The notes under the pieces were generated by a model. That model saw only the letters and a list, made by a program, of their open reading frames with translations. It had not been told where the DNA came from and made no database searches. Shown one piece after another: positions 1 through 64,000 of a stretch of DNA of 64,000 nucleotides. The stretch's first letter is position 1. Each line of letters starts with the position of its first letter. The stretch covers positions 1,558-65,557 of the forward strand of contig CACWIW010000028.1 of assembly GCA_902761035.1 (NCBI GenBank). The letters run 5' to 3'. The translations under genes were made by a program, and so were the position numbers. Source of the stretch: an uncultured bacterium (GTDB taxonomy: Bacteria > Verrucomicrobiota > Kiritimatiellia > RFP12 > UBA1067).

Positions 1-1075
<1,075 letters not shown>

Positions 1076-1095
1076 CATTTTTCCTTTCATCTCAA

Positions 1096-1821
1096 TCATG
1101 AGGGCCAAGGGAAGACCTTGTAGAGGCCGACCGCCGCAAGCGCGCCAACAATGGGGCCTAGCACGGGCACCCAGGCGTAGCGCCAGTTTGTCGGTGCCTT
1201 GTTCGACATCGGCAGAAAGGCGTAGACGATTCGCGGGCCGATGTCGCGGGCGGGGTTGATCGCGTAGCCGGTGAGGCCGCCCATCGACATGCCGATGGAG
1301 ACGATTATCGTGAACACGAGAAGGTAGTTGACGCCGCCGGCGATGCCAGGCACCTGGGCGATGCCCTTAATCGCGAACACCAGCACGAACGTGCCGAGGG
1401 CTTCGGCGAAGAAGTTACAGGGCGGGCACGGGATGCTGGGCGTGGTGCAGAAGCAGGCGCGCTTGGCCAAACCATCGGAGGTGGCGGCGAAATGCGTGTA
1501 GTAGAGCGCCCATACGAGGAACGCACCGATCATGGCACCGAGCATCTGTCCGGCGATGTACCAGCCGACAAGTCCCGGCGCAAGGCTGCCGTCCGCCGCC
1601 AGCGCGAGCGTGAGCGCGGGATTGAAGTGCGCCCCAGACGCCGCACCGAAGATGAATGCTGGCATCAGGACCGCAAGACCCCATCCCAAGGTGATCTGCA
1701 CCGTACCACCGCCTTTCATGCCGGATTTCTCCAGCAGCACGTTCGCCACCACGCCGTTGCCGAGCAGGATGAGAATCGCCGTTCCCATCAGCTCCGCGAG
1801 AAAACATGTCATTCCATTCAT
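1096..1821 (-). CDS. glpF: Aquaglyceroporin / glycerol uptake facilitator (MIP family)
   Basis: 241-aa ORF with both NPA boxes ([19 protein letters not shown]) and multiple hydrophobic segments. glpF-glpK gene order. Confidence 0.9.
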
Positions 1822-2088
1822 GTGCCTTCATCTCCTTCTTGTCGTTGGGTTTGCGAAATTATACCAAATTCCCCGGCCTCCGCGCAAATCGTACGAATGC
1901 TGCTGGAAAGGCGTTTCTTCTCCGTCAAATGTTTGATAAACTAATCGCCTTTACACTCTTGCGTATGTAAACGTCCATGTCGCGAGTGCGGACGCGATGG
2001 GCACCCTATATATAAGGACGCGCGCGCGAAAGATTACCCCCTCCATCCTCCAAGACTCCGAAACTCCCAGCAGCGAAAGCAAGACGTT

Positions 2089-2209
2089 TTGCCTTTGAAC
2101 TGCTTTGCTGCTTGTTATGGCCTATAGAGCCCCAATTTCTGACACCTAGGTGTCATAACCAGTGACACCTAGGTGTCACGGATCACGGAAAGTGATTGGA
2201 AGCTCTTCC
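2089..2209. repeat. Left arm of a large inverted repeat, carrying 2 copies of the perfect 16-bp palindrome TGACACCTAGGTGTCA (2140-2155, 2163-2178; 23-bp phase)
   Basis: The reverse complement of 24930-25095 aligns almost base for base. The right arm has two extra palindrome units. Weaker similarity extends to ~2050. Confidence 0.85.
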
Positions 2210-2365
2210 TTGGCGGATTTAGCGATGCCTGTCCAGGTGTACTCGGCTCACGCCAACGAAAAATACAACATCCTATCGCGTGGTCGGAGGGGTGCTGTGA
2301 TAATGGGGATTATGCTATAATATTCGCCAGGAAGCCTTGAGCTTGACAAACAAGAGGAATAAACT

Positions 2366-3832
2366 ATGAGAAAAGTGGCAGTAAAGATGGTCGTGGGTAC
2401 GGTGGTTGCGGTCTGCGCGACGGCCAGTGCATACGAGGTGAAGCTTGATATTTCGCCTGATCGCGTGAGGACGCCGCTGAAGGTGGACATGGAGCGCATC
2501 GGGACGCTGCGTCCGCGTGGCGTGGAAGAAATTCACGGCTCCAACTGGACGCTCGGATGCGAGACGCTCGATCGCGACTTCGCGGTCTTCGACGAATACA
2601 AGAGTTTCCTCGCGCCGCTCGGCATCAAGACGATCCGCCTCCAGGCCGGGTGGGCGAAGTGCGAAAAGGAGAAGGGAAAATACGACTTCGCGTGGCTCGA
2701 CAAGATCATCGACTATGCCTGCGCGCAGGGTATCAACGTCCTTCTGGAGACCGGCTACGGCAATCCGATCTACAAGGGCGGTGGCGGATGGGACCTCGGC
2801 GCGGGGTTCCCTACGTCCGAAGAAGGGCTTGCCGGATGGGACCGCTGGGTCGAGGCGATGGCGACGCGCTACAAGGGGCGCGTGCGCGACTGGGCGATGT
2901 GGAACGAACCGGATTGCGGGGGGAAGACGCCGGAGTCGATTGCAGCGTTCAACATCCGCACGGCGAAGATCATCAAGCGCATCATCCCCGATTCTCGCAT
3001 TGCGGGACTCTCCCTCGCGGGCAACAATCCGGGGCATCTCGAGAAGTGCCTCAAGGCGATGGGCGAGGATGTGAAGCTCTTCGACTGGATCATCTACCAC
3101 GGCTACGCGCCAGCTCCGGAATCGTCTTACGAGAACGTTGAGAAGCAGAAGGAGGTTCTCGCAAAGTACAACCCGCAGGCGAAGATGCGCCAGGGCGAGA
3201 ACGGATGTCCAAGCGAGATGGCCACGAAGTTCGCGCTGAGCGGCATTCCCTGGAGCGAATACTCGCAGGCGAAGTGGGACATGCGGCGGATGCTCGGCGA
3301 CCTCGGGCACGACGTGGAGTCGAGCGTGTTCACGATCTGCGACTTCAACCACAGGGGACGGGAAATCAACCTGAAGGGCCTTCTGCGCATTAACTGGGAC
3401 AAGGAGGTCATCGCCGTCAAACGGGCGTATTACGCCGTGCAGAACGTGGCCAGCGTCTTTGACGACACGCTGGAGCGCGTGAAGAATTCCCGGTTCGGCA
3501 CGAGGGACACGACCCTCTCCACCTACGAGTACAAGAAGGCCGACGGGCGGCGCGTCCTTGTGTTCTGGAAACATGCGGACGAGACCAAATCGCTGAAACC
3601 GAAGTATGCGCGCCCGGGTGACTCGTTTGAGACTCGCCCCGCAGTGTTCAAGTATCCCGGCGGGCAGCCGTTCAAGGAGCCGGTCTGGATCGACCTTCTC
3701 ACGGGGCGCGTCTATGCGTTCCCGAAGGAGAACCAGATCGTCGTCCCCGCCGGCGTTGTATTTGTCGACGTGCCCGTCTATGACTCGCCGTGCGTCCTCA
3801 CCGAGCGTAGCGCGGTGGAAATCACGCGTTAA
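2366..3832 (+). CDS. Exported glycoside hydrolase, TIM-barrel clan GH-A (family not resolvable by eye)
   Basis: 488-aa ORF with a signal peptide (VVGTVVAVCATASA). Acid/base-type motif WAMWNEPD and candidate nucleophile RQGENGCP. Confidence 0.6.
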   Translation: MRKVAVKMVVGTVVAVCATASAYEVKLDISPDRVRTPLKVDMERIGTLRPRGVEEIHGSNWTLGCETLDRDFAVFDEYKSFLAPLGIKTIRLQAGWAKCEKEKGKYDFAWLDKIIDYACAQGINVLLETGYGNPIYKGGGGWDLGAGFPTSEEGLAGWDRWVEAMATRYKGRVRDWAMWNEPDCGGKTPESIAAFNIRTAKIIKRIIPDSRIAGLSLAGNNPGHLEKCLKAMGEDVKLFDWIIYHGYAPAPESSYENVEKQKEVLAKYNPQAKMRQGENGCPSEMATKFALSGIPWSEYSQAKWDMRRMLGDLGHDVESSVFTICDFNHRGREINLKGLLRINWDKEVIAVKRAYYAVQNVASVFDDTLERVKNSRFGTRDTTLSTYEYKKADGRRVLVFWKHADETKSLKPKYARPGDSFETRPAVFKYPGGQPFKEPVWIDLLTGRVYAFPKENQIVVPAGVVFVDVPVYDSPCVLTERSAVEITR

Positions 3833-3871
3833 ACAGTTACGATGTCACTAAAAAATCAAGGAGTATGGGAA

Positions 3872-6187
3872 ATGAGAAGAGTCTTCCTGGCATTGGCGGT
3901 TAGCCTCGTTTCGGCGAGCGCATGGTCGGCGTCGTTTGAAACCGCCGTGTGGCGTGGCGAAACGGCGTACGTCAAGATTCCAAAAGTGCTGCAGGACAAG
4001 GTGTCTGTCCTTTACGATCGCCACACGGACGGCGACATCTCGCTCACGCTTCTCCGGTTTGACGAAGTGAAGTACGATTTGTCGGAGCTGGCCAAGAACA
4101 AAGACGGCAAGACGGTCCGCAAGATCACCGGCAAGGGGTCTGTCCCCGACGTGTGCAGGGAGTGGAAGGCGGGCGACACGGTGAAGCCGACCATGATCAA
4201 GGTCACGGTCAAGTCCGACGCTAAGCCGGCGAAGAGGGTGTTCAAGTTGGACAAGGCCGGTGATGATTCATTTGTTGTGACGGTTGTCGATCGCGTACTG
4301 CCGCCGGCGAAGGACTGGAAATACTTTCTCGACCTCTGGCAGCATCCATGGGCTGTCGCGCGCTACTTCAACGTCAAGCCGTTCTCGAAGGAACACTATG
4401 CGAAGATGGAACCGGTCTGGCGCACGCTTGCGGACTGCGGCTGCAAGGCCCTCACCGTGACGCTTCTCGACCTTCCGTGGAACCACCAGTGCTACGACGG
4501 CTACTATTCGATGATCGACCGAGTGAAGAAGGCGGACGGCTCATGGGCGTTCGACTACGCGCTTTTCGACGAATATGTCGCGTTCGGGCGCGCATGCGGG
4601 CTCGGACCTGACATCGCCTGCTACTCGATGTGTCCGTGGCGATACAGGATGACGTGGAAGGATGCGGACGGAACGTATCATCGTGAGAAGCTGCTTCCGG
4701 GAACGCCTGCGTTTGAGGACTACTGGGGGCCGTTCCTCGTTGACTTTGCCCGGCACCTCAAGGAGAAGGGTTGGTTCGAGGACACCTACATCGCGATGGA
4801 CGAGCGCGGACCGGATGACGTGCGTAAAATCGCCGACCTCATCCAGAGCAAGGCACCCGGCATGAAGATCGCCATCTGCGGCAAGACGAAGCCGTCCGCG
4901 TTCAATGGCATCAAGATCGAGAACTTCTGTCAGGGGCTCATCCATCTTCGGAGCGACTTCCTGCCGGAACTCAAGCCGCGCCGCGAGAAGGGCTACAAGA
5001 CGACGTTTTACGTCTGTTTTTCGGCGGCCCACCCCAATACGTTCATGCACAGTCCCGCAGACGAAGGATTCTGGCTCGGCGCGTATCCCGTCATGATCGG
5101 TTTCGACGGCTTCCTCCGCTGGGCAGCGAATTCCTGGCCGAAAGATCCCTACGCCGATGCCTCGTACAAGACGGAATCCCTGCTCGTTCCGGGCGATACG
5201 TTCCTCGTCTATCCGGGCGGAGAGCTGTCCGCGCGCCTGATTTCGCTCCGTGCGGGCGTTGTCGCCGCCGAGAAGATGAGGATATTGAGGGAAGAGGGAT
5301 CAGGAAAGAGGGAAGAGGATATCAAGCGGCTGGCAGCGCCCTACGGTTTTCGCGGGGCGGTGCATAACGCCTTTGACTTCTCCGCCTTCCGGCGTGACGT
5401 TGAGTCGTTCGTGAACGCCGAGGCCGCGTCCGGACCGCAGCTCTACATGGCGGGTGATTCCATCATGACGGAATACACGCCGAACTGGTTCCCGCAGTAT
5501 GGCTGGGGACAGTCCCTGAAATCGTTTATGAAGAAGCCTGAAAATCTCCATAACTTCGCCCGGAGCGGCTGGAGCGCGCGGCGTTTTCGCGAGTCCGGGC
5601 GCTGGGAGAAGTGCATCGCTTCCGCGCTCAAGCCCGGCGACTGGGTAATCGTATCGTTCGGACACAACGATATGAACAAGCGTCGCAACAAGCCGCCGAA
5701 GAACGACTATTCCACAGTTGACGAGTACAAGGCGTTCCTTAGGGGCTTCGCAGCCGATGCGCGGGCGAAGGGCGCGAACATCGCCTTCGCGACGTCGATT
5801 GCGCATTCGTCCGGGTTCCGCGAGAAGGACGGCGCGATGTCGGTGGACGGCGGCGCGACGGGGCTGGGGCCGTATGTCGCGGCGATGCGCGAGACCGCCG
5901 CCGAACTCGGCGTGCCGCTCCTTGACCTCAACCGCTATGCAGAAGAGAAGCTCCCGAAGATGGGACTGGAAAAGGCGAAGGCGCTCTACATGTACGTCAA
6001 GCCGGGTGAATACGCAAACTATCCCAAAGGCAAACAGGATGCTGCACACGTCCGCGACGCGGGTGCTTATTTCTACGCTCGGGGGGCCGTAGAAATGGTA
6101 TGTAAGCAGGGGATTTCCCTTGCCGATCTCTGGAAAGACCCGTCGAGTGTCCAGTTCGTACCATCCGTGTCGGCCGTGCGACCGTAG
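3872..6187 (+). CDS. Exported two-domain enzyme: DUF4091/GH123-like domain fused to an SGNH/GDSL esterase (CE12 rhamnogalacturonan acetylesterase-like)
   Basis: ORF 3842..6187. AAGGAG sits 8 nt before the in-frame ATG at 3872, followed by signal peptide MRRVFLALAVSLVSASAWSA. C-terminal SGNH blocks: YMAGDSIM, ARSGWS, VSFGHND, DAAHV. Confidence 0.6.
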   Translation: MRRVFLALAVSLVSASAWSASFETAVWRGETAYVKIPKVLQDKVSVLYDRHTDGDISLTLLRFDEVKYDLSELAKNKDGKTVRKITGKGSVPDVCREWKAGDTVKPTMIKVTVKSDAKPAKRVFKLDKAGDDSFVVTVVDRVLPPAKDWKYFLDLWQHPWAVARYFNVKPFSKEHYAKMEPVWRTLADCGCKALTVTLLDLPWNHQCYDGYYSMIDRVKKADGSWAFDYALFDEYVAFGRACGLGPDIACYSMCPWRYRMTWKDADGTYHREKLLPGTPAFEDYWGPFLVDFARHLKEKGWFEDTYIAMDERGPDDVRKIADLIQSKAPGMKIAICGKTKPSAFNGIKIENFCQGLIHLRSDFLPELKPRREKGYKTTFYVCFSAAHPNTFMHSPADEGFWLGAYPVMIGFDGFLRWAANSWPKDPYADASYKTESLLVPGDTFLVYPGGELSARLISLRAGVVAAEKMRILREEGSGKREEDIKRLAAPYGFRGAVHNAFDFSAFRRDVESFVNAEAASGPQLYMAGDSIMTEYTPNWFPQYGWGQSLKSFMKKPENLHNFARSGWSARRFRESGRWEKCIASALKPGDWVIVSFGHNDMNKRRNKPPKNDYSTVDEYKAFLRGFAADARAKGANIAFATSIAHSSGFREKDGAMSVDGGATGLGPYVAAMRETAAELGVPLLDLNRYAEEKLPKMGLEKAKALYMYVKPGEYANYPKGKQDAAHVRDAGAYFYARGAVEMVCKQGISLADLWKDPSSVQFVPSVSAVRP

Positions 6188-6342
6188 GCGGCCCGCCTCA
6201 CGCACGTTTTGTGAAAGGCCCCATAACCACCATAACCTCATTACCCAAGATTGAGGATAATATGGCAAAATGGCGAAGTCAGATATGATATACTATTCGT
6301 TCCAACGCGAAAATGGATAAAAGAGAAGAAAGAGGAAAAAAG

Positions 6343-7605
6343 ATGACATTGTTCGAGGAGTTGAAGGCGCGCGGTCTCGTGGAGGCCGTGACGGACCCCG
6401 AGATCGAGAAGCTGCTCAAGACGCCGCAGACGGTGTACTGCGGCTTCGACCCCTCCGCCGCCTCGCTGCAGGCGGGGAACCTCGTGTCCATCATGGTGCT
6501 CCGCCGCTTCCAGCAGGCCGGACACAAGGTGATCGCCCTCGTGGGCGGCGCGACGGGCCTGATCGGCGATCCGTCCGGAAAGTCCGCCGAGCGCAACATG
6601 CTCACCGTGGAGCAGGTGGAGGCGAACAAGAAGGGCATCCGCGAGAACCTTTCGCGCATCCTCGACTTCGACGGACCCAACGCGGCAGTGATGGTGGACA
6701 ACTACGACTGGTACAAGGGCACGAGCGCGATTGAGTTCCTGCGCGACATCGCGATCAACTTCCGCGTGCCCCAGATGCTCGCGAAGGAGAGCGTGAAGAA
6801 GCGCCTGGAGGCGAGCGAGGGCGCGCTCACCTTCACCGAGTTCAGCTACCAGATCCTCCAGGGCAACGACTTCCTCCACCTCTTCGACACCTTCGGCTGT
6901 TCCATCGAGGTGGGCGGCGCCGACCAGTGGGGCAACATCACGGCTGGCACCGACCTCGTGCACCGGATGCGCGGCAAGACGGCCTACGGCCTCACGTTCC
7001 CGCTGCTCCTCGACTCGACGGGCAAGAAGTTCGGCAAGAGCGAGGGTAACGCGCTGTTCCTGAACGGACAGATGACGAGCGTCTACGACTGGTACCAGTA
7101 CTTCCTCCGTGCGGCCGATGCGGACGTGATTCGCTACCTGAAGGTGTTCTCGCTCAGACCGCTCGACGAGATCGCCGCGCTCGAGGCGCAGATGAAGGCG
7201 AATCCTGAGGCGCGCATCCCGCAGAAGGCGCTCGCGGAGGAGATCACGCGCCTCGTCCACGGCGAGGAAGGCCTCAAGACTGCGCTCGGCGCCACGCAGA
7301 CGCTCTTCGGCGGCTCCGTGGAAGGGAAGAGCGCGGACGAGCTGGAGACGATCTTCAAGGACGTGAAGAGTGCCGAGCTCGCGAAGGCCGACTGTGTCGG
7401 CAAGACAGTCTTCATGGTTGCGGCGGACGCGGGCATGTTCAACTCGCGCGGCGACGCGCGCCGCATGGCGCAGCAGGGTGGGCTCTCGCTCAACGGCGCG
7501 AAGATCGACGCGAACCGCGCGTTTGCGGAGACCGACTTCGTCGATGGCCGCGTGGCCGTTCTCCGCAGCGGCAAAAAGAACCACTTCTTGTTGAAGGTCC
7601 GCTGA
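6343..7605 (+). CDS. tyrS: Tyrosyl-tRNA synthetase
   Basis: MTLFEELKARGL start, GFDPSAASLQAGN (HIGH-region equivalent), KFGKSEGN (KMSKS), C-terminal S4-like domain. Confidence 0.9.
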   Translation: MTLFEELKARGLVEAVTDPEIEKLLKTPQTVYCGFDPSAASLQAGNLVSIMVLRRFQQAGHKVIALVGGATGLIGDPSGKSAERNMLTVEQVEANKKGIRENLSRILDFDGPNAAVMVDNYDWYKGTSAIEFLRDIAINFRVPQMLAKESVKKRLEASEGALTFTEFSYQILQGNDFLHLFDTFGCSIEVGGADQWGNITAGTDLVHRMRGKTAYGLTFPLLLDSTGKKFGKSEGNALFLNGQMTSVYDWYQYFLRAADADVIRYLKVFSLRPLDEIAALEAQMKANPEARIPQKALAEEITRLVHGEEGLKTALGATQTLFGGSVEGKSADELETIFKDVKSAELAKADCVGKTVFMVAADAGMFNSRGDARRMAQQGGLSLNGAKIDANRAFAETDFVDGRVAVLRSGKKNHFLLKVR

Positions 7606-7611
7606 TAAGAT

Positions 7612-7678
7612 TTAGCCACAAAGAACGCAAAGGTCACAAAGACTTTGTGCTCTTTGTGTTCTTTGTGGCAAAAAAAAA
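7612..7678. repeat. Low-complexity hairpin repeat, family A (TTAGCCACAAAGAACGCAAAG...CTTTGTGTTCTTTGTGGCAAAAAAAA); possible bidirectional terminator after tyrS
   Basis: Arms 7615-7641 and 7643-7669 are complementary. The same motif recurs at 45357, 47091, 49757, 53019 and 53441. Confidence 0.7.
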
Positions 7679-7695
7679 TAAAAGTCGGCATTTCG

Positions 7696-8850
7696 ATGAA
7701 AAGGCTGGTTGCATACTTGATTCTTCTCGCTTGTGTCGCGTGTGCGCAGGAGGGCGATTTGGTCATCGTGCGGCGCAAGCCGTCCGAAATGCCGAAGACC
7801 GCCACGTCTGCCGGTGGTTTCGTGAAGGTGGTGGCGGCTGACGTGCCGGGCGACCCGATGGGATTCCGTCTGCCAATCCTCCAGTTCGTCACCCGTAACC
7901 TACGGGACCTGGAAAAGGCGTACAAGCTCGAAATGCCGCGCCGCGCGGAATCAGGTATCGTAATCCACGCGCTGGACGGCCGCACGAACGACACGCGCGT
8001 GATCGTGCGCACGATGCGCCGTGATGACACTCTCGTCACGCGCGTGTGGCTGCCGTCGCCGGGCTTTTCCGATTTGGAACAGCTGCGTTTCGAGATAGCC
8101 CGTGCCTACCTGCGCGCGTGGATCGACCGCGCTGCGCCGAGCGGCGTTACGCCGGGCGAACTGCCGGACTGGGTGGTACAGGGCGCTCTGCGCGCCGCCG
8201 ACAACGAAGTTGCCCATGACGACATACGGTTCGTGTTGGGGCTCTGGAGTTCGGCCCGCCTGCCGTTTTTCCCTGCGCTTTGTTCGGATCTCCGCGTCGT
8301 GAAGGGGCCCGCCGCAGCCTTGCCGGGGTACGTGGTGGGGTACATCCGCGAAAAGCACGTCTTAAAGAAGGCCTTGGAATATCTTGCGTCAGGTGCCGCA
8401 TGGAACGGTGCATGGTTAGCTGAACAGCTGACTGGCGAACAGGACCCCGTCGAGCAGGACCGCGTATCGGACGAGCGGCTGGCGCGCTTGTCGCGCGCAG
8501 TGCTTTCGCCGGGCCGTGCGAGCGCATGGGACATACAGACCTTCGCCTCGCGTCTGCGTCTCTATCCGGCGACGTTCGACCGGACCCTTGGCACGAGCGC
8601 CATGTCTTGTTCTTTCGCAGAGGCCATAGAGTTGTCGGCAACGGATGGGAACGTTCGCGTTGCGGCCGCTCAGAAAGCGCGCGAGATGCCGATGTACGTG
8701 GTCGGACGCGGCGAGGAGCTTATGGCGGTGGGCGAGGCGTACAGGAAGTTCCTGCTCGCCGTTGCGCGCGGGGATCCGCCTGCGGAATTGCGCGCTCTCC
8801 TGCGGGCAGCCGATGCGCTCCTTGCTCCGCTCCTCTCGCCAGCCAAATAA
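7696..8850 (+). CDS. Hypothetical lipoprotein
   Basis: Internal ATG of ORF 7645..8850 gives MKRLVAYLILLACVACAQ (lipobox-like LLACVAC). No recognisable domain. Confidence 0.5.
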   Translation: MKRLVAYLILLACVACAQEGDLVIVRRKPSEMPKTATSAGGFVKVVAADVPGDPMGFRLPILQFVTRNLRDLEKAYKLEMPRRAESGIVIHALDGRTNDTRVIVRTMRRDDTLVTRVWLPSPGFSDLEQLRFEIARAYLRAWIDRAAPSGVTPGELPDWVVQGALRAADNEVAHDDIRFVLGLWSSARLPFFPALCSDLRVVKGPAAALPGYVVGYIREKHVLKKALEYLASGAAWNGAWLAEQLTGEQDPVEQDRVSDERLARLSRAVLSPGRASAWDIQTFASRLRLYPATFDRTLGTSAMSCSFAEAIELSATDGNVRVAAAQKAREMPMYVVGRGEELMAVGEAYRKFLLAVARGDPPAELRALLRAADALLAPLLSPAK

Positions 8851-10476
8851 CTACGCATCAGACCTTTCGCGGAGCAGTTCTTTGAACTTCAGGCCGAAGC
8901 GGCCGAGGTATTTCGAGAGGCGGTCAGAGTCGTTGCTCGACTTCTTCGCCTTACGCGACACGGCGAAGAGCTTCTTCGCGGCGTCGGCGGTGGATGACGA
9001 GGCGCGGCAAACGGCGACGACGTGCGCGAGTTGCGCAAGATCGAAGCTGTCGTACCGCGCGGCGTAGTCCTTGCCGAGGAGTGCTGCGAGGATGGCGTTG
9101 TTGTCCATAGCGTGCGCCGTATCGCGAGCGCCGCCCGACAACATTCGGGCGATTTCCTCTATGACGACGTCCTCGGTGATGCGTCCGCCATCGGAGAGCG
9201 TGGCCATGCGCACGACCATCGCGTTGAGGTCGCGGAAGTTGCCGTGCCAGGGCGTGGAGGGGGCGAGCGCGAACTTGAGGAAGCGGGTGCGCGCCTCCTT
9301 GCTGAACGACACGTGCTTGCTCGTCCGCTGCGAATACTGCAGCAGCTCGTAGTCCAGGTTCGGCTCGATGTCCTCACGGCGTTCGGCGAGTCCGGGCATC
9401 TGGAAGCTCCAGAGGTCGATGCGGGCGAGGAGGTCGCGGCGGAACTTGCCGCTCGTCACGTCGTCCATGAGATTACGGTTCGTACCGCAGATGAGTTGGA
9501 AGTCGCTGTGTTCGTCCTTGGCGGCGCCGAGCGGACGGTAGGTCTTCTCCTCGATCGCCTTGAGGAGCATTGTCTGAGCCTCCATCGGCAGTTCGCCGAT
9601 CTCGTCGAGGAAGATGATGCCGCCGTCGGCCTCCTTGAGAAACCCGGCGTGATCGGCTCCGGCGCCGGAGAACGAACCTTTCTTGTGTCCGAAAAGGGCG
9701 GACTTCGCGAGGTCGCCGCCGAGCGTCGCGCAGTTGACGGCCACGAAGTCGCCCTTGACCTTGCCGGACTGCTTCTTGAGCAGGTAGATCTGCTTGGCGA
9801 GCTGGCTCTTGCCCGCGCCGGTGGGGCCGGTGAGCAGGATGGGGTCGGAGGAGCGCACGGACACGCGCTCGATCGTCTCGATGAGGTGGTTGAAGTCGGC
9901 GTTGCGCGTGGCGATGCCCTGCTTGAGGAAGGAGAGGTCCTTCTGTCGTTCGGTCTCGAAGCGCTTAGCGAGCACGTCGTAGCGCGAGAGGTCGAGGTCG
10001 ATCACGTTGATCGTGCCCTTGGGGTCGTTCGAGTGGCGGACGTGTCCCTCCTTCGGCGAGGACTGCACGATTTTCGCGTTGAGGTGGTGCGACTCGACGA
10101 GCAGGAAGAGACAGATCTTCTCCACGTGCGAACCGGTGGAGATGTGGATATAGTAGGAGGTCTTATCCTCGTGGAAGCATGGCGACTTGGAGTAGTCGTA
10201 GAACTTGGAGTACACCTCCTCGAAGTCCCAGGGGTCCTTTAGCTCGATGTTGTCCAACACGACCTTGGTTTCGGGTGAGACGCTTCGGATGTCGGCCTTG
10301 ATACGGTCGGCGAGGTCCTTGTACGCCTTGTTGTAGATGATGTGTAGTTCGTCGATTGGGAGCTCGTCCTGCTGGACGAGTCCGATTGTGGGGCGCCAGG
10401 TGTCCCAACGCGCCGCACCCGCGCCGCCGTGGGCATCCTTCTGAGTTCCGAGAACCGATATCGCTGTTGTTTTCAT
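8851..10476 (-). CDS. rtcR: Sigma-54-dependent activator RtcR (CARF-like N-domain + AAA+ domain)
   Basis: From MKTTAISVLGTQKD... onward. Walker A GPTGAGKS, GAFTGA-like FSGAGADHAGFL, FLDEIGEL. Length is similar to RtcR, and an rtcB relic lies divergently. Confidence 0.85.
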   Translation of the reverse strand: MKTTAISVLGTQKDAHGGAGAARWDTWRPTIGLVQQDELPIDELHIIYNKAYKDLADRIKADIRSVSPETKVVLDNIELKDPWDFEEVYSKFYDYSKSPCFHEDKTSYYIHISTGSHVEKICLFLLVESHHLNAKIVQSSPKEGHVRHSNDPKGTINVIDLDLSRYDVLAKRFETERQKDLSFLKQGIATRNADFNHLIETIERVSVRSSDPILLTGPTGAGKSQLAKQIYLLKKQSGKVKGDFVAVNCATLGGDLAKSALFGHKKGSFSGAGADHAGFLKEADGGIIFLDEIGELPMEAQTMLLKAIEEKTYRPLGAAKDEHSDFQLICGTNRNLMDDVTSGKFRRDLLARIDLWSFQMPGLAERREDIEPNLDYELLQYSQRTSKHVSFSKEARTRFLKFALAPSTPWHGNFRDLNAMVVRMATLSDGGRITEDVVIEEIARMLSGGARDTAHAMDNNAILAALLGKDYAARYDSFDLAQLAHVVAVCRASSSTADAAKKLFAVSRKAKKSSNDSDRLSKYLGRFGLKFKELLRERSDA

Positions 10477-10738
10477 GGTGCACAGTCTAACATATCCCAC
10501 GGCGGAATGATAGAAGAAAATATAGTGGCTATAATTTTTCATAATGGGCTGATGAGAGAAGAGTAAGGGTTGATATCTCACGCAGAGGCGCAGAGAGGCG
10601 GAGAGCGCAGAGGGCTCTTGAGTTAATCACTATTTTGGCATTTGAGGAAATTACAACACGATATAGCAAGGCCTCCTCGGCCCTGCCGCGAGGGTGTTGA
10701 CACCTTCCCCCTGCGAGAGATTCCTCTCCGCCACTGTC

Positions 10739-10755
10739 TTGGCACGATATCTGCT
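10739..10755 (+). promoter_or_regulatory. Sigma-54 (-24/-12) promoter TTGGCACGATATCTGCT
   Basis: GG and GC are 12 nt apart. Lies in the rtcR-divergent intergenic region, 28 nt upstream of the small ORF start. Confidence 0.6.
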
Positions 10756-10782
10756 CTACAAAAGGCACAAGGAGATTACACC

Positions 10783-10917
10783 ATGAAAAAGATGATCGAA
10801 AAAATCGTTGACGCCATCCTCGAACTCGTTGCCGGGTCGTTTGAAATCGGCCCCTGCAACCTCAAGGACGAGGAATTGTTCCCCGGTGCAGCCCGTCTGG
10901 GGGCCGCCGCCGGCTAG
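10783..10917 (+). CDS. Small ORF (44 aa) MKKMIEKIVDAILELVAGSFEIGPCNLKDEELFPGAARLGAAAG
   Basis: AAGGAG lies 7-8 nt upstream. It is the first ORF after the sigma-54 promoter and occupies the position where rtcB/rtcA normally begin. Confidence 0.4.
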   Translation: MKKMIEKIVDAILELVAGSFEIGPCNLKDEELFPGAARLGAAAG

Positions 10918-10922
10918 CAAAT

Positions 10923-11012
10923 AGGACAGAGGACGGAAGACAAAGGACAAAGGATTGTTGCTTCGCACATTCCAAAGTCCTAAGTCCTAAATCCTCTGTC
11001 CTCTGTCCTTTG
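10923..11012. repeat. Low-complexity hairpin repeat (GGACAGAGGACGGAAGACAAAGGACAAAGGAT ... ATCCTCTGTCCTCTGTCCTTTG)
   Basis: Complementary arms with ~7-nt internal periodicity, between the small ORF and the rtcB relic. Confidence 0.7.
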
Positions 11013-11032
11013 ACAGCAGGAAGATTACGAAA

Positions 11033-27506: not shown

Positions 27507-28898
27507 ATGAGATTTCTTTACAAAAAGTTCTTGTTGTTTCTTTTTATAATTCCCTGTGCCTGTGCCTTTGCTTTTAGTAATGAGTTTTCATGTATGGACG
27601 CACCTCGTGAATGGACGGATCATAAAGGGATTAAATTGACAGCTTCTTGGGAGCACGTTTCTCAAGATGGTACTGTCGTGTGGTTAGGAATCAAGGGGAA
27701 AAAAACTCTAAAGCTACCTGTGTCCCGTTTGTCAGCCACAGATCAGCTTTTTGTTTCAAGTTACATCGCGCGATTGAAAAGTCTGGGCTATGTTTGGAAT
27801 GACGGTGTTTGGATGTCGCCATCTTTAGTACGAGAAATTAATTATGTTAAGAGGGCCCGTTCTCTTGTACAGGAGAAATCTCCCCGAGATTTGATCTCTT
27901 TTCGTGTCGTTCAGGCTTTATCTTATGGTGCTTTGTGCCGCATTGGAGAAAAAAGCGCATATTCTGATACTATTTTTTACTCCGGACCTTTGTTTTACTG
28001 GAACGTTGGACAAAAGAACCTAGTTGCTAATGAAGAAATATATAAAAACAAGCAGCTATATTGGGCTGGAACTTACCAATATGAAACTGTTAAGGGTACT
28101 GTCAATACAGTTCTTTGGTATGTTGATGATTTCAACCGTGCCGTCTATCTCGTCCGTGGCAAATTCGGTTTCTTCGACAAGGGGGATTCTCGTTTCGTAG
28201 ACTTTGACGATTCTAATGCGCCTCCTTCAACATCAGGTTCTCCAGCTGAGAAACCGAAAGACGATGCTGTTGTTTCTGCTTACGGCTCAGGTTTCTTTAT
28301 TTCTACCAATGGGTTCTTAGTTACTAATCATCATGTTGTTGATGGTGGTAAAAGGTTTTCAATTCTTAGCGATTGTGGTGAATTCTCCGCTAAGCTTATC
28401 GCCAAGGATCCCAATACTGATCTTGCCGTTTTAAAAGTTGATGGATCATTCACTGCTCTGTCTCTGTCTTCTGACAAAAACGCACGTCTTGGACAGGACA
28501 TTTTCGTAATGGGTTTTCCTCGTCCTTCCGACCAAGGTTTCGCTCCTAAAGTCACCAAAGGTGTCATTAGCTCCTTAAAGGGTTTGCAGGATAATCCCAC
28601 TCGGTACCAAATTGATGCGAGTATACAACCGGGTAATTCTGGTGGCCCGGTTTGTGATGCCCATGGCAATCTTGTTGCTGTTGCCGTTTCAAGTTTGAGT
28701 GCAAAATACTTTTTGAAACACGAGGGATCCTTGCCCCAGAACGTCAACTATGCCATTAAGAAATCCTATCTCTTGGCATTCCTTGATTCAATTCCTGAAT
28801 TGGCAAACTGCCATCGTATCGCTCGTGCTGATTTCTCTCGATTTGAAGATGCTGTCGCTTTTGTTCAGAAATGTGTGGTTCTGATCAAAGTCTATTGA
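27507..28898 (+). CDS. Exported SHD1-domain / trypsin-like (S1) serine protease
   Basis: Signal/lipobox MRFLYKKFLLFLFIIPCACA. SHD1-like EWTDHKGIKLTASWEHVSQDGTVVWLGIKGKKTLKLPVSRLSATDQLFV. Catalytic triad context TNHHVV, TDLAVLKV, GNSGGPV. The gene is visibly AT-rich relative to its neighbours. Confidence 0.75.
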   Translation: MRFLYKKFLLFLFIIPCACAFAFSNEFSCMDAPREWTDHKGIKLTASWEHVSQDGTVVWLGIKGKKTLKLPVSRLSATDQLFVSSYIARLKSLGYVWNDGVWMSPSLVREINYVKRARSLVQEKSPRDLISFRVVQALSYGALCRIGEKSAYSDTIFYSGPLFYWNVGQKNLVANEEIYKNKQLYWAGTYQYETVKGTVNTVLWYVDDFNRAVYLVRGKFGFFDKGDSRFVDFDDSNAPPSTSGSPAEKPKDDAVVSAYGSGFFISTNGFLVTNHHVVDGGKRFSILSDCGEFSAKLIAKDPNTDLAVLKVDGSFTALSLSSDKNARLGQDIFVMGFPRPSDQGFAPKVTKGVISSLKGLQDNPTRYQIDASIQPGNSGGPVCDAHGNLVAVAVSSLSAKYFLKHEGSLPQNVNYAIKKSYLLAFLDSIPELANCHRIARADFSRFEDAVAFVQKCVVLIKVY

Positions 28899-28971
28899 TA
28901 CCATCGACTCGTATTATGGCCTGACACATTGCTTGTACAAGTTCTCGTGTATTGCTGAAAAATCATCTTGT

Positions 28972-29235
28972 ATGAAGGTTGAGATGTCAGAAAACTTGGC
29001 ACAAATAAGTCGGCGTCGGCATTTTACAGGTGATCCAGACGAGATATTGAGTGTGTCGGAGGTCTGTAAGATTCTGCGCATTAGCGATAGAGAGGTCAAG
29101 TACGCTATGGACCGCTACGCTCAAACACACGGGGAACGAGGTCTGCCATTTTTGCCAGGGAAACGTCGCAAGATACGCCGCCGTTCGATCACGACTTGGT
29201 TGGATCGCGAAGAAGAATTAGCGGCGTGTCGGTAG
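28972..29235 (+). CDS. Excisionase/MerR-like helix-turn-helix protein
   Basis: ILSVSEVCKILRISDREVKYAMD...GLPFLPGKRRKIRRRSITTWL resembles the Xis/AlpA HTH_17 family. Start uncertain (28933, 28972 or 28984). Confidence 0.5.
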   Translation: MKVEMSENLAQISRRRHFTGDPDEILSVSEVCKILRISDREVKYAMDRYAQTHGERGLPFLPGKRRKIRRRSITTWLDREEELAACR

Positions 29236-29260
29236 AGGCGTTGATTAGGCTCATCACAAG

Positions 29261-29596
29261 TTACTTGGCATGCGCCAGTCGGTGCGGGGTGAGAGCAAGA
29301 GCGTGATCTTCGGGCCGTCGGGAACGTGCCTCCTTGAACGAGCCGAACGCCAAGTAGCCGATATATACGATGCCGACGGGCTGGATCGCCGTCATCACCG
29401 TCGGGTGGGACGTGAAGAACGAAGCGACCCCTGCCGCGAGAAGCCAGATCCACAGCCAGCAGCCAAGTACGAGCCCGGCCATCAGCGTGGAGGCGCGGGC
29501 CTTGCCGTCGGAAATGGCCGTGGCAAGCGTACACATCAAATCCGGTCCCGGCTTGATGATGAGCGCGATGTACCCGATGATGTAGGTTGTAATCAT
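29261..29596 (-). pseudogene. Truncated duplicate of the lysE 5' half
   Basis: 29327-29590 is near-identical to 26652-26912. After ~90 codons the frame diverges (ARSRRPEDHALALTPHRLAHAK). Confidence 0.8.
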
Positions 29597-30600
29597 TATT
29601 TGCCGCCGTGCTTGTGTCCCATCTGGAGGGGACGCACGAGGTTATAGGCCATCATCACGGCGAGGAAGGCGGCCGATGCCCAGTGGACAACTCCAAGAGC
29701 ATGGCGCGACGAAGCGGCCGCAGCCGAGGCTGGCAGAGCGTTCGGAATGAGGTTGATCGCGATACCGCAGAGAATCGCCCCGACGATGATCACGGTCACG
29801 TATGCGGCGGCGGCCTTGCGTCCGAAGAGCGCGGAAACGGTTGTGAGCGACATCGCGTTCATCGCCGGCCCCACCATCAGGAACACGAACGCCGCGCCGG
29901 GGGAGACGCCTTTCGCGACGAGCGACGCGGCAATCGGAATCGACGCCGTGGAGCAGACGTACATCGGAAAGCCCACGAACGCCATGACGGGCATCGCGAT
30001 CCAGTCGCTGCCGTGGAAGGCGTCCGCGAAGAAGTTGTCCGGCACGAGCACCGTCACGAGCGCGGAAATCGCAAGGCCAATGGCGAGCGGCTTCGCGACG
30101 GAACCGAGCAGACGCCGGTACGCCTGCCAGAAAATCGCCTTGATTCCCCGCGAACCGGCGGGGGCGTCCTCCACGGCGGCGGACTCTGCATCTTCGCCGC
30201 CCACCGCGGCCACGGCCACGCCGCCGACAATGCCCGTGAGCGCGGCCGCGATCGGACGCGCTACCGCGAAAACCGGCCCCATCAGGGCGTAGGTCGCGAG
30301 GATCGAGTCGATTCCCGTCTGCGGCGTCGAGACGAGCAGCGCCGCCGTGGGGCCCTTGCCCGCCCCGTGTTTTCGCAAGCCGGTCGCAATCGGCAACACG
30401 CCGCATGAGCAGATTGGCAGCGGCACACCGATTGCGACGGCGCGCAGGACGCCACCAAATCCGGAACGTCCGCCCATCATGCGGTTGACCCAGTTCCGGG
30501 GAATCCACACGGCAATGACGCCCGCCATGAGGAAGCCGAACACGAGCCACGGCGCCATCATGGCGAAGACATGCACAAACGATTTCGCTATATCTAACAT
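29596..30600 (-). CDS. Permease of the ArsP/SO_0444-like putative metal (Cu/Zn) efflux family
   Basis: From MLDIAKSFVHVFAMMAPWLVF. Signature GVPLPICSCGVLPIATGLRKHGAGKGPTAALLVSTPQTGIDSI. Confidence 0.7.
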   Translation of the reverse strand: MLDIAKSFVHVFAMMAPWLVFGFLMAGVIAVWIPRNWVNRMMGGRSGFGGVLRAVAIGVPLPICSCGVLPIATGLRKHGAGKGPTAALLVSTPQTGIDSILATYALMGPVFAVARPIAAALTGIVGGVAVAAVGGEDAESAAVEDAPAGSRGIKAIFWQAYRRLLGSVAKPLAIGLAISALVTVLVPDNFFADAFHGSDWIAMPVMAFVGFPMYVCSTASIPIAASLVAKGVSPGAAFVFLMVGPAMNAMSLTTVSALFGRKAAAAYVTVIIVGAILCGIAINLIPNALPASAAAASSRHALGVVHWASAAFLAVMMAYNLVRPLQMGHKHGGK

Positions 30601-30616
30601 GGTAATATTCCTTGTC

Positions 30617-30895
30617 TTAAGCCATCTTTGCAAAACTCTCGAGCGCCTCGGCGAATGACTCGATCGTCTCATCGGCATTGCCACTCTCAATGCCCTCGCG
30701 GACACAATGCCTGAGATGCCCGTCGAGTATGATGAGCGACAGTCGGTGCAGGGCACCGTTTGCCGCATTGATCTGCGTGAGAATGTCCTCGCACGGTGCA
30801 TCCGATTCGAGCATCTTCTGTACGCCGTTCAGTTGTCCGACGATCTTCTTCAGTCGCAGTTGAAGCGCCGTCACATCTTCTTTGCATCGTTTCAT
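30617..30895 (-). CDS. CsoR/RcnR/FrmR-family metal-sensing repressor
   Basis: 92 aa, MKRCKEDVTALQLRLKKIVGQLNGVQKMLESDAPCEDILTQINAANGAL...HLRHCV (C-H-C ligand pattern). Confidence 0.8.
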   Translation of the reverse strand: MKRCKEDVTALQLRLKKIVGQLNGVQKMLESDAPCEDILTQINAANGALHRLSLIILDGHLRHCVREGIESGNADETIESFAEALESFAKMA

Positions 30896-30932
30896 TGCTT
30901 TGCTTTCATATCCGAAACGGCGCATATTATAC

Positions 30933-30951
30933 CATACCCCCGTAGGGTATG
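30933..30951. promoter_or_regulatory. CsoR-type operator CATACCC-N5-GGGTATG
   Basis: Inverted repeat with a G/C tract, ~40 nt upstream of the repressor start. Confidence 0.5.
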
Positions 30952-31106
30952 TCAATAAGGGTGGCGCGCCACGCCTGCCCGAGGGGAAAAGACGGGAATA
31001 ATTGAAACTCGTCGCACACGCATTGACTTTTGAGACCGGAAATGCAATAATAATGACGCTTTTTGTTCGGGGCTATTGTACACTTGAACGAAAGCGAGGT
31101 GAGGAA

Positions 31107-31280
31107 ATGGCAACATCAAGCATAACAGCGAACTTTAGAATCGATGACCCGAAGGCCGCTAGGGATTTCGTGGAGGCGTTTATTCGGCATTCACACAATG
31201 CCCCGACGCCGCCATCGTCTAATTTTCGTTTCGTTACGACGGTTGAGGAGATGGAGGCATTGTCCCGAAAGGAGATTTGA
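31107..31280 (+). CDS. Small protein (57 aa), unknown function
   Basis: GAGGTGAGGA RBS. Its stop lies 1 nt before the Rpn-family gene ATG. Confidence 0.45.
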   Translation: MATSSITANFRIDDPKAARDFVEAFIRHSHNAPTPPSSNFRFVTTVEEMEALSRKEI

Positions 31281-31281
31281 C

Positions 31282-32181
31282 ATGGCAAAATACCTTGATC
31301 CAAAGGCGGACGTGACCTTCAAGAAGGTTTTCGGCGAGCACAAGAATCTCGTCATAAGTCTCCTCAACGCCTTGTTGCCCCTTGACGATGGTAAGAAGGT
31401 GGAGTCGATAGAATACATGACTCCGGAGATGGTGCCGGAGACGCCACTCGGCAAGAACTCCATTGTCGATGTTCGCTGCGAGGAGACGGGCGGTCGCAAG
31501 TTCATCGTCGAGATGCAGATGGAGTGGTTCCCCGATTTTATGCAGAGGGTGCTTCTCAATGCGTCAAAGGCGTACGTGAGACAGTTGCCGAAAGGCAACG
31601 ACTACAATCTGCTCCAGCCAGTCTATTCTCTTAGCCTGGTGAACCACACGTTTGAACCTGAATTGGACGGATATTACCACTACTACCATCTTGTGCACGA
31701 CCTTCACACAGAAAAGGTACTTGACGGACTACACCTCGTGTTTGTGGAACTCCCGAAGTTCAAGGCGAAGAACCTCACCGAGAAGAAGATGCAGGTTCTC
31801 TGGCTTCGCTTCCTGACGGAAATCGCCCCGGACGGAGCGGACGAGGTTTCGCAAGACCTTCTCGATAACCCGCAGACAGGGGAGGCTCTGGAGATAGTCA
31901 GGGAATCCGGGCTCAATGACGAGGAACGCGCCGCATACGAAGGCTTCTGGGATCGGGTCAGCATCGAGGCCACGAAAAAAGCCTACGTGGACAGGGCATT
32001 TGCGGAGCGCGACGCGGCAAATGCCAGGGCCGACGCGGCGAGCGCGCGAGCCGACGCGGCAATAGAGAAGATGCGGGAAGACAAGCTTCAGACAGCCCGC
32101 AACCTAAAGGCCATGAATCTTACCAACGAGCAGATTGCGGCGGCGACGGGTCTTACCGTTGACGAAATCGCCGCGCTCTAA
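31282..32181 (+). CDS. Rpn-family recombination-promoting nuclease / PD-(D/E)XK putative transposase
   Basis: MAKYLDPKADVTFKKVFGEHKNLVISLLNALLP...SIVDVRCEETGGRKFIVEMQ. Repetitive ARADAA tail. Confidence 0.75.
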   Translation: MAKYLDPKADVTFKKVFGEHKNLVISLLNALLPLDDGKKVESIEYMTPEMVPETPLGKNSIVDVRCEETGGRKFIVEMQMEWFPDFMQRVLLNASKAYVRQLPKGNDYNLLQPVYSLSLVNHTFEPELDGYYHYYHLVHDLHTEKVLDGLHLVFVELPKFKAKNLTEKKMQVLWLRFLTEIAPDGADEVSQDLLDNPQTGEALEIVRESGLNDEERAAYEGFWDRVSIEATKKAYVDRAFAERDAANARADAASARADAAIEKMREDKLQTARNLKAMNLTNEQIAAATGLTVDEIAAL

Positions 32182-32554
32182 CACCAATCTCAAATCGTGG
32201 AAACTGACAATGAAAGGACAAAGCCCATAGACAGTTAAAACGATAAGGCGGGGAGAAATCCGCCGACCTCCGCAAGGAGTTAAGACAATTTAGCATCAAC
32301 GCTAACAAGTCGTTCCCCTGAAATACTGGTAATATTTCTTGTTGCTAACATCCAAATGTGGATGGGTAGTGATTTCTTGAACGACATGTGAGTGGAGGTG
32401 CGCCCATACAGGGGCGCATTCTCTTTCTCCATGTATTCAAGAAAAGCCGTTACCAGGGCTTCAGGGGAGTGTATGGAAAAGAAAATGCGCTCCCTTTTTC
32501 TGCATCTGACACGGTGTCCGACGATGTAGCGAGCGCGATTGACGATGCGCTCTT

Positions 32555-33625
32555 ATGGGCAACAAGAAAGACTATAAACCTACAGTTATTGACCTGTTCT
32601 GCGGAGCAGGAGGGTTATCGTGTGGGTTTGAACGAGCAGGATATCAGATTCTGCTTGGCATAGATTCCGATGCCAAGGCACTTGAAACATTTGAATTGAA
32701 TCACAATGGCACACGCTCCATCTGCGGCGACATAACGAAGATCAAGTATGAAAACGACATCAAGCCGTTGATCGAATGCAAGGCCATCGATGTGATTATC
32801 GGAGGTCCACCTTGTCAAGGCATGTCTCTTTCCGGCCCACGAAAGTTTGACGATCCGAGAAACAGGCTCTATCTGTCATATATTCGGTTGGTGTCGGAAA
32901 TTCGGCCAAAGGCATTTGTAATTGAGAACGTACCCGGACTTGTGTCCCTGTTTGGAGGGAAGATAAAAGACAGAATAATTGAAAAGCTGCAAAAGCTTGG
33001 GTATCACATAAAGTTCAAGGTCCTCTCATCAGACGACTATGGCGTTCCTCAGCATCGTCGGCGTGTCGTTTTCGTTGGCGTAAGAAACGACATGGGATGC
33101 GAGTTTGAATATCCTCCGCCATCCCCACACATAGTAACATGCCGAATGGCTCTATCTGATTTGCCGCCTCTTAAATCATCCACGGGACTTGACGTGATGG
33201 ATTATACGTCAAACCCGCAGAATGATTTCCAGAGGACGATGCGTGAGCATTCCATGGCAGTACGAAACCATGTTGCCGCACACCACTCAAGACATGTACA
33301 GGACATTATCGCGCTTGTGCCAGATGGCGGCAACTACAAGGATCTGCCAGATGAGTTCAAGAACAGCCGTAACTTTCATGTCGCATGGACACGGTTTGCC
33401 GCCGATAAACCCGCCCCGACTATCGACACGGGCCATCGGCATCATTTCCATTACTGCTACAATCGCGTCCCTACAGTTCGGGAATGCGCACGACTACAGT
33501 CATTCCCAGACGACTTCCTGTTCCTTGGCAACAAAACACAACAGTTCAGGCAGGTAGGAAATGCTGTGCCGCCTCTGATGGCACAGGCTATAGCAAATCA
33601 ACTTCTCAAAGTTCTGGAGAATTAA
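32555..33625 (+). CDS. DNA (cytosine-5)-methyltransferase, M1
   Basis: Motif I DLFCGAGGLS, IV GGPPCQGMS, VI ENV, VIII QHRRRVVFVG, X GNAVPP. Confidence 0.9.
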   Translation: MGNKKDYKPTVIDLFCGAGGLSCGFERAGYQILLGIDSDAKALETFELNHNGTRSICGDITKIKYENDIKPLIECKAIDVIIGGPPCQGMSLSGPRKFDDPRNRLYLSYIRLVSEIRPKAFVIENVPGLVSLFGGKIKDRIIEKLQKLGYHIKFKVLSSDDYGVPQHRRRVVFVGVRNDMGCEFEYPPPSPHIVTCRMALSDLPPLKSSTGLDVMDYTSNPQNDFQRTMREHSMAVRNHVAAHHSRHVQDIIALVPDGGNYKDLPDEFKNSRNFHVAWTRFAADKPAPTIDTGHRHHFHYCYNRVPTVRECARLQSFPDDFLFLGNKTQQFRQVGNAVPPLMAQAIANQLLKVLEN

Positions 33626-35071
33626 ATGAAAAGCATCTACAAGACACCACCGGAGTTTTTCAAGCCGCTTCATCATGTTCGCCCAAGGTTTAAAGATGAC
33701 CTTGAAGGCGTTCTACTTCATTTTGCCGATTCTGTTTCTCGAATAGGACAATGTGGGAAGCGAGTATTCAATCAAAAGTTGGACAGCTGCTTAAGTGAGT
33801 ATCCTGGAAATGCAACAAAGACAAAAAAGACCATTTCAAACTGGCGAACTGAAATAGCGGCACTGTTCTCTCTTGTCATGCATGGAGACGATATGTTTTC
33901 ACCAAGCCGACGCTGCATGGAACTTGCACAAGGGCGCGATTTACCTGAGGCGTTCAGGAAGTTTCTCTACACGTTCCAATATCCTGGCGGGCATTTGCGT
34001 CCCGACTATTCTGCCGAACTCATACAGGCAGGGGTAAGGTTCAAACCCGTGCAAACAATATTGCGGGTATTCAAGGCTGGCAACAAGACTGGAGGCAATT
34101 CGTTCTGTTTGTCTCGAGGCGAGGTTTGCCATTGCATATGTAACGATCTTCGTGTCACCCGCGACAATGAAGATGCGGAAACAACCTTACGGAGAATTGT
34201 GGAGAACAGGCAGAACAGTCGTAAGTATATTGAAGATGGAGACGTTATAAGATATGCCGGAGATATTCTTGACTACATGCAGATAGCGGGGCTTCTAAAG
34301 ACGCATAACGGAAGGGATTTCTACGTGAATTCTGCCTCGAACGGCATAATCTTGAAGTATCTTTCTTCAAATGACAGATTCGAGGGCTACGATGATTTGT
34401 ATACGAAGAGCATCGTCATGGCATCAGATGTTGAGGCACGGCAGCAGAAATGGGAAGACTATGCCAATCGAGAAATGCCCGACAAATACTTTTCCATTGA
34501 TATCTCAAAGCTTCTTGGTGCTGAATCGAGCGCGGCCAAGACTCTTGAGCAAGTCAGCGAACTTTACAAGTCACTTGAACAGCCGCAAGGTCAAGGGAAG
34601 TCGGAAATGACGACAGGCGACATCGGAGAACGAGGAGAAGCGCTTGTCTATGGGCATGAATGCATGAGATTGAAGAATGACGGAAGAGAGGACTTGATTC
34701 ATCTTGTCAAACGCATACCGACATCTTTTGCCCTTGGTTTTGACATATCCTCTGTGGAAAGCGATACGGAGCAGAAACGATACATTGAGGTCAAGTCAAC
34801 GGCTAGTTTCAAGCCGATACTTTTCAACTCAGTCCATCTTACGCCAAATGAATGGCGAGTGGCGGAAACGGAACGGAGCAGATACTACGTCTATCGTCTT
34901 TTTCTTTGTATAAGTACTGGTGAGGCTAAACTGTATATGCTTCAGGATCCAGTCGGGAAGTACAAGACTGACAAGATAACAATGATGCCATCATCTGCTG
35001 GCGGAGTTGATGTTCGATTCGACAGCAAGAAAGTCGGACAATTTGAGGAACTGTTGAAATGGAACGATTGA
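33626..35071 (+). CDS. Putative restriction endonuclease: unknown N-terminal domain + DUF3883-type PD-(D/E)XK C-terminal domain
   Basis: C-terminus GERGEALVYGHE...GFDISSVESDTEQKRYIEVKST...LTPNEWRVAE...YYVYRL. Abuts M1 (TAAATG) and overlaps M2 by 13 nt. Confidence 0.6.
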   Translation: MKSIYKTPPEFFKPLHHVRPRFKDDLEGVLLHFADSVSRIGQCGKRVFNQKLDSCLSEYPGNATKTKKTISNWRTEIAALFSLVMHGDDMFSPSRRCMELAQGRDLPEAFRKFLYTFQYPGGHLRPDYSAELIQAGVRFKPVQTILRVFKAGNKTGGNSFCLSRGEVCHCICNDLRVTRDNEDAETTLRRIVENRQNSRKYIEDGDVIRYAGDILDYMQIAGLLKTHNGRDFYVNSASNGIILKYLSSNDRFEGYDDLYTKSIVMASDVEARQQKWEDYANREMPDKYFSIDISKLLGAESSAAKTLEQVSELYKSLEQPQGQGKSEMTTGDIGERGEALVYGHECMRLKNDGREDLIHLVKRIPTSFALGFDISSVESDTEQKRYIEVKSTASFKPILFNSVHLTPNEWRVAETERSRYYVYRLFLCISTGEAKLYMLQDPVGKYKTDKITMMPSSAGGVDVRFDSKKVGQFEELLKWND

Positions 35072-36051
35072 GGGTTGCATCATTGTTTGCCGGATGTGGC
35101 GGTACTGATGTAGGTGTACGGGGTGACTTCGCTTTTTGCGGGCGCAAGTATGCGGCTTTACCCACGCGACTCGTCTATGCCAATGATTTTGAGCCGTCAG
35201 CTTGCGACATGTTCGACAGAAACTTTCGCATAAAGATTGATCGAACGGACATACGGCAAGTGGACGTAAGCAATGTGCCGCAATATGACTTCCTGACGGC
35301 TGGATTCCCTTGCCAGAGCTTCTCGGTTGTGGCACAAAACCCTCCTCGCCTCGGAATAAAGGACAGCGATAAAGGAACGCTATTTGAAGAGGTATGCCGG
35401 TTTCTTAAGGCACATAAACCGATGGGGTTCTTATGTGAAAATGTAAAGGGGATATTGTCCGCCAATCATGGAACTGCGTTCCCGATAATCATGCGTTCTT
35501 TGCGAGACTGCGGATACTATGTCATGCACATGTTGCTAAACGCTCGGTTTTACGGTGTGCCGCAACGAAGGGAACGAGTATTTATCGTCGGTTTCAGGGA
35601 TGCGGCTCTGTTGGATGCGTACAGACAGCCAATGCCAGTAACGCACAACGCAACATTGGGAGAGGTTATTGCTCTAGAAAATACTGTTCCTGATAAATAC
35701 TATTTCAGCGAGAGGGCTGTCGCTGGAATGAGGGCGGCAAAGCCGGAAATGAACAAAGGGCGTATACAGAACCTGGACGAACCATGCAATACAGTTGGAG
35801 CACATCTTTGCAAGATGAGTTTGAATGGAACAGATCCTGTTCTCTGCATCAATGGGAGATATAGGAGATTTATGCCAAGTGAAGTGGCAAGAATTCAGTC
35901 TTTCCCAGATAACTATGAACTGGTTGGCTCAGAACGTGCGCAGTATAAGGCACTTGGCAATGCGATTCCACCGGTTTTGGCTTGGCATGTCATGAAGTCT
36001 GTGTGCGATGCTTTTACACTTAAGTCTTCTACCTACCATAAAACCTCGTAA
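35059..36051 (+). CDS. DNA (cytosine-5)-methyltransferase, M2
   Basis: Motif I LFAGCGGTDVG, IV AGFPCQSFS, VI ENVKG, VIII QRRERVFIVG, X GNAIPP. Confidence 0.9.
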   Translation: MERLRVASLFAGCGGTDVGVRGDFAFCGRKYAALPTRLVYANDFEPSACDMFDRNFRIKIDRTDIRQVDVSNVPQYDFLTAGFPCQSFSVVAQNPPRLGIKDSDKGTLFEEVCRFLKAHKPMGFLCENVKGILSANHGTAFPIIMRSLRDCGYYVMHMLLNARFYGVPQRRERVFIVGFRDAALLDAYRQPMPVTHNATLGEVIALENTVPDKYYFSERAVAGMRAAKPEMNKGRIQNLDEPCNTVGAHLCKMSLNGTDPVLCINGRYRRFMPSEVARIQSFPDNYELVGSERAQYKALGNAIPPVLAWHVMKSVCDAFTLKSSTYHKTS

Positions 36052-36162
36052 GCGAAAGATGGAGACTGTTTTCACGATAGATCCCCGCCTTGCCCTGCTG
36101 AAAGGCCTGCGGCGGACGGTGCAAATACGAAAACCGCCGCCGCAGGCCAGGATTTTCTTTGG

Positions 36163-36955
36163 CTAGAAAGAAATCGTTGCGTTGACGCCGCCCCAGAGAA
36201 TCTGGTGCTTGCCTTCTCCCATGTAACCGCGAGGGCGTCCAAGTGTAGTTGATCTGCGCGCCAACGGAGAACCACTCAGTGATCGCGTAGCTGGCCGAAA
36301 GGCCGATGGTCTGGTCGGTCAGTTCCGTGCCGCCGGACGAGTCCGTATAGGCATGATCGCCGAAACCCAGTGACGCCTTCGGTGTGAGGGTCAGCTTGTC
36401 AATCGGGTTGAAGTCACGGGAAAGCCCGAATGAGAAGTAGACCGCAGAGACGTCCGTCCCCGCCGAATCTGAATAGTTCCAGTAGGCGGATACGGTGGGC
36501 GTTGCGATGTCGTTCTTGTATGAGACGGTCGCGTAGAGTTCCTGGTCGCTGTGCCCGTTGTTGTTCGGGAATGTGTACCAGACGTGACCGGCCTCAAGTC
36601 CCACAGGACCGATTGAGTTGGCGTAGGCAAGCGTGTAGTCAACCTCCTGCAGTCCGCACGACCGGCGGCTGGTGTTGGACGTCCCTCGCTTGTGCGTGAG
36701 ATCGTAACTCTGCCAGACATTTGCCGAGACGGCACCGAGGTCGCCCGCGTCGTAGCCAAGCGTGACGCTTGGCTGCCAGACGGGATTACCGTTGCAGATC
36801 ATGCCGCGCCAGACGTAGTCGCTCAGCACGTCCATGGACGCCTCGATTTTCAGGCCGCCGTTGTCGGTCTTCTCCAGTTCGTTCGTCTCGGACGCGCCGA
36901 CGGAGAACGCGAGCGCGGCAGAAGCAAGAAGAGAGGTTAGGGTTTTGGTTTTCAT
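36163..36955 (-). pseudogene. TorF/Gcw_chp-family outer-membrane porin with a 3'-proximal frameshift (or sequencing error)
   Basis: Signal peptide MKTKTLTSLLASAALAFSVGA and beta-strand pattern. After ...GAQINYTWTPSR the expected ending YMGEGKHQILWGGVNATISF* (terminal Phe) is in another frame. ORF 36029..36955 reads a nonsense tail instead. Confidence 0.65.
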
Positions 36956-36987
36956 TGGAGTTTGGTCAAGGTTGAATGGTTGGGTAA

Positions 36988-37082
36988 TGTTGCCAGTGAG
37001 GAATTGTTGCCAGTTCCAATGTTGCCAATTTCCAATTGGTATTGGTAATTGAAACTGGCAACATTGGCAATATTGGCAACAT
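36988..37082. repeat. Low-complexity hairpin repeat (GTTGCCA/TTGGCAA heptamers)
   Basis: gttgccagttccaatgttgccaatttccaattggtattggtaattgaaactggcaacattggcaatattggcaac, immediately 3' of amt. Confidence 0.7.
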
Positions 37083-37085
37083 TTC

Positions 37086-38381
37086 TCAGGTGTTGCTGAA
37101 GAACTGGAACGAGGCGTAGGCGTCCTGTCCGTGTTCGACGAGGTCGAGGCCCTTCAGCTCGGTCTTCGGCGAGACGCGGAGGATGCCGAACTTCTTCAAG
37201 GTGAAGAAAATCGCCGCGCCCATGCTGAACGCCCAGGCGGCCGTCGCGCCCGCGCCGAGGAGTTGCACGCCCAAGAGCTTGAATCCGCCGCCGTAGAAGA
37301 GCCCCGCAAGCTCGTTGCGGTAGCCGCAGGTTGTCGGCGCGGCGAAGAGTCCGACGGCGATCGTGCCCCACACGCCGTTCACGCAGTGGACCGAGACCGC
37401 GCCGACGGGATCGTCGATGTGGACGCGGTCGAGCGCGAACACGGAGAGGACCACGAACACGCCGGCGACGAGTCCGATGACGATGGCGGCGTTCGCCGTC
37501 ACAAGGTCGCAGGGCGCGGTGATCGCGACAAGTCCCGCGAGCGAGCCGTTGAGCGCCATCGTGAGGTCGGGCTTGCCCATGATGATCCACGCCGTGACGA
37601 GCGCGGCGATCGTGCCAGCGCAGGCGGCGAGGTTCGTGGTCATGGCGACGCGTCCGATGGAGCCGACGCCCGCCGTGTAGCTGCCAGGGTTGAAGCCGAA
37701 CCAGCCGATCCACAGGAGGAACACGCCGAGCGTACCGAGGACGAGGCTGTGTCCGGGAATCGGATTCGCCTTGCCGTCGTGGCGGTACTTGCCAATGCGC
37801 GGTCCGAGCGCGATGGCACCTGCGAGCGCGATCCAGCCACCGACGGAGTGGACGACCGTGGAGCCGGCGAAGTCGTGGAAGCCGAGCTTCTCCAGCCAGC
37901 CCTGCGACGCTTCGCCCGCGAGACCGCCCCACATCCAGTGTCCGCTCACGGGATAGACGATCGCCGAGATGATAACCGAATAGATGAGGTAGCTCTTGAA
38001 CTCGATGCGCTCCGCGACCGCGCCGGAGACGATCGTCGCGGCCGTCGCGGCGAACATGGTCTGGAAGAAGAGGAACGTCCAGTCCCATACGCCTTCGCCG
38101 TTGGCGAGGGTCGGCATGCCAAGTCCGCCCCAGCCGAACCAGCCCGCCGCCTTCGTGGCGCCGAACATGAGCGCGGCGCCGAGGATGTAGAATGCGAGCG
38201 AGCCGGCGGCGAAGTCCATGAGGTTCTTCATCATGATGTTCGCCGCGTTCTTGGCGCGGGTGAAGCCCGTCTCGACGAGCGCGAAGCCCGCCTGCATCAT
38301 GAAGACGAGGATGGCTGCGATGAGCGTCCAGACGACGTTGAGGTTGGTTTGCACTGCTGGTGCTGTGATTTCAGGTGTCAT
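37086..38381 (-). CDS. amt: Ammonium transporter (Amt/MEP family)
   Basis: 431 aa with ~11 TM segments. Amt signatures (FAGSTVVHSVGGW, GFNPGS). Confidence 0.9.
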   Translation of the reverse strand: MTPEITAPAVQTNLNVVWTLIAAILVFMMQAGFALVETGFTRAKNAANIMMKNLMDFAAGSLAFYILGAALMFGATKAAGWFGWGGLGMPTLANGEGVWDWTFLFFQTMFAATAATIVSGAVAERIEFKSYLIYSVIISAIVYPVSGHWMWGGLAGEASQGWLEKLGFHDFAGSTVVHSVGGWIALAGAIALGPRIGKYRHDGKANPIPGHSLVLGTLGVFLLWIGWFGFNPGSYTAGVGSIGRVAMTTNLAACAGTIAALVTAWIIMGKPDLTMALNGSLAGLVAITAPCDLVTANAAIVIGLVAGVFVVLSVFALDRVHIDDPVGAVSVHCVNGVWGTIAVGLFAAPTTCGYRNELAGLFYGGGFKLLGVQLLGAGATAAWAFSMGAAIFFTLKKFGILRVSPKTELKGLDLVEHGQDAYASFQFFSNT

Positions 38382-38396
38382 TTTGAGGTTCCTTTC

Positions 38397-38735
38397 TCAT
38401 CCAATCGCGCTCGGGCCACGTTCGCCAGTGCGGATGCGCACGCACTCCTCCATCGGCAGCACGAAGATTTTTCCGTCGCCGATGTCGCCCGTGCGCGCGC
38501 CTTCTATTATCGCCTCGATCGTCTTTTCGATGTAGTCGTCGTTGACGCCTATGGCAAGGCGCATCTTCTTATGGAGCGTCACTTCCTCCACCGCGCCGCG
38601 ATAGAGATGGAGGTATCCTCCCTGCTTTCCGCACCCGAGCGCGTTGGTGACGGACATCTTGTAGATTTCGCGGGCGAACAACGCCTGCTTGACGGCATTC
38701 AACCTTTCCGGTTGGATGTAGGCTATGATCAGTTT
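38397..38735 (-). CDS. glnK: Nitrogen regulatory protein P-II
   Basis: [20 protein letters not shown]...LYRGA...[26 protein letters not shown]. Immediately upstream of amt. Confidence 0.9.
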
Positions 38736-38783
38736 CATTTTTCTTTCCTTGTTGCCGCGTCCATCGCGGCGACGCAGGAAGGA

Positions 38784-38801
38784 TAGCACAAGGCGTGCCA
38801 A
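38784..38801 (-). promoter_or_regulatory. Sigma-54 promoter TTGGCACGCCTTGTGCTA upstream of glnK-amt
   Basis: Read on the minus strand. GG/GC spacing is correct, ~50 nt upstream of the glnK ATG. Confidence 0.55.
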
Positions 38802-38897
38802 TGAAACAAACCATGCTTTGTCGCGTCAGACCTTACAAATGCTGAAACGTCGGCAGGGTTCTGGTGCTTGAATATGTAAAAAGCAACGTCAACGCGT

Positions 38898-39836
38898 TCA
38901 TTTCCGACCGACGGAAAAGCCTGCGCGGACGGCAAGAGAACGATCGTCGTCGAAATCCGCGCCGGGGGTCGTGAGGAGCGGACCCGCGATGCCGGCCGAC
39001 ATCCCCACGTAGATGCACTTCGCCGCCGTCTCGTCGCTCATGTCACGTCGCCCGCCAGCGAAACGAAGTGGAGTCGATGGATTGACAAGCCGCAGAACCG
39101 CCACTGAATCGACTACGCGCTCCGGATCAAGGATGCCACGATCGCCAAGGGGAGTCCCCTCAATCGGATGCAGCACGTTGACGGGGATCGAATCCGGCGC
39201 GATTTCCTTCAGCGCGAATGCGAATTCAACCAGTTGTTCGTCAGTCTCGCCCATGCCGATGATGCCCCCGCAGCAGATTTGGAAACCAAGTCGTTTCGCC
39301 GCATGGATCGTAGTCAGCTTATCCGCAGTCGTGTGCGTGGAACAAAGCGAGGGAAAGAGCGACGGCGCCGTTTCAAGGTTGCAGTGGACGCGCTGGAGCC
39401 CTGCGGCCTTGAGCTTCGCGAGGTCATCTTCCGAAAGGAGTCCCAACGAGGCGCAGAGACAGATTTTGGGCACGGCTGTGCGCATCGCGCGCAGGGCCGC
39501 GCATACATTCTCCACATCCTCGTGTGAAAGGCAGCGCCCGGAAGTGACGATGCCGATGCGGTCGGCACCGTTCGCCGCCGCCTCCTGCGCCGCCTTCACG
39601 CACGCCTCCGTGCCCACCCATCCGTAGGTTTCACAATCCGTCTTCCAGTGCGCCGACTGCGCGCACCATTTGCAATTTTCGCTGCAACGCCCCGAACGGG
39701 CGTTGATGATCGAGCAGAAGTCGAAGCGCTTCTCAACGCAACGCTCAGTTACCTCGTGCGCGCGCGCACGCAATTCCTCACGCCGTTCTGGTTTCAGGAG
39801 TGCGAGCGCTTCTTCTCTGCTAATTCCTTCTATCAT
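38898..39836 (-). CDS. bioB: Biotin synthase-type radical SAM enzyme
   Basis: SGRCSENCKWCAQS (CX3CX2C), VHCNLETA, CCGGIIGMGET. 312 aa. Confidence 0.75.
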   Translation of the reverse strand: MIEGISREEALALLKPERREELRARAHEVTERCVEKRFDFCSIINARSGRCSENCKWCAQSAHWKTDCETYGWVGTEACVKAAQEAAANGADRIGIVTSGRCLSHEDVENVCAALRAMRTAVPKICLCASLGLLSEDDLAKLKAAGLQRVHCNLETAPSLFPSLCSTHTTADKLTTIHAAKRLGFQICCGGIIGMGETDEQLVEFAFALKEIAPDSIPVNVLHPIEGTPLGDRGILDPERVVDSVAVLRLVNPSTPLRFAGGRRDMSDETAAKCIYVGMSAGIAGPLLTTPGADFDDDRSLAVRAGFSVGRK

Positions 39837-40744
39837 TTACCGGCCTTCTTTTCTTTAGAAGCAAGACTCTTATTCGTGCTTGCATTTGGGCTATTCCTTT
39901 CAAGCGTCTCATTCAGGCTTCCCGTGCGGTAGCCTTGGAGATCGAGCGCGGTGTAGGAAAAACCGAATCCCTTGAACGCCGCTGAGATTTCTGCCGCGCG
40001 CGCGGCGAGGAGCGGAATATCGCCCGGCGGCACTTCGATACGCGCGAGATCTCCATGAGAGCGCACGCGCAGCTGCGAGAGCCCAAGCCCCGCATCGCGC
40101 AGCCACCGCTCGGCGCGTTCCACGCGCTCGAGCCCCGCTGCCGTGATGCGCTCGCCGTAGGGAAAACGCGAGGCGAGGCAGGCGTACGACGGCTTCTCCG
40201 CCGTAGGAAGGCCCATTTCACGCGACAGCGCGCGAATCTCCGCCTTCGTGAGACCGGCGTCGTGAAGCGGACTCTTCACGCCGAGTTCCTTGATCGCGCG
40301 CATGCCCGGACGGTAGTCGCCGTCGTCGTCCATGTTCGACCCCTCTAGCACCGCCGCAAAACCATTTGCCTGCGCAAACGCCATGATCTCTCCAAATATC
40401 GACTTCTTGCACAGGTAGCACCGATCCGGCGGATTCTCCGCGAATCCAGGAACATCCAGTTCGCTCGTGTCGATTATCTCATGGCGGATTCCCTCCGCGC
40501 GGCAGAACGCCACCGCCTCGTCGAGCTCGCGACGAGGAAATGTACTGGAACGAACCGTCACGGCTACGACGCGGTCGCCTAGTTCCTCATGCGCCACGCG
40601 CAGAAGAAACGTGGAGTCAACGCCTGCCGAGAACGCGACGGCCGCGCTCCCGATCTCGCGTAACGTCGAACGGAGGCGTGTCATTTTCTCGCTCGGACAG
40701 GGAACTGCCGTTAGGGAACTCTCTGTGGTCTTCATGTCGGGCAT
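39833..40744 (-). CDS. LarE-like PP-loop ATP pyrophosphatase (ATP-dependent sulfur transferase family)
   Basis: AFSAGVDSTFLL PP-loop, CYLCKK, ACLASRFPYG. 4-nt overlap with bioB. Confidence 0.7.
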   Translation of the reverse strand: MPDMKTTESSLTAVPCPSEKMTRLRSTLREIGSAAVAFSAGVDSTFLLRVAHEELGDRVVAVTVRSSTFPRRELDEAVAFCRAEGIRHEIIDTSELDVPGFAENPPDRCYLCKKSIFGEIMAFAQANGFAAVLEGSNMDDDGDYRPGMRAIKELGVKSPLHDAGLTKAEIRALSREMGLPTAEKPSYACLASRFPYGERITAAGLERVERAERWLRDAGLGLSQLRVRSHGDLARIEVPPGDIPLLAARAAEISAAFKGFGFSYTALDLQGYRTGSLNETLERNSPNASTNKSLASKEKKAGK

Positions 40745-40772
40745 TATTTTACCATATCTTGCTGTAGAGGTG

Positions 40773-41549
40773 CTATAGCCGCGCGAAGTTCATGTACACG
40801 AGGCGGTAGTCTTCTGGGTTGTAGATGTATTCGTGCCCGTGTGGCGGCGACGTGCGGACAATCTCGCCGTCCTTTGCGGAGACGAGGCTCGTAAATGGCA
40901 CGGGAGCCCACGTGCCGATGGTGAGCGGATGCGTTGAGAACGTCACGGTGTCCGCGTCGCGCCAGACATGCAGCGTGTCCCTGAAGTTGCAGTGCGCGTA
41001 CAGCACCTCGCCGTCGAAGATAAGCAGGTTGAGTTTGTTTCCCTGCGCCAGTTCGGTGATTGCGGCAGAGAGCACGTTGAAACGCTCCGTCTCGTCCAAG
41101 GCATGGCGGCGGTGGTTTTGCGCCACGTTGATCTGGTCGACAAGATGGAGTAGTACGCGTTCGGAATCCGTGTCGCCGTATTGGATGCCCATGTAGTCGT
41201 TCAGGTGTGCGCCGTTGAATATCGTTCCGTTGTGCGCCAGTGTCCAGGTGCGGCCGCTGTTGTCCGCAGCCGTGAACGGGTGGCAGTTCTTGTATTCGAT
41301 ATGGCCGACGGTAGCCAATCGGATGTGGGCGATGAGCGTTCGTTCCTCCACCGGATCGGCGAGCAGTCGCTCGAGACTCGTGCTGCAGGTGGCGCAGACA
41401 GGCTCCTTCTCAATCGACGGCGCGCCGCCGTCGAGGAAGCGTGCGAGGCCCCACCCGTGCGGATGCGCCTCCGCATGGGAGTAGAACTCGCGCAACAGGT
41501 CGTTTCGCCGTCGCCTCTTCCGCGATGAAAATCCGAGCAACTCACACAT
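40773..41549 (-). CDS. Class II (Ntn) glutamine amidotransferase, YafJ/EgtC-like
   Basis: Begins MCELLG (Cys2 nucleophile). HGWGLA, NCHPF, LAHNG. The upstream part of ORF 40773..41840 is a spurious extension. Confidence 0.75.
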   Translation of the reverse strand: MCELLGFSSRKRRRRNDLLREFYSHAEAHPHGWGLARFLDGGAPSIEKEPVCATCSTSLERLLADPVEERTLIAHIRLATVGHIEYKNCHPFTAADNSGRTWTLAHNGTIFNGAHLNDYMGIQYGDTDSERVLLHLVDQINVAQNHRRHALDETERFNVLSAAITELAQGNKLNLLIFDGEVLYAHCNFRDTLHVWRDADTVTFSTHPLTIGTWAPVPFTSLVSAKDGEIVRTSPPHGHEYIYNPEDYRLVYMNFARL

Positions 41550-42645
41550 GGCACGCCTCCATGCGGGCATAGCGCCTTTCGGGTGAATAGACCTTCTCCG
41601 CCTGATACGCGAGGATGCGCTGAAATGCCGCAGGCCACCCCGCGGAGGCGGCGAAGAACTCGTCCATCCGCTCCAGCAACTCTCCGACCGGCGTCCAGTC
41701 GAAGTCGATCCGGGCGGCGGCCTTGAACGCCGCGACGCTTTCGGCTTGCTTCTCGGCGGACAGCGTCTCGCGCTCCTGCGCGGCGCACCAGAGCATGAAC
41801 AGGTGGATGAACTCCACGTCACGTACATCAACCAATCCATCGGTTAGCGGGTTCAGGTCCACGCACCGTATCTCGATGTGGTCGATGCCGTTTTCTGCGA
41901 GCGTCAGGAGATTGTTCGGGCCGCGTGGCTTGAGGCGCACGGGGTAGTAGAGTTCGCTCGGCGCGATGAGTAGCCTGTCTTGGACATATCGCGCAATGCT
42001 TTTTGCGTATGCCCGCACGCTTGAAAAGTCCAGCACGGGCACGAAACTGTTCCAGTAGCCACGTTCCGAACACCGCACGCTCGCATATTGTCCTGCCGGG
42101 CTGGCGGCGGTCAACGCGACGATCGCCCATCCCCACTTGACGCACTGCGCGGCCACATGGAGATAAAGCGCGTCGCGGTCCACTCCCGCCGCCGCGACCA
42201 GCCTTTCGCCGAACGAGAAGTTGAAGTGGATGCCGCAATACGCCATCAGCCGCTTGCCGTATTTCGCGGCAAGGTAGTCGCGGTAGGTCGATTTCCCGGC
42301 GAGCGCGCCTTCGAAACGGGCGGGGACGACCTCGGACTCGTCCGCGATCGGCGGCGGGTTGGAGTTCGTCCACAACCGCTCCCCCTGCGGCGCGATGGCC
42401 GCGCGGATCGTCGCGTCGATTTCTTTCAGTTCCGCAACTGCCGCTTCCGCCGTTGTATGGACACCGGTGTTGATCTCCGTCTGGTTCTCGCAGAAATCGC
42501 GGACGATGCGCGGGTGGTCGGGCGGAAACGGATGTGGCGTCTGCGCCATCCGTCCCTCGGCGGTCACGCGCAGGGACTCGCGCTCGAGCCCGAAGTTTCC
42601 TTCGAGCGCGTACGGGCGCAGTCTGGGCTTGCGAACGTCAAGCAT
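41542..42645 (-). CDS. GshA-like glutamate-cysteine ligase family protein
   Basis: FGLERESLRVTAEGRMAQTPHPF...VRDFCENQTEINTG resembles the gamma-GCS N-terminal signature. Overlaps both neighbours. Confidence 0.6.
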   Translation of the reverse strand: MLDVRKPRLRPYALEGNFGLERESLRVTAEGRMAQTPHPFPPDHPRIVRDFCENQTEINTGVHTTAEAAVAELKEIDATIRAAIAPQGERLWTNSNPPPIADESEVVPARFEGALAGKSTYRDYLAAKYGKRLMAYCGIHFNFSFGERLVAAAGVDRDALYLHVAAQCVKWGWAIVALTAASPAGQYASVRCSERGYWNSFVPVLDFSSVRAYAKSIARYVQDRLLIAPSELYYPVRLKPRGPNNLLTLAENGIDHIEIRCVDLNPLTDGLVDVRDVEFIHLFMLWCAAQERETLSAEKQAESVAAFKAAARIDFDWTPVGELLERMDEFFAASAGWPAAFQRILAYQAEKVYSPERRYARMEACHV

Positions 42646-43513
42646 GGCGTTCCTCCTCTGCCGAACCGTAGTCGAGGGCGATGGATTCAATGGATTCGCC
42701 GCGTTCGACGCAGTAGATACTGGTCGATTCCAGATAACCCATGACGTCCGCCAGCGACCGGACCGTGACGCCGTACATGCCGCAGTTGTGCGGGTTCAGC
42801 CCATGGAGGCTCTTGCTCCAGAGACTGTCGCGTCCGCACAGCGTTTCATTTTGCTTGCCGAAGGGCGAATTGGCGAAGAGGACGGCCTTGAAAGGTTCCA
42901 GGAGGTTGAAGGCGTTGATCAGGGGAACGACCGTTTCCTCGTCCGCGTCCACCTGCGTCTGCGAGGCGCAGGAGAAGAGACCGAATTCGGGATGGTCGTG
43001 GAATCGCGGCGAGCCGCCGTACTTGGAGTAGGACTTCAGGTGGTGGAGCAGCATCCGGTAACGTCCGTTTCCGATGGGGTCGGGACGGTTCTCCCGCCAC
43101 CGGGGGTTGATCCCCGTGCCGGTGAGGGCGTGTCCCTGCCGCCCCAGCGCCTCCTGCAACGCGGCGTAATAAGCGGTGAAGCGGCGATGCGTCTCAATCA
43201 GGTTCTCATCGGGGCCGAAGGAGATTTCCAACGTGTTGTAGGAGCAGTCGAAAGAAAGTTCGTCGCCCGTGTTGGGGTCGGTCGCGCGGTAGATGTTGCC
43301 CGTGTCGTCGCGCACCTGGTCGGAGAAGGGAAAGCGGGAGAGGAAGTCGTCCGTCGCCGCATGCACGGCGGCGAAGTCCGTTGGCGTACCCGGCGTGCGG
43401 TTCCAAATGGGAAACTCAAGTTCAACGCCCACGCGCCGCGTGCGCGGGCGGCGCAACGGTGCGAAAAAGCGCGTTTCGAGCGCGTCCTGAAGTGTCGTAA
43501 TCTGGTTTCGCAT
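42638..43513 (-). CDS. Carboxylate-amine ligase (GCS2/YbdK-like) family protein
   Basis: RVGVELEFPIW..., LEISFGP, NPRW. Confidence 0.55.
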   Translation of the reverse strand: MRNQITTLQDALETRFFAPLRRPRTRRVGVELEFPIWNRTPGTPTDFAAVHAATDDFLSRFPFSDQVRDDTGNIYRATDPNTGDELSFDCSYNTLEISFGPDENLIETHRRFTAYYAALQEALGRQGHALTGTGINPRWRENRPDPIGNGRYRMLLHHLKSYSKYGGSPRFHDHPEFGLFSCASQTQVDADEETVVPLINAFNLLEPFKAVLFANSPFGKQNETLCGRDSLWSKSLHGLNPHNCGMYGVTVRSLADVMGYLESTSIYCVERGESIESIALDYGSAEEERHA

Positions 43514-43542
43514 TGAATGGATTCGTTGGAGTAAGGAGATTG

Positions 43543-44085
43543 TCAGTTGAGTTCGGGGTGCCAGGTGAAGGCGGTGATGTTGCGCCAGCGGACTGCCGTG
43601 GGGGCACCGTCAAAGGTTGAAAGCACTTCGACCTCTGGCGCGACTTCGGTGATGGCCGGTGCGCGGATGAACGTCATCGGGACGTTCGGTTTCCCGTCGA
43701 ACGTGCCGACCGTCCTGAAGCTGCCGAGTTGGCGTCCGTAGGCGTTGCGCCGCACGGTGACGGGCAGGACGCCGAACCACTGTTCGGGCCGCGTGTCGGT
43801 AAGGCTGCCGGGATCGTCGATCTTCTCCGCGAGGAGGATCAACCCTGCGCAGACGGCAAATACGGGAAGCCCGCCGTCAATGCGCTCCTTCAGCGGCATG
43901 AACATTCCGAGGTCCTTCAGTAGCTTGCCCTGTACGGTCGATTCGCCGCCGGGAAGCGCCAACAGATCCATGCCGCGTTCCAAATCCGCGAGTTGCCGGA
44001 TCTCGAACGTCTCCGCACCCTGCGCGCGCCAGTACGCAGCCATCTCAGCAAACGCACCTTGAACAGATAACACTCCAATTCTCAT
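43543..44085 (-). CDS. pdxT: Pyridoxal 5'-phosphate synthase glutaminase subunit
   Basis: MRIGVLSVQGAF...LALPGGESTV...VFAVCAGLILLA. Confidence 0.9.
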   Translation of the reverse strand: MRIGVLSVQGAFAEMAAYWRAQGAETFEIRQLADLERGMDLLALPGGESTVQGKLLKDLGMFMPLKERIDGGLPVFAVCAGLILLAEKIDDPGSLTDTRPEQWFGVLPVTVRRNAYGRQLGSFRTVGTFDGKPNVPMTFIRAPAITEVAPEVEVLSTFDGAPTAVRWRNITAFTWHPELN

Positions 44086-44129
44086 TTTGTCGCCTTGTCC
44101 ATAACTTTAATCCACCCGCCTCTTTTTGA

Positions 44130-44203
44130 TTGTCCATGTAGAACATGCATAACATCTAAATCATCTGTATGTTTTGCATGTTCTACCTGTTCTACATGGA
44201 CAA
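44130..44203. repeat. Low-complexity hairpin repeat, family B (CATGTAGAACATG type)
   Basis: Arms 44130-44149 and 44175-44203 are complementary. Lies between pdxT and pdxS. The same motif occurs inside purF. Confidence 0.7.
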
Positions 44204-44304
44204 ATCCTCCTCAGAGGATTATTAATTAGGTCTTTTCGGATATGGAATGACTTGCCATTTGTGATTTATGAACAATTGTGGCAATTACGATTTGTGAACA
44301 ATTC

Positions 44305-45225
44305 TCACTTCCCCCGCTCTTCCATGATGGTCTCGATCTCCTCTGCGTTGATGCCGACCATGGCGGGGCCGAGGTTCTCGGAGAGCTTCGCAAGCAGTTT
44401 CGCATCCTGCCAGTTGGTGACGGCCTGCACGATGGCCGCCGCGCGTTTCGCGGGATCGCCGCTTTTGAAGATGCCGCTTCCCACGAATACGCCTTCCGCG
44501 CCAAGTTCCATCATAAGCGCGGCATCGGCGGGTGTGGCGACGCCTCCCGCCGCGAAGTTCACGACGGGCAGCTTGCCGTTGTCGTGGACGTACTTCACGA
44601 GATCGAGCGGCGCGGCGAGTTCCTTCGCCGCCTCGTAGAGCTCGTCCTCGCGGAGCGACACGACACGGTGAATCTCGCTCTGCATCTTGCGCATGTGTCG
44701 GACGGCCTGCACCACGTCGCCCGTGCCGGGTTCGCCTTTCGTGCGGATCATCGTCGCGCCCTCGCCGATACGACGCAGCGCCTCGCCGAGATCGCGCGCG
44801 CCGCACACGAACGGTACGGAGAATTTCGTCTTGTCGATGTGCCGCGTGTCGTCGGCCGGCGAGAGGACTTCCGACTCGTCGATGTAGTCGATCTCGATGG
44901 CCTCGAGGATGCGCGCCTCGGCGATGTGTCCGATGCGGCATTTTGCCATGACGGGAATCGAGACGGCGGCCTGTATGCCCTTGATCATCGCGGGGTCGCT
45001 CATGCGCGAGACGCCGCCGGCCGCGCGGATGTCGGCGGGGATGCGCTCAAGCGCCATCACGGCGCACGCGCCGGCGGCCTCGGCGATCTTCGCCTGTTCG
45101 GGCGTCGTCACGTCCATGATCACGCCGCCCTTGAGCATCTGCGCAAGGTTGCGGTTCAATTCCTGTCTGTCGGGTTGTTCTTCGTTCATTGCCGAAATCT
45201 CCTCATTGGTGTCGGTGGCGAACAT
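44305..45225 (-). CDS. pdxS: Pyridoxal 5'-phosphate synthase lyase subunit
   Basis: LKGGVIMDV...[17 protein letters not shown]...TKGEPGTG. Alternative start at 45189. Confidence 0.9.
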
Positions 45226-45356
45226 TATAAGGTATATGCTGTGGCAAAGGGTAATTGGAAATTCCCCTTATTATCTGATAGGCAAAACCTATATCGCCCA
45301 CCACCTCAACCTTATGAGTTAACCTAAAAACCGCAGTTAAACAACCTCTTCTTATT

Positions 45357-45389
45357 TTAGCCGCAAAGAACGCAAAGAACACAAAGAGG
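45357..45389. repeat. Family A repeat arm (TTAGCCGCAAAGAACGCAAAGAACACAAAGAGG)
   Basis: Pairs with 47091-47120 across the IS element. Confidence 0.7.
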
Positions 45390-45452
45390 GGATGTGTTTC
45401 TTGATTATACATGTCGCTCTTTCTGCACGACAATTTACCCAATAGGTGAAAC

Positions 45453-47028
45453 CCACTACCATCCCACTCCTCAAAGAAGTGAGTTCATAATGCTTAGGAA
45501 TTCGTGTTTCAGCCTGTGTTCTTCGGTATAACGATGCGTTATTCTTACTCCCGTTTTTCATCACGCCGTCAAAAAGCCCCGAAAACGCGGGCTTTTCTAC
45601 CCGTGCTGTCCCATTGGCCCGGCGTCGAACGGAAGAAAAGCCTGCAAATACAGGGGTTTGGCGACCTCCACCACGCGGATTCCGCCACATGCTGTCCCAT
45701 TCGCCCCGAAGGATTCGAGCAGCTGCACGACGTTGCGCCGCAGCCACGCGCACGACCGCACCACGCCCGCGAGCCGCGAGAAGCTGTGCCTCCATTTCGA
45801 GACGTGCCGGAGATACCTCAGGAGCATGTGCACCAGCAGCCCCGTCCAGACCTGCCACTTGACCGCGTTCTCGTTGTAGCCGATGAAGTCGCGGATCTGG
45901 CAGGTCTGCTTGAGCTCCTTGAAGAACGTCTCGATCCCCCAACGCGCCCTGTACAGCTCCGCTATCGTCCGTGCGCTCCACTCCATGTTGTTCGTGAGGA
46001 AGGACATTTCGAGCATCTTGCCGTCGTACTCCACCTCCGCCGTGACGCAGCGGAGAACTCCGCCGTCGCAAGCGTAGGACTTCGCCGTCCCCGGCATGGC
46101 CGGCTTCACGACCTCGTCCCTCAGGACGCGGACTTTCGACTCGGTGCGCTTCCCGGCCTCGGGCTTCTCGGCGGGGCGCGAGGAAACCGTCTCCAGCTTG
46201 ATGTTCCTCTTCCATCTCACGACGTAGAACACGCCGCGCATGGCAAGCGAGCACAGGAACCTGAAGTCGGTGTACGCCCTGTCCGCCACGAGGACGTCCC
46301 CGCACTTCAGGCTCGCGGTCGTCGCCTCCGCCCTCGCGGAATCGTGGTGCGATGCCTCCTCCACGATGGCGAAGGACGGAAGACGGTTGCCGAGGTCGAG
46401 GTCCATGTGGAGCTTCGCCGCGGCCTTCCGCCTCCTGTGCCGCGCCCAGTCGAAGCAGTTGAGCGTCAGCTTGATCGTGGAGGAGTCGAGGGCGTGTATG
46501 GCCCGCTCTTTGAATCGGGAAAGGAATCCCCTGTACTTGCACGACGCGAAGCCTGGGCAAATCCCCTTGAGAAAGTCGAACATCCGCCAGAACACGAGCT
46601 CGGCCATCTTCGGATTGCGCCTGCGGTTGGCGTTCGAGAATGTGTTGCGGTGCGGGATCTGCGCACCGCGCATTCGTCCCCACTCGCTCTTGAACGCCGT
46701 GGCCGCGTCGCACACGCCGTTCAGGGACTCCGTCCTCGTGAGCTGCTGGTAGATCAGCGCCAGAAGGTGGCTCCACGGGGTGAACGTCCGCGAGAGCGTC
46801 TTGGTCTCCGTTGCCGCATCGAGCACGATTTGCGGGGGTATCAGTTTGACTACCTGCTTCCAGATAGTGTATACTGTCTTCGTTGCCGCCGGTGGCGGGA
46901 ATATTAGTTTTTTCATGATTCCTGTATTCTACAGGAACTCGTCGCCGGCGGCAACCCTCTGCATTTAAATCCACGGCCAACCTCCGGCAAAAATTCGCCA
47001 TGCGGTCACATCAATGGGATGGTAGTGG
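45453..47028 (-). mobile_element. IS4-family insertion sequence (1576 bp) with 14-bp perfect terminal inverted repeats and a 7-bp target-site duplication
   Basis: Left end CCACTACCATCCCA (45453-45466), right end TGGGATGGTAGTGG (47015-47028). GTGAAAC is duplicated at 45446-45452 and 47029-47035. Confidence 0.85.
45597..46916 (-). CDS. IS4-family DDE transposase
   Basis: 439 aa. HALDSSTIKL, VLVADRAYTDF, YRARWGIETFFKELKQ. Confidence 0.9.
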   Translation of the reverse strand: MKKLIFPPPAATKTVYTIWKQVVKLIPPQIVLDAATETKTLSRTFTPWSHLLALIYQQLTRTESLNGVCDAATAFKSEWGRMRGAQIPHRNTFSNANRRRNPKMAELVFWRMFDFLKGICPGFASCKYRGFLSRFKERAIHALDSSTIKLTLNCFDWARHRRRKAAAKLHMDLDLGNRLPSFAIVEEASHHDSARAEATTASLKCGDVLVADRAYTDFRFLCSLAMRGVFYVVRWKRNIKLETVSSRPAEKPEAGKRTESKVRVLRDEVVKPAMPGTAKSYACDGGVLRCVTAEVEYDGKMLEMSFLTNNMEWSARTIAELYRARWGIETFFKELKQTCQIRDFIGYNENAVKWQVWTGLLVHMLLRYLRHVSKWRHSFSRLAGVVRSCAWLRRNVVQLLESFGANGTACGGIRVVEVAKPLYLQAFLPFDAGPMGQHG

Positions 47029-47090
47029 GTGAAACCAAAGATTTTAAGATGAAGCTTAACAATTCCTGATACAACTTTCATTATAATAAA

Positions 47091-47120
47091 CTTTGCGATC
47101 TCTGCGCTCTTTGCGGCTAA
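47091..47120. repeat. Family A repeat arm (inverted partner of 45357-45389)
   Basis: CTTTGCGATCTCTGCGCTCTTTGCGGCTAA. Confidence 0.7.
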
Positions 47121-47304
47121 ATACTAGAATCCAACTGTAACGTTTAGGGTAAATTGCAAAATCCTGTCGGAAGAAAGATTTGTCAATGTAGAATATGTGT
47201 TATATGCATGGATGTGTAAGGCGTGTGAAAAAGTTTTTACACAGCATGTAAGGGCTTGGGGTTTTTATTACCATCTACCATCTACTAACTACCAACTTTG
47301 CGCG

Positions 47305-47322
47305 TTGGCACGGTGTGTGCTA
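47305..47322 (+). promoter_or_regulatory. Sigma-54 promoter TTGGCACGGTGTGTGCTA upstream of glnN
   Basis: 40 nt upstream of the ATG at 47362. Same architecture as the glnK and rtc promoters. Confidence 0.55.
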
Positions 47323-47361
47323 GACGATTTGCGGGCAAAGTCCCGGAAAGGAAAACGCAAC

Positions 47362-49473
47362 ATGACGGAAGAGACAAAGAACGCAACGCACTTCGGCGAA
47401 GACGTATTCGGCGACGAGGCGATCAGAACCTACTTGAGCAAGGACACGGCGAAGAAACTCCAGGCCACGATCCAGGAAGGCAAACCGCTCGACCCGTCCA
47501 TCGCGGGCGAGGTGGCACACGGCATCCGCCACTGGGCAATGGACCGCGGCGCGACGCATTACACGCACTGGTTCCTGCCGATGACGGGCTCCACCGCCGA
47601 GAAACACGATTCATTCCTTGAGATCAAGGACGGCGAGCCGATCATGCTCTTCTCCGGAAAGAACCTCATCGTGGGCGAGCCGGACGCCTCGTCGTTTCCG
47701 TCCGGCGGCATCCGTTCCACCTTCGAGGCGCGCGGCTACACGGCGTGGGATCCGACTTCTCCTGCCTTCATCAAGCGCCACTCGAACGGTGCGACGCTCT
47801 GCATCCCGACGGCGTTCTGCGCCTACACGGGCGAGGCGCTCGACAAGAAGACTCCGCTTCTCCGCTCCATGCAGGCGCTCGACAAATCCCTCACCCGCCT
47901 CATGAAGCTCTTCGGCCGTTCCGAGGCGCATACCGGCTGCACGCTCGGAGCAGAGCAGGAATACTTCCTCATCGACAAGGAGTATTGGAAGAAGCGCCCC
48001 GACCTCGTGCTGACCGGTCGCACACTCTTCGGTGCGCCGTCCGCGAAGGGACAGCAGCTCGAGGACCACTACTTCGGCACGATCCCCGACCGCGTGCTTT
48101 CCTTCATGAACGACGTCGAGCGTGAGCTGTGGAAGCTCGGCATTCCCGCGAAGACGCGTCACAACGAAGTTGCGCCCGCGCAGTTCGAGCTCGCGCCGCA
48201 GTTCGAGGAGCTGAACCTCGCGAGCGACCACAACATGCTCGTGATGGATACGCTCCGCAACGTTGCCGAGAAGCATGGCTTCAAGTGCCTCCTCCACGAG
48301 AAACCCTACGCGGGCGTGAACGGTTCCGGCAAGCACAACAACTGGTCCGTGAACTACGGCGGCAAGAACCTGCTTGACCCCGGTACCGACCCGCACGAGA
48401 ACGCGCTCTTCCTTACGGTGCTCTGCGCGATCATCGAGGCAGTGGACAAGCACGCCGACCTTCTGCGCGCCTCCGTGGCAGGCGCAGGCAACGACCACCG
48501 TCTCGGCGCGAACGAGGCACCGCCCGCCGTCATCTCCATCTACCTCGGCGACCAGCTCGCGGAGGTCATCGACCGCCTGGAGAAGGGCGAGGGCGGCAAG
48601 ACGAAGAAGGCGGGCACGCTGAAGATCGGCGTGGACACGCTTCCCGCGCTTCCGAAGGATGCGACCGATCGCAACCGTACATCGCCGTTCGCGTTCACGG
48701 GCAACAAGTTCGAGTTCCGCGCGCCCGGGTCGAGCGTGTGCTGTTCGGGTCCGATGACGGTCCTCAACACCATCGTCGCCGAGGCCGTGGACCGCATCGC
48801 GGGCGAGTTGGAGAAAGCGAAGGTTGCCGGCAAGGCGAAGCCCGGCGAGCACACGCCCGCCTTCCACAACGCGTTGCAGAAGATACTCCAGGAATCCCTC
48901 AAGGCGCACAAGCGCGTCGTCTTCAACGGCAACGGCTACGAGGCCGAGTGGCCGCTGGAGGCCGAACGCCGGGGACTTCCCAACGCACCCGACACGCCGT
49001 CCGCCCTCACCGCCCTCACGAAGAAGGAGAACGCAAAGCTCTTTGAGAAATACGGCGTGATGACGGCGCGCGAGCTGGAGAGCCGCCACGAAATCTTCCT
49101 CGAGGAATACGCGAAGAAGGTGCGCATCGAGGGCGCGTGCGCGCGTGACATTGCAAGCGAGATGATCCTCCCCGCCGTGAAGGGCGAATATCTGGAGACG
49201 ATCCAGGCGTTTGCGAAGGCGGAGAGCGTGGGCGTCTCCTCCGGCACGAGTGCGCTGCGCGAAAGCGCCGTGGAAATCGGCACCGGACTGGATGCGCTCA
49301 AGACCGGCATCAAGAAGCTCGACGAGGCGTTGTCCGCCGCAACGCCGTCCGCCGAAGCGGAGATCCTTTCGGCGATGCAGGCTCTGCGCACGACAGTCGA
49401 TGCGCTTGAAAAGCGCGTATCCGCCGCACGCTGGCCATTGCCCAAGTACCGCGACATGTTGTTTCTGTATTAG
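47362..49473 (+). CDS. glnN: Glutamine synthetase type III
   Basis: ~700 aa from MTEETKNATHFGEDVF. GSIII-type length and blocks (HNEVAPAQFE, NGSGKHNNWS, NRTSPFAFTGNKFEFR). Confidence 0.9.
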   Translation: MTEETKNATHFGEDVFGDEAIRTYLSKDTAKKLQATIQEGKPLDPSIAGEVAHGIRHWAMDRGATHYTHWFLPMTGSTAEKHDSFLEIKDGEPIMLFSGKNLIVGEPDASSFPSGGIRSTFEARGYTAWDPTSPAFIKRHSNGATLCIPTAFCAYTGEALDKKTPLLRSMQALDKSLTRLMKLFGRSEAHTGCTLGAEQEYFLIDKEYWKKRPDLVLTGRTLFGAPSAKGQQLEDHYFGTIPDRVLSFMNDVERELWKLGIPAKTRHNEVAPAQFELAPQFEELNLASDHNMLVMDTLRNVAEKHGFKCLLHEKPYAGVNGSGKHNNWSVNYGGKNLLDPGTDPHENALFLTVLCAIIEAVDKHADLLRASVAGAGNDHRLGANEAPPAVISIYLGDQLAEVIDRLEKGEGGKTKKAGTLKIGVDTLPALPKDATDRNRTSPFAFTGNKFEFRAPGSSVCCSGPMTVLNTIVAEAVDRIAGELEKAKVAGKAKPGEHTPAFHNALQKILQESLKAHKRVVFNGNGYEAEWPLEAERRGLPNAPDTPSALTALTKKENAKLFEKYGVMTARELESRHEIFLEEYAKKVRIEGACARDIASEMILPAVKGEYLETIQAFAKAESVGVSSGTSALRESAVEIGTGLDALKTGIKKLDEALSAATPSAEAEILSAMQALRTTVDALEKRVSAARWPLPKYRDMLFLY

Positions 49474-49491
49474 TGGCTAGTGGTTAGTGGC

Positions 49492-51558
49492 ATGTCGGAT
49501 GAACTGAAACATGAATGTGCGGTGGCGATGGTTGTCTTGCGGCGGTCACGGGGCGACCGCCCTACCTCCGATTTTGGCGGGACGAAGCTCTCCCTTCTTC
49601 TGGAGAAGCAGCACAACAGGGGCCAGGACGGGGCGGGCGCGGCGATCCTTCGCGCCCGCCCCGTCCCCGGCGAGGTGCCGTACTGGATCGCCAAGTCCGC
49701 TTCCTCGACGCCCCTCGTGGATGTGCTTGGCGCGATTGCGAAACGCTCTGATTCATTTAGCCACAAAGAACGCAAAGAGCACAAAGAAGAAGAGGAAGAA
49801 CTTTGTGATCTTTGTGATCTTTGTGGCGAAAAACAAGAAAGGATTTTCCTCGGGCATCTGCGCTACGCCACCTTCGGGAAGAACGAGGTGGCGTTTTGCC
49901 ACCCGTTCGTGCATGAGGCGAGCGAACTGGAGCACACGCTCCTTCTCGCCGGCAATTTCAACCTCACGAACGCCCATGAACTTTTCGAGGATTACAGCCG
50001 ACACGGGTCCTTCCCCACAAGCAAGTCCGACGGCTACCTCGTCTGCGAACTGATCGCCCACGAACTCGGGAAAGATTTTAGCCGTGTAGAACGTGTAGAT
50101 CATGTAGAATTAACACCCCCAAAACTACATGTTTCTACATGTTCTACACGGTTCAAAAATATCTCGCGCGCTTTATCCACCGCTCTTGCCAATGCGGACG
50201 GTGCGTGGACGCTTTGCGGCGCGACGGGGGATGGCTGGGCGTTCTCCACGCGCGATCCGCATGGCATCCGCCCCGGCTTCTACTACATCAGCGACGATGT
50301 GGTGTCCGTGGCGAGCGAACGCCCCGCCATTCAGGCCGCCTTCGACGTGCCGCCCGAAGCCGTGAAAGAGTTGCCACCCGGCCAGGCACTCATCATCTCT
50401 CCTGTTGGCGAAGTGAGGTTAGTAGATTTAGACATTCGACATTCGACAACCAACAACCGCTCTAGGGCGGCGACTGTCGAACGTGCATCTGCCACTCCAT
50501 CCACTTCCCGCCCCTGCTCCTTCGAGCGCATCTACTTCTCTCGCGCCAACGACGCCGCGATCCACCGCGAGCGCAAGGCCCTCGGCGCGGCACTCCTGCC
50601 GCAAATCCTCCAATCGGCTGAAGCCGATCTCTCTGACATCTTCTTCAGCTACATCCCCAACTCAGCCCGCATCGCCTTCCATGGATTGTTGGAAAGAATA
50701 TTTCATCTTATTTCACGCAGAGGCGCAGAGAGGCAGAGGTGCGGAGACTTTACAGAATTTTCTCAGCGCCTCAGCCTCTCAGCGCCTCTGCGTGATATGA
50801 TCCCCCGCTTCGGGGAGGTCATCGTGAAGGACGCGAAGTTCCGCACGTTCATCGCCGATGCCGCCGCCCGCCGCGAGTTCTACAAGCACGTCTATGACGT
50901 CACCTACGGACTCGTGCGTCCCGGTCTCGATACGCTTGTCGTCCTCGACGATTCCATCGTGCGCGGCAACACGATGAAAAACGCCATTCTCCCGATGCTC
51001 GACCGGCTGGAACCGAAACGTATCGTCATCGCCTCCTCCGCGCCGCCCATCCGCTACCCCGACTGCTACGGCATCGACATGTCCACCCTCGGCGAACTCG
51101 TTGCCTTCCGCGCCCTCGTGAACCTGTTGGATGGGGAACGGGGAATGGGGAACGGGGAACGGGAATTAATCGACGCACTCAATGAATCCAAACAACTACA
51201 TGTTTCTACATGTTCAACACGGACAAAATCCTGCAACCCGCTCGCTCCCCTCTATGCTCGCTTCACCGACGAGCAACATTGCGCCGAGATCGCCCGCCTC
51301 CTCACCCCGCCCGGCATGAAGGCCGAGGTGAAGGTGGTTTACCAGACGGTGAAAAATCTACGGAAATGCCTTGGAAAAACGACATTCGACAATCGGCAAC
51401 TGACATCCGGGACGATAGTCCGACAGACGACACATGACGCGAGCGTATGCATCGGAGATTGGTACTTCACCGGCGACTATCCCACGCCCGGTGGCTACAA
51501 GGTGCTGTACAAGGCTCTTGGAAACTACTTAGAGCAGAAAAACGAAAGGTCTTACTGA
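49492..51558 (+). CDS. purF: Amidophosphoribosyltransferase, long form, carrying several in-frame hairpin-repeat insertions
   Basis: KHECAV, LLEKQHNRGQDGAG, GHLRYATFG, RDPHGIRPGFYY, PCSFERIYFSR, VVLDDSIVRGNTMKN, GDWYFTGDYPTPGG, all in one frame. Confidence 0.8.
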   Translation: MSDELKHECAVAMVVLRRSRGDRPTSDFGGTKLSLLLEKQHNRGQDGAGAAILRARPVPGEVPYWIAKSASSTPLVDVLGAIAKRSDSFSHKERKEHKEEEEELCDLCDLCGEKQERIFLGHLRYATFGKNEVAFCHPFVHEASELEHTLLLAGNFNLTNAHELFEDYSRHGSFPTSKSDGYLVCELIAHELGKDFSRVERVDHVELTPPKLHVSTCSTRFKNISRALSTALANADGAWTLCGATGDGWAFSTRDPHGIRPGFYYISDDVVSVASERPAIQAAFDVPPEAVKELPPGQALIISPVGEVRLVDLDIRHSTTNNRSRAATVERASATPSTSRPCSFERIYFSRANDAAIHRERKALGAALLPQILQSAEADLSDIFFSYIPNSARIAFHGLLERIFHLISRRGAERQRCGDFTEFSQRLSLSAPLRDMIPRFGEVIVKDAKFRTFIADAAARREFYKHVYDVTYGLVRPGLDTLVVLDDSIVRGNTMKNAILPMLDRLEPKRIVIASSAPPIRYPDCYGIDMSTLGELVAFRALVNLLDGERGMGNGERELIDALNESKQLHVSTCSTRTKSCNPLAPLYARFTDEQHCAEIARLLTPPGMKAEVKVVYQTVKNLRKCLGKTTFDNRQLTSGTIVRQTTHDASVCIGDWYFTGDYPTPGGYKVLYKALGNYLEQKNERSY
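49757..49827. repeat. Family A hairpin inside the purF coding frame
   Basis: TTAGCCACAAAGAACGCAAAGAGCACAAAGA...CTTTGTGATCTTTGTGATCTTTGTGGC, translated as FSHKERKEHKEEEEELCDLCDLCG. Confidence 0.8.
50081..50151. repeat. Family B hairpin inside the purF coding frame
   Basis: GCCGTGTAGAACGTGTAGATCATGTAG...CTACATGTTTCTACATGTTCTACACGG (~26-bp arms), translated as SRVERVDHVELTPPKLHVSTCSTR. Confidence 0.8.
50713..50795. repeat. Family C hairpin (TCACGCAGAGGCGCAGAGAGG type) inside the purF coding frame
   Basis: Arms 50713-50739 and 50769-50795. The same arm occurs intergenically at 10577-10613. Confidence 0.8.
51133..51167. repeat. Heptamer tandem repeat GGGGAAC/GGGGAAT inside the purF coding frame
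   Basis: ggggaacggggaatggggaacggggaacgggaatt. A single family B arm follows at 51196-51222. Confidence 0.75.
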
Positions 51559-51710
51559 TTTTTAGCCACTACGAATCGTCACAAATACGATAGAAATTTT
51601 CATTTTTTCTGGTTACAAAATCTTCCGTCGTTTATGTGTTGGCGGGAGAGCGTGATTTTGGTATCATAAACTGCCCTTAATACAAGGTAGTTTTGAATGG
51701 AAAGGACAAC

Positions 51711-53012
51711 ATGAAGATTTCTATGAAGATTTCTCGAAGATCGTTTCTCGGCGGGGCTGGCGGTGCGATTGCGCTGCCGTGGCTCGTGCCCGCGTCGGCG
51801 CTCGGGCGCGATGGCGCTGTTGCGCCGTCGAACCGCATTACTGTGGCCGGCATCGGCCTGGGCGGACGCGGACAGGGCGTCCTGCGCAGCTGGGTACTGC
51901 CCGAAAAGGACGTGCAGTTCGTCGCCATCTGCGACGTGTGGAAGCCGCGCCGCGAAGCCGTGAAGAATATCGTCGATACGCATTACGGCAACCACGACTG
52001 CAAAACTTACATTGACATGCGCGAGCTGCTGGCGCGTCCCGATATCGATGTGATCCACACCGCGACAGGCGACCGCTGGCACGCGGGCGTTTCCATCGCC
52101 GCGATGAAGGCGGGCAAGGACGTCTACACCGAGAAGCCCGCTTCCATGACCATCCGCGAAGGGCAGGCCGTGGTGGCGACCGCCGCCAAGTACGGTCGCG
52201 TCTACCAGGCCGGGATGCAGCGTCTGAGCGAACCAAACTTCGTCGTGTGCAACGAACTCGTGCGCCTCGGGCGTCTCGGCAAGGTGCATACCGTGTACGC
52301 CCATCTGGCTCCGTGGGCAAGCGTTCTCCACCGTGACTGGTTGCCGGCCGAACCGCTGCCGCCGCGCGACGTCATCGACTGGGATGCGTGGCTTGGGCCG
52401 TGTCCGTGGCGTCCCTACAACCACAAGTACCTGCCGAGCGGGTGGCATCGTGACCACGACCTCTACACCGGGCGGATTGGCGAATGGGGCTCGCACACCT
52501 TCGCGCAGTGCCATGACGCCGTCGGCGCGGAATCGACGTCGCCGGTGTACTACCAGTACGTGAACGGCCCCGTGCCGGACGGACAGCGGATGCGCTTCGC
52601 AAACGGCATCGAGATGGTGTCGGTGCGCAAGGGCTGGCACGGGTCGTGCGGCGTGAGGTACGTGGGCACGGAGGGATGGGTGTCGTGCGCGGACGGTTAT
52701 TCGCGTCCGGAGGCATCGCGTCCGTCACTTCTCGCCGACTATGACAAGATCCTCGCCGACTACTGCGTGCGCACGGGCTACACCGGACAGAACCACATGC
52801 GCCAGTTCTTCAATTCGGTGAGGTCGCGCACGAAAACCGTCGCCAATCCCGTGATGATGCACCGCTCCATGACGACGGTCCACTGCGCCAACATCGCCCA
52901 GTGGCTCGGCCGCGACATGAAGTGGGATCCTGTGAAGGAGCGCTTCATCGGCGACGACGAGGCGAACCGCATGCTCTCCCGCACCCAGCGCGCGGGCTGG
53001 GAGATCGTTTAG
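51711..53012 (+). CDS. Gfo/Idh/MocA-family oxidoreductase with twin-arginine signal
   Basis: MKISMKISRRSFLGGAGGAIALPW (Tat motif). GIGLGGRG Rossmann motif, YTEKP. Confidence 0.85.
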   Translation: MKISMKISRRSFLGGAGGAIALPWLVPASALGRDGAVAPSNRITVAGIGLGGRGQGVLRSWVLPEKDVQFVAICDVWKPRREAVKNIVDTHYGNHDCKTYIDMRELLARPDIDVIHTATGDRWHAGVSIAAMKAGKDVYTEKPASMTIREGQAVVATAAKYGRVYQAGMQRLSEPNFVVCNELVRLGRLGKVHTVYAHLAPWASVLHRDWLPAEPLPPRDVIDWDAWLGPCPWRPYNHKYLPSGWHRDHDLYTGRIGEWGSHTFAQCHDAVGAESTSPVYYQYVNGPVPDGQRMRFANGIEMVSVRKGWHGSCGVRYVGTEGWVSCADGYSRPEASRPSLLADYDKILADYCVRTGYTGQNHMRQFFNSVRSRTKTVANPVMMHRSMTTVHCANIAQWLGRDMKWDPVKERFIGDDEANRMLSRTQRAGWEIV

Positions 53013-53018
53013 GATGAT

Positions 53019-53474
53019 TTAGCCGCAAAGAACGCAAAGAGCGCAAAGATAGAAAGAATCATGACGGAAGAAGAGGATAAAGGACTCTGTGACAGAATCA
53101 GGCAAGTCGCTTACGATCTGCATGAGTATCTTGGGACAGGGTATTTGGAAAAGGTTTATGAAAATGCATTGGTTCACCGTTTGCAACTCGCTGGAATGAG
53201 TGTTACAACACAAGTTCCAATAACCATAAAAGACCAAGACGGTTTTGTTATCGGTGAGTATGTTGCAGACATGGTCGTGAATGGTCTTGTGATTGAGTTG
53301 AAGGCGGTTTCAACTTTGTTGCCGGCTCATGTTGCACAAACGATAAACTATCTTAAAGCAATGCGCATAGAACATGGTATGCTGATAAATTTTGGCTCGG
53401 AGCGATTTCAGTGTAGAAAACTAGCGAAGCGTAATTGATTTTTTGCGATCTTTGCGTTCTTTGCGGCAAAAAAG
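53019..53474. repeat. Cassette: GxxExxY gene bracketed by family A inverted repeats (53019-53052 / 53441-53474)
   Basis: TTAGCCGCAAAGAACGCAAAGAGCGCAAAGATAG ... TTTTGCGATCTTTGCGTTCTTTGCGGCAAAAAAG. Confidence 0.8.
53061..53438 (+). CDS. GxxExxY-family protein (PD-(D/E)XK-like; the family often encoded in 23S rRNA intervening sequences)
   Basis: 125 aa. LGTGYLEKVYENAL (GxxExxY), ADMVVNGLVIELKAV, INYLKA. Confidence 0.85.
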   Translation: MTEEEDKGLCDRIRQVAYDLHEYLGTGYLEKVYENALVHRLQLAGMSVTTQVPITIKDQDGFVIGEYVADMVVNGLVIELKAVSTLLPAHVAQTINYLKAMRIEHGMLINFGSERFQCRKLAKRN

Positions 53475-53499
53475 TTAAACGACAAGAGAGTAGGTAAAA

Positions 53500-55341
53500 A
53501 TGAAAGTAAAAATGAAAGTAATTATTCTTACAATGGCTTGTGGAATGTCCATGTTAATGACGTCGGCGGCCGAGCTGAAGGAGCCTGTGTTCCGCATGAC
53601 CGAGCCGGAGCTACTGGCCGTGCTGAAGGAAAACGGCCTCAACGACAAGGTGACGGCCTGTCAGGAACTCAGCCACGTCGGCTCGTCCGCCGCCGTACCC
53701 GCGCTCGCGGCGCTTTTGACGGATGCCACCGAACCGGCGTTGTTTCTCGCCGCCCGTTATGCGCTTGAGAACATCCCCGGCGTCGAGGCCGAAACTGCGT
53801 TGAAGCGTGCGCTCGCCGTCGTCACGGACGCCAAACGCCGCGGCGGGATTGAAAAGTCGCTTCGTGCGCGCACCGACCCAATCCCCGATGGCTACGCCGG
53901 CGCGAACGAGAAGTTGACCGCGTTTCCGCCGAAGAACGCCGTCCAGAAGGGCGACCTCGCCGCCGTGCCGGCGCTCGTGGAGACGGCGCTCGGTACGGGT
54001 CCCGCAGCCACGCTCGCACGCCGCCATCTGGTCGGCTTCCCGAACGACGGTATTGTGGACGTGTTGCTGGGTCTGTTGGAAGGCGCAGATGTGAAGAAGG
54101 CCCGGCTCGCGCTGGACGTCCTGGGTACCCGCCGCGTGCGCGTGGAGATGTCAAGGTTGTTTGCGTTCGCGCGCACGACGAAACACGAGGGACTTCGCAT
54201 GGAGGCGTTCAAGGCGTTCGCCACGCTGTGCGATCCGGAAGACCTGCCGCAGCTGCTGGCCCTGCTGAAGGAGTTCCCGAAGGCGGACCGTCTGTCTGGA
54301 AGCATCATCCGCGTCGTCGCGCGCGCGTTTGAGATGGACACGACGCCGATAACGGTCATTAAGGCCGAATACGGATTCTTCGGGACTCCGCGTCAGGTTG
54401 CAGACATCATTGGGGGGGTACGTGCGCTTGTCGGGGGTGGCTCGCGTACCATCATGGCGAGCAACCATCTGGCGGGACAAGGCGGTTTCCCGTTCGATCC
54501 CGCGCCGGGCAAGCACAAGGAGCTCCATCTCACATACCGTCTCGGCGACGGACCTGAACTCTCGGCCATCGTGCAGGAGTGCGGCCAAATCAAGTTTACG
54601 GACTGCCGTCTTCCCGAATCGCTGGCGAAGCAGCTCGTCTCAGCCGCACAAGCGGCGACGGGCGACGAGCGGGCCGCGCTCGTGTGCATTATCGACACGC
54701 TCGATCGGCGCGGCATCGTGCCCGGGGCGGACATGGTGCTGTTCCGTCCGATTTTCAACGGCAAGGACCTCACGGGCTGGAGCCAGAAGGACGGCTACTT
54801 CTCCGTCAAGGACGGCGTGATCACCGGCGAATCCACGCCAGATCACCTGTGCAAGCCCAACCACCACCTCGTCTATACCGCCGAGGAGCTGACCGACTTC
54901 GAGCTCCGCGCGGAGTTCCGTCTTTCAAAGGGCGCCAACAGCGGCATCCAGCTGCGTTGCAAGCCGCAGTTCATCGGCGACAACGGCTACCAGGCGGACA
55001 TGAACGGCGGCGGAAACTACGTGGGTTTCCTCTACCATCCCAAGCAGCACCTCATCGGCGCGCGCGGGTCGGACGTGACGATCGACGCGGCGGGCAAGAA
55101 GACTGTCACGCGCTTTGCGGACGGCAAGGCGCTCCAGGACCTCTACCGCGTCGAGCAGTGGAACGACATGCGCGTGAAGGTGGAAGGGCGTACGATTACG
55201 GTGTGGATCAACGGCGTGCGCACCACATCGGTGGTAGACCCGCGTGAGGCGTTCTTCCCGTCGAAGGGGCACATTGCGCTCCAACTCCACCAAGGTCCGC
55301 CGATGAAGGTAGAGTTCCGCAATATCCGCCTTCGACGCTAG
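53500..55341 (+). CDS. Exported HEAT-repeat protein with C-terminal DUF1080 (3-keto-disaccharide hydrolase-like) domain
   Basis: Signal peptide. HEAT-like ELSHVGSSAAVPALAALLTD. C-terminus FNGKDLTGWS...GNSGIQLR...GHIALQLHQGPPMKVEFRNIRL. Confidence 0.75.
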   Translation: MKVKMKVIILTMACGMSMLMTSAAELKEPVFRMTEPELLAVLKENGLNDKVTACQELSHVGSSAAVPALAALLTDATEPALFLAARYALENIPGVEAETALKRALAVVTDAKRRGGIEKSLRARTDPIPDGYAGANEKLTAFPPKNAVQKGDLAAVPALVETALGTGPAATLARRHLVGFPNDGIVDVLLGLLEGADVKKARLALDVLGTRRVRVEMSRLFAFARTTKHEGLRMEAFKAFATLCDPEDLPQLLALLKEFPKADRLSGSIIRVVARAFEMDTTPITVIKAEYGFFGTPRQVADIIGGVRALVGGGSRTIMASNHLAGQGGFPFDPAPGKHKELHLTYRLGDGPELSAIVQECGQIKFTDCRLPESLAKQLVSAAQAATGDERAALVCIIDTLDRRGIVPGADMVLFRPIFNGKDLTGWSQKDGYFSVKDGVITGESTPDHLCKPNHHLVYTAEELTDFELRAEFRLSKGANSGIQLRCKPQFIGDNGYQADMNGGGNYVGFLYHPKQHLIGARGSDVTIDAAGKKTVTRFADGKALQDLYRVEQWNDMRVKVEGRTITVWINGVRTTSVVDPREAFFPSKGHIALQLHQGPPMKVEFRNIRLRR

Positions 55342-55357
55342 GCGTATGAGGTAAAAG

Positions 55358-56056
55358 ATGAAACTAGATCGTATTACAAAATGGCTTGACGATGTCCTGG
55401 ACGTGAAATCGTTCTCGGATGTCTCCAACAACGGCGTGCAGATCGCGCGCACGGGGAACGACGTAAAGAAGGTCGCCTTCGGCGTCGATGCGTCCGTCGC
55501 CTTCATAGAGGCGGCGGCTGAGGCGGGCGCGCAGCTCGCGGTGGTACACCACGGTATCTCGTGGGGCGGAGGCATCGCGCGGATAGTGGACGGCGTGTAC
55601 AACGTCGTCGCGGCGGCTATGCGGCACAACGTGGCGCTCTACGGCGTACACCTGCCGCTTGACGCGAGCCACGCCTACGGCAACAATTACGAGCTTGCTC
55701 GCTATCTCGGGCTCAAGAACCTCAAACCCGCCTTCGTGTACCATGGCGAGACTATCGGCTGCACGGGTACGTTGCCGAACGGGAAGAAGGTCGGTGTCTG
55801 TTCTGGCGGCGCGGGCGAGTTCGCCGCAGACGCGAAGAACATCGGCTGTGACCTCTACATCACAGGCGAGGCGTCCTGGGGCGAGGTTATCATGGCGGAG
55901 AACGCGGGCATGCAGATGATCTGCGCCGGACACTACGCTACGGAGACTTTCGGCGTGAAGGCTCTCGCGAAGGCGATGAAGAAGGCGCTCCGAGTTGATA
56001 CTGTATTCATTCCACGTCCAGACATCCCCAACCTGCAACCTCCGAGGCTCCCATGA
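55358..56056 (+). CDS. NIF3-family dinuclear metal-centre protein (YbgI-like)
   Basis: VSNNGVQI, LAVVHHG, LPLDA, ITGE, AGHYATE. Confidence 0.8.
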   Translation: MKLDRITKWLDDVLDVKSFSDVSNNGVQIARTGNDVKKVAFGVDASVAFIEAAAEAGAQLAVVHHGISWGGGIARIVDGVYNVVAAAMRHNVALYGVHLPLDASHAYGNNYELARYLGLKNLKPAFVYHGETIGCTGTLPNGKKVGVCSGGAGEFAADAKNIGCDLYITGEASWGEVIMAENAGMQMICAGHYATETFGVKALAKAMKKALRVDTVFIPRPDIPNLQPPRLP

Positions 56057-56520
56057 AAATCTCTCTCAACAAAGAATACGCCATCCGTCATCTTGGTGTG
56101 GCCGCCCTCTTTTTCGGCCTGTCGCTCTACTTCCTGTACGACGCGGTATTCGTCTATCCGTACCTGCCTGCCGATGGAACGCACCACACGACGGTGGAGT
56201 TCCAGTACACGTCGGCGGCGCTGCTGGCGTTGCTGTCGTTTGTGGTCGCATTCCGGGTATTCCTCAACTGGCGGGCGACGCTTTCGTGGGACGAAGAGCA
56301 GATGACGGGCACGCTCACATGTGGCGTGCCGCTCAAGTTTGACGCCATAGACCACTTGGACGTAGGAAAATGGGAGCCGAAACAGATTCTCGTCGTGTGC
56401 GCAAAGGACGGCCGCCGCGTAACGCTGGACGCCTGGCATCATGCCGGCGTGCGCGAACTGGCGGAACGGCTTCTTTCCCATGAACCGCCGTATGCGGTTA
56501 CACCCGACGGAAAAATGTGA
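56053..56520 (+). CDS. Hypothetical membrane protein (two predicted TM segments)
   Basis: 155-aa ORF overlapping the NIF3 stop by 4 nt. Hydrophobic segments LGVAALFFGLSLYFLY and AALLALLSFVVAF. Confidence 0.5.
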   Translation: MKISLNKEYAIRHLGVAALFFGLSLYFLYDAVFVYPYLPADGTHHTTVEFQYTSAALLALLSFVVAFRVFLNWRATLSWDEEQMTGTLTCGVPLKFDAIDHLDVGKWEPKQILVVCAKDGRRVTLDAWHHAGVRELAERLLSHEPPYAVTPDGKM

Positions 56521-56538
56521 TATAATATACGCCTCTCC

Positions 56539-56622
56539 GGGCGCGTGGTGAAATGGCAGACACGCTGGATTTAGGTTCCAGTTCCGCAAGGAGTGGGGGT
56601 TCAAGTCCCCCCGCGCCCACCA
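56539..56622 (+). tRNA. tRNA-Leu, anticodon TAG, class II with long variable arm, CCA encoded
   Basis: Folded by hand: acceptor GGGCGCG/CGCGCCC, D-stem GTG/CAC, anticodon stem CTGGA/TCCAG with loop TTTAGGT, variable arm TCC-GCAA-GGA, T-arm GGGGG-TTCAAGT-CCCCC, then ACCA. Confidence 0.9.
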
Positions 56623-56661
56623 GAAAAAGTGTGAACAGAGCAGGCTATCTGGACAATCAGT

Positions 56662-58413
56662 ATGAAGAAAACATTGACACGAGGCGTTCTCGCCGTAGCG
56701 TGTGCGGCGATGTTTGCCGTACACGCCCAAGTGACGGTCACACAGACGATTAAATTGAAGCGAGGTTGGAACGCGGTCTATGTCGAGGTGTCGCCGGCCG
56801 TGTCGCTGGATGAGGCTTTTGCGGATTGGCCGGTAAAATCGGTTGGATTCTACGATCCGGCGTCTTTCCTCGCCACGCGCCAGTTCTCGCAGACGTGGGA
56901 TTCGCAGGGCCTGTCGATGAAGCCCATTGCGATGTGGCATCGCGGCATCCCGGAGGCGTCGCAGATAAAGTACATACCCGCCGGCACGGTGTGCCTCGCA
57001 TTCAGCACGAACGATGAGCAGACTGTGGTGTCCGTGCAGGGCGTCCCCGCCGCACCGCGCATGACGTGGCACGTCACGGATACGAACGATGTCTATAACT
57101 TCGTGGGGTTCTCGCTTCAGCCGGACGCGAAGATCGCGCCGAGCGACTATCTCGAGGGCTTTGACGGAAACTTCACAAAAAGCGGTTTCTACAAATTCGC
57201 CGGCAACGACGAGGATGCGTCGCCGAGCATCACGCGGGTGTACGACACGTCGAAAGTGTCGGACGGCGACGTGCTGCTCGTGGCGACTGACACGCAGAGC
57301 GACTGGTCTGGCGTGCTGAACGTCTCGCCGATGGGCGGGCTTGACTTCGGAAGCGGTTCGTCGAAGGCGACGCTGTCCATCCGCAATGACGGCGAGGAGG
57401 ACCGCACGGTGTCCGTCGCGATGGAGACGTCGCCCTCTTATGGAGACGTGGTGCTGCCGCGCGGCGCAGTGCACATCCGCGATGCGGCGGTGGCGATTAC
57501 GAATGCAACATGGTCTGCGGTTGGCGGATCGGACGCGCCGATTGCGACGAAGCGCCTCGCCGCCGGCGAGACGTGGAAGATCGAATTCGGCATTGACAGG
57601 AAGGTGTTCGACTCGGAAGTGAAGGGCAAGACCTTCGGCGCGCTGCTGCGCGTGACGGACGTGGACGGCAAGTCGAAAATGCGCGTGGACGTTCCGCTCG
57701 TCGGTGAGACGTCCGGAGCCTCCGCCGCGAACAAGGCGTGGCCGGGCGGATTGTGGGTGGCGGATGTCGCCTTCAACCGCATCGTCGTGCCGGACAAGGC
57801 GATGGAGACGGAGACGGGCGGTACGGTGAAGCTGCGTCTTCCGATCCACATCGACGCGAACGGCACGGTGCGTCTCCTGCAGCGCGTCGTGGCGGCGGGC
57901 GAGACGGCGGCGGACGGCACGTACGCCTACCGTCTCTTTGCGGGGACGGCGACGGTCCCGACGACGGCCCATGTCGCGATGCGCATCAGTGCGGTGTGCC
58001 TGCCCACGGAGATGCCCGTCATCGAGGCGACGGGCAGTGAGGGGGCGACGGGCCAGGCTGGCGGCATGAAGTTCGCGTTCACCGTGGCGGGCGGCGGGGC
58101 GACGAGCCTCCTGCGGCATCCGCTCCACCCGCAGCACGACGGGCTCCAGTGGGACTTCAAGACGCCTGCGCCGAACGGCGACGTATTCTCGAACTACAAG
58201 GGCGACGTGAAGCCGGAGACGTTCTCGGTGCAGAACGAGATCACGCTCGCGCTCGACCTGAACGGCGGCGAGGCGGCGTGGAACCCGGAGGAGACGAAGG
58301 GCGGCACGTGCCGCTGGACGCTCACGAACCTCATGCGGCAGGGCCCGATCACGCTTGTCGGCGACATGTCGATCAAGCGCGTCAGCCCCCAGACCGAGCT
58401 CGTGCTGCAGTAG
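56662..58413 (+). CDS. Secreted protein (583 aa), unknown function
   Basis: Signal peptide MKKTLTRGVLAVACAAMFAVHAQ. No recognisable domain. Confidence 0.6.
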   Translation: MKKTLTRGVLAVACAAMFAVHAQVTVTQTIKLKRGWNAVYVEVSPAVSLDEAFADWPVKSVGFYDPASFLATRQFSQTWDSQGLSMKPIAMWHRGIPEASQIKYIPAGTVCLAFSTNDEQTVVSVQGVPAAPRMTWHVTDTNDVYNFVGFSLQPDAKIAPSDYLEGFDGNFTKSGFYKFAGNDEDASPSITRVYDTSKVSDGDVLLVATDTQSDWSGVLNVSPMGGLDFGSGSSKATLSIRNDGEEDRTVSVAMETSPSYGDVVLPRGAVHIRDAAVAITNATWSAVGGSDAPIATKRLAAGETWKIEFGIDRKVFDSEVKGKTFGALLRVTDVDGKSKMRVDVPLVGETSGASAANKAWPGGLWVADVAFNRIVVPDKAMETETGGTVKLRLPIHIDANGTVRLLQRVVAAGETAADGTYAYRLFAGTATVPTTAHVAMRISAVCLPTEMPVIEATGSEGATGQAGGMKFAFTVAGGGATSLLRHPLHPQHDGLQWDFKTPAPNGDVFSNYKGDVKPETFSVQNEITLALDLNGGEAAWNPEETKGGTCRWTLTNLMRQGPITLVGDMSIKRVSPQTELVLQ

Positions 58414-58460
58414 GGGCGATTTTCTGTCAAAACGATTTTATCAGCAAAGGAGAGAAGAAA

Positions 58461-59447
58461 ATGAAGAAATTCGTTATTGGAATCATGTTTGCGGTCGCCG
58501 CAGTCGCGACCCTGCCCTGTGCTGCGGCGGGTGCCGCGTTTACGTACCAGGGCGTCATCAAGGAAGTGGGCGGCGCGGTGCCTGCCAACAAGAACCGGAC
58601 GGTCGAGTTCCGCATCTACGACGGGCCGACGAAGGACACGCCGCTCTGGGGCCGCGCGTACAACGTGCTCCTCGACGCGAACGGTCTCTTCAACACGGCG
58701 ATCACCGATGCGGCGGGCAGCGAAATCAGTGGCGTCACTGGTACGGGCCTTGCGGGCATACTCTCCGGCAATGCGGGCACCACGCTCTACATCGGTCTCA
58801 CGGTGGACAATTCGTCCGGCGAGATATCGCCGCGCCAGGCGCTCCTTGCGGTGCCCTACGCGATCCATGCGTCGGACGCAGCGGCGGCGAGCGGCGACTT
58901 CACGGTCGATGGCCGGACGACCCTGAAGGGCGGCCTCACGGTGTCTGGCGGCTCGGTGACAGTGCCCGCGCTCGAGGCGTCCAGCCTTGTCGTCAACGGC
59001 AACGTCAGGACGGGCACCTCCGGCACGATTTCGGGATACGGCACGATTCCAGTTGGCGGCATCATCATGTGGAGCGGGTCTGCGAGCGATGTTCCGGACG
59101 GCTGGGCTCTCTGCGACGGACGAACTGCCAATGAGCGTAAGACGCCCGACCTCAGGGGTCGGTTCATCGTGGGCTACGACTCTTCCGATTCCGACTACAA
59201 CACCGTCGGCAGGAAGGGCGGCGAGAAGAAGCACACGCTCACGACGGACGAAATGCCGTCCCACAACCACTCCTACGAATTCCGCGCTTACGATCTTACC
59301 GCATCTTGGAAGGATCAACGCAACTTCTACGCGGTCAGCAAGGGCAACAACATGGAAAGCGCCTCCACGAAGAATACCGGCGGCAACCAGGCACACGAGA
59401 ACCGTCCGCCGTACTACGTGATGTGCTTCATCATGCGCGTGAAGTGA
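58461..59447 (+). CDS. Secreted phage-tail-collar (tail fibre-like) domain protein
   Basis: RBS plus MKKFVIGIMFAVAAVATLPCAAAG. Collar motif GGIIMWSGSASDVPDGWALCDGR...PDLRGRFIVG...GGEKKHTLTTDEMPSHNH. Confidence 0.8.
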   Translation: MKKFVIGIMFAVAAVATLPCAAAGAAFTYQGVIKEVGGAVPANKNRTVEFRIYDGPTKDTPLWGRAYNVLLDANGLFNTAITDAAGSEISGVTGTGLAGILSGNAGTTLYIGLTVDNSSGEISPRQALLAVPYAIHASDAAAASGDFTVDGRTTLKGGLTVSGGSVTVPALEASSLVVNGNVRTGTSGTISGYGTIPVGGIIMWSGSASDVPDGWALCDGRTANERKTPDLRGRFIVGYDSSDSDYNTVGRKGGEKKHTLTTDEMPSHNHSYEFRAYDLTASWKDQRNFYAVSKGNNMESASTKNTGGNQAHENRPPYYVMCFIMRVK

Positions 59448-59484
59448 GAGAGTTCGTAAATCGACTGCAATCGAGGGCAATCGA

Positions 59485-62400
59485 ATGCTATCGAAAAAAA
59501 GAATGTGCGCCTTGGCTCTAATGGCCGCGTCAAGCGCGGTCCTTACGGCGCAGGCGGAAAACCCCACGTATGTGCTGGGCGTGCCGGGGGCGCCGACGAT
59601 GTACATTACGTCCACAGCCGAGGACAACCCGTGGCTGGCGAAGAACAACTCATACGCGGCGATGTCCATCGCCGCGACGACCGGCGGCGTCTCGCGCGTG
59701 GTCGCTGCCGATGCGCCACGGCTGGAACTCGCGTCCGCCGAGGCCGGGTTCCCGTTCGAGCGCGCGAAGCCCGACTACTACCTCGCGGACGTCATTGAGC
59801 CGCCGGAGGGCGTCGATTGGACAGCCACCTACGCCGCCTATCTGAAGCGGCCGGAGCAGGAACGTGCGTCGTTCATATTTGACGACGAAGGGCGCCGCGT
59901 GTTCGCCGCGAAGGGCGGCACGGTGATCTTCACCTGGGCGCTCGCCGACGGCACGAGCCGCCGGATGACCTACACGGTCTCGCTCTCCTGTTCGGGACGG
60001 CCCCGGCGCATCTACTGGACTGACTATCCCTACAACAGCCCCAGCATCAACCTGACCGGAAAGTTCGTCAAGTTCTTCGGGAGCGACGAAATCCTGACGA
60101 TCCGCTACGGCAGCGCGACGAACTACACCGCCGGCGTATCGCAAATCGTCACCAACAAGGTCGTGAGCGGACTCTACCTCGATCCCTCCACCAGCATGCT
60201 GAGCGCCTACGGGCAGCTCCAGGGCCAGGTGGTGATGGCCTACTACGACGCTGGTACTTTTGAACGGCTCCTGCACGTGCAGGTGGTCGAGGTGTGCCGT
60301 CCGCAGGTGAACCGCCTCACGGGCGAGATCGGGCGCGCGCTCAAGCCCGACGGGCGCGGCTACGACACGTCAGGCCTGCGTGCGCAGCCGACGTACGTCA
60401 AGCCGTCCGACAACCGCGGCGACTACTATTACCAGCATCAGGGCAGTTTTTCCTACAGCCCCAAGCACGGCAACGTCTATCCTCTCCGACCCACGAAGGA
60501 CTGTCCGTGGAAAATGGAGATTTACTGGATGGAGACGGACGAGATGGAGGTGGACTGGCCGTTCGAGCTCGACCAGTACGAGTGCGACTGGCCGTCGGAC
60601 GCCACGGTCTTCGTGCGTGGCCGCGGCGCCACGGCCCCCGGACGCCCGATCTACGTTCCGTCCGAATACACGGCGACGCTGATGAGCTACCAGGATCCCG
60701 AGGGACACGCCCGCGCCGTCGCGTCGGACGGCACGTTCAGCACGCTCGGCGAGGGCTATTCGCTCCTGAAGCTCGTGGCGGACGACAACGTCTGGTTCGT
60801 GCCGATCCATTCGATTCTCCGCACGAACACGGACTACTTCACGCTCGAATCCTCAGAAGTGCGCGTGGGTGCCGAACTGCGGCTGCGCGGCGGCAGCGAG
60901 TCTGGAACCGCCCCCGGATTCTCGCCGCAGTGCAATCCGTCAAGCCCCGGCTACATCTATGCGGCAGCGTCGGATTACGTGTGGAACCCGAACCTCTACG
61001 TTGCGCCGCAGCCGGACAACATGGGCTCCGTATCGACGACGAACGCGACCTCCTCCGCCTCCTCGGGCGACACCAACAAGTACGAGTCGGTCATCTACGC
61101 CGTCTCCGCCCTGCCAACGCCCGCCTCCCAATGGCCGAAAATCGAGGTCTGGTGGAACACCACGATCCAGGAAGATGGCATGGCGAAGCCGCTCGTGATT
61201 CCCACCCTGCCGCAGGTCTATTCCGTGCGTTGGCCGGAACCGGGCGAGACGCCGCAGATCGTGATCGCCTCGCAGCTCGGCAGCGCGTCGGAATCGATCT
61301 TCTCGCACAACATGGGGTTGTACCTCTCCGAGACGAATTCCACTGCGGCGCTTCCCGAACGCAAGTACTTCGACGCGAACGACGGCGGCACGGTCATGTT
61401 CTGGGTGAAGCCCGGCGAATATGTCCCCAGCGGTCTCTCGCGCAGCGTGGTCGGATTTGGATTCGGTGCGCCTCGGGAGGACCTCACGGTTGCGTTCGTA
61501 GACATCTACAGGCGTAACGGCACGACCTATCTCGCATTCGAGCGTTACGAGGACGCTCGCCACGTGGACTACGCGGATTCCGTGCAGCTTCCGGGTAATG
61601 CCGGATGGCTCCACGTGGCAGTGTGCCTCTCGACAACCGGGACGGTCGTATTCGTGGACGGGCAGAGCGTCTATTCGGGTGACGGCTCGACGGCGGGGAT
61701 CCTCTCCGACGTCTGCTCGGGCGCGATTGGTGCCATGTCCGTGTCGACCGCCTTCACCCGCTCGGGGACGACGGTCGGCGAGGTGCTCTTCTGGAACCGC
61801 GCGCTGTCGGCCGATGAGATCAGGGCCGAGATGTACAAAACCCACTCGGGGCGCGAGAACAACCTCACCGGATGTTTCTCGTTTACCGACGGCAAGGACC
61901 TCGTCGTGACCGGGACCGACCGGCGCACGTTCACCGAGAAGGTCCTCGGAACCGTCTGCACCGCCAACGGGTGCCTCGCCGAGGAAAATGGCCCTCCGGC
62001 CATTGACAAGGGCATGATCGATGCGGACGCGGACACGGTGCCGAGGGTGTACGTGCAGAACGATTCGGGCAATGTCGGCTACAATCCGAACGAAGAACAC
62101 GCGATCGTGCGTGCGGACTCTGGCGGATACGTGGCGTGGGCGCTCCGCTCGGACCTCAACACGGACACGTCCTCCGCGCCGGGTGTGCTCGTGGAGTACG
62201 TGAAAGGCGGGCGCAAGGCGATGCAGTGGTTCGACGTGGCCGTGACCAACTCGGTGTATCCCGAACTCGCAGCAGACTGCGTGGCGGGCAAGGCGTTCCC
62301 CGGTCCGCACCCGATCGACTTCTTCGACGATCCGTGGTGTCCCGAGAATTCGTGGGACGAGCCGGTGGCGACGGCGCCCGCGTTCCGCGACCGCAAGAAC

Positions 62401-64000
62401 CAGCTCTGGGCGCGCGCCGCCGGCACGGCGACGATGCGGATGTTCTACCGCATGCAGGACGGCTTCGCTTTCCCGTCCCTCCCCCGCACGAGCTGGCCCA
62501 GCATTGGAACGGCGATCCCGTGGCTCTCTCTTCTCGGAGGATCGTCGTATTCCACCTCGGTGCTGTCCACGCAGCCCCATTCGTGGACTTGGCGCGTCGC
62601 GTGGCCGGAGTACGTCCCCGAGATGGAGATCGGGCGCACGCTCACCGTGGCGGCGTCGGGCCTACCTGAGGTGTGGAACGGCAAGTCCGTGGGCGTGGTG
62701 TGGCCGGCGACGGACGCCGCGCGCGATGCGACGGCCATGCTCTTCGACCCCACCGTTGCGCAGGCGAGCGGATTCCCGAAGACGACATACGCGACCGTGG
62801 CCGACGCGATCGCCGACCTCGGCATCAAGCAGGGCGCTGGCGGGAACGCGACGCTCCGCAAGGGGCGATGGACGTTCGACGGGCTACCTCCGTCGATCTC
62901 CAAGCGGTTCTATCTCGACACGACGGCGGACGTCACGCGCTGCCTGAAGCTCGAGGGCGAGATGGAGGACAATTCGGCGGGCGTCTCGCTCCTGCACGTG
63001 AACGTGCTGAACGACTCGGAGCGCGCGGTCCTCTCGTCGCTTCTCGACTCGACAGCCTCCACCGCCGGCAAGAAGGCATGGCGCACAGCCATCGCCGCGC
63101 TCGCGACGAAGTGCGTGAAGCCGAGTCCGCACGGCGCTGTGTCCGCGAACGAGGACCGCATCGTCTATTCGCCGCGCGACCACTACGCGCTCTTCACGAT
63201 GGGCGCGACGAACTACGTGACGCTCATCGAGAACGACTCCACGAACACGCTCATGAACGTCGCGCAGGGCGACCCGATCTCAATGCACCTCGTCAAGGTC
63301 GTCCCGAAGTACTACACGGGTCGCGTCGTCACGCGCGAGGACCCGCTCAACCTCCTCTCGCAGCAGCTTTCGATCATCTACGGCGAGGCGTTCGCCGGCG
63401 AGCCTGAGCAGTACGTGTTCGAATGGAAGAAGTGCCGCCCGCACGCGAACGGTACCGTGCCGACGGACTTCGACGGCGAGTACACGGCGAAGTTCGAGCC
63501 GACCGCCGGGCTCACGCGCTTCACGATCGGGCACCAGGGCGACACGCTCGAAAACATGGTGAACACCTACTATGCCGTCCGGTACCGCGCCAAAGACGCG
63601 AATTCGCCCGCCTACGCCGCGATGGGCGATGCATGGTCGGAGTGGACCAATCCGCCCGCGCTCGCGGAAGGGTGGGTGCAGCGCGTCCTCAACAACGTGA
63701 CGCCGTTCGCGCAGCGGATGCGCGACCTCGCGGAACACGAGGCCGAGACGCCCGTCTCCATGATCGTACAGGCGGGCAAGCCGTACGAGGGCGACGTGGC
63801 GCTCAACCAGGACAACCTGACGTCCATCGGCCTCATCCAGCTGTACGAGACGCTGCTCTCCAAGGCGGAGTCGATGTCGCTCCAGATGGGCATCGACGAC
63901 CCGGACGCGAACAAGCAGCTCCAGCTTGCCGTCGCCCGCCTCGCCGACCTCTACAACACGCTCGGCGACGAGGCGTACATCGACGCCCTGAACCCGACCA
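59485..64000 (+). CDS. Giant secreted protein (>1505 aa, continues beyond window) with a LamG/concanavalin-like domain
   Basis: Edge-truncated, so absent from the ORF track. MLSKKRMCALALMAASSAVLTAQA signal. The frame stays open to 64000. LamG-like block GGTVMFWVKPGEY...GWLHVAVCLSTTGTVVFVDGQSV...VGEVLFWNRALSADEI. Confidence 0.75.
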   Translation, partial: MLSKKRMCALALMAASSAVLTAQAENPTYVLGVPGAPTMYITSTAEDNPWLAKNNSYAAMSIAATTGGVSRVVAADAPRLELASAEAGFPFERAKPDYYLADVIEPPEGVDWTATYAAYLKRPEQERASFIFDDEGRRVFAAKGGTVIFTWALADGTSRRMTYTVSLSCSGRPRRIYWTDYPYNSPSINLTGKFVKFFGSDEILTIRYGSATNYTAGVSQIVTNKVVSGLYLDPSTSMLSAYGQLQGQVVMAYYDAGTFERLLHVQVVEVCRPQVNRLTGEIGRALKPDGRGYDTSGLRAQPTYVKPSDNRGDYYYQHQGSFSYSPKHGNVYPLRPTKDCPWKMEIYWMETDEMEVDWPFELDQYECDWPSDATVFVRGRGATAPGRPIYVPSEYTATLMSYQDPEGHARAVASDGTFSTLGEGYSLLKLVADDNVWFVPIHSILRTNTDYFTLESSEVRVGAELRLRGGSESGTAPGFSPQCNPSSPGYIYAAASDYVWNPNLYVAPQPDNMGSVSTTNATSSASSGDTNKYESVIYAVSALPTPASQWPKIEVWWNTTIQEDGMAKPLVIPTLPQVYSVRWPEPGETPQIVIASQLGSASESIFSHNMGLYLSETNSTAALPERKYFDANDGGTVMFWVKPGEYVPSGLSRSVVGFGFGAPREDLTVAFVDIYRRNGTTYLAFERYEDARHVDYADSVQLPGNAGWLHVAVCLSTTGTVVFVDGQSVYSGDGSTAGILSDVCSGAIGAMSVSTAFTRSGTTVGEVLFWNRALSADEIRAEMYKTHSGRENNLTGCFSFTDGKDLVVTGTDRRTFTEKVLGTVCTANGCLAEENGPPAIDKGMIDADADTVPRVYVQNDSGNVGYNPNEEHAIVRADSGGYVAWALRSDLNTDTSSAPGVLVEYVKGGRKAMQWFDVAVTNSVYPELAADCVAGKAFPGPHPIDFFDDPWCPENSWDEPVATAPAFRDRKNQLWARAAGTATMRMFYRMQDGFAFPSLPRTSWPSIGTAIPWLSLLGGSSYSTSVLSTQPHSWTWRVAWPEYVPEMEIGRTLTVAASGLPEVWNGKSVGVVWPATDAARDATAMLFDPTVAQASGFPKTTYATVADAIADLGIKQGAGGNATLRKGRWTFDGLPPSISKRFYLDTTADVTRCLKLEGEMEDNSAGVSLLHVNVLNDSERAVLSSLLDSTASTAGKKAWRTAIAALATKCVKPSPHGAVSANEDRIVYSPRDHYALFTMGATNYVTLIENDSTNTLMNVAQGDPISMHLVKVVPKYYTGRVVTREDPLNLLSQQLSIIYGEAFAGEPEQYVFEWKKCRPHANGTVPTDFDGEYTAKFEPTAGLTRFTIGHQGDTLENMVNTYYAVRYRAKDANSPAYAAMGDAWSEWTNPPALAEGWVQRVLNNVTPFAQRMRDLAEHEAETPVSMIVQAGKPYEGDVALNQDNLTSIGLIQLYETLLSKAESMSLQMGIDDPDANKQLQLAVARLADLYNTLGDEAYIDALNPT

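Follow-up and report, generated by a model that had tools for sequence, protein, structure and literature searches.

In-frame palindromic and heptamer repeats at six variable sites of purF in an uncultured Kiritimatiellae lineage, with behaviour like that of Rickettsia palindromic elements

Rickettsia palindromic elements (RPEs) occur in frame in housekeeping genes as well as between genes and, in the account of them given in PMC10969869, are translated and predicted to be compatible with the fold of the host protein (Ogata et al., 2000). For MITEs (ERIC, BOX and the Anabaena MITEs), intragenic in-frame copies are also known (PMC10969869; PMC3184786), and REP/REPIN elements are small repeats mobilised by RAYT transposases (PMC3116915; PMC3733652). 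Programmed translational bypass elements, as in T4 gene 60 and the mitochondrial 'byps', are mobile inserts with hairpins that lie in essential coding sequences, where they interrupt the frame and the ribosome skips them (10.1101/2022.08.31.505936; PMC5009743). PARCELs are dyad-symmetric coding DNA repeats that spread between ORFs, forming 25-residue domains arranged in tandem in surface or membrane proteins whose function is unknown. In cyanobacteria, heptamer repeats (STRR) and small dispersed repeats were reportedly described by Elhai et al. in 2008.

We analysed a 64-kb stretch of DNA (the window) in which purF contains six AT-rich segments of 81-108 nt each, built from repeats that are also intergenic in the window (Table 1). 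The lineage has at least ten families of such small repeats, about 55-110 nt long; most are palindromes with arms of short tandem 7-10-nt units, and a few are plain heptamer arrays. Like RPEs as described in PMC10969869, the window repeats are many-copy palindromes present both between genes and in frame in unrelated housekeeping genes, where they too would be translated; the likeness described here is one of behaviour. The author of an earlier note on this DNA knew of no description of such behaviour, but it is not undescribed, as RPEs do likewise by that account of Ogata et al. (2000). RPEs, at about 100-150 bp in the same source, are longer than the window elements, whose arms are made of tandem units, and they inhabit a reduced intracellular genome, whereas the host here comes from another phylum and is a free-living gut bacterium of high GC content. 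Homology to RPE-1 to RPE-10 is not expected, because the window elements are shorter and belong to another phylum. Also unlike RPEs, the families of the window lineage compete for the same six loops of a single enzyme, where copies nest or leave remnants and alleles turn over among closely related strains. RPEs are the closest known case, to which this locus adds a new phylum, more families and more between-strain variation.

Table 1. Features of purF and repeat copies in the window (positions are those of the window).
Feature	Position	Strand	Remarks
purF CDS, long-form amidophosphoribosyltransferase, 688 aa	49492..51558	+	likely start, ATG 49492
Site 1 variable segment (SDSFSHKERKEHKEEEEELCDLCDLCGEKQE)	49747..49839	+	encloses family A hairpin
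Site 1 family A hairpin	49756-49831	+	31-nt arms, 87% complementary
Site 2 variable segment (GKDFSRVERVDHVELTPPKLHVSTCSTRFKN)	50068..50160	+	encloses family B hairpin
Site 2 family B hairpin	50077-50160	+	9-nt units CGTGTAGAA and CTACATGTT
Site 3 variable segment (RLVDLDIRHSTTNNRSRAATVERASATPSTS)	50416..50508	+	GACATTC heptamers 50431-50448 and degenerate right arm
Site 4 variable segment (RIFHLISRRGAERQRCGDFTEFSQRLSLSAPLRDMI)	50695..50802	+	encloses family C hairpin
Site 4 family C hairpin	50710-50798	+	38-nt arms, 8-nt units CGCAGAGG and CTCAGCGC
Site 5 variable segment (LDGERGMGNGERELIDALNESKQLHVSTCSTRTKSC)	51127..51234	+	GGGGAAC array and lone family B right arm
Site 5 GGGGAAC x4.4 heptamer array	51133-51163	+	
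Site 5 lone family B right arm	51194-51222	+	97% identity with 50123-50151
Site 6 variable segment (LGKTTFDNRQLTSGTIVRQTTHDASVC)	51370..51450	+	decayed GACATTC-type heptamer array from 51381
Family A hairpin, intergenic	about 7610-7675	.	hairpin 7611..7673, 6 nt past tyrS stop codon
Family C arm, intergenic, adjoining rtcR	10575..10612	.	22/22 nt at 10578-10599
Family B-type hairpin, intergenic (CATGTAGAAC units)	44130..44203	.	
Family A hairpin, split by inserted IS4	45356..47122	.	arms 45356-45387 and 47091-47122
IS4 transposase	45597-46916	-	between arms of family A hairpin
Family A hairpin enclosing small ORF	53017..53475	.	arms 53017-53049 and 53439-53475
PDDEXK_3/GxxExxY ORF, 125 aa	53061-53438		inside family A hairpin; PF13366 E 5e-31; TIGR04256 E 7e-33

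The purF frame runs uninterrupted over 692 codons from GTG 49480 (mechanical ORF 49480-51558, + strand), as had been claimed, with the probable start four codons further on, at the ATG of the MSDELKHEC found in all orthologues. The identity of its product was upheld by sequence, profile and structure matches. In sequence searches the protein matched the E. coli and B. subtilis PurF structures (E about 1e-17), Pfam GATase_6, and NCBIfam purF at E 4.8e-29 and 102 bits, under the 350-bit curated cut-off; in Foldseek its AF2 model matched 1ecf, 1ao0 and 6lbp with TM(target) of 0.74-0.80. Neither the Cys9 nucleophile nor the DDSIVRGNT PRPP loop varies in alignments A2 and A3, and the ORF is an intact long-form PurF. 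Its core, which between the window and L082 diverges by 2.5% at codon positions 1+2 and 15.5% at four-fold sites, is under purifying selection, and this disparity together with the invariant catalytic residues argues that purF is functional.

The inserts have a GC content of 38-53%, compared with about 60% for the gene. RNA folding was scored against 200 shuffles of each segment, with four core segments of purF as controls. Sites 1, 2 and 4 fold strongly (-35.8 kcal/mol, z -5.2; -42.6 kcal/mol, z -9.5; and -64.7 kcal/mol, z -12.7 respectively), no shuffle of 200 folding as well at any of the three, and the core controls gave z of -2.9 to +0.9. Site 3 forms a weak hairpin (z -2.45) and sites 5 and 6 none (z +0.86 and +1.5). 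At site 1 both arms consist of 9-nt units CACAAAGAA and CTTTGTGAT, while the site 2 hairpin has the outer ends TTTTAGCC...GGTTCAAAA; the GACATTC unit is read in differing frames at sites 3 and 6. The repeats were indeed at the positions given in the earlier note, blastn-short and hairpin scans recovered the same families between genes of the window, and the odd peptides it quoted were exact; its description of six to seven hairpin-forming sites has, on the z-scores, to be reduced to three or four.

Beyond purF, intergenic family A copies in the window were matched at E 1e-7 to 7e-6 by blastn-short, which with hairpin scans took the place of 11-mer repeat counts, too noisy in GC-rich coding DNA. 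The IS4 lying within one of these copies has its own inverted repeats, unrelated to the family A ends. The same repeat families are present in frame in carA and pyrG of the related contigs L082 and L083, and the shared outer ends TTTAGCC...GGCnAAAA mark one family at many unlinked places. Scanning 251 kb of Kiritimatiellae loci yielded hairpins within genes (45), between genes (10) and at gene edges (11), a count that takes in some GC-rich stems, possibly native. Across all loci in the study, no PDDEXK_3 gene inside a hairpin was found beyond the window copy, and the small DUF3791/DUF3990 genes 3' of purF in L082 are without flanking hairpin arms. In a scan of viral contigs the family A arm turned up twice, both times between genes, and these copies were uninformative.

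We compared the six sites among orthologues. In repeat-poor Kiritimatiellae relatives (L008, L010-L013) PurF has 547-560 aa, and the loops at all six sites have 4-23 residues, mostly 4-14; window PurF therefore carries about 140 inserted residues, and the segments are insertions and not native linkers. Equally long, similar sequence was looked for in repeat-free relatives and was absent. Among 120 orthologues every site has several unrelated peptides or none, with occupancies from 75/120 to 118/120, and empty alleles occur at every site among close orthologues: 5-6 aa at site 1, 13-16 aa at site 2 (40 aa in the window), 12-14 aa at site 3 (32 aa in the window), 8-12 aa at site 4 and LGSDA at site 6 of L084, relative to which the window has a clean 66-nt insertion. 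Peptides recur from site to site across these 120 orthologues, GHQTS/PKSEV at sites 1, 2, 4 and 6, TGLTGL/NPVNLVNPV at sites 1, 4 and 5, LHVSTCSTR at sites 2, 3 and 5, and CDLCG at sites 1 and 4. At each loop close relatives have another repeat family, a deletion remnant (as in L086, L084 and L092) or nothing. Site 1 of L092 has a clean nested insertion of 48 nt relative to L003, and site 4 of L003 is a nested composite of 210 nt. At these two clean junctions (L092/L003 at site 1 and window/L084 at site 6) there is no target-site duplication, and the junctions yielded no defined ends of the elements; most other filled/empty junctions are too diverged to judge.

Alleles common to the window, L082 and L083 are distributed in a mosaic pattern, which chimeric alleles from metagenome assembly may have inflated. 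As a source of the inserts themselves, assembly artefact was ruled out by the identical protein on three contigs. PurF length ranges from 613 to 744 aa in the window's clade. A gene-wide comparison of inserts with four-fold sites was confounded by recombination mosaics and was redone with local flanks, whereupon lower divergence of inserts was clear only for the window and L082, with shared inserts differing at 9/396 positions and neighbouring third codon positions at 41/320. Plain neutral junk does not predict inserts that diverge less than neighbouring third positions. The family A arms covary, with three compensatory pairs, and 16/500 shuffles reach the observed score.

All 29 purF DNA copies are intact through ...ERSY*, and in all 29 the inserts are stop-free and multiples of three; about 120 protein alleles are likewise in frame and open. 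At site 5 of L083 the GGGGAAC array is expanded by 15 nt and not 14, keeping the frame. For comparison, 27 genic hairpins have stops in 40/54 alternative frames, and intergenic hairpins have stops in 15/21 frames. Since all copies keep the frame and are free of stops, we infer that the inserts are translated as extra loop peptides. The frames in use showed no significant excess of hydrophilicity over the open alternatives (p = 0.13). The proposal of the earlier note that these are real insertions in variable loops, kept only in frame, is borne out by the short loops of repeat-poor relatives, the empty alleles, the 29/29 frames and the purifying selection on the core.

Consistent with this, all six sites fell in low-confidence stretches between core segments when mapped on a predicted structure, as the note had suggested doing. 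The AF2 model of window PurF has a mean pLDDT of 75.7 and a pTM of 0.78, and its internal segments of pLDDT <50 coincide with the six sites (residues 90-113, 201-215, 317-335, 419-429, 573-579 and 631-650 for sites 1 to 6), which interrupt a confidently modelled core. In this model, as with RPEs, the inserts are predicted to sit as loops where the PurF fold is undisturbed.

We consider it probable that palindromic repeats, mobile or recombining, insert into loops that tolerate indels, are kept only when in frame and stop-free, and are translated. The repeats would spread without target-site duplication, by hairpin- or single-strand-dependent transposition or by template switching and recombination; an insertion that disrupted the frame, brought in a stop or struck the folded core would kill an essential enzyme and be lost, so that only in-frame copies in loops would survive. 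Retained copies would be transcribed and translated as loop peptides in a PurF that still works, and nesting in earlier copies, palindrome-stimulated deletion and between-strain recombination could then produce six hypervariable loops. The repeats would be selfish DNA, for which a benefit to the host is unnecessary. Transposition is the step we infer here, and the pattern could also arise by ectopic recombination or template switching. We regard as doubtful a further reading in which the hairpins are an unrecognised class of hairpin-targeting mobile DNA with arms of tandem sub-repeats: the loops of hairpins already in place would be their preferred targets, insertion would leave no target duplication, a small nuclease, for example the PDDEXK_3/GxxExxY protein encoded inside one family A hairpin, would mobilise them, and arm-to-arm or copy-to-copy correction would counter neutral decay. 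If so, the loops of PurF, carA and pyrG would be self-perpetuating landing pads that remodel the surfaces of essential enzymes lineage-wide.

Other explanations fare less well. That the segments are fast-evolving native low-complexity linkers, with their likeness to intergenic DNA coincidental or the intergenic copies derived from them, gains something from Bacteroidota long-form PurF, whose native extra segments at sites 1, 2, 4 and 5 indicate that these loops are naturally variable. Yet PurF lengths are nearly invariant both in Bacteroidota (nearly all 630-635 aa among 120 matches, four being 641-673 aa) and in the L013 clade (nearly all 547 aa among 120 matches, range 545-555), and native linkers account poorly for unrelated peptides alternating at one site between blocks nearly invariant at the protein level, for the recurrence of identical DNA families elsewhere in purF, in other genes and in intergenic DNA, for the lower GC content, and for the clean filled and empty junctions. 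This reading is largely refuted and hardly credible. We find it just as hard to believe that this purF is a decaying pseudogene whose function is supplied by another copy: a second, short-form purF could lie elsewhere, the window being 64 kb of the genome, but no relative has a broken ORF, dN in the core is far lower than dS, the catalytic residues do not vary, the gene adjoins glnA3 in the related contigs L081-L083, and carA and pyrG have similar inserts. Very improbable, too, is removal or skipping of the inserts at the RNA or ribosome level, by hairpin excision, as when RNase III processes rRNA intervening sequences, or by translational bypassing, to leave a mature protein without them. Three of the inserts fold into highly stable 20-35-bp hairpins, like RNase III substrates and bypass hairpins, and, with respect to rRNA-type intervening sequences, the window has long stems, one of them the family A stem that encloses the GxxExxY ORF; a small ORF within a hairpin is an arrangement found in rRNA intervening sequences. 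Excision or bypass would, however, free length and stops from constraint and leave nothing to keep the inserts open and in multiples of three, as they all are, or to correct a heptamer expansion to +15 nt, and on these grounds the RNA-level removal that the earlier note had entertained is unsupported. Two of the six inserts moreover form no hairpin, the in-frame stop that bypass needs after the take-off codon is not present, an mRNA cut by RNase III and not religated would be destroyed, and no Rfam family was matched, which also ruled out a group II intron or known RNA family. An intein was ruled out, the inserts being too short and its motifs absent.

Harder to set apart, though we judge it unlikely, is a local origin by repair, in which a double-strand break in a loop is healed on short tandem repeats through snap-back or template-switch synthesis, palindromes form in place, and gene conversion from copies elsewhere in the genome and between-strain recombination swap the cassettes. 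The two clean junctions without target-site duplication, the arms of tandem sub-repeats and the plain heptamer arrays coexisting with palindromes all suit it, as do the covariation of the family A arms, the low divergence of shared inserts relative to flanking third positions and the mosaic sharing of alleles among the window, L082 and L083. Against it, one family with the same outer ends occupies many unlinked places, and this requires a distant template to copy from, not a purely local origin; mechanistically, repair is here indistinguishable from transposition without target-site duplication.

Under the preferred reading, insertion of mobile or recombining repeats followed by retention in frame, the window elements share traits with several described systems besides RPEs. 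Like MITEs they are small and non-autonomous, with inverted ends and some in-frame fusions with host ORFs; unlike MITEs they are without target-site duplication at the two clean junctions, have no parent IS with matching ends (within the window the only IS is the IS4), and are hairpins in their entirety instead of terminal inverted repeats around a core. No mobilising enzyme linked to the repeats was found, the IS4 enzyme being the only nearby transposase. With REP/REPIN elements they have in common short hairpin repeats in several families per genome that insert without target duplication. REPs are nevertheless extragenic by definition, whereas many window copies are genic and their arms are tandem sub-repeats; GTAG occurs in family B units and is absent from families A and C, most families being without a GTAG or CGTC tag, and Pfam scans of most, not all, window genes found no Y1/RAYT-type gene. 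Bypass elements and window repeats are alike as mobile hairpin-containing inserts in essential coding sequences, but the window inserts, open and in multiples of three, need no bypass. PARCELs resemble them as dyad-symmetric repeats in coding DNA, yet are not loop insertions in conserved enzymes and are not also intergenic hairpins. The cyanobacterial STRR and small dispersed repeats are similar in their heptanucleotide arrays, small nesting hairpins and lack of target duplication, and differ in phylum and in sequence; to our knowledge, systematic in-frame occupation of essential-enzyme loops is not a described feature of theirs.

Frequent in-frame selfish DNA in housekeeping genes, hitherto regarded mainly as a Rickettsia peculiarity, would thus extend to an abundant uncultured high-GC rumen Kiritimatiellae lineage. 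With six loops occupied in one essential enzyme, and with metagenomes already containing hundreds of natural alleles, the lineage offers a natural experiment on which loops of PurF, carA and pyrG tolerate 20-50 extra residues, and a route to study how small hairpin repeats move without an evident transposase. It also calls for caution in annotation, PurF here scoring far under the NCBIfam cut-off and varying in length as described above, and in strain-level binning. The same applies to structure prediction: with 18 close orthologues, a shallow alignment made up mostly of insert-bearing sequences, AlphaFold reached a pLDDT of 31 and the model was of no use, and a usable one was obtained only after Bacteroidota and L013-clade sequences were added.

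The window carries 692 open codons at 49480-51558 (+), as expected from the continuous purF frame described in the earlier note, and the encoded protein is PurF. It was matched by Pfam GATase_6 and NCBIfam purF (the latter with only 102 bits, against a cut-off of 350 bits) and by sequence to the E. coli and B. subtilis PurF structures (E about 1e-17), on which its AlphaFold model superposed with TM(target) 0.74-0.80. The gene lies between those for a type III glutamine synthetase and a GFO/IDH/MocA oxidoreductase; the nearest genomes are uncultured rumen Kiritimatiellae MAGs, and three contigs carry an identical PurF protein. Like all orthologues, the protein probably starts with MSDELKHEC..., from ATG 49492; the GTG taken as the mechanical start, at 49480, sits within three TAGTGGC heptamers (49471-49491) running across the glnA3 stop codon and the gap before the purF ATG. 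Core divergence was 2.5% at codon positions 1+2 versus 15.5% at four-fold sites, and the core is under purifying selection.

Six repeat-derived variable segments (sites 1-6; table), each 81-108 nt long with 38-53% GC compared to about 55-75% in the conserved blocks and 59% in the whole window, lie in frame in this gene. The hairpins attributed to them were found at some sites only: relative to shuffles, RNA folding was far better for sites 1, 2 and 4 (z -5.2, -9.5 and -12.7, respectively) and weak for site 3 (z -2.45), and sites 5 and 6 gave no hairpin. Rfam comparison matched no family.

Repeat segments of purF and other features of the window
Feature	Coordinates	Description
Site 1	49747-49839	family A palindrome, 9-nt units in arms
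Site 2	50068-50160	family B palindrome, 9-nt units
Site 3	50416-50508	GACATTC heptamers and degenerate second arm
Site 4	50695-50802	family C palindrome, 8-nt units
Site 5	51127-51234	GGGGAAC x4.4 and lone family B arm
Site 6	51370-51450	decayed GACATTC-type array
Significant intergenic copies of families A, B, C	7611-7673, 10575-10612, 44130-44203, 45356/47091, 53017/53439	
Family A hairpin with ORF	53017-53475	arms 53017-53049 and 53439-53475 exactly flank 125-aa ORF 53061-53438 (PDDEXK_3/GxxExxY nuclease superfamily)
Family A hairpin with IS4-family element	45356-47122	transposase 45597-46916, minus strand; element's own inverted repeats GGTGAAACCCACTACCATCCCA near 45445 and 47012
Family A-like half-arm (CAAAGGCAAACGCAAAGGTCGCAAAG)	25100-25146	intergenic, adjoins GGGAATT x4 heptamer array
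Palindrome arrays	2088-2209, 24929-25096	16-nt palindrome TGACACCTAGGTGTCA, 23-nt spacing
Direct repeat	26642-26901, 29328-29587	260 nt, 96% identical, copying 5' part of LysE-family gene
Trypsin-like peptidase gene	27468-28898	flanked by the direct repeats
rtcR/rtcB	8851-11344	rtcR (sigma-54 activator) adjoins 103-aa rtcB ORF; hairpin repeats 10575-10612 and 10923-11009 between them
IpgD/CesT-like genes	16214-18955	IpgD-like inositol phosphatase homologue (E 7e-47), then CesT-family chaperone
Low-GC island	31144-36051	GC3 about 0.5

In repeat-poor Kiritimatiellae (L008, L010-L013), PurF has 547-560 aa and short loops at all six sites (4-23 residues, mostly 4-14), so that the window protein has about 140 extra residues; as had been proposed, the six segments are insertions. 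PurF is almost always 547 aa long in the clade of L013 (120 matches) and 630-635 aa in Bacteroidota (120 diverse matches); the 120 matches closest to the window span 613-744 aa with nearly invariant conserved blocks, and length variation is specific to the window's lineage. At sites 1, 2, 4 and 5 the Bacteroidota long form has native extra segments of its own, and length change is naturally tolerated there. In the AlphaFold model (pLDDT 75.7, pTM 0.78), internal low-confidence residues fell within the six segments (90-113, 201-215, 317-335, 419-429, 573-579 and 631-650), plus one further short stretch outside them (452-456).

The purF repeats move, or are placed INDEPENDENTLY. Among 120 orthologues, each site was empty or held a deletion remnant or one of several unrelated peptides, with occupancy from 75/120 (site 3) to 118/120 (site 1), and repeat-derived peptides recurred across sites: TSDFGHQTS...EVRSPKSEV at sites 1, 2, 4 and 6, TGLTGL...NPVNLVNPV at 1, 4 and 5, HVERVDHVE...LHVSTCSTR at 2, 3 and 5, and HKERKE...LCDLCG at 1 and 4. 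The window and the related contigs L082 and L083 share 93-96% purF core DNA identity and have, at sites 1, 2, 3 and 6, the same element or a wholly different one in a mosaic pattern. Among other relatives, L092 has a clean 48-nt insertion within an arm of an element common to L003, site 4 of L003 is a 210-nt composite with two extra pieces in the family C hairpin loop, and single-arm remnants are kept in L086, L084 and L092. Related contigs have the same repeat families in frame in their carA and pyrG as well, and of the hairpins found by scanning Kiritimatiellae loci (251 kb) 45 were genic, 10 intergenic and 11 at gene edges, a count that includes some GC-rich stems, possibly native. In carA (427-450 aa) and pyrG (590 aa) of L082 (10384-13496) and L083 (9364-10716), in-frame repeats include KKLCDLCDLCGK, GHKERKDRKE and LTQRHRDTE...SLSLCVKK, and a family C copy forms the C-terminal extension LISRRDAERQRTQRKR*.

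Removal at the RNA level, one of two explanations offered in the earlier note, does not agree with the reading frames. The open frame reached the conserved C-terminus in 29/29 Kiritimatiellae purF DNA copies, with inserts in frame and stop-free. Repeat elements are not inherently open: stops occurred in 40/54 alternative frames of 27 distinct genic hairpins and in 15/21 frames of intergenic ones, which makes the genic copies a filtered subset. The reading frame of family A varies between genes, the GACATTC unit is read in two different frames within purF, and the GGGGAAC expansion of L083 is frame-corrected, adding 15 nt (7+8), not 14. With RNA excision or bypass, such frame and stop constraints would be absent; a bypass element was rejected, as all 29 copies read through. 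Judged from sequence, the purF inserts appear to be translated, not removed.

Probably the inserts are copies of selfish repeats that are translated and have been filtered by selection; as to how these spread, the chief alternative is an origin by repair or gene conversion. Where an insert is shared, it has diverged less than the third codon positions directly beside it (window versus L082, 9/396 versus 41/320, p = 3e-8; weaker in other pairs), for which recombination mosaics account in part. In the family A copies compared (window 7615, 45360/47117, 49760 and 53022/53467, plus L082 and L089), the arms covary, with compensatory A-U to G-C changes at three pairs, and most or all copies have mismatches at stem positions 11 and 20, which are spaced 9 nt. 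These features of the arms and the low insert divergence point to correction between arms or between copies, or to constraint on the hairpin. The repeats do not pass as MITEs in the tests applied (target-site duplication, parent IS); no target-site duplication was seen at two clean junctions. With regard to REPINs, GTAG occurs in family B units but not in families A and C, and many of the copies are genic. The in-frame purF repeats are a real, well-supported feature whose behaviour matches that of Rickettsia palindromic elements (RPEs; Ogata et al. 2000, as reviewed in PMC10969869), and the claim that it was undescribed is therefore wrong. The window repeats differ from RPEs in element size and build (tandem-sub-repeat arms), family number and host biology, and in recurrently occupying, and nesting within, the same loops, with population-level turnover.

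Among the native genes of the 64-kb window, families A, B and C were found in purF alone, and a scan of the genes for AT-rich islands gave no other cluster. Of two intergenic family A hairpins, one encloses a PDDEXK_3/GxxExxY ORF and the other is interrupted by an IS4-family element, so that the inside of a hairpin seems to be a preferred or safe place to land. The PDDEXK_3/GxxExxY protein is a candidate for mobilising the repeats or for hitch-hiking with them; rRNA intervening sequences have a similar stem-plus-small-ORF layout. The heptamer-plus-arm layout at the intergenic half-arm mirrors purF site 5.

Elsewhere, the TGACACCTAGGTGTCA arrays form 91-nt inverted repeats (88% complementary) flanking a 22.8-kb segment with glycoside hydrolases, tyrS, rtcR/rtcB, arginase and IpgD/CesT-like genes, which could be invertible or mobile. 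Within it, the short rtcB ORF covers just the first 36 profile positions, and rtcR/rtcB may be a disrupted RNA-repair operon; the IpgD-like/CesT pair is type III effector/chaperone-like, unexpected in Kiritimatiellae. The peptidase gene between the direct repeats resembles an insertion accompanied by a long duplication, and the low-GC island encodes a PDDEXK_2 (Rpn-like) nuclease/transposase, two C5 cytosine methyltransferases and a BpuJI-like restriction endonuclease.
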